Of a stretch of DNA of 32,000 nt, positions 1-32,000 are shown one piece after another (position 1 is the stretch's first letter; the number at the start of each line of letters is the position of its first letter). The notes under the pieces are model-generated. The model made no database searches. It had not been told where the DNA came from and worked only from the letters and a program-made list of their open reading frames with translations. The translations under genes were made by a program, and so were the position numbers. The stretch is from Thermomonas fusca DSM 15424 (lineage in GTDB: Bacteria; Pseudomonadota; Gammaproteobacteria; Xanthomonadales; Xanthomonadaceae). The stretch is taken from positions 1 to 32,000 of the forward strand of contig NZ_AUIV01000002.1 of assembly GCF_000423885.1 (NCBI RefSeq), read 5' to 3'.

Positions 1-269
1 TGCTGCTGCTGGACGACTGGGGCATGACGCCGCTCGACCAGGCTGGCCGCCACGATCTGCTCGAAGTGATCGACGACCGCAGCAGCACGCGCTCGACCAT
101 CATCACCAGCCAGCTGCCGATCGAACACTGGCACGCCTGGCTCAACGACCCCACTGTCGCCGACGCCATCCTGGACCGCCTCGTCCATCGCGCCCATCGC
201 ATCGCACTCAAGGGCGAATCGCTGCGCCGCAAGACGCAGGAAAAGAGCAAAACCGCCACCCCATCGTGA
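1..269 (+). CDS. istB: IS21-family IstB-like ATP-binding helper protein, C-terminal part (5' end outside window)
   Basis: The frame is open from position 3. LLLDDWG...[39 protein letters not shown] is the typical IstB C-terminus. TGA at 267-269. Confidence 0.85.
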
Positions 270-314
270 CCGCTGACTTACACTAAACCCCGCGCACAAC
301 GACCCCACCGACAT

Positions 315-355
315 CGGTCACGATCAAGCGAAACGCGCGGTCACGATCAGCGAAA
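315..355 (+). repeat. Two direct copies of CGGTCACGATCA(A)GCGAAA (315-333, 338-355), IS21-type multiple terminal repeats
   Basis: Read directly from the sequence. IS21-family ends characteristically carry repeated transposase-binding motifs inside the terminal inverted repeat. Confidence 0.6.
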
Positions 356-361
356 TACGCA

Positions 362-1329
362 CCCAGGGCGCGCAGGGTCTTTTCCGCGTCGGCATGGACA
401 GCCCATGTGCCGGGCTGCATCTCGCCGGCCAGGCCCAGGCGCTGCAAGCGTTGCAGGCGGCCGATCAGCAACAGGCGCTGGCGTTGCAGCCGCGGTTCGT
501 TGAAGCGTTCGATCTGCACTCGGCCGTCCTCGCCGGCCTCGCGTTGCAGGGTGCGATCCAGGCTCGTCCACCGCTCTTGTTCCACCTCGCGCTGCAAGGT
601 CTGCTGGATTTCGAGCTCCGTGCGCGGCCCCAGCCATTCGGTCGCCAGCTCAGCAGCGCGATGGCGGAAGCCATCGGCGATGTAGTCGCCCGCGATGATG
701 AGGTCTTTGCCGGTGTCGTCGCGCCCACGCACGACGATGTGCGTGTGCGGGTTGTCGGTGTTCCAGTGGTTGACGGCTACCCAATCGAGGCCCGTGCCCA
801 GGTCGGCCTCCATGCGACCCATGAGGTGCCGCGTATAGGTGCGCAGGTCTTCCAGCTCCGCGCCATCCTCAGGCGAGAGGATGAAGCGGAAATGGTGCCG
901 GTCGTCGGCGCAGCCCTCCGTGAAGGCGTCGAGGTCGGCAGCATCGGTCTGTGGCCCGTAGGCTTGGCCAGGCTCGCCTTCGCGGCCTACGCCATCGCGC
1001 TCGATGTAGCGAAGGTGCTTGGCGAGCGACTGCGGGCTGGCCTGGCGCTGATTGACCAGCAGCGTCTTGATGGTTACGCGCCGCGACATGGGAGTGAGCT
1101 TCGCGCCCGCGAAGCGCGCCGCCGTGTGGCCGCGCCCGAGGCGCGAGCCGGGCCGCTGGCCGGAGTGCTGTCCGTTGCCGCCAGTGCGAGGACGGCGCAT
1201 CGCCGATTTGCCGCCGCTGGCCTTGCCCGCCTGCTTGAGCACCTTCGAGACGAAGCCCTGGCCCCGGTTCATCGGGGCCTTTGGAGGGTTCGGGCGGATA
1301 CGGAAATCGTCGTCTCGGCGGTCACTCAT
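362..1329 (-). pseudogene. Conjugative relaxase (VirD2/MOBP-like, DUF3363-type), N-terminal about 322 codons only, truncated by the IS21-family insertion
   Basis: ATG at 1329 (MSDRRDDDFRIRPN). Relaxase histidine triad context NHWNTDNPHTHIVVRGRD. Homology ends at ..EKTLRALGA, and the last 24 codons of the 283..1704 ORF are read-through into the IS end. Confidence 0.8.
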
Positions 1330-1765
1330 GGCTGTGCTCCCTGCAAGCTCTGGCGTGTCCGGTCGTGCAAAGCACGCGGACACACCCGCATTGGCGCGGG
1401 CCTCGCGCCACAAGCGGCACGGCGGCGAAGCCGCTGTGTGCCGCGCCACCCCCATGTGCAGACTGGCTTTCGACGCGGCCCGGTGCCGCGTCCTTTTGTC
1501 TTGCCTTCCGCCTTTGCCCCTCGCTGGCGCTTCGGGCAGCGGTTGCCCGGCGGCGCTACTGCGCGAGCAGCCAGCGCGCCGGCGAACGCGGCGACGGCCA
1601 TAGGCCGGGCGCATTCGAGGCAAGACGCCTGCACATGGGAAGGCAGCGCGAAGTGCAGCGCGGATGCGCTCGCACTGCACACGCGACGACATGCGGAAAG
1701 CCACCGGATCGGCACGCCCGATGGCACGATGAGATGCACGGCAACGTGCAGCGAATCGGCGGCCA

Positions 1766-2365
1766 TCATGGGCGAGACTCCAGCCAGACCGGATGCGCGA
1801 CGCTGATCACGGCGGATACGCTGACCGGCCCGAAATACCGGCTGTCGAACGATGCCGGGTTGGTCACGCTGAGCAGGAACAGTTCGCCGGAATTAAGGAG
1901 ACGGCATTGCTGCCAGGATGGCAGCGGCCGGCCCCAACGGTCAGCGGGCAGCACGGTGGCCGAAGGCAGGCCGTCGATGCGGACGATGCGGCCAGTGATG
2001 CACACCTCCTGCGGAGCGACAGCGCCCACGCGCTTGAGCAGCGGCACGCGCGCCGGCAGGTAGCCGCGCTGCGCGGCCAGCGCGGCAGCCTCTGGCGGCA
2101 GCGTGGTCAGCACGATGCTGCCCACGGACAAAGGACGTGGCAGCGAGCCGGCACCGTGGTCCAGCGAATCGACGCGATACCAGCCGACCGCCACACTGTC
2201 GGACGGGTTGTAGATCAGGCGCGGCAGCGGATGCGCGAAGGACGCCCAACCCAGCGCAGCGAGGCCGCAGGCGGACAGGCCCGCCAGCACGATGCGGGTG
2301 CGCAAACGTGCGCGGGGTCGCGGGCGAGCACGCGATGCGGTGCTGGCAGTAGAAACGGCGGTCAT
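1766..2365 (-). CDS. traF: Conjugative transfer signal peptidase TraF (S26 family)
   Basis: N-terminal TM segment, then PRLIYNPSDSVAVGWYRV and a C-terminal SFDSRYFGPV motif typical of TraF/S26. Start overlaps the upstream gene stop. Confidence 0.8.
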   Translation of the reverse strand: MTAVSTASTASRARPRPRARLRTRIVLAGLSACGLAALGWASFAHPLPRLIYNPSDSVAVGWYRVDSLDHGAGSLPRPLSVGSIVLTTLPPEAAALAAQRGYLPARVPLLKRVGAVAPQEVCITGRIVRIDGLPSATVLPADRWGRPLPSWQQCRLLNSGELFLLSVTNPASFDSRYFGPVSVSAVISVAHPVWLESRP

Positions 2366-2907
2366 GGCAGCGCCCTCCCGATCAGCCAGGCGGCGTGCCG
2401 CTCGGCGGTGTATTCGGGCAGCGGCAGGCGCGCGGCGAGGCGGTTGGCGAGCGTGCGCCAGTACGCGGGCGAGGCGCCGACAGGCGCAATGCCCAGCGCC
2501 TCGATGGCGTCGATGCGCTCCAGCACGGGGCGCACCTGGTTGTCACCCTCGGCGTGCAGCAGCAGGCGCGCGCCCGGCTGCACGCCGGGGATGCGCTGCG
2601 CCGCATCGAACGGCGTGCAAGCCTGCATCACCATGAGCTGCCAGCGCACGGTGCCGTAGTCGTTGGCCTGCCAGCGGACGCGGCACAAAACCGCGTTCGG
2701 CAGGAACACGGCGCTGCGCCGCCAGCGGTCGAGCCGGTGCGTGCGCGCGGGTTCGCCAAAGCGCAGGTAGAGTTTGAAGCGCGGTTCGATGTAGGCCAGC
2801 GCCACGCGCGTCAGCGGCGCGCTGGCAGGTTGGCCGGAAGGTGCTGCGAGCGCAGCCGTGGCCGCGCCAGCGGCGGACACGTTGGCAGATGAAGCGGATG
2901 CGGTCAT
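2362..2907 (-). CDS. DUF2840-like ICE backbone protein
   Basis: Conserved position between the parA module and traF in Tn4371-like ICEs. Overlapping stop/start on both sides. Confidence 0.7.
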   Translation of the reverse strand: MTASASSANVSAAGAATAALAAPSGQPASAPLTRVALAYIEPRFKLYLRFGEPARTHRLDRWRRSAVFLPNAVLCRVRWQANDYGTVRWQLMVMQACTPFDAAQRIPGVQPGARLLLHAEGDNQVRPVLERIDAIEALGIAPVGASPAYWRTLANRLAARLPLPEYTAERHAAWLIGRALP

Positions 2908-3176
2908 GGCGTGTTCTCCTTGCGGTGTTCTGGAAACTCCCGCTCCAGCAAGCTGCGCAGCAAGTCAACCACGGTCACGCCTTGCGTGAAGGCCGACACC
3001 TTGATGCGCGCCCGCATGGCGGGCGTGATGTCGAGGGTCAGACGCGCGGTGTAGAGGTCGCCCTTGTTGAGTGCATCGGCGTCGCCCTGGCGAATCCACG
3101 CCTCGGCGTGCGGATTCGCGGGCGGGCGCGCGCCGATGCCGACGCGCTTTGCGCGTATGGGTGGCTTCGCTGTCAT
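2904..3176 (-). CDS. Ribbon-helix-helix partition/centromere-binding-like protein
   Basis: ATG at 3176 overlaps the parA stop (ATGA). The C-terminal LTLDITPAMRARIKVSAFTQGVTVVDLLRSLL stretch is RHH-like. The track start (GTG 3185) is less likely. Confidence 0.6.
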   Translation of the reverse strand: MTAKPPIRAKRVGIGARPPANPHAEAWIRQGDADALNKGDLYTARLTLDITPAMRARIKVSAFTQGVTVVDLLRSLLEREFPEHRKENTP

Positions 3177-3811
3177 GTCGGCCACCGCAGCAGTTCATCG
3201 ACCAGCGCGGTGATTTCACGGGCGGCGGCGCTGTCCGGCGCCGTCTCGCGTGCAAGCCGGCCAGCGGCCACGCTGTCGGCGAACACGATGCGCTGATGTA
3301 CTTCCGCGCGCAGCGCGGGGAGCGGCTGGTCGGCGAGCGTCTGACGCGCTTCGCGCCCGATCACGGTGGTACTGACGCGCCGATTGATAACAAAGGCTGC
3401 GCGGAGCAGCGGCCGAAACACCTGCGCCTCGCGGATCAGCGCCACCATCTCGGCGCTGGCCCACAAGTCATAGGGGCTGGGCTGCACCGGGATCAGCACG
3501 CGCTCGGCCGCCAGCAGCGCGGAGCGCGCCAAGGCGGCAATCCTGGGCGGCCCGTCGATGACGACGTGATCGGCCCGCCTGGCGAGTTCTGGCGCCTCTT
3601 GGTGCAGCGTTTCGCGTGCGAGGCCCACGGCGCTGAACAGCCGTGGCAAGCCTTGCTGGCTTCTGCGCTGCGTCCAGTCCAGCGATGAACCCTGCGGGTC
3701 GGCGTCCAACAGGACGACGTGCTGGCCGCGCATCGCCAGCTCGCCGGCGATGTGCGTGGCGAGCGTCGTCTTGCCGACGCCGCCTTTCTGGTTGAGTAGC
3801 GCGACGATCAT
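3173..3811 (-). CDS. parA: ParA-family partition ATPase
   Basis: MIVALLNQKGGVGKTTLATHIAG is a deviant Walker A at the N-terminus when started at ATG 3811. The longer track ORF adds an unlikely 23-aa leader. Confidence 0.9.
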   Translation of the reverse strand: MIVALLNQKGGVGKTTLATHIAGELAMRGQHVVLLDADPQGSSLDWTQRRSQQGLPRLFSAVGLARETLHQEAPELARRADHVVIDGPPRIAALARSALLAAERVLIPVQPSPYDLWASAEMVALIREAQVFRPLLRAAFVINRRVSTTVIGREARQTLADQPLPALRAEVHQRIVFADSVAAGRLARETAPDSAAAREITALVDELLRWPT

Positions 3812-3977
3812 GGCCTGGCCCCCCATGCTGGAAAGCCGGGCTTTGGCTGCTGCGTTTGTTGCCGCGTGGCGGTTATCCACCGCAGCGGCGTTTTCCTACT
3901 AAAAGTTAGAGAAATGAAGTTAGGGAAGTTAGAGGGCGAGGAAACCCAGTACTGGCGCGGGCTTGCGACCGATCGGC

Positions 3978-4040
3978 ACGCCTGATAGCACGATAGTCCC
4001 ACGCCTGATAGCACGATACCCCGCACGCCTGATAGCACGA
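3978..4040 (+). repeat. Three direct 16-bp iteron-like repeats ACGCCTGATAGCACGA (3978-3993, 4001-4016, 4025-4040)
   Basis: Perfect 16-mers spaced 23 and 24 bp apart, lying between parA and repA. This is the classic iteron geometry next to a replication initiator gene. Confidence 0.65.
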
Positions 4041-4064
4041 CACCATCCACAGGCTTTCCCGGAG

Positions 4065-4922
4065 TTATCCCAGTGCCGTCGGCGGCACGGGCCGGAACGT
4101 CAGCAGCTCCATGCCGTTGTCCGGCATCCGCTCGATGCCCAGGACGTAGCCGGGCAGCGACTGCCGCGCGACGAGCGCGCGCAGGTCGCAGGCGAAGTCG
4201 TAGGGCTTCGCGGTACTGCCCGATTTCTGGTGCAGGTAGCGAAAGTCGAACTGCCAGCCGTAAGCCTGTTTGCCGCCGTGCTTGCGCACCAGGCGGTACA
4301 GCCATCGCTCGATGCCGCCCGAGAGCCGGAAATACGCCGGGTCGATGGTCAACACCAGCGCGGCGTCGAGCACGCCCGCATAGAACCAGTCCGGCAGAAT
4401 CAGTTCGATGCCCAGCGGCGTGCCGCTGGCATCGGCCAGCTCCTTCCATTCGTTGATCCACGAGAAACGATGCAGGCGCCGCCCGGTCGTCTCGCGGATC
4501 GACGTGGCCACCGTGGTCGATTGCAGCCGGTCGAGCGCGGCCTTGAGGCGCTGGTAGTCGCGCAGCGACTTGCCGCGCCCGATGAAGCGCAGGATCTCGT
4601 AGGGCGTGGCGCGCATCAGCCGCGACGGCCGCAGGCCCGCGTCCTTCGCCTCCACGATCTGCGAGGCAGCCCAGATCAGCACGTCCGCATCCCAGATTGT
4701 GGCGATGCCGTGCTCCTGCGTGCCTTCCACGCGGATCGTGACGTTGCCCGCGCGGAAGTCGATGGGCTTGACCCGCTTGGATTTGCCGAGCGAGAAGAAC
4801 GGATAGGCCATCAGGTCTTGGCTGTCGCGCGGCGCCATGTCGCCGGGCAAGGCGCGGAACAGGTCGAGCTGTTCGCGCTCTTGCGTCGGCCGCTGCCGCA
4901 TGGGCAGCGCGGTGCTGGACAT
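4065..4922 (-). CDS. repA: Replication initiator protein A (RepA/TrfA-like) of the ICE
   Basis: 285 aa. The MAYPFFSLGKSKR..PIDF N-terminal motif and overall similarity match ICE/plasmid RepA. Adjacent iterons. Confidence 0.85.
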   Translation of the reverse strand: MSSTALPMRQRPTQEREQLDLFRALPGDMAPRDSQDLMAYPFFSLGKSKRVKPIDFRAGNVTIRVEGTQEHGIATIWDADVLIWAASQIVEAKDAGLRPSRLMRATPYEILRFIGRGKSLRDYQRLKAALDRLQSTTVATSIRETTGRRLHRFSWINEWKELADASGTPLGIELILPDWFYAGVLDAALVLTIDPAYFRLSGGIERWLYRLVRKHGGKQAYGWQFDFRYLHQKSGSTAKPYDFACDLRALVARQSLPGYVLGIERMPDNGMELLTFRPVPPTALG

Positions 4923-4948
4923 GGCGATGGCCTGCCGCGCGCCGTCGA

Positions 4949-5242
4949 TCAGCGCGCACGGCTGTCGGCCGAGTGGTGCTCGGCGTATTCGGGATCGGAG
5001 GTCGTCTCGAAACTGCGGTCGGCGGCCCAGGTGTCGAGGTCGGCCACGGCGTACATGACGCGCCGGCCGAACTTGCGAAAGCGCGGGCCGCCGCCGATCA
5101 CGCGCTGCTTTTCCAGCGTGCGCGGCGATAGGCGCAGGTACTCGGCGGCTTCGTCGTTGGTGAGATAGCGTTGGGGCTGCGGGGCAGCGGTCGAGGCAGT
5201 GGCCGAAACTGTTGCAGAGGGCCGCAAGGGAGCGGGACGCAT
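4949..5242 (-). CDS. Excisionase/MerR-type helix-turn-helix DNA-binding protein
   Basis: LTNDEAAEYLRLSPRTLEKQRVIGGGPRFRKFGRRVMYAVADLDTW is an HTH_17-like motif. GGAGG lies 8 nt upstream of ATG 5242. Confidence 0.7.
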   Translation of the reverse strand: MRPAPLRPSATVSATASTAAPQPQRYLTNDEAAEYLRLSPRTLEKQRVIGGGPRFRKFGRRVMYAVADLDTWAADRSFETTSDPEYAEHHSADSRAR

Positions 5243-5325
5243 GGTGTGAACCTCCATCGGTTGAAAACGCCCGGCCACACAGCGCAACCGGATGGAGGCA
5301 GTCTCAGAAGACGCGGCCCTTCTGC

Positions 5326-6099
5326 TCAGGGTCGTTTTGCGTTGCCTTCGAAACGGCCCTTCTCAAGCGGCGGAAGCTGTGCTAGGCAGCGATAGCCGTT
5401 GCGCATCAACGCATCGCCGCGCCGCACCAGGCGGCGCACCTTGGAGCGCAGGCCTCCGTCGGCGTACCAATCGGCCACAGCATCCGCACCGAATAAGCCT
5501 TCGCCAACCTCGCGCAAGGACGCGCCCGCAAGGGTTGCGTCGAGCGCCTGCAAGGTGTGCAGCTCCAGCAATGCGGCGGGCGTTGGCCGGGAATTGACGA
5601 TGAATAGGGCCGTGCCCAGCGAATGACTGCGCGCAGGCGCAACAGCACCGCCGCGATGGGCATAGGCGACGGCCATGCCGTCTTCCAGGCCGGGCGCCAG
5701 CGCGAAGCGCAAGCAATGGCCTGGGCTGCGAGCGATCAGCGCCAGCCCTTTGCCGTCGTGGAGCAGTTGCTTGTGGCCGGGAATGCGCCAGAACGCGAAA
5801 ACCGTGGCATCGAGTGGCGGATCGGCATCGGGATAGAGCTGCACCACAGCGGCATGGCCGGGCAACCAGGCTGGATGCGCGTCACGCGCGTCCAGCGCCG
5901 GATTTTCCAGCAGGCGCAGGCCCCAGCGATGCGCCGCTTGCTGTGTGCTTTCCGGTCGGCGATGGTGGCGCAGCCAGTCAAGGCGGTAATCGGGATGACG
6001 GCGCAGGTACTCCCAAGCCAGCGCGAGCGCGTCCAGCCACAAGACGTACAGGTAGGCCGCAGTCGGATACCAATGCGCGACGTGATGAGGATCGACCAT
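5326..6099 (-). CDS. DUF2285-type transcriptional regulator domain protein
   Basis: The N-terminal W..YLRRHP.YR motif and the C-terminal regulator region are typical of DUF2285 proteins of proteobacterial ICEs. Confidence 0.7.
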   Translation of the reverse strand: MVDPHHVAHWYPTAAYLYVLWLDALALAWEYLRRHPDYRLDWLRHHRRPESTQQAAHRWGLRLLENPALDARDAHPAWLPGHAAVVQLYPDADPPLDATVFAFWRIPGHKQLLHDGKGLALIARSPGHCLRFALAPGLEDGMAVAYAHRGGAVAPARSHSLGTALFIVNSRPTPAALLELHTLQALDATLAGASLREVGEGLFGADAVADWYADGGLRSKVRRLVRRGDALMRNGYRCLAQLPPLEKGRFEGNAKRP

Positions 6100-6423
6100 G
6101 ACGCCTCCTCCTGTGAACAGGAATCGCCGCCGCGTCAGGACTACGTGCTACATCGCCATCGTCCGAACGTCATGGGTGAAAAAGTTGGATAGGCGTTGGC
6201 AAGACCGATCGACTCCGAAGCGCTGCGGTTTCCGTCTCAATGCTGCGGCGGCAGCGCCCCGATCGTGGGACGCCGTACAGGCCAGCCTGGCGCAGCAGGC
6301 GCAGGAGATCATGACTATTTGGATCAGACTGACTGGGGTATGCCGCAACAATGCCGATTGAGACCGTCCCGGCATGACGTCAGACTGAAAAAGTCACAGT
6401 AGGCGGCGTCCCGCCGGCCGTAT

Positions 6424-6774
6424 TCAGTCCGGGATAGCTCCGTCATGCTCGGCCAGTCGGGTGTATTCCGCCAGCGTGCGCGTGGGCTGGAAATAGAGAT
6501 CGCGCATCACCGGCTGCTTGCGCGGCCCGACGATACAGGCCAGCTCGGACAGCTTGACGGTGCCTTGCGCCGGCATCCCGATCCCCAGGTCGATGAGACC
6601 CCAGGCGGTGTCGCCATCGGCGGGATCGAGCGCGGCCAATAGCCAGGTTATATGCGCGTCCGGCGTGAACAGTCGAACCACAGGCACCGGGTCGATGGTT
6701 TCGCCAGCGGCGCGGGCCTTGCCGTTGGCGAGCAGTTGCGCACGCTCCGAGTCGGTGGCAAGTGGCTGGGGCAT
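6424..6774 (-). CDS. DUF2958 domain protein (paralogue 1)
   Basis: Has VVRLFTPDAHITWLLAALDP.DGD.AWGLIDLGIGMP..G.V.LSEL. It is a clear paralogue of 15207..15557. ATG at 6774. Confidence 0.8.
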   Translation of the reverse strand: MPQPLATDSERAQLLANGKARAAGETIDPVPVVRLFTPDAHITWLLAALDPADGDTAWGLIDLGIGMPAQGTVKLSELACIVGPRKQPVMRDLYFQPTRTLAEYTRLAEHDGAIPD

Positions 6775-6953
6775 GGTCGGAAATCCCACAAGTCCAATGA
6801 TGCACGGATGCGGTTTCACGCCGAAGCGCAGAACCGCGAAACCGGATTTGCGCCTTCGTGCTCAAGCACGGATGCGCTTGCGTGGCTTTGCTGGAACCCG
6901 CCGATGCGGATTTCCGTAAAGTCACGAAACCGGAAAATAACATAAGATGAACA

Positions 6954-6974
6954 CTATAGATTGTAGCTCTATAG
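6954..6974. promoter_or_regulatory. Operator-like palindrome CTATAGA-N7-TCTATAG upstream of the XRE gene
   Basis: 7-bp perfect inverted arms in the AT-rich stretch 45-65 nt upstream of the GTG at 7018. Confidence 0.4.
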
Positions 6975-7017
6975 AGCGCAATAAGCTGTCATCTTGGTTT
7001 TCGAAGGGAAACCATAG

Positions 7018-7308
7018 GTGGCGGCTCGGTACTCATTGGCGAAGGCGTTGAAGACGGTCAGAAAAGCGCGGGGCTTGAGCCAAGAAGCGTTTTCGGACGT
7101 GTCGAGCCGCACCTACATGAGCACCCTTGAGCGCGACCTTAAAAGCCCGACCTTGAACAAGCTGGCCGAGCTGTGCAAGGTCATGGAAGTGCATCCGCTC
7201 ACGCTGCTGACGCTGGCCTATGCCGGGGACAGCACGAGCAAGGCCGAGGAGTTGTTGGCGCAGGTGCGCCGTGAACTTGAGGCGGTATTGAATTCAGATG
7301 GAGATTGA
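7018..7308 (+). CDS. XRE-family helix-turn-helix transcriptional regulator
   Basis: LKTVRKARGLSQEAFSDVSSRTYMSTLERDLKSPTLNKLAELCKVMEVHPLTLL is a canonical Cro/C1 HTH. GTG start with AAGGGA upstream. Confidence 0.8.
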   Translation: MAARYSLAKALKTVRKARGLSQEAFSDVSSRTYMSTLERDLKSPTLNKLAELCKVMEVHPLTLLTLAYAGDSTSKAEELLAQVRRELEAVLNSDGD

Positions 7309-7316
7309 GAAGCGCA

Positions 7317-7880
7317 ATGGCATATAGAAATGGAAACTACACCGCCTTTTATGTTGCAGAGCCATTCAATCCCAGCTCGCTGGGCGCCAATGCGACAAAA
7401 GATTTTCAGTATTATAATGTCCTGCGGATGTGGAAAGGCGCTGATGCGACGTTCCCCTTCGTCGATTCGCACGATAAAACATACAGTGTCCGTGATGGCA
7501 GCGATTGGGAATACACCCTGAAACCGAGACTTAGGGAACGCCTTCGGAACTCGAAGAACATCATCCTCATATTGAGTTCGATCACGACCAACTCCCGTGC
7601 CCTCCGAGAAGAAATCGACTACGGGATCAACGACCAGGGGCTACCCGTCATCGTCGTCTACCCTGAATATTCCACCAAGGAAAGCCTGCTTATCGGTGGA
7701 TCATTGAAGCAGGCTGTCAAGAACCTGTGGGAAAATCTTCCGGTGCTCCGGGATTCGATGAGCAAAGTTCCTACGCTTCATGTTCCGATGGACAAGGCGC
7801 TCATTAAGAGTGCCTTGCAGGATGGTGGATTCATGGTTGGGAGTAAGAAGACCCCAGATATCTATAGGTACAACCCATAA
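7317..7880 (+). CDS. thsB: TIR-like (DUF1863/ThsB-type) protein, putative Thoeris ThsB
   Basis: MAYRNGNYTAFYVAEPF.., NIILILSSITTNSRALREEIDYG..GLPVIVVYP (beta-strand, then Glu, then a second strand) matches ThsB-type TIR-like domains. Lies immediately upstream of the Macro-TM gene. Confidence 0.75.
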   Translation: MAYRNGNYTAFYVAEPFNPSSLGANATKDFQYYNVLRMWKGADATFPFVDSHDKTYSVRDGSDWEYTLKPRLRERLRNSKNIILILSSITTNSRALREEIDYGINDQGLPVIVVYPEYSTKESLLIGGSLKQAVKNLWENLPVLRDSMSKVPTLHVPMDKALIKSALQDGGFMVGSKKTPDIYRYNP

Positions 7881-7913
7881 TCATTTGGCACGTCGGAGCA
7901 AACGGCCCACGTC

Positions 7914-8750
7914 ATGGTGAAGGTCAACTTTTTTGACAAGCGGGTCATCAAGAAATTCCTTGAGGTCACCGCTGTCGTCAGCGGTACGCTGTCATTCGTG
8001 GTTATTTTTGTTGACGTCCCTGCCGAGTGGAAGCTGAAGGCTGGATTGGCTTTCTTGGCAATACTGGCACTCACCTACTTGGCGATATGGCTCTGGTCGA
8101 ACAACCTAAACAGTATCGACATCAATGTCGAGGGCAGCGATGTCGCGATCAAGACTGGCGATATTTTCCAGCAGCCTGGATTGAAGGCAATCGCCTTCAA
8201 TGAATATTTCGATACGCAGGTGGACAACAAGATAATTGGGGAGACTTCCCTCAACGGCGTTTTCATCCAGAAGCATCTCGGCGTCCCGCTCTCCGAGCTA
8301 GACCGTCACATCGAGGAATACGCTTTTGATAACAGCGAAGTCCTGGATGAAAACGAGGCCAGGAAACAGGGGAAGAAGAAAAGGTATCAGATTGGCACAA
8401 TCTGCCTATACAAAGACTACCTCCTGACCGCGTTCTCCAAGTTCGACGAGAACAACAAGGCGCTGCTGACAATGCCGGAGTACCTTGAGTTTCTCATCAA
8501 TTTCTGGGACAAGGTAAACAACATCTACGCCCAGCAAAGCGTATCTACCACGATCTTCGGTTCGGGAATAACGCGGATCAAGGGACACAAAAACATCTCC
8601 GACGAGGATCTCCTGAAGATAATGCTGTGGACGTTCAGAATCAGCGAAATGCGATTCAAGTACCCCGCGAAGCTGACCATCGTGATTCACGAAGACAAGA
8701 TTGACCAGATCAATCTTCTCGATATTAAATCCGCCAGGAACGGCGTGTAA
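7914..8750 (+). CDS. thsA: Two-TM plus Macro-domain protein, putative type II Thoeris ThsA
   Basis: Two hydrophobic helices (VTAVVSGTLSFVVIFV, AGLAFLAILALTYLAIWLW). These are followed by macro-like motifs GDIF..GLKAIAFNEYFD and STTIFGSGITR. Confidence 0.7.
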   Translation: MVKVNFFDKRVIKKFLEVTAVVSGTLSFVVIFVDVPAEWKLKAGLAFLAILALTYLAIWLWSNNLNSIDINVEGSDVAIKTGDIFQQPGLKAIAFNEYFDTQVDNKIIGETSLNGVFIQKHLGVPLSELDRHIEEYAFDNSEVLDENEARKQGKKKRYQIGTICLYKDYLLTAFSKFDENNKALLTMPEYLEFLINFWDKVNNIYAQQSVSTTIFGSGITRIKGHKNISDEDLLKIMLWTFRISEMRFKYPAKLTIVIHEDKIDQINLLDIKSARNGV

Positions 8751-8855
8751 TCTCCAATAGGAGTTCGGGGCGAACCTGCTGCTCATGGGTGCTGTCTGGG
8801 CAGGTACTGCATCAGCAGCACAGCGCCCCGCCGCGTGGGCGGGACGCTGCGGCGG

Positions 8856-9170
8856 TCACGCCGCCTGGGGCTTGCTGCGCGACCAGATCAGATCGTGCGT
8901 GCCGCCCTCGCCTTCGATCAGGCGGGCATAGACCGTGGCCGGGAACGAAGGATCGTCGAGGGTCACGGAGATGTACTCCCGCCCGGCCTCGCTGGTCTTC
9001 TTCCACGCCGCGCCGATGTCGTGGCCGGCGGCCTGCAGGCGGAAGTCCGGGGCCTTCTCGTTGTCCCCCTTGTCGTTGGGCACCAGCTTGACCTTGACGT
9101 TGAGCGTCAGGGTGCGAAGCGTGCCGGTGAAGCCGTCTTTGTCGGTGGCGAAGGTGCCGATGTTGGCCAT
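8856..9170 (-). CDS. DUF736 domain protein
   Basis: [32 protein letters not shown]...PDFRL is the DUF736 signature. AGGAG lies 7 nt upstream of ATG 9170. Confidence 0.85.
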
Positions 9171-9740
9171 GATGGATCTCCTTTCGGTTGAACAAGGTTC
9201 GCGCCCATCGCGTCCTTGTTGTGATCCGGCCGGCGGGGGACGGGCGGGCTGCACCGCTTGCGGCCGCAACGCTGTGGAGGGCCGGGAGGCGAAAAGAATT
9301 TGTCCCGCGAGGAATCTGCGCAGCAGAGGGGAAATTGTTTTCGCCGGACGGTTGCAGCCACGAAGCCCGAGGCGCAGCCGCGCCACCGCCAGGATTCACA
9401 ACGAGACAAGGATGCTTTGGGCCGAACCGCTCCGAAAGGAGATAGGGCCGGCTCGACATCCCCGCACGAATGCTTCTCCGGCTCGCACATTGACGCGGGC
9501 CAGGTCATTCCCCCAACGACAAGCGAGAACGCCCCTGCCGCACCTTGCGGCGCCGGTTTTGAGGCGTGGCGTGGAAGCTCCATAGCGATGCCGGGCGGGT
9601 TGTCCGTGAACCGTCCTTCGTGACGTGATGGGCAGGAACCGCCAGCGTCGAGGACGGTACGCATCCGCACAACCTGCCGGAGAAAGCGCCAGCGTGTTCA
9701 CCAGCACCCCGTCCCCTCGCCGCGGGGCGCTGGTCGGGCC

Positions 9741-9864
9741 GATCCAGCGCAGCCGGTTCGGCCGCATCGAGGGGCGCCAAGCTGTGCGCGGCGGGGATAG
9801 CCCGCAGGGCTTTCCCCTGGAGGCAAGTAGAGCGCGCAGCGCCGCAGGCGCGAAGGCGTGAGGG
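9741..9864 (-). repeat. Conserved about 120-nt leader block, copy A (homologous to 14741-14867)
   Basis: Near-identical core GGGGCGCCAAGC.TG.GCGCGGCGGGGATAG.CCGCAGGGCTTTCCCCTGGAGGCAAG, followed by a hairpin and GCGCGAAGGC. Confidence 0.6.
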
Positions 9865-10062
9865 ATTGGAGCCGAATGGCCGTGACGACAAAGACGGCAC
9901 GGGGCGCAGCCCGCAAAGCCCGGCGGTGCAAGGCACCGACACGCCCAGGAGCGTCGCAGCATCATTCTGCCATATGCGCAACAAATATATTTGGCGCACA
10001 AAACATCATTTTCATGCAAAAATATCGACCATCATGCACAACATAGCCAACTGAGGTGAATC

Positions 10063-10728
10063 ATGACCTTCCGAGCAGATGAAGCAGCACGCGCCGGGTA
10101 CGAGGAAGTGGAGAAGTACCTTGTCCCCCGTCCCCGGGACGCCGATGAGGCCCAGCGGGCGCGAAGCAGGAGGGCGCTAGAGGACATAGCTGACGGGCTG
10201 GGGCCAGTCGTTGACCGATACCCTTCGTGGCATCCGCTGGTGCGCAATCACGATAGCCGCCATCCCGTCACCGTCCCCAGCGATCGTTGCGGCTACAAGG
10301 GGCTGGATCACACGAGGTTCTTCGTCAACGGATTCATCACCTGCCCGTATGGTGATGGCCAAGAGGTTTTAGATTCCGTTCTGGCACTTCCCCGCCACCA
10401 CGCGGCCTACATCACGGCGGAAAAGCTGGATGTGCAGTTCTACAACCCGCAGACGACGCCCATTCTGGTCAAGTGTCATTGGGAAGAACTTTTCCCAGAC
10501 CACATGATTCCGCTGTCTGTCGCTGTCCCCCTGCTTCTGGAGAAGGAAGTCCCCTGCTGGACGTGGTCGCAAGTCGCCGAGACCTGGGAGTCGATGCGCT
10601 CGTATTTCCTGGGTGCGCCTCACGGTGCCCGGTCATCGCTGTTCGTAAGCCAGGAAACTGGACAAGGCATCAAAAAGGTCTGGGAGACGCTGATCTACAC
10701 AGGGATGTTTGGCCCGATCAAGGTGTGA
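10063..10728 (+). CDS. Hypothetical protein (221 aa), no family recognised
   Basis: Clean ORF with GAGGTGA 5 nt upstream of the ATG, an AT-rich promoter-like region upstream and a strong terminator downstream. Its orientation is opposite to the ICE backbone. Confidence 0.6.
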   Translation: MTFRADEAARAGYEEVEKYLVPRPRDADEAQRARSRRALEDIADGLGPVVDRYPSWHPLVRNHDSRHPVTVPSDRCGYKGLDHTRFFVNGFITCPYGDGQEVLDSVLALPRHHAAYITAEKLDVQFYNPQTTPILVKCHWEELFPDHMIPLSVAVPLLLEKEVPCWTWSQVAETWESMRSYFLGAPHGARSSLFVSQETGQGIKKVWETLIYTGMFGPIKV

Positions 10729-10820
10729 TGGACGCAACGAGGCATCTCAAGTGATACGCCAACGCCGCCTGCGCATAAGCGTAGGCAGCGGCGTTCTCGT
10801 TCGGCTGTTGGCCTTGAACA

Positions 10821-10852
10821 CCGGGCGCGGCCACTGCCGCGCCCGGATTTTT
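10821..10852 (+). terminator. Rho-independent terminator of 10063..10728
   Basis: Perfect 11-bp stem CCGGGCGCGGC / GCCGCGCCCGG with loop CACT, followed by ATTTTT. Confidence 0.75.
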
Positions 10853-10902
10853 GCGCCCACCGCGCCCAGGACGGAGCGGCCTGGGCGCGGTGCTGATCGC
10901 GG

Positions 10903-11082
10903 CTATTCCTTCGTCTCGATGATCCACCACACGGCCCGCGCCAAGGCGCAGCCCGTGACGGGGTGAATGTCGGTGAGGTCGGCGTATGCCGTCCAGCCCG
11001 AGGGCGGACGATAGCCGCACACGTCGCCTTCGCCGTGCCAGCGGCGGGCGCGTACCGTGCCGGGGGCGTAGATCGCCGCCAT
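10903..11082 (-). CDS. Possible small protein (59 aa) downstream of the ParB-like gene
   Basis: ORF MAAIYAPGTVRARRWHGEGDVCGYRPPSGW... Its composition is less Arg/Ala-biased than the surrounding spurious frames. There is no convincing RBS. Confidence 0.3.
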   Translation of the reverse strand: MAAIYAPGTVRARRWHGEGDVCGYRPPSGWTAYADLTDIHPVTGCALARAVWWIIETKE

Positions 11083-11170
11083 GCGCGGGCGGCTGGTGGT
11101 GGTGTGGGTGGCGGTTCTCCTTCTAGCGAAGCGCCTCGGTCGGGGCCGGGGCGCTTCCCTTCGGCGCGGG

Positions 11171-13246
11171 TCAAGCGGCCAGCGCCTCGGCGGGTTCATC
11201 CGCCATTGCTTCTGCATCCTCCGGGGCGTCCTGCTCCGGGCCTTCTTCCTGCGCGCCTTGCTGCGTTGCCTGCTGCGGACCTGCGACCTTGAAGATGGCG
11301 GGCATCCACCCCGTGCCATCCGCCAGCCGTTCGGCTTCGCTGGCAATGTCGGCCTTCTTGAGCTTCGCCAGCCGGTTGACCTGCTCGGGCGCGTACTCGC
11401 CCACGGCATCCAGAATCACGGCCTTGGAAACGTGCTTGAAGTAGCCTTCTGCGGTTGGCTTCCACCATGCGGCCATATCGAGGCCCACGGCCTGCGCCAG
11501 TTCCTCGCCGCGTTGGTGCGTCGTGGCGCGGGGCGTCACCACGTCCACCGTTGCGGCAACGCATACCGCCAGCAGGCGTACCAGCTCGTCTTGCGGCTTC
11601 GCCAGCAGCACGGCGAACAGTTCGGCGCTGTCCTCCGGCAAGCCTTCACCGGCCACCTGTTGCAGTTCGCGCAGCGCCACGGCGGCAAGCGATTGCGGCC
11701 AGTCCGGGGCCATGCCTTCCAGTCGGTCTTGCACCGTGAGGCGCACGCCCAGCGGCAGATTGTGGCCGTAATGGCTCCCCTGCAAGACAGTCTGCACCAT
11801 GCCATGCACCACGGCAGCCAGCGCCGCTTGCGGATGCCGGGCCACTTCGATTTGCAGCGCGGCGGTGCGATGGGCGCTCAACCGTTGCGCCAGCCGGTCG
11901 GACATGGCTGCGGTCTTGGGCTGACTGTCGTCGTCTCCGTCCTCGCCTTCGTCATCGTTATCGGCATCCTCGCCGCCGGAACCTTGCCGCAGCCGTTCCA
12001 GCGTGCGCAATGCCTTGGCCTCAGCCTCGCGCATCAGGCCGCGATGAATGACGGCCTCGCCATTACGGTCGATGGTGACGATGGCACCGGCTGCAGCCTT
12101 CACGTTCGAGCCGTAGCCTTGCAAACTATCTTCCAGCGCCTGCAACTGCTCGCCCAGGGCTTCGCCTTCCTCCTGCAAGGCGTCGGCCTTATCCTCGTCG
12201 TCGGCATCCATCGCCGCATCCACGGCTTCACCGATGGCCCGCATCTTCTCCTGCAGCCGCTCGATGCGCTGCGCCTCGCGCTTGGACGGCTCGCGCCGTT
12301 CCCTCGGTGCGCGCTGGAAGACGTGCAGGTCGGCATGGGTCACGCCCGGCGTGGCATCCACCCAGGCCCAGCCCTCGGCCTTCACCTCGGCGGCAATGCC
12401 CGCCAGCCGGTCTTGTGCCAGCTTGTCCAGCAGCGCGGAATCGATCAGATACACGCCCGCGTCACCTTCCGCGAACAGGTCACGGCGCACGCCACCGCCT
12501 GCGGCTTCGTAGGTATCCAGTCCCACGAATCGCACCAGCGGGTGCCGGTTCGCGTCAATCTCGCGCTCGGTGAGGCGTTCGCGCAAGTTGGACGGGTGCC
12601 GCTGCCAAGTCGGCGCATCGTAGAACGCGCTTTCCTGCGCGGCGTGGTCGTCGGTGATGGCAAGGGCCATCAATTGATCGAGTGTGACGGCATCGGCGCG
12701 ATAGTCGGCCATCAGGCGCGGCGAGACGTTCGCCAGCTTCAAGCGGCGCTGCACCACCAGCGGCGTCACGCTGAAATCCGCCGCAATGTCCTCGATGGGC
12801 CGACCTTCGGCCACCAGCGCGGCGAACGCCTCGAACTGGTCTGCCGCGTGCATGGCTTCGCGCTGCACGTTCTCGGTGAGGCTGGCGGTACGGGCGGTGC
12901 CATCGGCTACCAGCAGGCAAGGCACCTCCCAATCTTTGGCGATGCGGTGCTTCTTTGCCAGTAGCTTGAGGGCTGCGAAGCGACGGCCACCTGCCACGAC
13001 TTCGTAATGCTCGCCATCGGCGGCGGCGATTACGATCAGGTTTTGCAGCAAGCCCACGCGCTGAATGGACGCGGTCAGTTCGGGGATGGACATGCGCGGG
13101 GTCTTGCGCACGTTGCGCCCCGTGGGGCGCAGCACCAGCCGCGACAGGGGAACCAGAATCAGGTTCTTGCTCGGGTCGGCGGCTTCCAGCGGAATAGCGG
13201 CGGCGGTGTTGATGGCGCGGGCTTCGGTTTGGGTAATGGCGTTCAT
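11171..13246 (-). CDS. ParB/Spo0J-family N-terminal domain protein with long acidic C-terminal extension (691 aa)
   Basis: Has LVLRPTGRNVRKT...IQRVGLLQNLIV...YEVVAGGRRFAALKLL (ParB box) and TENVQRE. GGAG lies upstream of ATG 13246. Confidence 0.85.
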   Translation of the reverse strand: MNAITQTEARAINTAAAIPLEAADPSKNLILVPLSRLVLRPTGRNVRKTPRMSIPELTASIQRVGLLQNLIVIAAADGEHYEVVAGGRRFAALKLLAKKHRIAKDWEVPCLLVADGTARTASLTENVQREAMHAADQFEAFAALVAEGRPIEDIAADFSVTPLVVQRRLKLANVSPRLMADYRADAVTLDQLMALAITDDHAAQESAFYDAPTWQRHPSNLRERLTEREIDANRHPLVRFVGLDTYEAAGGGVRRDLFAEGDAGVYLIDSALLDKLAQDRLAGIAAEVKAEGWAWVDATPGVTHADLHVFQRAPRERREPSKREAQRIERLQEKMRAIGEAVDAAMDADDEDKADALQEEGEALGEQLQALEDSLQGYGSNVKAAAGAIVTIDRNGEAVIHRGLMREAEAKALRTLERLRQGSGGEDADNDDEGEDGDDDSQPKTAAMSDRLAQRLSAHRTAALQIEVARHPQAALAAVVHGMVQTVLQGSHYGHNLPLGVRLTVQDRLEGMAPDWPQSLAAVALRELQQVAGEGLPEDSAELFAVLLAKPQDELVRLLAVCVAATVDVVTPRATTHQRGEELAQAVGLDMAAWWKPTAEGYFKHVSKAVILDAVGEYAPEQVNRLAKLKKADIASEAERLADGTGWMPAIFKVAGPQQATQQGAQEEGPEQDAPEDAEAMADEPAEALAA

Positions 13247-13310
13247 GGTGTATCTCCAATCGAATGAAACAAGGAATGGAGGGGAAACCGCCCCTCCGGC
13301 GGGGGACGGA

Positions 13311-14138
13311 TCAGGCTTTGAGGGCGCGCATGCCATCGGCCAGCAGCCACAGGGCGCGGTTCAGACGGATGTTTTGGTCAATGCCCTGCACCGGGCGCGT
13401 GCTCTGCCTGCGGCCATTCGCGGCGCGGCCATGCAATCCGCCCTTGGTCAAGTTTTCCTGCGTGCGGTTGAACACGCTCCACAGGTCGGGGCGACGGTCG
13501 TCGAACCGGCGCGGCATCAGGATTTGCGATTCGGTGATGGGCGCAGGCTTGTCCGGGTCGTCGTACTTGAGGGACAGCGCGGCGCGGGCGAACACTTCGG
13601 ATTCGCCATCGTCCAGCGTGATGCCGCGCATCAGGTCGCGCGATGCCTTCACCTGCTCGAAGCCGCCCAACACTTGATAAGCGCCTTCGATGACGTGTCC
13701 GGCCACGTCGCCTTTGTGGGGCACGCGCACATCGGCCACGGTGTCGCCGCAGACAAGGCCATTGCTGCAAACGAAACGGAACATCCCGGCCAGCATCTGA
13801 TAGCTGCTCGTCCCGTCATGGGAATTCAGGAGGACGATTTCATTGGCTTCCGCGCCGTTGATCTGGCTGGCGTGGCGCAGGCGCAGCATGTGTTTCGTGT
13901 GCTCGCGCTTGCCTTCATCGCGCACGCGGGTCTGCGTCACCATGAAAGGCTGGAAGCCTTCTTTGCGCAGTTCGGTCAGCACGGCGGCGGTGGGGATGTA
14001 GCTGTACCGCTCGGAACGGCTCTCATGTGGGGCGTCCGCGAAGATGGACGGGGCCACGCGGCGGATTTGGTCATCGGACAGCGGGGAGTCGCTGCGCAGC
14101 GACGGGGAGCGGGAAGCGAAACGGGATGCGAGTTGCAT
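13311..14138 (-). CDS. DUF932 domain protein
   Basis: Has YSYIPTAAVLTELRKEGFQPF.V.Q...., LLNSHDGTSSYQMLAGMFRFVCSNGLV, and a GGAGA RBS before ATG 14138. Confidence 0.85.
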   Translation of the reverse strand: MQLASRFASRSPSLRSDSPLSDDQIRRVAPSIFADAPHESRSERYSYIPTAAVLTELRKEGFQPFMVTQTRVRDEGKREHTKHMLRLRHASQINGAEANEIVLLNSHDGTSSYQMLAGMFRFVCSNGLVCGDTVADVRVPHKGDVAGHVIEGAYQVLGGFEQVKASRDLMRGITLDDGESEVFARAALSLKYDDPDKPAPITESQILMPRRFDDRRPDLWSVFNRTQENLTKGGLHGRAANGRRQSTRPVQGIDQNIRLNRALWLLADGMRALKA

Positions 14139-14329
14139 GATCTTTCTCCTGACAAAAAAGGGGGTTGCTGTTCACACCGCACACCGGATTCCAAGATTCG
14201 GAGCCCAGCCTTTCGGCTGTTCGGTGCGGTCGGCACGAAGAACCCGGTTGGCCTCGTTGCCACCGTCTTTCCTGAGTTCATCGCCCGCGACGGTCAGGAG
14301 CGCGCGGACGGGGGCCGTCAAGGAAACAA

Positions 14330-14867
14330 GCGCAGGGTGGGTGCGGCCCGCAGGCGCAGCCGAGGACACGGCCCTGCGCGCCTTGACGGCACATGGCCGC
14401 GGGCTACAGTCGCGAGCAAGGTGATGGAGTCAGGGGAGACGGCTGAACAGGCAACGGCCATCCTGTGCGCCGACCGCATGGCAAGCGAAGCGCGCAGGCC
14501 CGGATCTGGAAGCCGGGCCGGAGACGTCAGCCGAGCGGAGCGAGGGAACGATGGAAGCCCGACATGGGGCGAGACGCCGCAGGTGGCTCGATGCGCAGCA
14601 CGACAGCGCGACCGGCCATGTTTCTTGGCCGGGGACGCCCAGACTGCAATCCTCAACGAACACCACGCCCAGGACGGCCCTCATGCGCAAAGCATCGAGG
14701 AGCGGCCTCTGCTGCTGGAACTGCGATTGGTATATGGCCGATCCGGCGCATCCGGTTCGGCGGTCTTTGAGGGGCGCCAAGCCTGCGCGGCGGGGATAGG
14801 CCGCAGGGCTTTCCCCTGGAGGCAAGCGAAGCGCGGAGCGCCCCGTCAGGGGCGCGAAGGCTTCAGG
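14330..14867 (-). repeat. Structured leader element copy B (upstream of DUF932). 14330-14640 is homologous to copies C/D and 14741-14867 to copy A.
   Basis: Shared blocks ..CCTTGACGGC.., ..GCAAGCG.AGCGCGCAGGCC..CCGGAG.CGTCAGC.., ..GGCTCGATGCG.AG.ACGACAGCGCG..GGACGCCC, with hairpins of differing sequence at equivalent positions. Confidence 0.55.
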
Positions 14868-15141
14868 CCGAGTCGTCAGGACGCAGGGTGGATTCCGAAA
14901 CCGGCATCCACGGCGAGCACGAGTTCAGCAGATAGCGCGCGCCGCGCGCGTACAGCCCCGAAGGTTCGGCAGGTCGGTAGAACCCGGTAACGCGGCGCCG
15001 GAACTGCAAGCCGGCATCGTTCGTGTAAATCACCGCGTCGCCGATCTTGAAGCGCAAAGGCTGGCCGTTCTCCGGCGCGAATGGCTTGAGTTCATCGTGC
15101 TGCGCTGTGATTTCAATGATGTAGTCGTGATGGCTGCTCAT
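14863..15141 (-). CDS. Hypothetical ICE backbone protein (92 aa)
   Basis: Starts MSSHHDYIIEITAQHDELKPF.. with AGGAAA upstream of ATG 15141. Non-biased composition. Confidence 0.55.
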   Translation of the reverse strand: MSSHHDYIIEITAQHDELKPFAPENGQPLRFKIGDAVIYTNDAGLQFRRRVTGFYRPAEPSGLYARGARYLLNSCSPWMPVSESTLRPDDSA

Positions 15142-15206
15142 GGCATTGATTTCCTGTAACGGTTGAGAAAGTGCAAGGAGCGCCTTGCGGCGCTCCAAGG
15201 GCCGGG

Positions 15207-15557
15207 TCAAACGACGACCCGCCCAGCCAGGCGCGCATCGCGCGCATAGGCGCTCAAGCGCTTCTCGGCGCCGAACGACAGGTCACGCTCAATCGGCAGG
15301 CCCAGCCCACCGCGCACAGTCGCCAACTCGCCCAGGCTGACCCAGCCAAGTTCCTGCATCCCCAAGCCCAGGTCGCATAAGCCGAAGGCGTGATCGTGGT
15401 CGTCGGGATCAATCTCGGTCAGCAGCCAGGTCGCGCCGGCGTCCGGCGTGAAAAGCTTGACTACGGGCTCCGGATCGAAGTCCGGGTTTTGCAAGGATTC
15501 GCGGCCATTGGCCAGCAGCATCACGCGCTGCTCATCGGTGATGAGTGCGTTGTTCAT
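15207..15557 (-). CDS. DUF2958 domain protein (paralogue 2)
   Basis: Has VVKLFTPDAGATWLLTEIDPDD.DHAFGLCDLGLGMQELGWVSLGEL, and GGAG 7 nt upstream of the ATG. Confidence 0.85.
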   Translation of the reverse strand: MNNALITDEQRVMLLANGRESLQNPDFDPEPVVKLFTPDAGATWLLTEIDPDDHDHAFGLCDLGLGMQELGWVSLGELATVRGGLGLPIERDLSFGAEKRLSAYARDARLAGRVVV

Positions 15558-15579
15558 GGTGAACTCCTGAAGATTGCCG

Positions 15580-15792
15580 GGCGGAATTGCCCGTCACCTC
15601 CGGGTCACGGCGCAGCGCAAGCGGTCAGGGGTCGAAGACGGCCGGAGGCCGCCAGCGTGCTTGCACGCGCAGCCCTTGACGGCGAGAACGCCGTGGCACG
15701 ATGAAGGGAACAGCAAGACCGCCCCACCCCACCACCCACGCAGACCTGCCTTCGGCAAGTGCGCAGCACGCGCAGGCCCGCGAGGGCCGGAG
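15580..15792 (-). repeat. Structured leader element copy C (upstream of DUF2958 paralogue 2)
   Basis: About 200 nt collinear with 16366-16568, running from GGCGGAATTGCC to GGCCGGAG. Confidence 0.55.
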
Positions 15793-15811
15793 TTGCACCG
15801 CTGGGCGGAGC

Positions 15812-15834
15812 AAAAAAAGGGGGCCGAAGCCCCC
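15812..15834 (-). terminator. Rho-independent terminator of radC
   Basis: On the minus strand: GGGGGC-TTCG-GCCCCC followed by TTTTTTT, starting 4 nt after the radC stop. Confidence 0.8.
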
Positions 15835-15838
15835 GTGG

Positions 15839-16345
15839 TCAGAGCAGGCCACATTCGGCGAATGACGTAGTGACTGCGCCACCCACGACGATGTGATCCA
15901 GCGTGCGCACGTCCACCAGCGCCAGGGCCTCCTTGAGGCGCTGGGTCAGTACCCTGTCGGCCTGGCTCGGCTCGGGACTCCCGCTCGGATGATTGTGCGA
16001 AAAGACCACCGCTGCCGCGTTGAGCCGCAGGGCCTCCTTCACCACCTCGCGCGGATACACCGATGCCTGGTCGATGGTGCCGCGGAACAGTTCCACATAC
16101 TCGATCAGCCGATGCTGGCTGTCGAGGAACAGCGCCGCGAAGACTTCGTGCCCGAAGCTGGCCAGCTTGGTGCGCAGGTAGTCCTTGACCAGCGCCGGCG
16201 AAGTGAACAGCGTTCCGCGTGGGTTCTTCAGATCGATGACCTGGCGTGCCGCCGCCAGAATCTGGTCCGCCGACGCCTGCAGGTAACGGCCCTGCGCGTC
16301 ACGCACCAGCAGCGAAGAATCGAGAGACAGAGAAAGTTGCGACAT
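15839..16345 (-). CDS. radC: RadC-like JAB/MPN domain protein
   Basis: Has EVFAALFLDSQHRLI....LFRGT...SVYPREVVKEAL..NAAAVVFSHNHPSG.PEPS.AD, a JAMM motif. Confidence 0.9.
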   Translation of the reverse strand: MSQLSLSLDSSLLVRDAQGRYLQASADQILAAARQVIDLKNPRGTLFTSPALVKDYLRTKLASFGHEVFAALFLDSQHRLIEYVELFRGTIDQASVYPREVVKEALRLNAAAVVFSHNHPSGSPEPSQADRVLTQRLKEALALVDVRTLDHIVVGGAVTTSFAECGLL

Positions 16346-16365
16346 GATCGTGCTCCGGTTGCTCA

Positions 16366-16653
16366 GGCGGAATTGCCTGGAACCGGCCGCAACACGGCGC
16401 AGCGCAAGCCGTCACAGGGTCGAAGACGGCTACGGCCGCAAGCGCCAAAGGCGCGCAGCCCTTGACGGCGAGAACGCCGTGATACGGTGAAGGGAACAGC
16501 AAGACCGCCCTCCCCGCCCACGCTGACTGACTGGGCAAGCGGAGCGCGCAGGCCTGACCAGGCCGGAGGCGTCAGCGATGGACGCCCGTAGGGGCGAGAT
16601 GCCAAGAGCGGCTCGATGCGAAGTACGACAGCGCGTCCCGTTCGGGGACGCCC
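16366..16653 (-). repeat. Structured leader element copy D (upstream of radC)
   Basis: 16366-16568 is collinear with copy C, and 16543-16653 is collinear with copy B (14481-14640). Confidence 0.55.
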
Positions 16654-16741
16654 TGAAATCGGGTATCTTTAGAGCCAACAGATTCCCGAATTGGGTCTCG
16701 CCCGGTCTGATAGTCAGAACACCGCAATTGCGAGGAAAGGC

Positions 16742-17884
16742 ATGCCAGCGCTATATCAACTTGCCCTGCTCGGCACCCCAACGGCAGCTCAAATTTCCGA
16801 ACTTGAGGAAGTTGTCGGAAAGGCTGTCGGCATGTTCAATTTGCGGTTGGGGCATGAGATTGGATGGGAGGTTTGTCCCGATGAATTCAATCCAGACCAA
16901 CAGCGATCGTCTGCGGCGGCATTTTTCGGAGGTCATGAGCCTCCCCTTGCGAATGTGGCAAGGCTCCTGGCGCGAGGCATCCCGCTGCTCCCAGTCGCCT
17001 CTGACATCAATCGAGTCGGCGCAGAAATCCCCGCCTTGCTGCAACCGCTCAACTGCTTGGCATACACCGCTGGCGGGGCGCAACGTGTCGCAACTGCTTT
17101 GCTGGAATGTGCAGGGCTCCTTCCTCGACAGCGCCGGGTGTTCGTAAGCTATCGGCGGGGCGAGGCTAGGGAAGCTGCCTTGCAGTTGTTCGATGCGCTG
17201 TCTGCTCGGCTATTCGATGTGTTTCTCGATACACATGGCATTCCACCTGCTGAAGATTTTCAGACCATGCTATGGCATCGGCTTTGTGACTCGGATGTCC
17301 TGCTGATGCTCGACACCCCAGGATACTTTGAAAGCCGTTGGACGAGTGCGGAATTCGGCCGCGCTCTGGCCAAAGGCATCAGCGTCTTGCGGGTGGGGTG
17401 GCCGGATACAACGCCTTCTGCGCGTACGGCGACGGCCAGTCGGGCGGAACTGCTACCCGAAGAAGTCGATCCGGCGACCGGACGCATCGCAGACGGCGCG
17501 GTGGATCGCATCTGTCTTCAGTTGGAGGAAGTTCGCAGCCAGAGCCATGCGGTTCGCTCTGTCAATCTCGTGAGCAATCTGCGCAACGCTATTCAAACAA
17601 TCGGCGGCCAAGTTGTCGGAGTGGGCGCCAACAGAGCTGTTTATGTCCAACTGCCGGATGGGCGGAATGTAGTTGTTTATCCAACAGTCGGAGTTCCCAC
17701 GTCAACTACATTGCACGATGCGTCTACGAATTCACCGGAACAATCCGTTGCCGTTGTCTACGATCACGTAGGCCTGCATCCTAGGTGGCTGGGCCATCTG
17801 GACTGGCTGGGTCAGCACATTCACTCCGCCAGGTGGGTTAAAGCCAGCGAGGCGGGTTGGCAATTCGCTGACTGGGCGGCGTAG
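16742..17884 (+). CDS. TIR-domain protein (380 aa) with unassigned N- and C-terminal regions
   Basis: The central RVFVSYRRGEAREAALQLFDAL....VFLD....., DVLLMLDTPGYFESRWTSAEFGRALAKGISVLRV gives the TIR strand-helix pattern with an S-x-W-x-x-x-E glutamate. GAGGAAAGG lies before ATG 16742. Confidence 0.8.
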   Translation: MPALYQLALLGTPTAAQISELEEVVGKAVGMFNLRLGHEIGWEVCPDEFNPDQQRSSAAAFFGGHEPPLANVARLLARGIPLLPVASDINRVGAEIPALLQPLNCLAYTAGGAQRVATALLECAGLLPRQRRVFVSYRRGEAREAALQLFDALSARLFDVFLDTHGIPPAEDFQTMLWHRLCDSDVLLMLDTPGYFESRWTSAEFGRALAKGISVLRVGWPDTTPSARTATASRAELLPEEVDPATGRIADGAVDRICLQLEEVRSQSHAVRSVNLVSNLRNAIQTIGGQVVGVGANRAVYVQLPDGRNVVVYPTVGVPTSTTLHDASTNSPEQSVAVVYDHVGLHPRWLGHLDWLGQHIHSARWVKASEAGWQFADWAA

Positions 17885-17886
17885 CC

Positions 17887-18474
17887 ATGAGCGCAATATT
17901 CCTCTCGGCCAGCGTGCCACTTGTTGGACGTGGCACCTACCACGAAACTGCCAATCCATTTCTCATCCAATGTGCGGTGAGAGAACTGGTCATAGCAGTC
18001 ATTCGCCAGCACAAGATCGTCTGGGGTGGGCATCCTGCGATTACCCCGATGATTTGGAGCATATGTGAAGACTTGGGCGTCGATTACTCGCAGTCTGTCG
18101 TCTTGTATCAGAGCACGTTCTTTGCAGATGTGTTCCCTGAAGAGAACAAGCATTTCCAGAATGTAGTTTTCACTGACGCTGTCCCCAATGACAAGGCGGC
18201 GAGCTTGCTTGTCATGCGTGAAAAGATGCTCTCGCGTGCGGACCTAAGCGCTGCTGTGTTTATTGGTGGAATGGATGGGGTAGAAACCGAGCATGAGCTT
18301 TTCAGGCGATTCCATCCTGCAGCCAAGGTGCTCCCGGTGTCCTCGCCGGGCGGAGCGGCGTTGAATCTAGCCAAGGACCATGGCTATTTCACCGGTGAAG
18401 CGCTCGTTGATGTGGACTTCGCTCAGCTCTTCCATACGCACCTGGCGGTGCCCTTGGCTGGCAAACCAAGTTAA
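17887..18474 (+). CDS. SLOG/LOG-superfamily Rossmannoid protein (TIR-associated SLOG, TPALS-like)
   Basis: Has IFLSASVP.., VWGGHPAITP and VFIGGMDGVETEHELF (the GGxxGxxxE signature). The ATG is 2 nt after the upstream stop. Confidence 0.65.
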   Translation: MSAIFLSASVPLVGRGTYHETANPFLIQCAVRELVIAVIRQHKIVWGGHPAITPMIWSICEDLGVDYSQSVVLYQSTFFADVFPEENKHFQNVVFTDAVPNDKAASLLVMREKMLSRADLSAAVFIGGMDGVETEHELFRRFHPAAKVLPVSSPGGAALNLAKDHGYFTGEALVDVDFAQLFHTHLAVPLAGKPS

Positions 18475-18520
18475 TTCATTTCTCGGCGCTGGCCTCTAGA
18501 ACATCAACCGAGGATTGTTC

Positions 18521-19006
18521 ATGCCACGGAAAGTCTTCTACAGCTTTCACTATCAGCGCGACAGTTGGCGCGCCTCCAAGATACGCAATATTGGCGTTGT
18601 AGAGGGCAACCCGTCAGCGACCGATAACAAATGGGAAGAGGTGAAGCGAGGCGGAGACGCCGCGATCAAGCGCTGGATCGACGACCAATTGCAAGGGCGG
18701 ACTTGCACCATTGTTTTGATTGGCACGGAAACGGCAAATCGCCCCTGGATTCGATATGAGATCGAGCAATCATGGAACAGCGGAAAGGGGCTCTTGGGGA
18801 TACGTATCCACAAACTGCTGGACCACAACCAGCAACCATCGGTGGCGGGGGAAAATCCATTCGATTCATTTACCTTGAATGACGGTAGAAAACTATCCAC
18901 CGTCGCCCGCGTCTACGATCCGCCAGGGACCAGCAGTAGCGCGGTCTACACCTCTATCAGCGACAACTTGTCGAACTGGATCGAAGCAGCGATCGCCGCG
19001 CGCTAG
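18521..19006 (+). CDS. TIR-like (DUF1863/ThsB-type) protein (161 aa)
   Basis: Has KVFYSFHYQRDSWRASKIRN.., CTIVLIGTETANRPWIRYEIEQSW..GKGLLGIRI. GAGGA lies 6 nt upstream of ATG 18521. Confidence 0.75.
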   Translation: MPRKVFYSFHYQRDSWRASKIRNIGVVEGNPSATDNKWEEVKRGGDAAIKRWIDDQLQGRTCTIVLIGTETANRPWIRYEIEQSWNSGKGLLGIRIHKLLDHNQQPSVAGENPFDSFTLNDGRKLSTVARVYDPPGTSSSAVYTSISDNLSNWIEAAIAAR

Positions 19007-19009
19007 AAG

Positions 19010-19684
19010 TCAGAGCACTTCGTCAAACAACGATCCGGTACTCATGGGGTACCCATAGAGTTCCGAGATTTGCGACTGGAATTGTGTCTGTCCACCGTAG
19101 CTGGGGTGCCTCACGCAAATCACCGGCACAGCATCTGTGATGCGATGAGCTGCAGCGGCGGCATCGTTGCCGATGGCGACGATGCGAGAAGGCTTCAGCA
19201 GGACAATGAGTTGCTGGAGCAGTTCTTCGCCTGCTCGCCTTTCTTGCGCGTTGTGCTGGCGGTTAGTAAACGGATCTCCGGATTCATGCGGATGAAGGGG
19301 AAAGACGTTCCAAAGGAAGATGCGAGCATCAATGTGTTCCAGCATGCCCCATATGACCGCCGCAGTTCGCTCGGCTACAGCGCTTCCTATCGTGGGCCGC
19401 TCTGCGACCAGATCGAGATTCCAGCGCTTAGCGTGCTGGCCCATGTGCACGTCATCAGTCAGGGCTAAACCAGTACGGCGCCCTCCGCGATATCCGAGAT
19501 CCCTTCCGATCCAGATGGCATCTACAGACTCCTCGGTTGCACGACGCAGCATGGCGGAGAGTGCTGCAGCGCGGCGCCGTGGCGCATCGCGCCGATCATG
19601 GACTTCACATCGATCCGAATACGGATTGAAGCAGTCTTCGAATTGCAGCGAAGCAACTGCCTCAACGAATGGATGGATCTTCAT
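19010..19684 (-). CDS. Uracil-DNA-glycosylase-superfamily protein
   Basis: Motif A-like IWIGRDLGYRGGRRTGLALTDD, then NVFPLHPH and motif B-like VRHPSYGG. Start overlaps the upstream stop (ATGA). Confidence 0.7.
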   Translation of the reverse strand: MKIHPFVEAVASLQFEDCFNPYSDRCEVHDRRDAPRRRAAALSAMLRRATEESVDAIWIGRDLGYRGGRRTGLALTDDVHMGQHAKRWNLDLVAERPTIGSAVAERTAAVIWGMLEHIDARIFLWNVFPLHPHESGDPFTNRQHNAQERRAGEELLQQLIVLLKPSRIVAIGNDAAAAAHRITDAVPVICVRHPSYGGQTQFQSQISELYGYPMSTGSLFDEVL

Positions 19685-20817
19685 TTTTCGGACTCAAGTG
19701 ACATGTATTTGATGGTGCGTTGTTCTCGGTTTCCAATGATCCAGCCGCCTTGATTTGCCTTGAGCTGTCGGAAAACAGCATACCCTTCCAGGATAGCTTT
19801 TTCCCAGAGCTTCAGCGGGCATTTCTCTACTTCATAACCGCTCACAAACTCGCCGATGGTTTTGAGAATTCCGAGTGAGACTTTCTCCTGATTCTCGAAG
19901 AAATTCAGTTCTTTGGCTCTTGAAAAAATCCAGGCAGCAACTCCTTCCTCAACGACGATGGCTCGGCCACTGTCCTGCTCTTCATCGAATTTCGGATTGC
20001 TCTTCCGCTTGTGCCTGATCAATGCCCGCATCACGGGCGACCAGTGAAGGATCGCCGCGTTAGCAAAATGGAAAACGTCATGGAACCGGTAGCCATCGCG
20101 GTCGGCAATGTTGTCAGTCAAAGGGTCTCCAATGAACACTCCATTCCATTGGAGATAGCTTTTGCCACTACCTCGTTGGTTGACGCGGATTCTGAATTCT
20201 CTGGGCAACTGTTCCTCGATTCCAAATTTACTATCGAAATCAAGGTCAAGCAGATCATCTGCTTGTGGCTCCAAGAACGCACCGCGAGCTTTACGAAGGT
20301 TGGAGCGAGCCACTTCCGAAAATGCTAGCTCGGCCGCATGGATTGCATCCAAGTAAGCCCGTGCGAACGCGACCAATTCAGTGCGCGCAGGGGTACTTCC
20401 CAATAGCGCTGCGGCTGACTGCCCCAAACGTACAAGAGTAGTGTCTAACGATGCAGGCGCAGCAATAGGCACTGCGATATAGGCCATTGCACCTTCGGCG
20501 ATATCACTTGCAGCACCAACATTCTTGAAATTTCCGTGATTGGCCGCTTCCCCGAAGATCTCATCGAGAGGAACATTCAAGCGCCTGCAGATTGCAGCCA
20601 GGTACCAAAGGGTGTCGCCAAATTCTTCTTCCGCAGCTTTCTTAAAGCCAGGGTATGCCGATTTGTCACGAACATGTTTTTTAACCGTGGCCATTATTCC
20701 GCCAACTTCTCCGTACAGTCCTTGGAGAACCGGATTGAAGTCGCTCGGATTGAGCACGTCCGTGGCTGCAATTTCTGCAGCGTAATCCGAAAGCAAGAGG
20801 GAGCCTTCCTTTTTCAT
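19681..20817 (-). CDS. MazG-like nucleoside triphosphate pyrophosphohydrolase domain protein with an about 190-aa C-terminal extension
   Basis: N-terminal GLYGEVGGI...AAEEEFGDTLWYLAAICRRLNVPLDEI is the EExxD metal-binding helix pair of all-alpha NTP-PPases. The C-terminal half (DGYRFHDVFHF.., IVVEEG) is unassigned. Confidence 0.7.
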   Translation of the reverse strand: MKKEGSLLLSDYAAEIAATDVLNPSDFNPVLQGLYGEVGGIMATVKKHVRDKSAYPGFKKAAEEEFGDTLWYLAAICRRLNVPLDEIFGEAANHGNFKNVGAASDIAEGAMAYIAVPIAAPASLDTTLVRLGQSAAALLGSTPARTELVAFARAYLDAIHAAELAFSEVARSNLRKARGAFLEPQADDLLDLDFDSKFGIEEQLPREFRIRVNQRGSGKSYLQWNGVFIGDPLTDNIADRDGYRFHDVFHFANAAILHWSPVMRALIRHKRKSNPKFDEEQDSGRAIVVEEGVAAWIFSRAKELNFFENQEKVSLGILKTIGEFVSGYEVEKCPLKLWEKAILEGYAVFRQLKANQGGWIIGNREQRTIKYMSLESEK

Positions 20818-20820
20818 CGG

Positions 20821-21447
20821 TCACCTGCGAAGCGTCAGCCATTCAAAGGGGGCGCCTTGGTAGCCGCTCACGGCCAAGCTGCGTATCCAATGCTCAAGAT
20901 TCGCGACCAATTGCGCATCGTCAAAGGTGGTGAGACCTATTCCAGTTTTACATAGAGGACGTCCCTGCTGATCATGCAACTCATTGGGAAACTCAGGCCC
21001 CTCCCCCCCAAAATATACGAAATCGTTGCTGATTAAAACCCTGTTGACGCCCGTATCACGAGCAACGTGATCAGGGTTCAGAGAGCCATCAGGGCGGGAG
21101 TGGAACGAATCGCGCTGTTGCCAAGCAGCCCCAGCCGCAACTCTGAAATAAATGTTGTCCCCGCAACTTTGCTTCCGACTGCCATTGCGGTACGGCTTCT
21201 TGGATTCAAAACGCGGGTCTCGGCCGTACTCGTCAAATGTCATTGCCTCGGTGACCCGCATCGCATAGACCAGGTGCCCACCGCGTCGAACACTTTGATC
21301 ATTGCTTCCGCTGCCAACCACCCAATCACCAATGTTGGCGCTTCTTCGGATGCTGGGTTTGCAAGTCGCGAGCGTGCAGTAGCTGTAAAAGGGGTTGGGC
21401 GCAAAACCACTGTCGTACCGCACGACATAGGAGTGAATACGTGCCAT
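20821..21447 (-). CDS. Nmad2-like (nucleotide-modification-associated domain) protein
   Basis: The N-terminal HSYVVRYDSGFAPNPF..YCTLATCKPSIRR pattern matches my memory of the Nmad2 family. This assignment is tentative. Confidence 0.5.
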   Translation of the reverse strand: MARIHSYVVRYDSGFAPNPFYSYCTLATCKPSIRRSANIGDWVVGSGSNDQSVRRGGHLVYAMRVTEAMTFDEYGRDPRFESKKPYRNGSRKQSCGDNIYFRVAAGAAWQQRDSFHSRPDGSLNPDHVARDTGVNRVLISNDFVYFGGEGPEFPNELHDQQGRPLCKTGIGLTTFDDAQLVANLEHWIRSLAVSGYQGAPFEWLTLRR

Positions 21448-21914
21448 CAGCAGGGATGCCGCTTGAGTGGAACCGGGTCGCAGGCACCGCCGTCAGGCTT
21501 TTCCCACGAATCCTTTCCGTTGATCGCGTCGATGATTGAATCACCGTTCCACCCAACCAGTGCGTCCGCATGTTCTTTCAGCGCATCCGGCAGGTCGCAT
21601 TCCTTTTCGCCATGCTCCCAAACACCAACAATGCGCTTGCCCTGTTTGGCCGCGTATTCGATTTCCCAGTTCACCCAATCGCTGTTCTTGGTTTGGGGTG
21701 AGACATAGCAAATGAACACCCCAGCCCAATTGATGGCAGGCGCAAGGATCTGCGTCTTGATGTAGTGCTCATCAGTGGCATTGTTGAACTTTCCTGTGTG
21801 GATGGAGGAATCCCGGACTTCCACCCCCTTCGGCGCCAACAAATCCTTGAGCTTCTGGAGCCCATGATCGTCCTTATGGACATGGCTGATGAATACGTTC
21901 CTTTTGTCTGCCAC
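21447..21914 (-). CDS. Stand-alone TIR-domain protein (155 aa)
   Basis: Has NVFISHVHKDD..L.KLKDLL, VFICYVSPQTKNSDWVNWEIEYAAKQGKRIVGVW (S-x-W-x-x-x-E). GTG start with GGAGG 6 nt upstream. Confidence 0.8.
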   Translation of the reverse strand: MADKRNVFISHVHKDDHGLQKLKDLLAPKGVEVRDSSIHTGKFNNATDEHYIKTQILAPAINWAGVFICYVSPQTKNSDWVNWEIEYAAKQGKRIVGVWEHGEKECDLPDALKEHADALVGWNGDSIIDAINGKDSWEKPDGGACDPVPLKRHPC

Positions 21915-22182
21915 CTGTCACCTCCATGGTTTCGCATGTTTTGATGGATCGTAACCGGGTTTACCGCCGGCGTGGTAGGGGCTCCTGGCCAGCTTGAGGT
22001 CGAACTGCTGCCGGACGGGCCGAGAGTCAAAATCCATCGCTTTGGGCGAGGCGAAGCGCGCTGGTTGGGACATGACGCTTAACCGAGTGCGCACGAAGCC
22101 GTAGACCTCCTATGCCCTCCTACGCCACAACAGGTTGTGCCGATAGGTACTGAAATTCACCATATCGCCATGCAGCGTATTC

Positions 22183-22566
22183 ATGGAGTTCGAGGTGAAA
22201 ACCCTATCGCACCTATCCAATGTGCTCGAGGCCGTCCCCGGCCAGTCTCTCCCTTTGCCTGGGACGGAGGCCTACGAGGCGCTGCCACAGTTCCCCAAGC
22301 GCAGTCCACTTCCATTTCGGCGCACCATCCGCCGTCATGAGTTGCGTCAGATCGTCCCCTTGGCCGAAACGACGATCTACGAAATGGAGCGTCGCGGCGA
22401 GTTCCCTCGGCGTTTCAATCTGACGCCGCGCTGCGTGGTGTGGGACCTGGCCGAGGTGGAGGCCTGGATCGAGGAGCGCAAGCAAGCCCCTCGCATCAGC
22501 GCCGCCAAGCCGGATGTCCACCTGCGAAAAACCCGCCCTGTTCGGGCGGGTTCCGGTCGGGAATGA
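22183..22566 (+). CDS. alpA: AlpA-family phage/island regulatory protein (start uncertain: ATG 22183 or GTG 22195)
   Basis: The core LRQIVPLAETTIYEMERRGEFPRRFNLTPRCVVWDLAEVEAWIEERK is the AlpA HTH. The N-terminal about 55 aa is unusual for the family. Confidence 0.7.
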   Translation: MEFEVKTLSHLSNVLEAVPGQSLPLPGTEAYEALPQFPKRSPLPFRRTIRRHELRQIVPLAETTIYEMERRGEFPRRFNLTPRCVVWDLAEVEAWIEERKQAPRISAAKPDVHLRKTRPVRAGSGRE

Positions 22567-22580
22567 GGCTGGCGACGGCC

Positions 22581-23105
22581 TCATTCAACGAGAGCTTCCA
22601 GCTCGTCGGAAGCTGAGCGCGATAACCGCCGCCCCTCCTTGACCACGTTGACCTGCAAGGCAACGCACGCCACCTCCAGAACGTCCATGGCCAGCGAGTA
22701 GCTACCCTTTGCCTGCAGCCAGGCCAGCACATCCGCCAAGTGCCAGATCGACGCGCTGCCCTCATGCACCGGCGCTGGGAAGCTGCCCGGATGGGCCAGC
22801 ATCAGCTTGCGCATGTTCTGCCGCGACACGCCCACGATGTCGGCCACGTCGGTCAGCCCAACCAGATCCGGTGCGACTTCGATCAGCCTGGCCGCTGGCA
22901 CCGCGCTCCGCACGTCGGCCAACGCGCTGCGCACAGCCGCGTCCGCACTGTCCGCCTCTCGGGTGAACTCCAGCGCGAGCCGCCCCGGCTGCCCGATGCC
23001 GACCAGGGCATCGTCGCACCCGGCCTCGCCCAGACGCTCGACCAGTGCATCCGGGTCACGGTCATCGTCGGTGAGTTGGTATTTCAGGGTGAAGGTGTAT
23101 TCCAT
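22581..23105 (-). CDS. HTH DNA-binding protein, antitoxin-like (174 aa)
   Basis: MEYTFTLKYQL.. N-terminal alpha/beta domain plus LTDVADIVGVSRQNMRKLMLAHPGSFPAPV....SIWHLADVLAWL HTH. Begins 4 nt after the upstream gene. Confidence 0.6.
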   Translation of the reverse strand: MEYTFTLKYQLTDDDRDPDALVERLGEAGCDDALVGIGQPGRLALEFTREADSADAAVRSALADVRSAVPAARLIEVAPDLVGLTDVADIVGVSRQNMRKLMLAHPGSFPAPVHEGSASIWHLADVLAWLQAKGSYSLAMDVLEVACVALQVNVVKEGRRLSRSASDELEALVE

Positions 23106-23109
23106 CGTG

Positions 23110-23385
23110 CTACTCCTCGGCATCGTCGGCTGCCTCCTGCTGCTTGCGGTGCGTCGTGCAGTTGTCCACGACTCGCCGCAAGGCACGCGCATGGTTGCCA
23201 GGGTTCTTCGGCGTACTCCACACGCTGGTGATACAGAACTCGCCGCAGCGACACTCCGCATCGTTGTACGGACAATAAATCCGCCCCCAGGCGTGGCTGC
23301 CACCGACTTCCACACGCCAGCCCTGCCCTTCGGCGTGCCTGAGTGCTTCCTCGACTTCTTTCTTCGGATGAGAGGACCGGGCCAT
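23110..23385 (-). CDS. Small Cys/His-rich protein (91 aa), possible toxin partner
   Basis: Starts MARSSHPKKEVEEALRHAEGQGWRV...GSHAWGRIYCP..DAECRCGEFCITSVWSTPKNPGNHA. GGAG lies 7 nt before ATG 23385. Confidence 0.55.
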   Translation of the reverse strand: MARSSHPKKEVEEALRHAEGQGWRVEVGGSHAWGRIYCPYNDAECRCGEFCITSVWSTPKNPGNHARALRRVVDNCTTHRKQQEAADDAEE

Positions 23386-23412
23386 CAACAGTCTCCAGTA
23401 TGAGAATACTTA

Positions 23413-23438
23413 CCAAGGTTGTCAAGTGACAACCTTGG
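23413..23438. promoter_or_regulatory. Perfect 12-bp-arm palindrome CCAAGGTTGTCA-AG-TGACAACCTTGG between the int stop and the small-protein operon
   Basis: Read directly. It starts 8 nt downstream of the int stop and 28 nt upstream of ATG 23385, so it could be an int terminator hairpin, an operator, or both. Confidence 0.5.
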
Positions 23439-23445
23439 TCCTGCT

Positions 23446-24702
23446 TCAGGCCATTGCGCTCAACACCGGCACGATCACGTTGTCCGGCATCAGCTTCGGC
23501 ACATAGGTCTGCCCGTCGATCCAGGCATCGACCATGTTGGCCCACTCCTGCAGCATGTGGCGCCGCTGCTCGGCGTACTCGGCCTTGTTGTAGATCGAGC
23601 GCGAGGAACGCCCTTCTTCGTGCGCAAGGCACTTCTCGATCCAGTCTCGGTTGAACCCGATCTCGTTGAGCAACGTCGAACCTGTGCGGCGCAGATCGTG
23701 GACGGTGAACGGCTCCAGCGGCAGGCCTGCGGCCTTGGCCCGCTGCGCCACGATCTGCGTGACCCGATTGAGAGTCGCGTGAGACATGCAATGGTCTGAG
23801 TCGTAGCGCGATGGCAGCACAAACTTCGAGCCGGCCGCGCAAGTGTGCAGTGCCACCAGAATGTCCAGCGCCTGGCGCGACAGGTAGACCACATGTGGGT
23901 TGCGCCCCTTCATCCGCTGCTTCGGGATGGTCCAGGTCGCGTTCTCGAAATCGACCTCGTCCCAGGTGGCCTCGATCAGCTCGCTCTTGCGTACCAGCGT
24001 CAGCAGGATCATTCGCAACGCCAGCCGGATGGTCGGATAGGTGGCCACCGACTCCATCTGCCGCGACATCAGACGGATCTCCAAGGGCGACAAGGCACGG
24101 TCCTTGGGCACGAAGGTCGCAATCGACGCAGCGCCCACGTTGGCCGCCGGGTTGTCCACCTTCTCCCCATGCAGGATGGCGAAGGCATAGACCTGCTTCA
24201 CGATGTCGCGAATGTGCACCGCGGTGGCCGGGGCGCCCCGCCCTTTCACCTTGCCGCACAAGGCGCGCAAGTCGTCGGCGGTGATTTCGTTGAGCAGGCG
24301 GTTCTGGAAGGCCGGCAGGATGTCCCGATCGACGATGCTCTTGCGCATCGCTCGCGTGGTGTCGGCCATCCGGGCACCGGCCATCCACTGGGCGGTCATG
24401 TCGCCGAAGTTCTTGGCGGCGGTCAGGCGGCGCTTCTCGCGCTGCTTCTCATGCGCCGGGGACTTGCCCTGGGCGACGGCCTTCTTGGCGTCCAGCAGCT
24501 TTTCGCGGGCCATCGCGAGCGAAATGCCGGACGGCCCATACCGTCCAATGGTCAGCGTCTCGCGCCGGCCGTTGAGACGGTAATCGTAGCGGAAGGTGAC
24601 GGTACCGGTGGTTGATACCGTTACGTACATGCCGTCGCGGTCGGAAGCCTTGTAAATCTTGGACTTAGGCTTGAGATTGCGTAGTGCGGTGTCGGTAAGC
24701 AT
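23446..24702 (-). CDS. int: Tyrosine recombinase/integrase, P4-like (DUF4102 N-terminal domain)
   Basis: Has MLTDTALRNLKPKSKIYKASDRDGMYV.V...G...FRYDYR..GRRETLTIGRY, and C-terminal HDLRRT...L and LAHE....YN catalytic-region motifs. Confidence 0.92.
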   Translation of the reverse strand: MLTDTALRNLKPKSKIYKASDRDGMYVTVSTTGTVTFRYDYRLNGRRETLTIGRYGPSGISLAMAREKLLDAKKAVAQGKSPAHEKQREKRRLTAAKNFGDMTAQWMAGARMADTTRAMRKSIVDRDILPAFQNRLLNEITADDLRALCGKVKGRGAPATAVHIRDIVKQVYAFAILHGEKVDNPAANVGAASIATFVPKDRALSPLEIRLMSRQMESVATYPTIRLALRMILLTLVRKSELIEATWDEVDFENATWTIPKQRMKGRNPHVVYLSRQALDILVALHTCAAGSKFVLPSRYDSDHCMSHATLNRVTQIVAQRAKAAGLPLEPFTVHDLRRTGSTLLNEIGFNRDWIEKCLAHEEGRSSRSIYNKAEYAEQRRHMLQEWANMVDAWIDGQTYVPKLMPDNVIVPVLSAMA

Positions 24703-24723
24703 CGAGGTTTTTCCTCCTGTTCA

Positions 24724-24888
24724 TGACGGCTTTTACCGTCAGGGGTCAGGAGACCTGCTGATGCTCGGAAAGCCGCATGAAACAAGCTTTCCTGAGGAGT
24801 GATTTACCGTCAAAGACCGGTTTGGTCTGGATAGTAAACGGGAGGGTCTTAATCCGGCCTCCGGTTTCTACCGTCACCTCTACCGCCA
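24724..24888. promoter_or_regulatory. Cluster of (T/C)TACCG(T/C)CA repeats in the int-guaA junction arm, candidate arm-type recombinase sites
   Basis: Copies at 24733-24741, 24804-24812, 24868-24876 and 24880-24888. The first forms an inverted repeat TGACGG-N6-CCGTCA (24724-24741) just upstream of int. Confidence 0.4.
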
Positions 24889-25003
24889 ATCCGTTTTGCT
24901 GGTCGGCGATAGCCACCGATAGCTGTCGTGACGTATTTCTTTCTAAATCAACACGTTACGCCAGTTTTTCGATAGGTCACGATAGTCCCCGAAAGACCTG
25001 ATT

Positions 25004-26578
<1,575 letters not shown>

Positions 26579-26609
26579 GTGCTGGCAGTTTTTCGGCATT
26601 GGATACAAC

Positions 26610-26633
26610 AAAGGGAGTCTTGCGGCTCCCTTT
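26610..26633 (-). terminator. Hairpin AAAGGGAG-N8-CTCCCTTT between guaB and guaA (terminator/attenuator-like)
   Basis: 8-bp perfect stem, followed on the minus strand by the T-rich TTTGTTGTAT. Confidence 0.45.
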
Positions 26634-26644
26634 GCGTGGATGGA

Positions 26645-28135
<1,491 letters not shown>

Positions 28136-28283
28136 TCATTGTAACCCTTTTTTCGTTTTCACTCCCGAAAACCGGGCCGGCGCCTCTCGCTGGATCGGCC
28201 ACGGCCGGCCTCGCAAGCCGCTCCCCGATAGGCCGCCCCGTGGCCGATCCTCCGCACCAGGAGCGCGCATGCAGGAAGAACCT

Positions 28284-29150
28284 TCAGCCCTTCGCGTCCG
28301 CCAGCTCCGCGGCCTCGAGCGTGTTCTGCATCAGCGTGGCGACCGTCATCGGCCCTACCCCGCCCGGCACGGGCGTGATCCAGCTGGCGCGCTTGGCCGC
28401 CTCTTCATAGCCTACGTCGCCAACCAGCCGGCCATCGTCCAGACGGTTGATGCCGACGTCGATGACCACCGCGCCTTCTTTCACCCACTCGCCGGGGATC
28501 AAGCCGGGCTTGCCGGCGGCCACCACCAGGATGTCGGCGTCGCCGACATGGCGCTTGAGCACGTCCATCGGGGTGAACTTGTGGCAGCTGGTCACCGTGC
28601 AGCCGGCGATCAGCAGCTCCTGCCCCATCGGACGGCCGACGTGGTTGGACACGCCGACGATGGTCGCGCTCTGTCCGCGCACCGGCCGGTCGGTCCAAGC
28701 CAGGAGGGTGGTGATGCCGCGCGGCGTGCACGGGCGCAGGCCGAACTGGCGCAGCGCCAGATGGCCGACGTTCTGCGGGTGGAAGCCGTCCACGTCCTTG
28801 TCGGGGTGGATGCGTTCGATCAGCGCGCTGGCGTCGCGGATGCCCGGCAGCGGCAGCTGGATCAGGATGCCGTGCACCCGCGGGTCGGCGTTGAGCCGGT
28901 CGATCAGCGCCACCAGCTCGGCTTCGCCGGTGCCCGCGGGCAAGTCGTAGTCGAAGGCCTGGATGCCCACTTTTTCGGCGGCGCGCTTCTTGTTGCGCAC
29001 GTACACCGATGACGCCGGATCGCTGCCCACCAGCACCACCGCAAGGCCGGGCCGCGACTTGCCGGCGGCCAGGCGCGCGTCCACCTGCGCCTTCAGGCTG
29101 TCGAGGAGCGCGTCGGCGATGCGTTTTCCATCAAGGATTCTTGCGGTCAT
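28284..29150 (-). CDS. folD: Bifunctional methylenetetrahydrofolate dehydrogenase/cyclohydrolase
   Basis: Has [12 protein letters not shown]...[24 protein letters not shown].., [15 protein letters not shown]. Confidence 0.95.
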
Positions 29151-29206
29151 TCGGCGGGGCTGGGTAACGGGCGGATGCGCATTATCGCGCAGCGCGCCCG
29201 CCCGGC

Positions 29207-30253
29207 CTATTCCGAACCCTGCAGCGGCGCGTCCGGCTGTGCCACCTGCGGCACTACCTGGCCAGCGGCGGGGCAGCGCGGCACGCCCGAGCCCACCACG
29301 CAGTTCACGCAGCAGGTCGGCGCCACCGGTGCGCTGGGCAGGAAGCTGGGCGGCTCCACCGGGCCGATCTTCGCCAGCTCCACCTGAGGCTTGAGCTTGA
29401 GCACCGCCGCCCAGTCCTGTCGGTTGAAGCTGCAGGCGAGCAGCGTCTCCGGCGAGCATTCCACATCGCCATCCGAGCGGCGCGGCAAACCCCACAGCTG
29501 GCCCTGCGCATTGAGGTTGAAGATGCGCATGGTCACCGCCTGCTGCACGTTGCCGCCCACCGCATAGGCCTTGCCGTCGACGGTCGCGACGATCAGGTCG
29601 CAATGCATCGGCAGGCTGGTGGTGCTGCCGTCGATCGCCTTCAGCAGACCATCGTGGCCATACACGCGGCCGGTGCGCACGTAGCAGAGCATGTCGCCGG
29701 CTTCCAGCTTCGCCGACATCGGTTCCAGAAAGCGGTACGGACTGCCGGCGTCATCCTTGCGCGCCGCGCGCACGTAATCGAAATGGCTGGCCGAGCTGCG
29801 GAACCCCGGCACGCCGGCACGCTGCATCACCCAGCTGATGAAGGCGGCGGACCACGGGTTGTCGATGACGAAGCCGCGGCAGCCCAGGCCCGGGTACGCA
29901 AGGTTGAGCGCGGCGTAACCGCAATCGCTGGCCCCAGGCTTGAACCCCATCGGCGACAACAGGCCGCTGGCCTGCCAGTAGAACGCCACCCGCCGCCACG
30001 GCGAGCCACCATCCTTCAGCCCGTTGGCTTCAGCCTCGTAGGCATTGAGGCTGGCCAGCCTTCCGTCGGCGTCAATGAACGGCCGGTTCCAGCGCAGGTG
30101 TTCGTCGCAAGCGATGGCGGCGATACGGGTGGCCACCTGCGGGTCGGACTGGCGCTGCGACAGCGTCGGGCACTGGTCGGCGGCAAGCACCTGTCCGGCG
30201 GCCAACAACAAGCAAGAGGCCAGCAGGCGACGCATCCATGCGAAGTCGGTCAT
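29207..30253 (-). CDS. Secreted DUF2272-like protein
   Basis: Signal peptide [18 protein letters not shown], then ..[14 protein letters not shown].., GGNV. ATG 30253 overlaps the moeB stop (ATGA). Confidence 0.65.
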
Positions 30254-31383
30254 CGGTCAGCTCCAGCGCACAGCGCCATATAGTCGGGATAGCCGTTGAA
30301 AGCGCGATCCGGTGCGCAGACCGGACACTGCGGGTCTGCTTCCACGCGGAATTCTCGGAAGCGCATCGCCAGCGCATCGAACTGCAGCAGCCGGCCGGCC
30401 AGGGATTCGCCGATGCCCAGCACCAGCTTGATCGCCTCGGTGGCCTGCAGCAGGCCGATCACGCCCGGCAGCACGCCCAGCACGCCGGCTTCGGCGCAGT
30501 TCGGCGCGGCCTCGGCCGGCGGCGGTTCCGGGAACAGGCAGCGGTAGCACGGCGCCTGCCCACGCCGGCGGCCGGCATCGAACACGCTGGCCTGGCCGTC
30601 GAAGCGGTGCACCGCGCCATGCACCAGCGGCTTGCCAAGATGCACGCAAGCGTCGTTGAGCAGGTAGCGCACCGGGAAGTTGTCGCCTCCATCCAGCACC
30701 ACCTCCATGCCTTCGAGCAGGCGCTCGACGTTGCCGGCGCCCACCCGTTCGCGCACCGGCTCGATGCGCGTGCGCGGGTTGAGTGCGGACAGCGCGACCG
30801 CGGCAGACTCCACTTTCGGCATGCCGATGCGGGCGTCGGCGTGCAGGATCTGCCGCTGCAGGTTGCTGCGGTCCACCACGTCGTCGTCGACGATGCGCAG
30901 GTGGCCGATGCCGGCTGCGGCCAGATAAAACGCCGCCGGTGCGCCCAGCCCGCCCGCGCCCACCAGCAGCACGCGCGCGGCTTCCAGCTTTTTCTGCCCG
31001 TCCACCCCGACTTCCGGCAGGCGCAGGTGGCGCGAATAGCGTTCGCTGAAATCGGCGTCGATGTCGGGCTTGCGCATCGGCAGGCCGGCGGCCTCCCATG
31101 CGCGCGTGCCGCCTTCCACCGAGGCGAGGTTGCGATAGCCCAGCGCCTGCAGCGCCTGCACGCAGGCCAGCGAACGCACTCCGGCCTGGCACAGCAGCAG
31201 GATTTCGGCGTCATGGTCCGGCAGGTGTGCGGCCGGATCCTTCAGCAGATCTTCGCGGACGATGCCCAGCGCGCCCTCGGCCATGCCCAGCGCCTGCTCG
31301 TGGGCGGCGCGCACGTCAATCAGCAGCGCACCTGCCTGCTGGCGGGCGTAGGCGGCGGCGGGGGAAAGACTGCGAACGCTCAT
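30250..31383 (-). CDS. moeB: ThiF/MoeB-family adenylyltransferase with N-terminal rhodanese domain
   Basis: Has ILLLCQAGVRS (rhodanese Cys loop), then RYSRHLRLPEVG..GQ.KL..ARVLLVGAGGLG.PAA.YLAAAGIG.L.IVD.D.V..SNLQRQ and CxxC pairs. Confidence 0.85.
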   Translation of the reverse strand: MSVRSLSPAAAYARQQAGALLIDVRAAHEQALGMAEGALGIVREDLLKDPAAHLPDHDAEILLLCQAGVRSLACVQALQALGYRNLASVEGGTRAWEAAGLPMRKPDIDADFSERYSRHLRLPEVGVDGQKKLEAARVLLVGAGGLGAPAAFYLAAAGIGHLRIVDDDVVDRSNLQRQILHADARIGMPKVESAAVALSALNPRTRIEPVRERVGAGNVERLLEGMEVVLDGGDNFPVRYLLNDACVHLGKPLVHGAVHRFDGQASVFDAGRRRGQAPCYRCLFPEPPPAEAAPNCAEAGVLGVLPGVIGLLQATEAIKLVLGIGESLAGRLLQFDALAMRFREFRVEADPQCPVCAPDRAFNGYPDYMALCAGADR

Positions 31384-31429
31384 GCGTGGATTATCGCCCG
31401 GGACCACGCGGCCCGTCGTCGCGCCGCAT

Positions 31430-32000
31430 TCACTCCGGCGCGCAGCCGGCCGCAACGAGATCGTCGGGGGTATTGAGATTGCCGAAGCGCCGGCCCTCGC
31501 AGGCGACCACAGGCAACGCCAGCGCCGCCTGCATCGCCCGCACCGAATGCTCGCCTCCCGCCAGTGCGGAAGCCAGCGCAGCGCGCAGCGCATCCACGCG
31601 ATACAGCGCCACCAGCGGCTGCAACCCATCGTCGTCGGCCGCCACCGCGCCCTGCCCGCCCGCGTTCGCCAGCAGTCGCAGCAGATCGGCATCGGTATCC
31701 ACGATGTCCACCGGCAGGGTGAACAGCCACGGCGTGGTGCAAGCTGCAGCCAGCGCCTCCAGCCCGGCCAGCGGGCCAACATCGGGCCGGCGGTCCGGCA
31801 CCGCTTCCAGTCCGTGTCGGGCATAGCGCGGCAGATCGCGGTTGGCGCTCACCAGCACGGCCCCGCATTCACCGCCGAACCTGCGCGCGATGCGCAGCAC
31901 CTGTGGCAGGCCGTCGCGTTCGATCCAGGCCTTGTCGCGCCCGCCCAACCGGCTTGCGCGGCCACCTGCCAGGATGCCCAGGCTTAGCTCCGTCGCCAGC
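31430..32000 (-). CDS. mobA: Molybdenum cofactor guanylyltransferase, 5' end at or beyond the window edge
   Basis: The frame stays open to position 32000. LGILAGGRASRLGGRDKAW is the MobA N-terminal motif. The track start (TTG 31948) is internal. Confidence 0.8.
   Translation of the reverse strand, partial: LATELSLGILAGGRASRLGGRDKAWIERDGLPQVLRIARRFGGECGAVLVSANRDLPRYARHGLEAVPDRRPDVGPLAGLEALAAACTTPWLFTLPVDIVDTDADLLRLLANAGGQGAVAADDDGLQPLVALYRVDALRAALASALAGGEHSVRAMQAALALPVVACEGRRFGNLNTPDDLVAAGCAPE

Follow-up and report, generated by a model that had tools for sequence, protein, structure and literature searches.

The window, a stretch of 32,000 nt (32 kb) from Thermomonas fusca DSM 15424, includes an ICE of the Tn4371 family that adjoins guaA. 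The relaxase, traF, parA, repA, DUF736, ParB, DUF932, DUF2958, radC and int genes lie on its minus strand and point to oriT. Three of them were identified with Pfam: DUF932 (13311–14138; PF06067, E = 6e-56), DUF2958 (15207–15557; PF11171, E = 6e-42) and a radC gene encoding a RadC-like JAB protein (15839–16345; PF04002, E = 2e-44). The end of DUF932 is overlapped by a gene with a ParB_N domain match (11171–13336), and the two probably share a transcript. The first-pass annotation regarded each backbone gene as a separate unit with its own leader, which holds for radC, DUF2958 and DUF932 and excepts ParB. The strong terminator that it assigned to radC was found by our scan on the minus strand (stem GGGGGCTTCGGCCCCC at 15819–15834, then T7), and is kept in radC-carrying loci.

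The oriT core lies in the traF–traI intergenic region (1472–1505, + strand) and consists of the inverted repeat GACGCGGC-CCGGT-GCCGCGTC, followed by CTTTTGTCTTGCC. In Tn4371-family ICEs, oriT was mapped experimentally to the traF–traI spacer, where a conserved 20-mer with CAAAAGG stands beside an inverted repeat (PMC11448139). Since the inverted repeat comes before the conserved nick-region motif when the + strand of the window is read 5′ to 3′, the general oriT rule makes the + strand the likely nicked strand, transferred rightwards. This strand is antisense to the minus-strand backbone genes and is their template. These genes face the oriT region that experiments defined for the family, which would put them in the leading region if the nicked strand is the one that we infer from the position of the inverted repeat.

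Leaders B (14139–14862), C (15558–15838) and D (16346–16690) stand on the minus strand in front of DUF932, DUF2958 and radC, respectively. All three are long and had been described as lacking credible coding potential; a real 92-aa gene lies upstream of leader B at 14863–15141. It is conserved in about 50 loci (79–94% amino-acid identity) and separates leader B from DUF2958, so leader B is the leader of DUF932 only. Leader-versus-leader blastn gave collinear matches (E = 3e-5 to 6e-23), and the four blocks described in the first-pass annotation as common to the leaders are all at the positions it gave. Positions 15666–15735 and 16452–16521 share 90% identity over 70 nt, and 14566–14613 and 16591–16638 share 81%. 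The block GGCGGAATTGCC is found at 15580–15591 in C and 16366–16377 in D, and a block that we call the U box, GGCAAGCG(A/G)AGCGCGCAGGCC, at 14480–14500, 14821–14841 and 16534–16554 (+ strand). The small hairpins listed earlier are also present, keeping their position while varying in sequence; they are parts of longer imperfect inverted repeats at 14265–14440 (B), about 15604–15698 (C) and about 16391–16484 (D).

More than 180 related loci have conserved leaders of this kind: 80 genomes, across which the positions are conserved too, and more than 100 metagenome contigs. Their sequence conservation equals or exceeds that of coding DNA. The elements are directly upstream of a gene, with the hairpin base 20–150 nt from the start codon; all C/D-type copies (131/131) are oriented as the downstream gene, and so are the recovered B-type copies. 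On Burkholderia-type plasmids, copies occur in arrays of small genes that all run the same way, DUF3560-methyltransferase and PAPS-reductase-domain genes among them. Element copies sit on ICEs and plasmids, and no further copies were found in the 32-kb window, its chromosomal part included.

The long hairpin upstream of DUF932

The B-type element is a long imperfect hairpin of 176 nt (14265–14440, + strand) and a candidate ssDNA promoter for DUF932 and ParB. Its gene-proximal arm, the putative template (14265–14325), pairs with 14381–14440, and the two arms enclose an apical domain (14326–14380) with an ultra-conserved core (14340–14371). As + strand DNA it has a minimum free energy (MFE) of -63.3 kcal/mol with z = -7.86, and the centroid structure equals the MFE structure. 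Folded as DNA, the sense strand has z = -3.95, and folded as RNA, -4.03. In two further B lineages the antisense and sense z-scores are -6.97 versus -5.89 and -4.67 versus -2.33. The element is 91–97% identical in 74 loci, and the hairpin is kept in lineages of about 70% identity.

A promoter scan and a pattern search identified a -35-like hexamer, TTGACG (14383–14388, + strand), which is fully paired and adjoins the apical domain. Sixteen nucleotides after it stands a -10-like hexamer, TACAGT (14405–14410), opposite which the template arm has a 4-nt bulge and a mismatch; together the two match 9 of 12 consensus positions. On the antisense, gene-distal arm, TTGACR-16-TAnnnT was found in 100/100 unique homologues and its spacer in 48 versions; the sense arm has the motif in 0/100. 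Conservation of the -35 is to be read with the metagenome search pattern in mind, as this itself included it; the hexamer is also kept in Paraburkholderia copies found by BLAST. The -10 hexamer occurs as TACAGT, TACGGT, TACGAT, TAAGGT, TAACGT or TACCGT among the 100 copies. In 26 of 28 representatives its first T makes a G:T pair with the template arm, and pairing ladders show that the irregularities around the -10 are conserved. Searching both strands of the 32-kb window for TTGAC-N16–18-TAnnnT revealed only two matches, where 0.39 are expected by chance; one is the B site and the other the D site, and each lies on the + strand.

The two arms of the hairpin evolve together. In the alignment of B homologues 94.0% of the cells at paired positions are paired, compared to 87.8% in shuffles, none of which (0/500) reached the observed value, and sliding the partners reduced pairing to 39–50%. 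Covariation in homologues, which the first-pass annotation had tied to a selected structure, was found in B, as 68 cells are changed on both sides, compared to 23 in shuffles. Thirteen pairs have compensatory changes, some of them opposite the spacer (alignment columns 45–47 with 146–148 and 55–58 with 136–139).

The wobble pairs indicate which strand folds. On the + strand the B hairpin has G:T in 96 cells at 19 positions and A:C in 10 cells at 8 positions, while the neutral control, third positions of flanking codons, has a G:T to A:C ratio of 289:334 by cells and 80:107 by columns (Fisher's exact test by positions, p = 0.006). The consensus fold energy is -49.9 in the antisense and -29.8 in the sense orientation, in which the basal helices are lost. 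A coding control likewise folds better in the antisense orientation, so the raw energy asymmetry is partly compositional. The folding constraint is mainly on the + strand of the window, antisense to the genes.

The apical domain is nearly invariant in 44 unique ICE copies. Rhodobacterales plasmids share its 32-nt core at 90–100% identity; their flanking stem covaries, and no recognisable -35 or -10 was found in them. Since the core is kept in these relatives without recognisable boxes, it may have another or an additional function.

Judging from the position of the -10 and the pairing ladder, the DUF932 transcript would start at about 14285–14292. The predicted transcribed leader (14139–14290, minus strand) starts with the conserved block CGATGAACTCAGGAAAGACGG and is 96–99% conserved, above the coding sequence. 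It has no conserved open reading frame, because the Paraburkholderia copies have ACG in place of the ATG at 14281.

Related elements upstream of DUF2958 and radC

C and D belong to a second, weaker hairpin type with the motif TTGACG-15-TGnYACGRT. The C-type element, found with nhmmer upstream of DUF2958 (15578–15725, + strand), pairs 15606–15612 with 15689–15695 and 15624–15631 with 15673–15680, and has a tip hairpin at 15655–15668. In the D-type element upstream of radC (16364–16511, + strand; nhmmer and RNAalifold) the corresponding helices are 16393–16399 with 16475–16481 and 16411–16419 with 16459–16466, with a tip hairpin at 16442–16454. The long-range helices of both were recovered from the alignment by RNAalifold in the antisense orientation. 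Covariation is seen in the C helix GTCAAGGG/CCCCTGAC, where 38 sequences have GC and 7 have AU.

The promoter-like motif of C is on the + strand at 15676–15702 (TTGACG, a 15-nt spacer, TG-G-CACGAT) and that of D at 16462–16488 (TTGACG, 15 nt including an extended -10 TG, TACGGT). The arm with this motif is nearly invariant in 65 unique C/D copies, and the first base of the C-type hexamer covaries with the template arm (GC in 32, AU in 19 and GU in 7). The folding energy of neither hairpin is significant (z = -0.1 for C, and -1.3 for D as + strand DNA). Strand asymmetry is weak in these elements: with DNA parameters the antisense strand is preferred in 58 of 65 copies, and RNA parameters show no difference.

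A small hairpin, CGGGC-AATTCC-GCCCG (15578–15593, minus strand; D copy at 16364–16380), adjoins the ribosome-binding site and is predicted to be a 5′ stem-loop of the DUF2958 mRNA. One of its pairs is CG in 34 and UG in 8 sequences on the sense strand, an asymmetry opposite to that of the long hairpin.

Candidate single-stranded DNA promoters and alternative explanations

We consider it moderately probable that the leaders are a new sequence family of Frpo-like ssDNA promoters, which would switch on DUF932/ParB, DUF2958 and radC when the element enters a cell and may serve as primers as well. Of the two hypotheses put forward in the first-pass annotation, a cis-regulatory structured RNA and a folded ssDNA promoter of the Frpo type, the second is the better supported, with sigma-70 -35 and -10 boxes at fixed spacing on the gene-distal arm of the presumed transferred strand and compensatory changes between the arms. 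B forms the stem-loop typical of ssDNA promoters on the + strand, which is presumably transferred, and in C and D the long-range helices come from the alignment and not from energy. The boxes are rebuilt in the stem with the gene-proximal arm as template in all three (100/100 copies of B; TTGACG-15-TGaTACGGT in D; TGgCACGAT in C).

According to this proposal, the + strand would enter the recipient 5′ to 3′ from oriT near 1.5 kb and serve as template for the minus-strand backbone genes. Each leader in the single strand would fold into a long imperfect hairpin whose gene-distal arm acts as the non-template strand of a sigma-70 promoter, the TTGACG -35 lying in clean duplex beside the apex. The -10 (TACAGT in B, TGaTACGGT in D, TGgCACGAT in C) would be placed where the duplex turns irregular or ends, and would therefore be partly pre-melted. 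Host RNA polymerase would start on the gene-proximal arm and exit the hairpin base into DUF932–ParB, DUF2958 or radC, and the transcripts may also prime synthesis of the complementary strand. Once the element is double-stranded the hairpin could not form and the boxes would face away from the genes, so that their expression of the genes would stop. The transferred strand, polymerase binding, start sites and timing of expression are features that we infer from sequence. As the boxes also form a respectable promoter in duplex DNA, they may act as an antisense promoter. A broader and doubtful extension is that such 'flip' promoters are widespread in Proteobacteria and have so far gone unrecognised: the single-stranded hairpin would drive establishment genes (DUF932/ParB, DUF2958, radC, orphan methyltransferases), the boxes in duplex DNA would transcribe antisense and shut the genes off, and the apical core would dock a universal factor that couples transcription to priming.

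An ordinary double-stranded promoter that fires antisense would make a non-coding RNA that covers the upstream part of the leader and the 3′ end of the preceding gene, and would silence the backbone genes by transcriptional interference or antisense pairing. TTGACG-16-TACAGT would indeed be active in duplex DNA, and the + strand sequence downstream of it, with U boxes and GC hairpins, is conserved. This function could coexist with an ssDNA-promoter role after conversion to double strand, yet by itself we regard it as unlikely: it cannot account for compensatory complementarity to a second arm about 60–100 nt away, spacer included, nor for G:T being tolerated only on the + strand. The scan found no terminator-like site following on the + strand, and an RNA starting at about 14417 would lack the hairpin. 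A structured 5′ UTR, in which the sense RNA regulates downstream translation or stability in cis, riboswitch-like or by binding a protein, comparable to radC and STAXI motifs, would fit several features. The B sense RNA is more stable than shuffles (z = -4.0), the RBS-adjacent hairpin of C/D has its U·G wobbles on the sense strand, the DUF932 5′ UTR past the hairpin folds slightly better in the sense orientation and is 96–99% conserved, and read-through transcripts would carry these structures. This is nevertheless quite unlikely given that the wobbles favour the antisense strand (96:10, against the neutral 289:334), the consensus loses the basal helices of B in the sense orientation, and perfectly spaced -35 and -10 boxes with variable spacers on the antisense arm have no role in an RNA leader. 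Moreover, no sigma-70-like sense promoter that could make the RNA was found upstream, after the radC terminator. The Rfam comparison below also stands against it.

Single-strand initiation or processing signals without gene expression, such as priming sites, replication roadblocks or sites for host or element proteins at the apical core, are a rather improbable explanation. They would agree with the near-identity of the core from Rhodobacterales plasmids to Burkholderiales ICEs, the boxes not being evident in Rhodobacterales, and with the DUF736 leader, which forms another long hairpin without promoter boxes; the F ssDNA promoters also prime synthesis and stall conversion (bioRxiv 10.64898/2026.01.09.698686). 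However, TAnnnT at a fixed 16 nt is a sigma-70 signature that a pure structure does not need, and the elements are always directly upstream of a gene in the same orientation. Selfish or neutral intergenic repeats of the REP/MITE type, with no role for the element, are highly improbable even though the leaders are GC-rich, palindromic, multi-copy and intergenic. Dispersed repeats of this type would occur in both orientations and independently of gene starts, while every copy found is co-oriented with backbone genes, at positions conserved across the 80 genomes and with conservation at least that of coding DNA; the copies sit on ICEs and plasmids, not scattered through the chromosomal sequence of the window.

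Relation to known systems

Searching Rfam with cmscan revealed no family match in the leaders at gathering score, and the radC and STAXI covariance models, which the first-pass annotation had singled out for comparison, gave no match at E ≤ 10 in the whole window or in the 2.6-kb leader region alone. These motifs are likewise conserved, structured non-coding elements predicted before DNA-handling genes of mobile elements (radC-type, integrase and anti-restriction genes), and a single-stranded-DNA role has been suggested for motifs of this kind. The structured-RNA hypothesis of the first-pass annotation is thus not supported, as the B hairpin also folds better, and has its wobbles, on the antisense strand.

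The leaders do not resemble Frpo in sequence. When F Frpo1, F Frpo2 and ColIb-P9 Frpo1 were compared with the window by blastn, all matches were at chance level (E ≥ 0.15) and none fell in the leaders; homology to the Frpo/ssi class 1 was accordingly rejected. The likeness is one of architecture: Frpo1/2 of F and ssi1–3 of ColIb-P9/pESBL (class 1, ssp1) are long imperfect stem-loops of the transferred strand that rebuild -35 and -10 boxes, and occur as several leading-region copies, every one of them preceding establishment genes of the same orientation. Both features are predicted here, and an added role as primer is plausible too. In the F leading region, Frpo1 and Frpo2 drive a DUF932 gene (ygeA) and a ParB-like gene (yfjB) (PMC9849209), the same kinds of genes as here. 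Unlike Frpo, the elements described here are GC-rich and without an A/T-rich apex or UP-like element, their hairpins are shorter (176 nt in B and about 95 nt in C and D, against about 280 nt), and they are hosted by an ICE of Beta- and Gammaproteobacteria. They also match the linear sigma-70 consensus better; the same scan finds no match in Frpo.

Further non-homologous classes of ssDNA promoters have been validated by 5′ RACE (PMC12672017). Class 2 (ardA/klcA) and class 3 (M.EcoGIX) of pESBL and F are hairpins upstream of leading-region operons (PMC12672017); they too are unrelated to Frpo and show that several unrelated sequence classes exist. They are found on enterobacterial plasmids and have start sites confirmed by 5′ RACE, those of the leaders being predicted. 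Given the GC content and hosts, it is unlikely that the leaders are identical with class 2 or 3.

Single-stranded DNA promoters explain how plasmid anti-defence and establishment genes are expressed within seconds of entry, and to our knowledge they have so far been demonstrated only in F-like and IncI plasmids of enterobacteria. The trick itself is known from F-type plasmids, but we know of no earlier account of this leader sequence family, which is found in ICEs of GC-rich bacteria. If our reading is correct, a GC-rich family in Tn4371-type ICEs and Burkholderia-type plasmids, which disseminate genes for catabolism, resistance and defence among Beta- and Gammaproteobacteria, would extend ssDNA promoters to integrative elements. 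TTGACR-16-TAnnnT on a paired arm would then be an in silico signature for leading regions and transfer direction, and DUF932, ParB-like, DUF2958 and RadC-like proteins would form a conserved early-expressed set. The idea is directly testable because the comparative set is unusually clean, with 100 variants, fixed spacing and covarying arms.

The ssDNA-promoter model leaves the upstream halves of the leaders, with their U boxes and small hairpins, unexplained. In leader D this part (16512–16690, minus strand) includes the U box at 16534–16554, hairpins at 16555–16568 and 16634–16652 and the block shared with B at 16591–16638. The upstream part of leader B (14441–14862, minus strand), where repeats and block matches were found, includes small GC hairpins and two U boxes, and its strand asymmetry in folding energy is indistinguishable from that of the composition control. 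Within it, positions 14736–14842 are repeated at 9737–9843.

Gene order of the element and conservation of its leaders

The window (G+C content 64%) contains the left-hand part of an integrative conjugative element (ICE) of the Tn4371 family, inserted beside guaA. Its backbone genes lie on the minus strand. Leftwards from the integrase gene (23446-24702) these are radC (15839-16345), a DUF2958 gene (15207-15557), a conserved 92-aa gene with no Pfam match (14863-15141), whose protein shows 79-94% identity across about 50 loci, a DUF932 gene (13311-14138), a gene for a 721-aa ParB_N protein (11171-13336) and, just after it, a gene for a 59-aa protein that also has no Pfam match (10903-11081). 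Further left on the same strand are a DUF736 gene, a second DUF2958 gene, an HTH_17-RepA-ParA-RHH-DUF2840-TraF block and the relaxase gene, which starts at 1330. Defence-type cargo is encoded on the + strand: a TIR_2 protein gene followed by a SLOG (LD_cluster3) protein gene (16691-18474), and a ThsA_Macro protein gene (7914-8750). Being opposite in orientation to the backbone, these genes would be unreadable from the incoming strand. A low-GC + strand ORF with no Pfam match (10063-10728) and its AT-rich upstream region (9990-10728 overall) form an insertion, probably of cargo, that separates the ParB operon from the leader of DUF736. A pair of strong GC hairpins was observed at 10826-10901, 3' of the 59-aa gene.

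The leaders of DUF932 (B, 14139-14862), DUF2958 (C, 15558-15838) and radC (D, 16346-16690) had been described in the first-pass annotation as sharing sequence blocks and small hairpins, all of which were found where it had placed them; the radC terminator is likewise real and was recovered by a terminator scan. Pairwise matches between the leaders are collinear (E values 3e-5 to 6e-23). The leaders are kept in 80 beta- and gammaproteobacterial genomes, which were retrieved via the DUF2958 protein, and are conserved at least as well as the neighbouring coding DNA. In the loci of these genomes an nhmmer profile of the core common to leaders C and D found 131 copies, between one and three in each locus, and all are co-oriented with their downstream gene, which is radC, DUF2958 or a gene for a 130-aa protein. 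Searching the window with the B and C/D profiles revealed no additional copies. A short ORF (14281-13976) was rejected as an explanation for the conservation in leader B: it has a conserved ATG start but ACG in the Paraburkholderia copies, and it overlaps DUF932 out of frame. A match to repeat D1 at 10946-10972 falls within the 59-aa gene and is coincidental. We also observed a 'U box', GGCAAGCG(A/G)AGCGCG(C/G)AG, on the + strand at 14480-14500, 14821-14841, 16534-16554, about 15750-15778 and 9836-9850. It lies in each leader's upstream half, and its constant neighbour is a GC hairpin whose sequence varies.

Long hairpins and sigma-70-like boxes

On the sense strand, that of the mRNA, the consensus fold of leader C contains just small hairpins with nearly no covariation, and we therefore searched for long-range inverted repeats. 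Every leader holds a long imperfect one, which the first-pass annotation had overlooked. In leader B, the + strand DNA of positions 14265-14440 folds into a single hairpin (-63.3 kcal/mol, z = -7.86) whose centroid equals the minimum free energy (MFE) structure, compared with z = -3.95 (DNA) and -4.03 (RNA) for the sense strand. Two distant lineages lean in the same direction, with antisense versus sense z-scores of -6.97 versus -5.89 and -4.67 versus -2.33.

The gene-distal arm of the B hairpin carries on the + strand a -35-like TTGACG (14383-14388), which lies in perfect duplex and adjoins the apical domain, and, after a 16-nt spacer, a -10-like TACAGT (14405-14410) that faces a 4-nt bulge and a mismatch on the opposite arm. 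A further bulge of 5-6 nt lies in the distal arm downstream of the -10, at about +1. A promoter scan returned this pair of boxes as the sole sigma-70-like site in the leader region, on the strand antisense to all surrounding genes. The pattern TTGAC-N16-18-TAnnnT, searched on both strands, has two matches in the window, the B site and a site in leader D (16462-16488), against a chance expectation of 0.39.

In order to collect B homologues, metagenomes were scanned with a 21-nt pattern that spans the -35 and the apical stem and excludes the -10, which returned more than 100 contigs. The antisense arm reads TTGACR-16 nt-TAnnnT in 100 of 100 unique copies with 48 distinct spacers, the -35 being part of the search pattern. 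The -10 hexamers of the homologues are TACAGT, TACGGT, TACGAT, TAAGGT, TAACGT and TACCGT. TTGAC is also found in the sense arm of 99 copies, and in none of the 100 is it followed by TAnnnT 15-18 nt away. A hexamer whose first T, A and last T never change while its middle positions are free, placed at a constant distance from the -35 over a spacer that varies, is what sigma-70 recognition classically leaves behind.

The second, weaker hairpin type, in leaders C (about 15604-15698) and D (about 16391-16484), has a nearly invariant distal arm, GCCCTTGACGGCGAGAACGCCGTG-R-Y-ACGRTGAAGGG..., and a variable proximal arm. Its antisense alignment folds into CACGGCG/CGCCGTG and GTCAGGGG/CCCTTGAC plus a covarying tip hairpin, and in seven sequences the helix GTCAAGGG/CCCCTGAC is replaced by GTCAATGA/TC(T/A)TTGAC. 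The boxes consist of TTGACG, a 15-nt spacer with a terminal TG, one base, and a hexamer, TACGGT in D and CACGAT in C. Covariation links the hexamer's first base (C/T) to G/A on the other arm (GC 32, AU 19, GU 7). The duplex stops at about -12, which would leave the remainder of the -10 single-stranded, a geometry that resembles a fork-junction template. Transcription would start just before a small hairpin, CGGGC-AATTCC-GCCCG, and a Shine-Dalgarno sequence. This small hairpin shows sense-strand U.G wobbles in eight sequences, as is expected of a 5' stem-loop of an mRNA. The strand asymmetry of the C/D type is slight and the folding energy of C and D is not significant, the latter making the case for them purely comparative and motif-based. 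C and D are weaker cases than B.

A separate long hairpin of about 270 nt occupies the DUF736 leader (9176-9445); its base takes in the ribosome-binding site and its z is about -4 on either strand. The real start of DUF736 is probably 9171. The leader lacks the TTGAC...TAnnnT motif, and its hairpin may represent a leading-region structure of another type.

The strand under folding selection and the putative transferred strand

Two readings had been put forward for the leaders, a cis-regulatory structured RNA, with the radC and STAXI motifs of Rfam as candidates, and a folded single-stranded DNA (ssDNA) promoter of the Frpo type. At gathering score Rfam 15 matched nothing in the entire window, and at E ≤ 10 (in 9 kb, and in the 2.6 kb of leaders alone) nothing in the leaders, the sole hit being a chance one on the radC terminator, so membership in either motif is not supported. 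Pairing itself is under selection: in 28 B representatives of less than 93% mutual identity, RNAalifold recovered the hairpin with 39 pairs, 13 of them with compensatory changes, including those that face the first four and the last three spacer positions. Paired cells make up 94.0%, compared with 87.8% in shuffles (a value reached by 0 of 500) and 39-50% with slid partners. Doubly changed cells number 68 versus 23 in shuffles, and the covariation score is 0.260 versus 0.151.

Raw MFE was discarded as a test of which strand is selected. The antisense strand was the stabler in 101 of 101 copies, but a coding-region control leans the same way since the antisense strand is G+T-rich. Because of this confounding by composition, the test was replaced by composition-controlled z-scores and by a control of substitution types. 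Among the non-Watson-Crick cells of the hairpin, 96 at 19 positions are G:T on the + strand, compared with 10 at 8 positions that are A:C, which on the sense RNA would read G.U. In the flanking genes, the corresponding + strand G:T and sense G.U transitions at third codon positions stand at 289:334 cells and 80:107 columns (Fisher test on positions, p = 0.006). As the control shows no such excess, the G:T bias is not mutational. The consensus also folds better antisense than sense, at -49.9 versus -29.8 with RNA parameters and -18.7 versus -9.8 with DNA parameters. The wobble bias relative to the control, together with these consensus folds, argues that the nucleic acid under folding selection is the + strand and not the mRNA. 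The RNA motif is thus not supported, in view of both the Rfam result and the strand of folding selection, and the predicted ssDNA promoter is well supported comparatively, by conserved boxes, covarying arms and the + strand wobble bias.

In an ssDNA promoter of this kind the distal arm would serve as the non-template strand, with the -35 adjoining the apex, and polymerase, with the proximal arm as its template, would travel outwards and run on into the gene. For B, we infer a start at about 14285-14292, at the onset of the block CGATGAACTCAGGAAAGACGG, whose conservation is the highest in the locus. Antisense firing of the boxes is expected in duplex DNA and may serve to switch the genes off. 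We regard the ssDNA-promoter mechanism as a whole as reasonably probable on sequence grounds, with more confidence in B and less in C and D.

In characterised oriTs the nicked strand has the inverted repeat on the 5' side of the nick, and the last gene to enter is that of the relaxase. For the Tn4371-type ICE family, experiments placed the oriT in the traF-traI spacer, where its essential core is a conserved 20-mer with CAAAAGG adjoining an inverted repeat (PMC11448139). The same spacer in the window holds an oriT-like core on the + strand (1472-1505), the inverted repeat GACGCGGC-CCGGT-GCCGCGTC followed by CTTTTGTCTTGCC, arranged as shown experimentally for ICEKKS102Tn4677. The position of the repeat and the late entry of the relaxase gene both point to the + strand as the putative transferred strand, which would enter with traF leading and proceed rightwards via repA, DUF736, ParB, DUF932, DUF2958 and radC to int. 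The putative transferred strand is then the template of the backbone genes from traF to int, like the leading regions of plasmids, for which this architecture has been described (PMC11541004).

Comparison with known ssDNA promoters and B-type elements on plasmids

Plasmid F carries two Frpo copies, 92% identical and 5 kb apart, that are required for early expression of ygeB/ygeA and ssb-yfjA-yfjB-psiB (PMC9849209). In the plasmid F record (L081 12439-13260, 7539-9497) ygeA encodes a DUF932 protein and yfjB a ParB/RepB/Spo0J family protein, and the same DUF932 and ParB-like gene pair lies downstream of element B in the ICE. Two more, non-homologous classes of ssDNA promoter were validated by 5' RACE in pESBL and F (PMC12672017), and ssDNA promoters additionally act as primers of complementary-strand synthesis and stall it (bioRxiv 10.64898/2026.01.09.698686). 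The ICE elements have no sequence similarity to Frpo, and we therefore file them outside the Frpo family as elements that would work like ssDNA promoters. A linear promoter scan of F Frpo2, meant as a positive control, returned no site; the geometry of the F boxes plays no part in this comparison. A full-text literature search found no paper in which ssDNA promoters and integrative conjugative elements are prominently treated together.

Matches of 92% identity on IncHI-type and Pseudomonas megaplasmids were rejected as independent contexts. The single one inspected turned out to be a same-family ICE integrated in an IncHI-type Enterobacter plasmid, and the remaining ones are presumed to be likewise. 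At the apex of the B hairpin, a 32-nt core (14340-14371, CCGTGTCCTCGGCTGCGCCTGCGGGCCGCACC; also at 3006-3037 of record L082) is shared at 90-100% identity with Rhodobacterales plasmids, from Phaeobacter, Paracoccus, Leisingera and Roseobacter, where it lies upstream of a DUF3560 gene and the flanking stem covaries; these copies have no recognisable sigma-70 -35/-10. A BLAST search against plasmids also revealed relatives with about 70% identity, which form arrays on a plasmid of Paraburkholderia. The Paraburkholderia dioscoreae plasmid pI record (L083) includes 11 B-type elements, five of them within 12 kb (1289-11144), and each element heads a group of co-oriented small genes, including one for a DUF3560-methyltransferase. 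This five-element region looks like a leading region organised by B-type elements.

What the first reader, a model, noticed from the sequence alone, without database searches (positions are those of the whole stretch)
16742..19006. TIR / SLOG / TIR-like three-gene operon with no recognisable Thoeris effector
Three co-directional genes are tightly packed in a lower-GC insert: stop at 17884, next ATG at 17887, then a 46-nt gap with GAGGA and ATG 18521. Gene 1 (380 aa) has a central TIR domain with the S-x-W-x-x-x-E glutamate context (ESRWTSAEFG). That domain is flanked by an unassigned N-terminal region of about 125 aa and an unassigned C-terminal region of about 120 aa. Gene 2 (195 aa) shows the two glycine loops of the SLOG/LOG Rossmannoid superfamily (VWGGHPAITP, VFIGGMDGVETE). 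This is the fold that senses TIR-made ADPR isomers in type I Thoeris ThsA. It resembles the computationally defined TIR/PNP-associated SLOG (TPALS) clade. Gene 3 (161 aa) is a DUF1863/ThsB-type TIR-like protein (KVFYSFHY.., RPWIRYEIEQS). So the operon has two putative signal generators and one putative nucleotide sensor. It has none of the effector modules of the described Thoeris types (SIR2, TM-Macro, caspase-like protease). Three explanations are possible: the SLOG protein is itself enzymatic (a LOG-type N-glycosidase), the unassigned C-terminal domain of gene 1 is the effector, or the effector acts in trans. I am not aware of an experimentally characterised system with this composition.
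Basis: partly seen in the sequence, partly recalled or inferred. Interest (0 to 1): 0.88.

Follow-up and report, generated by a model that had tools for sequence, protein, structure and literature searches.

The report
Reduced type III Thoeris anti-phage operon
The three genes are real, but they are a two-TIR version of the already named and tested "type III Thoeris" phage-defence system, carried on a mobile element; the locus is ordinary, though how this effector-less system works is still unknown.

Summary
In detail: three tightly packed co-directional genes at 16742-19006 in a low-GC island. They encode a 380-aa TIR protein, a 195-aa SLOG protein and a 161-aa ThsB-type TIR protein.

The novelty claim fails.
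- NCBIfam equivalog models name gene 1 "Thoeris type III ThcB4" (474.6 bits, cutoff 220) and gene 2 "Thoeris type III ThcA" (261 bits, cutoff 110).
- The SLOG is Pfam LD_cluster3, not TPALS.
- Gene 1's TIR domain is 68% identical to TIR 4 of the validated P. aeruginosa L0872 system. Gene 3 is 48% identical to its TIR 2.
- The window lacks TIR 1- and TIR 3-type genes, so it is a reduced member.

Signalling in type III was still described as uncharacterised in December 2025.

- ThcB4 lies directly upstream of ThcA in 76 of 77 loci.
- The two are fused into one protein in several lineages.
- Extra small TIR genes vary in number and position.

My inferred model is that ThcB4+ThcA form a split TIR-SLOG sensor/effector, triggered by a signal from ThsB-type TIRs.

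The adjacent TIR-Nmad2-MazG-UDG operon is often but not always linked. The same window also holds a complete type II Thoeris.

The parts
16742..17884 (+). thcB4-like gene. It encodes a 380-aa three-domain protein: an unassigned N-terminal alpha/beta domain (~1-125), a TIR domain (~132-236, with W200/E204), a long helix (251-286) and an unassigned C-terminal alpha/beta domain (~290-369).
   Evidence: - NCBIfam NF058526 'Thoeris type III ThcB4' equivalog: 474.6 bits against a cutoff of 220.
- PADLOC ThsB model PDLC00434 over the full length: E=2.4e-70.
- Pfam TIR_2.
- 68% identity to L0872 TIR 4.
- AF2 model pLDDT 76.6; only the TIR part matches PDB entries (SARM1, L6, RPS4).
17887..18474 (+). 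thcA (also called thsD). It encodes a 195-aa standalone SLOG-fold protein. Its start codon lies 2 nt after the thcB4 stop.
   Evidence: - NCBIfam NF058525 'Thoeris type III ThcA': 261 bits against a cutoff of 110.
- Pfam PF18180 LD_cluster3: E=1.5e-78.
- AF2 model pLDDT 86. The best PDB fold matches are the EcThsA SLOG, DprA, TRPM MHR, LOG-like TT1887 and the MoCo carrier.
18521..19006 (+). Small ThsB-type TIR gene (161 aa). It is the 'TIR 2'-like member of type III Thoeris and the presumed phage sensor and signal generator.
   Evidence: - Pfam ThsB_TIR: E=1.2e-28.
- PADLOC ThsB PDLC00433: E=3.5e-72.
- 48% identity to L0872 TIR 2 and 41% to B. cereus MSX-D12 type I ThsB.
- E80 is conserved in 54 of 54 relatives.
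16346..16741 (+). Upstream intergenic region between radC (minus strand) and thcB4. It presumably holds the promoter and the RBS GAGGAAAGG.
   Evidence: The sequence was read. No sigma-70 consensus match was found there, so the promoter is not located.
19010..21914 (-). Convergent four-gene neighbour operon. It is frequently linked to thcB4-thcA, but membership in the system is unproven.
- ThsB-type TIR, 155 aa: 21447-21914
- Nmad2, 208 aa: 20821-21447
- MazG + MazG_C, 378 aa: 19681-20817
- UDG-superfamily protein, 224 aa: 19010-19684
   Evidence: - Pfam hits. None of Nmad2, MazG or UDG matches a PADLOC model.
- The module is adjacent to ThcB4-ThcA in 34 of 54 fully flanked loci, in several different orientations.
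- It is adjacent in 4 plasmids, against about 0.007 expected by chance.
- Its stop codon lies 3 nt from the gene 3 stop.

Best explanation
The trio is a reduced, two-TIR member of the type III Thoeris anti-phage system, carried as cargo on an integrative element. I put this identity at about 0.9.

How it most likely works
1. Inferred: the small ThsB-type TIR (gene 3) detects phage infection and converts NAD+ into an ADP-ribose-derived signal. A glycocyclic ADPR is the likeliest candidate, because gene 3 and its relatives are 41-67% identical to the type I ThsB of B. cereus MSX-D12.
2. Inferred: the standalone SLOG protein ThcA binds that signal, as the SLOG domain of type I ThsA does.
3. Supported here: ThcA works as one physical unit with ThcB4. 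The two genes are invariably adjacent, are translationally coupled, and are fused into a single TIR-SLOG polypeptide in several lineages. I put this at about 0.8.
4. Inferred, about 0.4: the TIR domain of ThcB4 is the output. It would be a NAD+-consuming effector switched on by ligand-bound ThcA. The pair would then be a split analogue of SIR2-SLOG ThsA, and of the sensor-domain-plus-TIR effectors of CBASS and Pycsar. The outcome would be growth arrest or abortive infection.

The unassigned N- and C-terminal domains of ThcB4 would serve assembly or docking.
For: Identity
- NCBIfam equivalog hits lie well above their cutoffs for ThcB4 and ThcA.
- Gene 1's TIR is 68% identical to validated L0872 TIR 4, and gene 3 is 48% identical to TIR 2.
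- The literature defines type III as multiple TIR proteins plus a distinct, non-STALD SLOG.
- The same island occurs in P. aeruginosa-sized genomes.

ThcB4 and ThcA as one unit
- ThcB4 lies directly upstream of ThcA in 76 of 77 loci. The single exception is a ThcB4 gene split by an insertion.
- The stop-to-start spacing is -4 to +10 nt in 78 loci.
- Natural fusions exist: P0389, P0451 and P0438 match the ThcB4 profile at HHalign probability 99.4-99.7%, followed by a C-terminal ThcA-like SLOG. Two were confirmed as single ORFs carrying Pfam TIR_2 + LD_cluster3.

Small TIRs as interchangeable sensors
- All 54 fully flanked loci carry at least one additional TIR gene.
- The number, type and position of these genes vary.
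- This resembles the use of multiple ThsB proteins in other Thoeris systems (mentioned).
- Gene 3 is 41% identical to B. cereus type I ThsB. The TIR 3-like genes in L032-L034 are 67% identical to it.

Catalytic competence
- W200 and E204 are invariant in ThcB4 and are retained in the fusions.
- The ThcB4 TIR matches the SARM1 and TIR-1 NADase TIRs best by fold.

SLOG fold
- The ThcA model matches the EcThsA SLOG domain best.
Against: - The primary paper was not available, so I could not check which genes were cloned or mutated.
- Published summaries call the SLOG protein the 'effector', not ThcB4.
- Nothing here distinguishes a NADase effector TIR from a signal-producing TIR. Both keep the catalytic glutamate.
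- In 7 of 54 loci the only TIR besides ThcB4 is the one attached to Nmad2. Either that TIR serves as the sensor or ThcB4 itself senses.
- ThcA is unusually conserved, with many invariant polar residues. This would also fit an enzyme.
- The fold matches for ThcA are marginal (best E=1.6e-3, TM at most 0.59).
Confidence: 0.6

Rival explanations
1. All the TIR proteins, including ThcB4, are sensors and signal generators, and ThcA is itself the effector. Once it binds the TIR product it would act as a LOG-type enzyme that cleaves N-glycosidic bonds of nucleotides or ADPR derivatives. This would deplete or poison the nucleotide pool.
For: - Published summaries label the type III SLOG protein the effector (ThsD).
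- SLOG clades include N-glycosidases, and some are predicted to cut 1'-ribosyl N-glycosidic bonds.
- ThcA is extremely conserved (mean column identity 71-75%) with many invariant polar residues, including H49, E85, E86, R111, R117 and E135.
- The GGMDGVETE loop resembles the LOG PGGxGTxxE motif (my own knowledge of the motif).
- LOG-like TT1887 is among the fold hits.
- A nucleotide-hydrolase Thoeris effector has a precedent in type VIII ThsI.
Against: - No Pfam LOG-family hit appeared at E<=0.1. Only LD_cluster3 was reported.
- The best fold matches are the non-catalytic ThsA SLOG and DprA.
- This model does not explain why one particular 380-aa TIR protein is invariably coupled and sometimes fused to ThcA while the other TIRs vary.
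Confidence: 0.3
2. The trio has no effector of its own. Output would come from genes in trans. One candidate is the convergent TIR-Nmad2-MazG-UDG operon, acting through nucleotide modification or depletion. The other is the TM-Macro ThsA of the type II Thoeris 8 kb upstream.
For: - The Nmad2+TIR module is adjacent to ThcB4-ThcA in 34 of 54 fully flanked loci, across 38-99% identity.
- It appears in at least five arrangements: convergent, co-directional, divergent, upstream and split.
- In L073, L074 and L076, TIR155 and Nmad2 follow ThcA co-directionally.
- Four of 29 ThcA plasmids also carry Nmad2, always adjacent, against about 0.007 expected by chance.
- A complete type II Thoeris lies in the same window.
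Against: - The linkage is facultative. All 11 Methylophilus loci, and many others, have ThcB4-ThcA-TIR without Nmad2.
- 25 of 29 ThcA plasmids lack Nmad2, and 14 of 18 Nmad2 plasmids lack ThcA.
- The validated L0872 system is catalogued simply as four TIRs plus SLOG.
- The type II system has its own ThsB and a Macro sensor that is specific for His-ADPR in characterised members.
- The alternative partners of Nmad2 (thymidylate-synthase-like, dNMP kinase, 5-hmdU DNA kinase-like) point to an independent base-modification pathway.
Confidence: 0.08
3. It is not an immune system. The SLOG protein would be a DprA-like DNA- or nucleotide-handling protein, and the TIR-like proteins would be deoxyribosyltransferase-like enzymes of a mobile-element nucleotide or DNA modification pathway.
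For: - DprA gives the highest TM-scores for ThcA (0.54-0.59).
- The neighbouring genes are annotated as nucleotide-modification associated.
- One small TIR family gives a weak Nuc_deoxyrib_tr hit.
Against: - Type III Thoeris is reported as experimentally validated anti-phage defence, and a phage-encoded inhibitor is known.
- Equivalog-level matches tie this locus to that system.
- The loci sit among defence genes such as Mrr, AbiEii-like ATPase, patatin and type II Thoeris.
Confidence: 0.02

Closest known systems
Type III Thoeris of Pseudomonas aeruginosa L0872 (ThcA/ThsD + ThcB1-4; van den Berg et al. 2024, Cell Host Microbe 32:1427, as cited)
   Same: - The same ThcA-type LD_cluster3 SLOG and the same 380-aa ThcB4-type TIR protein, both at equivalog level.
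- The TIR 4 domain is 68% identical.
- A TIR 2-like small TIR lies directly downstream (48% identity).
- No fused effector domain.
- It occurs on mobile elements of Pseudomonadota, including P. aeruginosa.
   Different: - The window has two TIR genes in the operon, where the validated system has four. TIR 1-type and TIR 3-type genes are absent.
- It abuts a TIR-Nmad2-MazG-UDG operon.
- I could not read the primary paper, so the exact cloned architecture and any mutant data are unknown to me.
Type I Thoeris (ThsA SIR2-SLOG + ThsB TIR; signal 3'cADPR)
   Same: - It has a ThsB-family TIR. Gene 3 is 41% identical to B. cereus MSX-D12 ThsB.
- It has a SLOG-fold sensor. The best fold hit of ThcA is the EcThsA SLOG.
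- Both use one SLOG component with a variable number of TIR genes.
   Different: - There is no SIR2 domain.
- The SLOG belongs to a different clade (LD_cluster3 rather than STALD).
- The SLOG is a separate 195-aa protein, coupled to a large TIR protein instead of being fused to SIR2.
- PADLOC ThsA models do not match it.
Sensor-domain plus TIR NADase effectors of other signalling systems (TIR-STING and TIR-SAVED in CBASS, TIR effectors of Pycsar). This comparison rests on my own knowledge; their existence as NAD+-depleting TIR effectors is stated.
   Same: The proposed logic is the same: a nucleotide-binding sensor module controls a TIR domain that destroys NAD+. The natural ThcB4-ThcA fusions give the same one-chain sensor-plus-TIR layout.
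   Different: - The sensor here is a SLOG, not STING, SAVED or a cNMP-binding domain.
- The signal would come from other TIRs, not from a CD-NTase or cyclase.
- NADase activity of ThcB4 is untested.
TPALS clade of SLOG domains
   Same: Both are SLOG superfamily members found in TIR contexts.
   Different: At E<=0.1, Pfam reports only LD_cluster3 (E=1.5e-78) for gene 2 and no TPALS family.
LOG / PpnN-type nucleotide N-glycosidases and DprA (other SLOG superfamily members)
   Same: They share the Rossmannoid SLOG fold and two glycine-rich loops. DprA and LOG-like TT1887 are among the fold hits.
   Different: - No sequence-profile membership was detected.
- Fold E-values are marginal.
- No evidence for catalysis or DNA binding was obtained here.

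Membership tests
Type III Thoeris | A ThcA-type standalone SLOG protein (NCBIfam NF058525 equivalog, cutoff 110 bits; Pfam LD_cluster3) | tested here: met
   - 261 bits, covering profile positions 1-184 of 184.
- PF18180 E=1.5e-78.
- The SLOG fold is supported by the AF2 model and Foldseek.
Type III Thoeris | A ThcB4-type ~380-aa TIR protein (NCBIfam NF058526 equivalog, cutoff 220 bits) encoded immediately upstream of thcA | tested here: met
   - 474.6 bits, covering profile positions 1-375 of 375.
- A 2-nt gap to thcA.
- 68% identity to the validated L0872 TIR 4 domain.
Type III Thoeris | Multiple TIR-domain proteins in the system (four in the validated L0872 system) | tested here: met
   - The operon has two TIR genes: gene 1, and gene 3 (48% identical to L0872 TIR 2).
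- A third TIR gene lies in the convergent operon.
- TIR 1-type and TIR 3-type genes are absent from the window, so this is a reduced complement.
Type III Thoeris | Confers resistance to phage, and is inhibited by phage protein TadIII-1 | not testable with these tools
   This needs cloning and phage challenge. The existence of TadIII-1 is reported.
Type I Thoeris | A ThsA effector with SIR2 fused to a STALD-type SLOG | tested here: not met
   - No SIR2 domain is found in any of the three proteins.
- Gene 2 matches no PADLOC ThsA model.
- The SLOG is LD_cluster3.
Type I Thoeris | A ThsB TIR protein | tested here: met
   - Gene 3: PF08937 E=1.2e-28 and PADLOC ThsB E=3.5e-72.
- 41% identity to B. 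cereus MSX-D12 ThsB.
Type II / type IV Thoeris | A TM-Macro (type II) or caspase-like (type IV) effector within the operon | tested here: not met
   Neither domain occurs in genes 1-3. A TM-Macro ThsA does exist in the window, but in a separate, complete type II system at 7018-8750.
TPALS SLOG clade | A match to the TPALS Pfam family | tested here: not met
   Only LD_cluster3 is reported for gene 2 at E<=0.1.
LOG-type N-glycosidase | LOG-family profile membership, with the catalytic PGGxGTxxE motif | tested here: inconclusive
   - No LOG-family Pfam hit was reported.
- The loop reads IGGMDGVETE, one residue longer than the LOG motif as I recall it, with E133 and E135 conserved.
- Activity is not testable here.

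The most novel reading that the evidence does not exclude
ThcB4+ThcA is a split (and in some lineages fused) TIR-SLOG sensor/effector module that can be plugged into different TIR-based signal sources. The recurrently adjacent but undescribed TIR-Nmad2-(MazG-UDG, or thymidylate-synthase-like/kinase) operon would be functionally coupled to it. The seven-gene island at 16.7-21.9 kb would then be one composite system that links TIR signalling to nucleotide or DNA base modification or depletion.
Probability: 0.15. Interest if true: 0.65.

Novelty: new member of a known kind. Interest (0 to 1): 0.3.

Why it matters
As a locus it matters little. Current NCBI models annotate it automatically, and near-identical copies circulate on integrative elements in many Pseudomonadota, including P. 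aeruginosa.

The wider question does matter. Type III Thoeris is the one early-named Thoeris type whose signal and killing mechanism are still unknown, and it has no obvious effector domain.

The comparative results obtained here narrow that question:
- The ThcB4-ThcA pair is invariant.
- Natural ThcB4-ThcA fusions exist.
- The small TIRs are interchangeable and ThsB-like.

Together these give a directly testable hypothesis: a SLOG-gated TIR NADase. The facultative linkage to Nmad2 nucleotide-modification operons is also undescribed, as far as the libraries searched here show.

Tried and rejected
1. TPALS assignment of gene 2. Rejected: Pfam gives LD_cluster3 only.
2. A novel, uncharacterised system. 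Rejected on NCBIfam names, the literature and identity to the L0872 TIRs.
3. Identifying the N- and C-terminal domains of ThcB4.
   - Whole-model Foldseek gave only TIR hits plus uninformative low-TM Rossmann-like matches.
   - HHalign of the N and C sub-alignments against TIR, SLOG, small-TIR profiles and each other gave nothing, with probability at most 3.5%.
   - A sequence search of the PDB gave nothing.
4. Solved structures of ThcA by sequence. None found.
5. Whether the 'Nmad2-only' plasmids hide divergent ThcB4/ThcA pairs.
   - True for Beijerinckia.
   - False for Mesorhizobium and Sinorhizobium, where only generic TIR similarity was found.
6. Nmad2 in phage genomes. No match.
7. Retrieving the primary paper (van den Berg 2024) and Burroughs et al. 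2015. Neither is held. Searches for ThcA, ThcB and ThsD found no mechanistic study.
8. Sigma-70 promoter and terminator scans of the island. Nothing above shuffled expectation, and no promoter upstream of gene 1.
9. L046 as a ThcB4-ThcA pair without other TIRs. Rejected: Pfam finds two flanking ThsB_TIR genes.
Full report
OBSERVATION

The three ORFs exist exactly as described.
- Gene 1 runs 16742-17884 (380 aa). An RBS, GAGGAAAGG, lies upstream, and an alternative TTG start lies at 16691.
- Gene 2 runs 17887-18474 (195 aa). Its start is 2 nt after the gene 1 TAG.
- Gene 3 runs 18521-19006 (161 aa). It follows a 46-nt spacer containing GAGGA.

The genes lie in a low-GC stretch, 0.52-0.60 against 0.65-0.71 in the flanks.

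Pfam gives these assignments:
- TIR_2 for gene 1, aa 133-219, E=2.5e-12.
- LD_cluster3 'SLOG cluster3' for gene 2, E=1.5e-78.
- ThsB_TIR for gene 3, E=1.2e-28.

The quoted motifs are present and conserved:
- W200 and E204 of gene 1 are invariant in 24 homologues.
- The two glycine loops of gene 2 are largely invariant.
- E80 of gene 3 is conserved in 54 of 54 relatives.

WHAT IT IS

NCBIfam (June 2026) has equivalog models for this system.
- Gene 1 scores 474.6 bits against 'Thoeris type III anti-phage system protein ThcB4' (cutoff 220).
- Gene 2 scores 261 bits against 'Thoeris type III ... ThcA' (cutoff 110).
- Both matches cover the full length of the model.

PADLOC 2.0 recognises genes 1 and 3 as ThsB-family proteins over their full length. 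It has no model for gene 2.

The literature agrees with these names.
- Yirmiya et al. [quoted passage not shown] They cite van den Berg et al. 2024 and rename the effector ThsD.
- Rousset et al. mention it as well.
- A 2026 review says its SLOG differs from the STALD-type SLOG of type I.
- A phage inhibitor, TadIII-1, has been reported.

Table S1 of Yirmiya et al. gives the four TIR domains of the validated P. aeruginosa L0872 system. BLASTP against the window shows:
- Gene 1 is 68% identical to TIR 4 (E=1.5e-57).
- Gene 3 is 48% identical to TIR 2 (E=7e-30), 37% to TIR 3, and 41% to the type I ThsB of B. cereus MSX-D12.
- The window has no TIR 1-type or TIR 3-type gene.

The trio is therefore a reduced, two-TIR member of a named and experimentally validated family. 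The TPALS suggestion is not supported.

COMPARATIVE ANATOMY

ThcA is a large and very conserved family.
- 2,430 clusters at 90% identity match it. The top 120 are 72-96% identical across Burkholderiales, Pseudomonas, Enterobacterales, Aeromonas and Methylophilus.
- An exhaustive profile search finds 1,205 representatives at 50% identity.

A scan of species-representative genomes found 253 loci, of which I analysed 80, plus E. coli AW1.7.
- ThcB4 lies directly upstream of ThcA in 76 of 77 loci with enough flank. The one exception is a ThcB4 gene split by an insertion.
- The stop-to-start spacing is -4 to +10 nt.
- A small TIR gene lies directly downstream in only 50 of 77 loci.
- All 54 fully flanked loci carry at least one further TIR gene, once L046 is checked with Pfam.

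The additional TIR genes vary in type, number and position.
- L053 and L055 have the order TIR1 > ThcB4 > ThcA > TIR2 > TIR3, which contains all four L0872 TIR types.
- L042, L045 and L058 lack TIR 1.
- L070 and L072 have TIR 1 and TIR 3.
- The window type, ThcB4 > ThcA > TIR2-like, is the commonest in this sample. It also occurs without other linked modules in 11 Methylophilus genomes, at 50-58%, 72% and 59-66% identity for the three proteins.

The three genes therefore co-occur elsewhere in conserved order, but the true invariant is the ThcB4-ThcA pair.

ROSETTA-STONE FUSIONS

Among the ThcA profile hits, nearly all are 190-220-aa standalone proteins. Several long proteins, however, carry the SLOG at the C-terminus.
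- P0389 is 600 aa, P0451 is 572 aa and P0438 is 640 aa.
- Their N-terminal ~370 residues align with the whole ThcB4 profile, covering the N domain, the TIR and the C domain. HHalign probability is 99.4-99.7%, with E values of 1.5e-21 to 1.5e-26.
- They keep the W-x-x-x-E motif.
- P0400 (735 aa) adds an N-terminal hexapeptide-repeat domain.
- Two fusions were confirmed as single ORFs in their contigs, with Pfam TIR_2 + LD_cluster3. Each has another TIR-domain gene upstream.

Invariant adjacency, translational coupling and these fusions together are good evidence that ThcB4 and ThcA act as one physical unit.

STRUCTURES

The ThcA model has pLDDT 86 and pTM 0.86. It is a Rossmannoid alpha/beta protein.
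- Its best PDB matches are the SLOG part of E. coli ThsA (8wc0), DprA (TM up to 0.59), TRPM N-terminal domains, LOG-like TT1887 and a MoCo carrier protein.
- All of these are SLOG-superfamily members, although the E-values are marginal, at 1.6e-3 or worse.

The ThcB4 model has pLDDT 77.
- It shows an N-terminal alpha/beta domain (1-125), the TIR (132-236), a long helix (251-286) and a C-terminal alpha/beta domain (290-369).
- Only the TIR is recognised, matching SARM1, C. elegans TIR-1, L6 and RPS4.
- Profile-profile tests of the flanking domains found nothing.
- No solved structure is detectable by sequence.

MECHANISM

What is shown
- The locus is a type III Thoeris member.
- The ThcB4-ThcA pair is obligate and sometimes fused.
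- Catalytic-type glutamates are conserved in all the TIRs.
- ThcA has a SLOG fold.

What is inferred
- The variable ThsB-type TIRs are the infection sensors and signal generators. Gene 3 is 41% identical to a validated type I ThsB, and the TIR 3-like genes are up to 67% identical to it.
- ThcA binds the signal.
- The TIR of ThcB4 is the NAD+-consuming output. The pair would then be a split analogue of SIR2-SLOG ThsA, and of the sensor-plus-TIR effectors of CBASS and Pycsar.

My confidence is about 0.9 for identity, 0.8 for the pair acting as a unit, and 0.4 for ThcB4 being the effector.

The main rival, at about 0.3, is that ThcA is an enzymatic LOG-like effector and all the TIRs are sensors. 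This fits the published label 'SLOG effector', the unusual conservation of ThcA and the known glycosidase activity of some SLOG clades. It does not explain the special status of ThcB4.

NEIGHBOURS AND THE 'EFFECTOR IN TRANS' IDEA

Immediately downstream, and convergent, lies an operon at 19010-21914 on the minus strand. The two stop codons are 3 nt apart. It encodes:
- a ThsB-type TIR (155 aa);
- Nmad2;
- MazG + MazG_C;
- a UDG-superfamily protein.

None of the last three matches a PADLOC model.

This module, or at least its TIR+Nmad2 core, is adjacent to ThcB4-ThcA in 34 of 54 fully flanked loci. This holds across all identity bins and in several arrangements:
- convergent, as in the window;
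- co-directional downstream of ThcA in L073, L074 and L076, and also in L071;
- upstream in L051;
- divergent in a Beijerinckia plasmid whose ThcB4/ThcA pair is only 41-43% identical;
- split in a Sulfitobacter plasmid.

In Enterobacterales, MazG and UDG are replaced by a 5-hmdU-DNA-kinase-like protein, a dNMP kinase and a thymidylate-synthase-like protein. This suggests a nucleotide or DNA base-modification pathway.

In the plasmid collection, ThcA occurs in 29 records and Nmad2 in 18.
- Both occur in 4 records, always adjacent, against about 0.007 expected by chance.
- However, 25 of 29 ThcA records lack Nmad2, and 14 of 18 Nmad2 records lack ThcA.
- The large-TIR neighbours in two Nmad2-only plasmids are not ThcB4/ThcA.

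The linkage is therefore strongly non-random but facultative. It could reflect functional coupling or preferred co-carriage in TIR-rich islands.

A second recurrent neighbour, in 15 of 54 loci, is a SLOG(cluster2)-patatin phospholipase with extra TIR genes. Yirmiya et al. list 'SLOG Patatin' as a predicted Thoeris effector that gave no defence when tested in E. coli.

Finally, the window itself contains a complete type II Thoeris at 7018-8750, made of an HTH regulator, a ThsB and a TM-Macro ThsA. Its ThsB is 65% identical to the validated B. amyloliquefaciens Y2 TIR. That system has its own TIR, and nothing indicates cross-talk with the trio.

CONTEXT

The island sits on an integrative element.
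- Backbone genes are two DUF2958 genes, a ParB_N protein, DUF932 and RadC. A tyrosine integrase lies at 23446-24702.
- Chromosomal guaB, folD and a ThiF-family gene follow.
- The same backbone and the same seven-gene island occur in P. aeruginosa-sized genomes.
- The proteins are 'MULTISPECIES' RefSeq entries.

VERDICT

The system is, however, already named, modelled and experimentally validated as type III Thoeris, and this locus is a reduced member of it.

Interest is low to moderate. It rests on the still-open mechanism of type III, and on the comparative clues found here: the ThcB4-ThcA fusions and the Nmad2 linkage.

The main limitation is that the primary paper was not available. I cannot exclude that some of these points are already published.

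Noticed in passing
window 7018-8750 (+): A second low-GC island (GC ~0.50-0.53) carries a complete type II Thoeris.
- HTH_3 regulator: 7018-7308.
- ThsB: 7317-7880 (PADLOC PDLC00421, E=5.7e-80). It is 65% identical to the validated B. amyloliquefaciens Y2 type II TIR.
- TM-Macro ThsA: 7914-8750 (PF20016, E=2.9e-63; PDLC00413, E=1.3e-127).

The window therefore holds five TIR-domain genes in three cargo islands.
   Followed up: partly
window 19010-21914 (-); also L074, L071, L073, L076, L059, L060, L082, L083, L086-L088: A TIR(ThsB-type)-Nmad2-MazG/MazG_C-UDG operon, with no PADLOC model for the last three genes.
- The TIR+Nmad2 core recurs with alternative partners: a thymidylate-synthase-like protein, a dNMP or nucleotide kinase, a 5-hmdU-DNA-kinase-like protein and an O-methyltransferase.
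- It lies in TIR-rich islands.
- It is adjacent to ThcB4-ThcA far more often than chance: 34 of 54 loci, and 4 plasmids against ~0.007 expected. The linkage is not obligatory.
- It is absent from the phage collection.
- Its function is unknown. It may be an undescribed TIR-linked nucleotide-modification or depletion system.
   Followed up: partly
P0389, P0451, P0438, P0400, P0476 (metagenomic proteins); L089 4616-6418, L090 4627-6345: Natural single-chain fusions of a full-length ThcB4-like protein to a ThcA-like SLOG.
- In one lineage a hexapeptide-repeat (LbH) domain is fused in addition (P0400). In another it is encoded just upstream (L089).
- Each fusion gene has another large TIR_2 gene upstream.
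   Followed up: yes
L054 3337-8570; L081 (E. coli AW1.7) 2568-9242; L012-L015, L018-L021, L031, L036, L048, L051, L060, L065, L078, L080: In 15 of 54 loci, ThcB4-ThcA lies directly downstream of a 538-aa SLOG(cluster2)-patatin phospholipase (annotated 'CBASS cGAMP-activated phospholipase') plus one to three extra TIR genes.
- E. coli AW1.7 has five TIR genes and two SLOG proteins in one array.
- It is unclear whether this is one system or two.
   Followed up: partly
window 19004-19012: The stop codons of gene 3 (+) and the UDG-like gene (-) are only 3 nt apart, and no terminator-like hairpin lies between them. Transcripts of the two convergent operons probably overlap.
   Followed up: no
window 17887-18474 and alignments A1/A3: ThcA is unusually conserved for a defence protein. 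Mean column identity is 71-75% across several proteobacterial classes, and about 70 columns are invariant in 30 sequences. This suggests catalysis or multiple constrained interfaces.
   Followed up: no
window 5326-16345 and 22581-24702: Integrative-element backbone.
- RovC-like regulator: 5326-6099.
- Two DUF2958 paralogues: 6424-6819 and 15207-15557.
- ParB_N protein: 11171-13336.
- DUF932: 13311-14138.
- RadC: 15839-16345.
- Tyrosine integrase: 23446-24702.

Chromosomal guaB, folD, DUF2272 and ThiF/rhodanese genes follow from ~26.6 kb. No tRNA gene is present in the window.
   Followed up: partly

Follow-up and report, generated by a model that had tools for sequence, protein, structure and literature searches.

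A mobile TIR-Nmad2-MazG-UDG gene cassette beside type III Thoeris: a possible Thoeris-like anti-phage system aimed at nucleotides and DNA bases

What could a TIR protein, an Nmad2 protein, a MazG-type protein and a member of the uracil-DNA glycosylase (UDG) superfamily be doing together in one operon? The question is raised by a 32,000-nt stretch of the Thermomonas fusca DSM 15424 genome (NZ_AUIV01000002.1:1-32000, the window hereafter), in which a first-pass annotation, made from the sequence alone, had placed four translationally coupled minus-strand genes encoding such proteins. All four open reading frames and their three junctions are as it described (Table 1): inspection of the sequence showed that the TIR and Nmad2 genes overlap by 1 nt (TGATG), that Nmad2 and MazG lie 3 nt apart, and that MazG and UDG overlap by 4 nt (ATGA). 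The exact sequences of all four proteins are present in public databases as MULTISPECIES entries (the RefSeq accessions for the MazG and UDG proteins being WP_028838254.1 and WP_083960884.1, respectively), and because, in addition, the gene order is kept across phyla, the cassette is real, tightly coupled and well beyond what chance would produce.

Table 1. Coordinates of the four-gene cassette and of the neighbouring type III Thoeris module within the window
Feature	Coordinates	Strand	Remarks
Gene 1, TIR	21447..21914	-	155 aa, GTG start; ThsB-type, stand-alone
Gene 2, Nmad2	20821..21447	-	208 aa; Pfam Nmad2
Gene 3, MazG + MazG_C	19681..20817	-	378 aa; MazG residues 1 to ~185, MazG_C ~193-373
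Gene 4, UDG-superfamily protein	19010..19684	-	224 aa; Pfam UDG
Shine-Dalgarno GGAGG	21921..21925	-	6 nt 5' of the TIR GTG start; read from the sequence
Type III Thoeris module	16691..19006	+	convergent with the cassette, end 3 nt away
ThcB4	16691-17884	+	NCBIfam 474 bits vs cut-off 220
ThcA (SLOG protein)	17887-18474	+	NCBIfam 261 bits vs cut-off 110
Second ThsB-type TIR	18515-19006	+	163 aa; PADLOC ThsB model PDLC00433, E=4e-72

The order TIR-Nmad2-MazG-UDG was found in 56 of 72 complete species-level loci, distributed over more than 10 phyla and reaching down to 43% MazG identity, and dereplication left it in 39 of 60 lineages. A reciprocal survey anchored on the TIR gene recovered Nmad2, MazG and UDG on 62 of 64 contigs, and the TIR gene stands directly 5' of Nmad2 in 56/72 loci of the first survey and 62/64 of the second. 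Median spacings across loci are 0.5 nt for TIR-Nmad2 (66/66 loci), 3 nt for Nmad2-MazG and -4 nt for MazG-UDG. These counts decisively refute the suspicion that the association is not repeated elsewhere, and the four genes constitute a genuine co-inherited unit. Their distribution is patchy, with proteins 86-100% identical found across genera.

The cassette is located in a low-GC defence island within an element integrated at guaA, with an integrase alongside, and profile searches (Pfam, PADLOC, NCBIfam) found type II Thoeris, type III Thoeris and PDC-M06 in the same island. The adjacent type III module, made up of ThcB4, ThcA and a ThsB-type TIR protein, was overlooked in the earlier reading of this DNA. 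On 33 of 44 contigs the cassette is accompanied by ThcA and ThcB4, whose arrangement takes three forms, while type III Thoeris and the cassette are each also found without the other; the NCBIfam models for ThcA and ThcB4 match no cassette protein at E<=0.1. Further TIR genes lie within 8 kb in 25 of the 39 lineages with the four-gene order, and in 14 of the 39 the order occurs without any other TIR or SLOG gene. The neighbourhood can be richer still, as in Serratia, where a co-directional seven-gene array includes a SIR2-STALD ThsA, and the cassette is also co-localised with SLOG-cluster2, ThsA and caspase Thoeris genes; in one case a SLOG-TIR fusion occupies the position of the cassette TIR.

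The first gene encodes a protein matching Pfam ThsB_TIR (E=5e-22) and, over its full length, the PADLOC ThsB model PDLC00418 (E=7e-93). Behind a TIR core of approximately residues 1-104 comes a C-terminal tail, some 50 aa long and conserved, which terminates in an almost invariant Cys155. The catalytic context, judged intact on first inspection, is indeed so: E84 (W-E-I-E) is kept in 30 of 31 aligned family sequences, with C106 and C155 also conserved, and the protein is thus a ThsB-family TIR with a conserved catalytic Glu, a feature of Thoeris systems. A clade at 38% MazG identity still has a cryptic TIR homologue retaining the Glu. In one lineage (L085), however, Ala takes the place of the catalytic Glu in a TIR-like protein, and deeper clades retain a MazG-UDG pair without TIR or Nmad2, so that catalysis by the TIR may be dispensable in some lineages. 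A signalling role for the TIR protein is more likely than one as the NAD-processing enzyme of a metabolic pathway, because type III Thoeris is the most frequent partner of the cassette.

The second gene had been assigned to Nmad2 with hesitation, which the Pfam profile (PF18753) removes: residues 1-204 match profile positions 1-197 of 200 at E=1.6e-74 (250.2 bits vs a cut-off of 26.1). Family alignments reveal an enzyme-like set of invariant residues, namely D12, G-F-A-P-N-P-F, C24, C29, K30, G-D-N-I-Y, S114, H116 and D131. An AlphaFold2 model (pLDDT 83, pTM 0.83) predicts a PUA/ASCH-like beta-barrel fold, and the Foldseek lists obtained with it (PDB, BFVD) are dominated by YTH, ASCH, EVE, McrB-N and DUF3850 proteins, the best matches being sub-threshold (E=0.085 in PDB; 7e-3 in BFVD, probability 0.96) with TM-scores of 0.4-0.5. 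Folds of the PUA/ASCH-like class bind or process modified bases or nucleotides.

The third protein had been described as having a MazG-type N-terminus and an unassigned second half; the former part of that description holds and the latter does not. Profile searches of the N-terminal half against solved structures returned 2Q73 (iMazG, E=1e-6) and dCTP pyrophosphatase 1 (DCTPP1, E=1e-5), and Foldseek matches of the AlphaFold2 model (pLDDT 91) were to iMazG (probability 0.97-0.99), DCTPP1, YpjD and dimeric dUTPases, so that this half most resembles iMazG and DCTPP1. It has the four-helix fold and the metal-binding E..E-E-x-x-D motif of the MazG superfamily, and in the family alignment E37, D68 and K176 are invariant and E64, E65 and N173 are kept at >=90%. 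The second half is Pfam MazG_C (PF18722; E=9e-83, 276.9 bits vs a cut-off of 29.7), residues 193-373 matching profile positions 5-188 of 190, and it has invariant residues of its own (D241, H246, D247, H250, R264, K270, R271, D282, E291 and E329). The DefensePredictor paper describes MazG_C as a "predicted nucleotide kinase" (PMC13092281).

Assignment of the fourth protein to the UDG superfamily, proposed from motif-like elements, is upheld by a Pfam UDG match above cut-off (E=2.5e-7, 31.3 bits vs 24.3) which covers residues 107-200 only. In the alignment D62 (G-R-D-L-G-Y), N126 (W-N-V-F), N141/R142...E148 and H193 (R-H-P-S-Y-G-G) are invariant. Its best profile match among solved structures is weak, to the family-4 UDG 4ZBX, with N126 aligned to N82 of StoUDG (E=0.16) and the N-R..E residues matched. 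Motif A falls in register with G-Q-D-P-Y-H of Ung, a correspondence that is not significant (probability 0.35%) and was drawn against an approximate Ung sequence. The Asn appears, from sequence, typical of uracil/thymine-type rather than cytosine-type recognition. The gene is intact in 10/10 identical islands, and in one lineage (L055) a 5-hmdU DNA kinase stands in its place. Degeneracy of the catalytic motifs, a concern raised at the outset, is not what the family alignments revealed: the catalytic residues of the TIR protein and of the MazG half are conserved, as are the putative ones of the UDG-like protein.

The cassette could well be a horizontally mobile, Thoeris-like anti-phage system in which a TIR signal is coupled to effectors acting on nucleotides and DNA bases, a reading that we hold tentatively and at a little short of an even chance. 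The idea of a defence targeting nucleotides or DNA bases had already been put forward, and it fits the PUA/ASCH-like model of Nmad2, the kinase swap in L055 and the precedent of the antiviral UDG-fold enzymes Brig1 and Brig2. By analogy with every characterised Thoeris system, the TIR protein would sense infection and convert NAD+ into an ADP-ribose-derived signal, and Nmad2, MazG and UDG would form a three-protein effector set directed against pyrimidine nucleotides and DNA bases. Of the three, Nmad2 is the likeliest to bind a ligand or signal. The MazG half, firmly placed in its family, would presumably take (d)NTPs as substrate and release (d)NMP and pyrophosphate; MazG_C, in which a separate set of His, Asp, Lys and Arg residues is invariant, is a candidate for a second phosphoryl-transfer step or for regulation of MazG. 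The UDG-fold protein would excise uracil or 5-substituted uracil from DNA, leaving abasic sites. On infection, the dNTP pool would thus be drained and replicating (phage) DNA riddled with abasic sites, and phage replication would stop. As the cassette stands alone in approximately one third of lineages it is probably able to work alone. It lies preferentially next to further TIR systems, type III Thoeris above all, and may have signals in common with them. The link from signal to effector is conjectural, since Nmad2, MazG/MazG_C and UDG have no SLOG, Macro or SAVED signal-binding domain in Pfam, PADLOC or NCBIfam searches.

Thoeris has been divided into types I-XI (Yirmiya et al. 2025, bioRxiv 10.64898/2025.12.03.692087), with type III described by van den Berg et al. 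2024. Like these systems, the cassette begins with the gene of a small stand-alone ThsB-family TIR protein with catalytic Glu, resides in a defence island close to other Thoeris types, and is horizontally mobile. The difference lies on the effector side, where described Thoeris types have one effector protein and the cassette has three enzymes, separately encoded, in which no signal-binding domain is recognised; an Nmad2-MazG-UDG effector set is not mentioned in the available part of the survey by Yirmiya et al. of 29 putative Thoeris types. What the cassette combines is a Thoeris-type TIR and three enzymes whose likely targets are nucleotides and DNA bases.

The alternative that survives best, unlikely as we consider it, dispenses with signalling and treats the cassette as constitutive restriction of modified bases: MazG would destroy phage-specific modified dNTPs in the manner of DCTPP1, UDG would excise modified pyrimidines incorporated in phage DNA as Brig1 and Brig2 do, Nmad2 would handle the released base or nucleotide, and the TIR protein would be a back-up NADase (abortive infection) or be triggered by the excision product. 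Nmad2, MazG_C and HMUDK_hel are reportedly found within the thymidine-hypermodification enzyme set, an association that speaks for this reading, as do the replacement of UDG by a 5-hmdU DNA kinase in L055, the appearance of DCTPP1 among the solved structures nearest to the MazG half, the modelled fold of Nmad2, which is typical of modified-base readers, and the deep clades in which MazG-UDG pairs lack the TIR. It also has precedents in Brig1 (Nature 2024, PMC11078745) and Brig2 (bioRxiv 10.1101/2025.10.29.685425), UDG-superfamily antiviral DNA glycosylases that defend against phages with modified bases. Compared by description, they share with the cassette protein the UDG fold, location in defence islands and spread by mobile elements. 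The closest solved relative of Brig1 is StoUDG 4ZBY, and the set 4ZBX/4ZBY/4ZBZ tops the profile search with the cassette UDG; Brig2 targets phages with hypermodified thymidine (bioRxiv 10.1101/2025.10.29.685425), which fits the Asn-type pocket of the cassette protein. Brig1 and Brig2 are, however, single-gene systems, whereas the putative glycosylase of the cassette is encoded at the end of an obligate operon of four genes; Brig1 has Glu at the position of Asn126 and has an ADP-ribosyl glycohydrolase and a SIR2 protein as neighbours, not MazG or Nmad2. Constitutive restriction moreover leaves unexplained why a ThsB-type TIR with intact Glu comes first and is translationally coupled in ~85-97% of the clade's loci, and why other TIR/SLOG systems gather around the cassette, while enzymes harmless to unmodified host DNA would need no sensor.

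Two improbable readings, to which we give equal weight, make the neighbouring type III Thoeris central. In the first, the 155-aa TIR protein belongs to that module and Nmad2-MazG-UDG is an unrelated, embedded three-gene system. Type III Thoeris does employ several TIR proteins, with its signalling described as uncharacterised (bioRxiv 10.64898/2025.12.03.692087); canonical loci have 3-4 of them, the module in the window has only two TIR genes itself, and PADLOC places the 155-aa family under ThsB. Against this stand the 1-nt overlap with Nmad2 and the 0.5-nt median gap over 66/66 loci, the 14/39 lineages in which the cassette lacks any other TIR or SLOG gene, the canonical type III loci, which contain neither this TIR family nor Nmad2-MazG-UDG, and a distant plasmid clade without ThcA in which a cryptic TIR homologue is still attached to Nmad2.

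In the second, the cassette is an accessory in which MazG/MazG_C, Nmad2 and the UDG-fold protein, acting as an N-glycosidase, mature or degrade ADP-ribose-type nucleotides made by TIR proteins, tuning type III Thoeris and related systems or preventing autoimmunity. Such a role would fit the persistence with which ThcA/ThcB4, in any of three arrangements, and also SLOG-cluster2, ThsA and caspase genes are found near the cassette, as well as the SLOG-TIR fusion and the uncharacterised state of type III signalling in the source just cited. That fusion is, however, a singleton, the cassette is alone in about one third of lineages, and type III Thoeris occurs without it in natural loci. Action on free nucleotides, moreover, is not known for any UDG-fold enzyme.

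Very improbable, in our estimate, is modification of the cell's own DNA or nucleotides by base exchange, in which the glycosylase removes a base and a modified one is put in. This option, offered in the first-pass annotation, could draw on the Pfam name of Nmad2 ("nucleotide modification associated domain") and on the link of these families to DNA-hypermodification enzymes in other contexts, but it found no support: among the conserved genes of the cassette there is none for a transferase, base synthesis or ligase/AP processing, the search of phage genomes found none with this Nmad2 clade or MazG_C, and the context is that of a TIR-associated defence island. Ordinary housekeeping, with sanitation of the nucleotide pool and uracil repair, as the RefSeq names "nucleoside triphosphate pyrophosphohydrolase family protein" and "uracil-DNA glycosylase" would imply, is barely credible given the low-GC mobile island beside an integrase, the patchy distribution with its high identity across genera, the linkage to a TIR gene, and a UDG protein far under the NCBIfam family-4 cut-offs (15.8 bits vs 250).

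Returning to the Thoeris-like reading, the statement that no described system has this four-gene architecture is out of date: DefensePredictor (Science 2026, PMC13092281, Fig. 6F and fig. S12B) shows a predicted defence system of MazG + MazG-C, NMAD and UDG, explicitly not experimentally validated there. Compared by the description in the legend, its domain set is the same (MazG, MazG-C, NMAD/Nmad2, UDG) and, like the cassette, it sits in defence islands, in its case sometimes. The available part of that paper gives no conservation statistics, type III Thoeris link or Nmad2 fold assignment, and neither WP_028838254.1 nor WP_083960884.1 is among the table entries listed in it; for several of the domains it names Burroughs et al. 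2015 (NAR 43:10633) as the source of earlier predictions. Coupling of a modified-nucleotide sensor to a dNTP-hydrolysing effector is known from the dNTP-depleting defence system PUA-Calcineurin-CE-HAD, where the sensor is PUA-like and rare variants have a MazG-like enzyme as the dNTP-depleting effector (bioRxiv 10.64898/2026.01.15.699771). The proteins and architecture of that system differ from those of the cassette, with neither TIR nor glycosylase, and the PUA-likeness of Nmad2 is a structural prediction only. The same DefensePredictor source also describes NTTI, a validated E. coli defence composed of a 5-hmdU DNA kinase, a thymidylate synthase, a dNMP kinase and Nmad2 (PMC13092281). Unlike the cassette it lacks TIR, MazG/MazG_C and UDG; the two have in common an Nmad2 protein and enzymes of pyrimidine or DNA-base chemistry, and the 5-hmdU DNA kinase of NTTI recalls the L055 variant, in which such a kinase replaces UDG.

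Four consecutive minus-strand open reading frames, encoding a TIR protein, an Nmad2 protein, a MazG/MazG_C protein and a protein of the UDG superfamily, lie in the window exactly where the first-pass annotation had placed them, and the junctions claimed for them (a TGATG stop/start overlap, a 3-nt gap and an ATGA overlap) can all be seen. On reading of the sequence, a GGAGG ribosome-binding site precedes the TIR gene, and the gene models are those of standard annotation, since all four exact proteins are held in public databases as MULTISPECIES Pseudomonadota entries. This cassette occupies a GC trough (52–58% vs a 65–71% background), and a scan for promoters and terminators returned counts no different from shuffle expectation.

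Coordinates of the cassette and of neighbouring features in the window
Feature	Positions	Strand	Remarks
RovC-like/DUF7011 transcription-factor protein gene	5326-6099	minus	near type II Thoeris patch
Type II Thoeris ThsB TIR	7305-7880	plus	PADLOC PDLC00421, E=6e-80
Type II Thoeris Macro-ThsA	7914-8750	plus	PDLC00413, E=1e-127; Pfam ThsA_Macro, E=3e-63
Type III Thoeris	16691-19006	plus	ThcB4 474 bits (cut-off 220), ThcA 261 bits (cut-off 110), NCBIfam
UDG gene	19010-19684	minus	224 aa
MazG/MazG_C gene	19681-20817	minus	378 aa
Nmad2 gene	20821-21447	minus	208 aa
TIR gene	21447-21914	minus	155 aa, GTG start
AlpA-like gene	22183-22566	plus	island boundary
PDC-M06B	22581-23315	minus	PADLOC candidate, residues 71-243, E=5e-85
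PDC-M06A	23110-23388	minus	PADLOC candidate, E=3e-55
P4-type integrase	23446-24702	minus	island boundary
guaA	25004-26578	minus	abutted by island
guaB	26645-28117	minus	beyond guaA

Judged from profiles and family alignments, the family assignments of the cassette proteins hold, as do their conserved active-site residues; the catalytic motifs noted earlier in the TIR, the MazG half and the UDG-like protein are conserved by per-residue counts. The TIR protein matches Pfam ThsB_TIR (E=5e-22) and is the only cassette protein matched by PADLOC (ThsB model PDLC00418, E=7e-93, full length), which has no model for Nmad2, MazG/MazG_C or UDG. Its E84 (W-E-I-E) is retained in 30/31 family sequences, and by homology it would work on NAD+ as other ThsB proteins do. 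The family also has a conserved tail of about 50 residues past the Pfam TIR core, with a nearly invariant Cys155 at its end; within this C-terminal extension (residues 95-155) W99, C106, W122 and R152 are near-invariant together with the terminal cysteine.

The Nmad2 call, made tentatively at first, proved right (Pfam Nmad2, E=1.6e-74, full length). Sequence comparison of this protein with solved structures gave no match, and its AlphaFold2 model, built from 69 diverse sequences (pLDDT 83, pTM 0.83), has no significant Foldseek match in PDB or BFVD. The sub-threshold PDB list consists mostly of YTH, ASCH/TRIP4/EOLA1, EVE (PH1033), McrB N-domain, MJECL36 and ATP-sulfurylase N-domain structures, and the BFVD list mostly of ASCH, 'activating signal cointegrator', EVE and DUF3850 entries, the best of them (E 7e-3, probability 0.96) likewise sub-threshold. 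Matches of the YTH/ASCH/EVE type are PUA-like barrels, which bind or process modified bases or nucleotides, and a PUA/ASCH-like fold is taken here as a lead from the model. The invariant residues of the family (D12, G-F-A-P-N-P-F, C24, C29, K30, G-D-N-I-Y, S114, H116 and D131) appear compatible with an enzyme as well as with a reader, and a metal site or disulfide common to C24/C29 and the TIR tail is conceivable. No relative of the Nmad2 clade turned up in 50,697 phage genomes (tblastn) or in PHROGs, and the clade is therefore regarded as cellular; MazG_C is also absent from the 50,697 phage genomes by tblastn.

The second half of the third protein, previously left unassigned, corresponds to the named Pfam family MazG_C (E=9e-83, residues 193-373). 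The N-terminal half has no Pfam match; its proposed MazG type is borne out by a family-profile search of solved structures, which finds iMazG 2Q73 (E=1e-6), dCTP pyrophosphatase 1 (E=1e-5), YpjD and Bacillus MazG, and by the AlphaFold2 model (pLDDT 91), whose N-terminal half is matched by Foldseek to iMazG (probability 0.97-0.99), DCTPP1 and dimeric dUTPases. With E37, D68 and K176 invariant and E64, E65 and N173 conserved at ≥90%, this half would, by homology, break down (d)NTPs. In the whole-chain Foldseek search of the same model the MazG_C half found no match, and single-sequence searches of solved structures with Nmad2, MazG_C and UDG gave nothing informative. MazG_C has an invariant polar set of its own (D241, H246, D247, H250, R264, K270, R271, D282, E291 and E329), which argues for a domain that is catalytic or binds a ligand tightly. 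The idea that it may be a diverged second MazG domain was unsupported (hhalign probability 1.3%).

The UDG-like protein is matched by Pfam UDG at E=2.5e-7 (31.3 bits vs a cut-off of 24.3, residues 107-200), and D62 (G-R-D-L-G-Y), N126 (W-N-V-F), N141/R142...E148 and H193 (R-H-P-S-Y-G-G) are invariant in its family. The best solved relative, a weak one, is the family-4 UDG of Sulfolobus tokodaii; in this weak alignment N126 falls on N82, the residue with which StoUDG reads the Watson-Crick face of uracil (PMC11078745), and the N-R..E motif of family 4 is matched. Motif A is in register with G-Q-D-P-Y-H of E. coli Ung, a comparison made with an approximate Ung query and without statistical support. 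It is likely but unproven that the protein is competent as a glycosylase, and homology suggests that it would remove a pyrimidine-type base.

Ten contigs with an identical MazG protein share one common element, in the order guaB-guaA, integrase, two small genes, AlpA, cassette, ThsB/SLOG/TIR_2, RadC, DUF2958, DUF932 and ParB, and the integrase-guaA junction is common to 7/10 of them (L001, L002, L005-L008 and L010), with L010 100% identical to the window over 14.2 kb. UDG gene calls are absent in four of the ten (L002, L003, L006 and L010), where the gene is intact, so that decay of the UDG gene in identical islands was rejected and the gaps attributed to gene-calling artefacts. Because identical copies are not independent evidence, a profile built from diverse homologues was used to draw 80 loci (43-99% identity) from a collection with one genome per species; these are the 80 best among at least 548 genomic matches and span Pseudomonadota, Bacteroidota, Acidobacteriota, Latescibacterota, Planctomycetota, Chloroflexota, Thermodesulfobacteriota, Nitrospirota, Binatia and Gemmatimonadota.

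Among these best 80 of at least 548 matches, 72 loci have room on both sides, and 56 of the 72 keep the strict co-directional order TIR-Nmad2-MazG/MazG_C-UDG, the remainder being mostly interrupted or rearranged versions of it; after dereplication at 85% identity the strict order is kept in 39/60 lineages. Every TIR directly upstream of Nmad2 in the 80-locus set belongs to the family of the window's 155-aa TIR, and the median intergenic distances are 0.5 nt (TIR to Nmad2), 3 nt (Nmad2 to MazG) and -4 nt (MazG to UDG). In the reciprocal, TIR-anchored test on metagenome contigs, Nmad2-MazG-UDG follows at fixed spacing in 62 of the 64 with enough downstream sequence. It had been allowed earlier that the genes might not co-occur in other genomes; on these two counts they clearly do, as a tightly spaced, co-inherited unit in mobile defence islands.

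MazG/MazG_C relatives number 3,682 at E<1e-5 (1,541 clusters at 50% identity), and the closest 120 are 86-100% identical in Ralstonia, Xanthomonas, Methyloversatilis, Stutzerimonas, Limnobacter and other genera, a sign of recent horizontal transfer. Carriers of the cassette include integrative elements and conjugative plasmids, and its hosts include Pseudomonas aeruginosa, the Burkholderia cepacia complex, Serratia and Ralstonia. Variants are met in deeper clades: a Rhizobium plasmid clade (38% identity) keeps Nmad2, MazG/MazG_C and UDG together with a cryptic TIR homologue (hhalign 97%, Glu kept), a calcineurin-like phosphoesterase being inserted; the arrangement on a Burkholderia glumae plasmid is DUF4031-MazG/MazG_C-UDG; and in Streptomyces an HTH/ImmA pair and a 'nucleotide kinase domain' gene adjoin a shorter MazG_C protein. 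From such variants MazG/MazG_C-UDG emerges as the deepest core, with TIR-Nmad2 typical of one large clade.

In a contig from an Arenicellales MAG (L055), the UDG position after TIR-Nmad2-MazG is taken by a 5-hmdU DNA kinase gene (9174-10301, plus strand; HMUDK_hel, E=2e-108). UDG and this kinase both act on uracil-type bases in DNA, and NTTI, a validated E. coli defence system, likewise pairs Nmad2 with a 5-hmdU kinase; the swap and the pairing together point to uracil or a 5-substituted uracil as the putative chemical theme of the cassette.

The first-pass annotation missed the type III Thoeris system adjacent to the cassette (NCBIfam ThcB4 and ThcA plus a 163-aa TIR). Its ThcA belongs to SLOG cluster 3 and its 163-aa ThsB-type TIR also matches PADLOC PDC-M50B; the gene of the latter converges on the UDG gene with stop codons 3 nt apart, leaving no room for a terminator between the two operons. 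A complete type II Thoeris system is located in a second low-GC patch of the same element, five TIR genes are present in the window, and the small PDC-M06A/B genes sit between AlpA and the integrase. No tRNA gene was found in the window, and several large open reading frames (1-5 kb and 8.8-10.7 kb) have no Pfam match. To the left the element runs on through RadC, DUF2958, DUF932 and ParB, a stretch resembling an integrative conjugative element backbone. That Thoeris systems of different types can cluster in a single island has been described by Yirmiya et al. (bioRxiv 10.64898/2025.12.03.692087).

A ThcA/ThcB4 pair (37-97% identity) accompanies the cassette in 33 of 44 close-clade contigs, in three arrangements: convergent downstream, same-strand downstream and same-strand upstream. 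This linkage survives rearrangement, which suggests functional coupling of the cassette to type III Thoeris. The modules are nevertheless separable, as canonical type III loci (Inhella, Ampullimonas) have 3-4 TIR genes and ThcA without Nmad2-MazG-UDG. Of the lineages with the strict four-gene order, 25/39 show additional TIR genes at up to 8 kb and the other 14 show none. Other neighbours include TIR_2-SLOG-cluster2 fusions in three loci (L054, L071 and L055, in the last at 10855-12909, minus strand) and a TIR-caspase pair (L077); recurrent TIR_2 neighbours of about 415 aa were considered as ThcB4 orthologues and rejected (BLASTP E=0.33).

The earlier interpretation is supported in part: it stands as regards a co-inherited unit in a mobile defence island and falls as regards an undescribed architecture, since a predicted system of MazG + MazG-C, NMAD and UDG appears in the DefensePredictor study (Science 2026, PMC13092281). 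That study notes that Burroughs et al. 2015 had already proposed a defensive role for several of these domains, none of them validated. Yirmiya et al., who surveyed 29 putative Thoeris types, do not name the effector set in the accessible text and tables. Brig1 and Brig2 are established antiviral glycosylases of the UDG fold, which differ in being stand-alone single genes with other neighbours, the cassette UDG being one of four genes. The cassette, already predicted in the literature, is accordingly classed as a putative defence system of TIR/Thoeris type whose multi-enzyme effector set is unprecedented. New here are the quantitative two-way linkage of the four genes across phyla, an association with type III Thoeris that resists rearrangement, the lead towards a PUA/ASCH-like fold for Nmad2, the UDG to 5-hmdU-kinase swap and the cryptic TIR in distant clades.

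As to mechanism, we tentatively favour a Thoeris-like model, putting it somewhat below an even chance, in which the TIR product turns on the nucleotide- and base-attacking enzymes; conjecturally, activation of the other three would run via Nmad2 or MazG_C, with dNTP depletion and abasic sites in replicating DNA as the outcome. The main rival, which we consider rather unlikely, supposes that modified pyrimidines are restricted constitutively, in the manner of Brig, and that MazG removes modified dNTPs: it gives a good account of the enzymology but leaves unexplained why the TIR is obligatory and why the cassette clusters with TIR/SLOG systems. Weaker again are the ideas that the TIR is part of type III Thoeris, that the cassette is an accessory which processes signals, that it is a self-modification pathway and that it serves housekeeping repair. 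A further reading, a long shot, makes the cassette a sensor of 'non-self DNA chemistry' coupled to TIR signalling. A modified pyrimidine base or nucleotide specific to the phage would be freed by the UDG-fold enzyme, or by MazG working on the nucleotide pool, and taken up by the PUA/ASCH-like Nmad2; the TIR would then use it, for instance base-exchanging or conjugating it onto the ADP-ribose of NAD+, much as histidine is joined to ADP-ribose in type II Thoeris. The resulting base-ADPR alarm molecule might also activate Thoeris effectors nearby, the ThcA SLOG protein among them, which would account for both the obligatory TIR and the rearrangement-resistant type III linkage.

If validated, this would be the first defence system in which a DNA glycosylase and an NTP pyrophosphatase are joined to a Thoeris-type TIR. 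It would unite two so far separate strands of bacterial immunity, nucleotide signalling by TIR proteins and attack on bases or the nucleotide pool, and would provide a function for two widespread orphan families, Nmad2 (at least 8,000 candidates, all scored at E<1e-5) and MazG_C (in its 1,541 clusters). The cassette also offers a handle on the signalling of type III Thoeris, its preferred neighbour. Flagged by others before, it is widespread, mechanistically intriguing and found in clinically relevant hosts on mobile carriers, and it may for that reason bear on which phages are chosen for therapy, especially those with modified thymidine or uracil-DNA.

Some single loci deserve mention. On the Serratia inhibens chromosome (L172:1352-7627, plus strand), TIR, Nmad2, MazG/MazG_C, UDG, SIR2-STALD (a type I ThsA-like effector), ThcB4 and ThcA are co-directional, apparently bringing three kinds of Thoeris-related effector into one operon. 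In locus L046 (6231-7340, plus strand), a single open reading frame fuses a ThcA-type SLOG cluster 3 to ThsB_TIR in the position of the cassette TIR, downstream of two ThcB4-like genes; as a Rosetta stone it was given less weight, being a singleton with no second fusion among the 120 best matches, and it may be rare or an assembly artefact. Pfam-negative proteins directly upstream of Nmad2 in L091 (2473-3018, plus strand; hhalign 97%) and L085 (6959-7405, plus strand; hhalign 94%) are cryptic members of the cassette-TIR family, and the latter has Ala where the catalytic Glu is expected, suggesting that TIR catalysis may be dispensable in some lineages. Outside the four-gene clade, MazG/MazG_C is repeatedly found beside HTH + ImmA/IrrE (Peptidase_M78) pairs (the group of L057, L064, L076, L175 and L176), and in two Thermodesulfobacteriota MAGs it is adjoined by Ppx/GppA.
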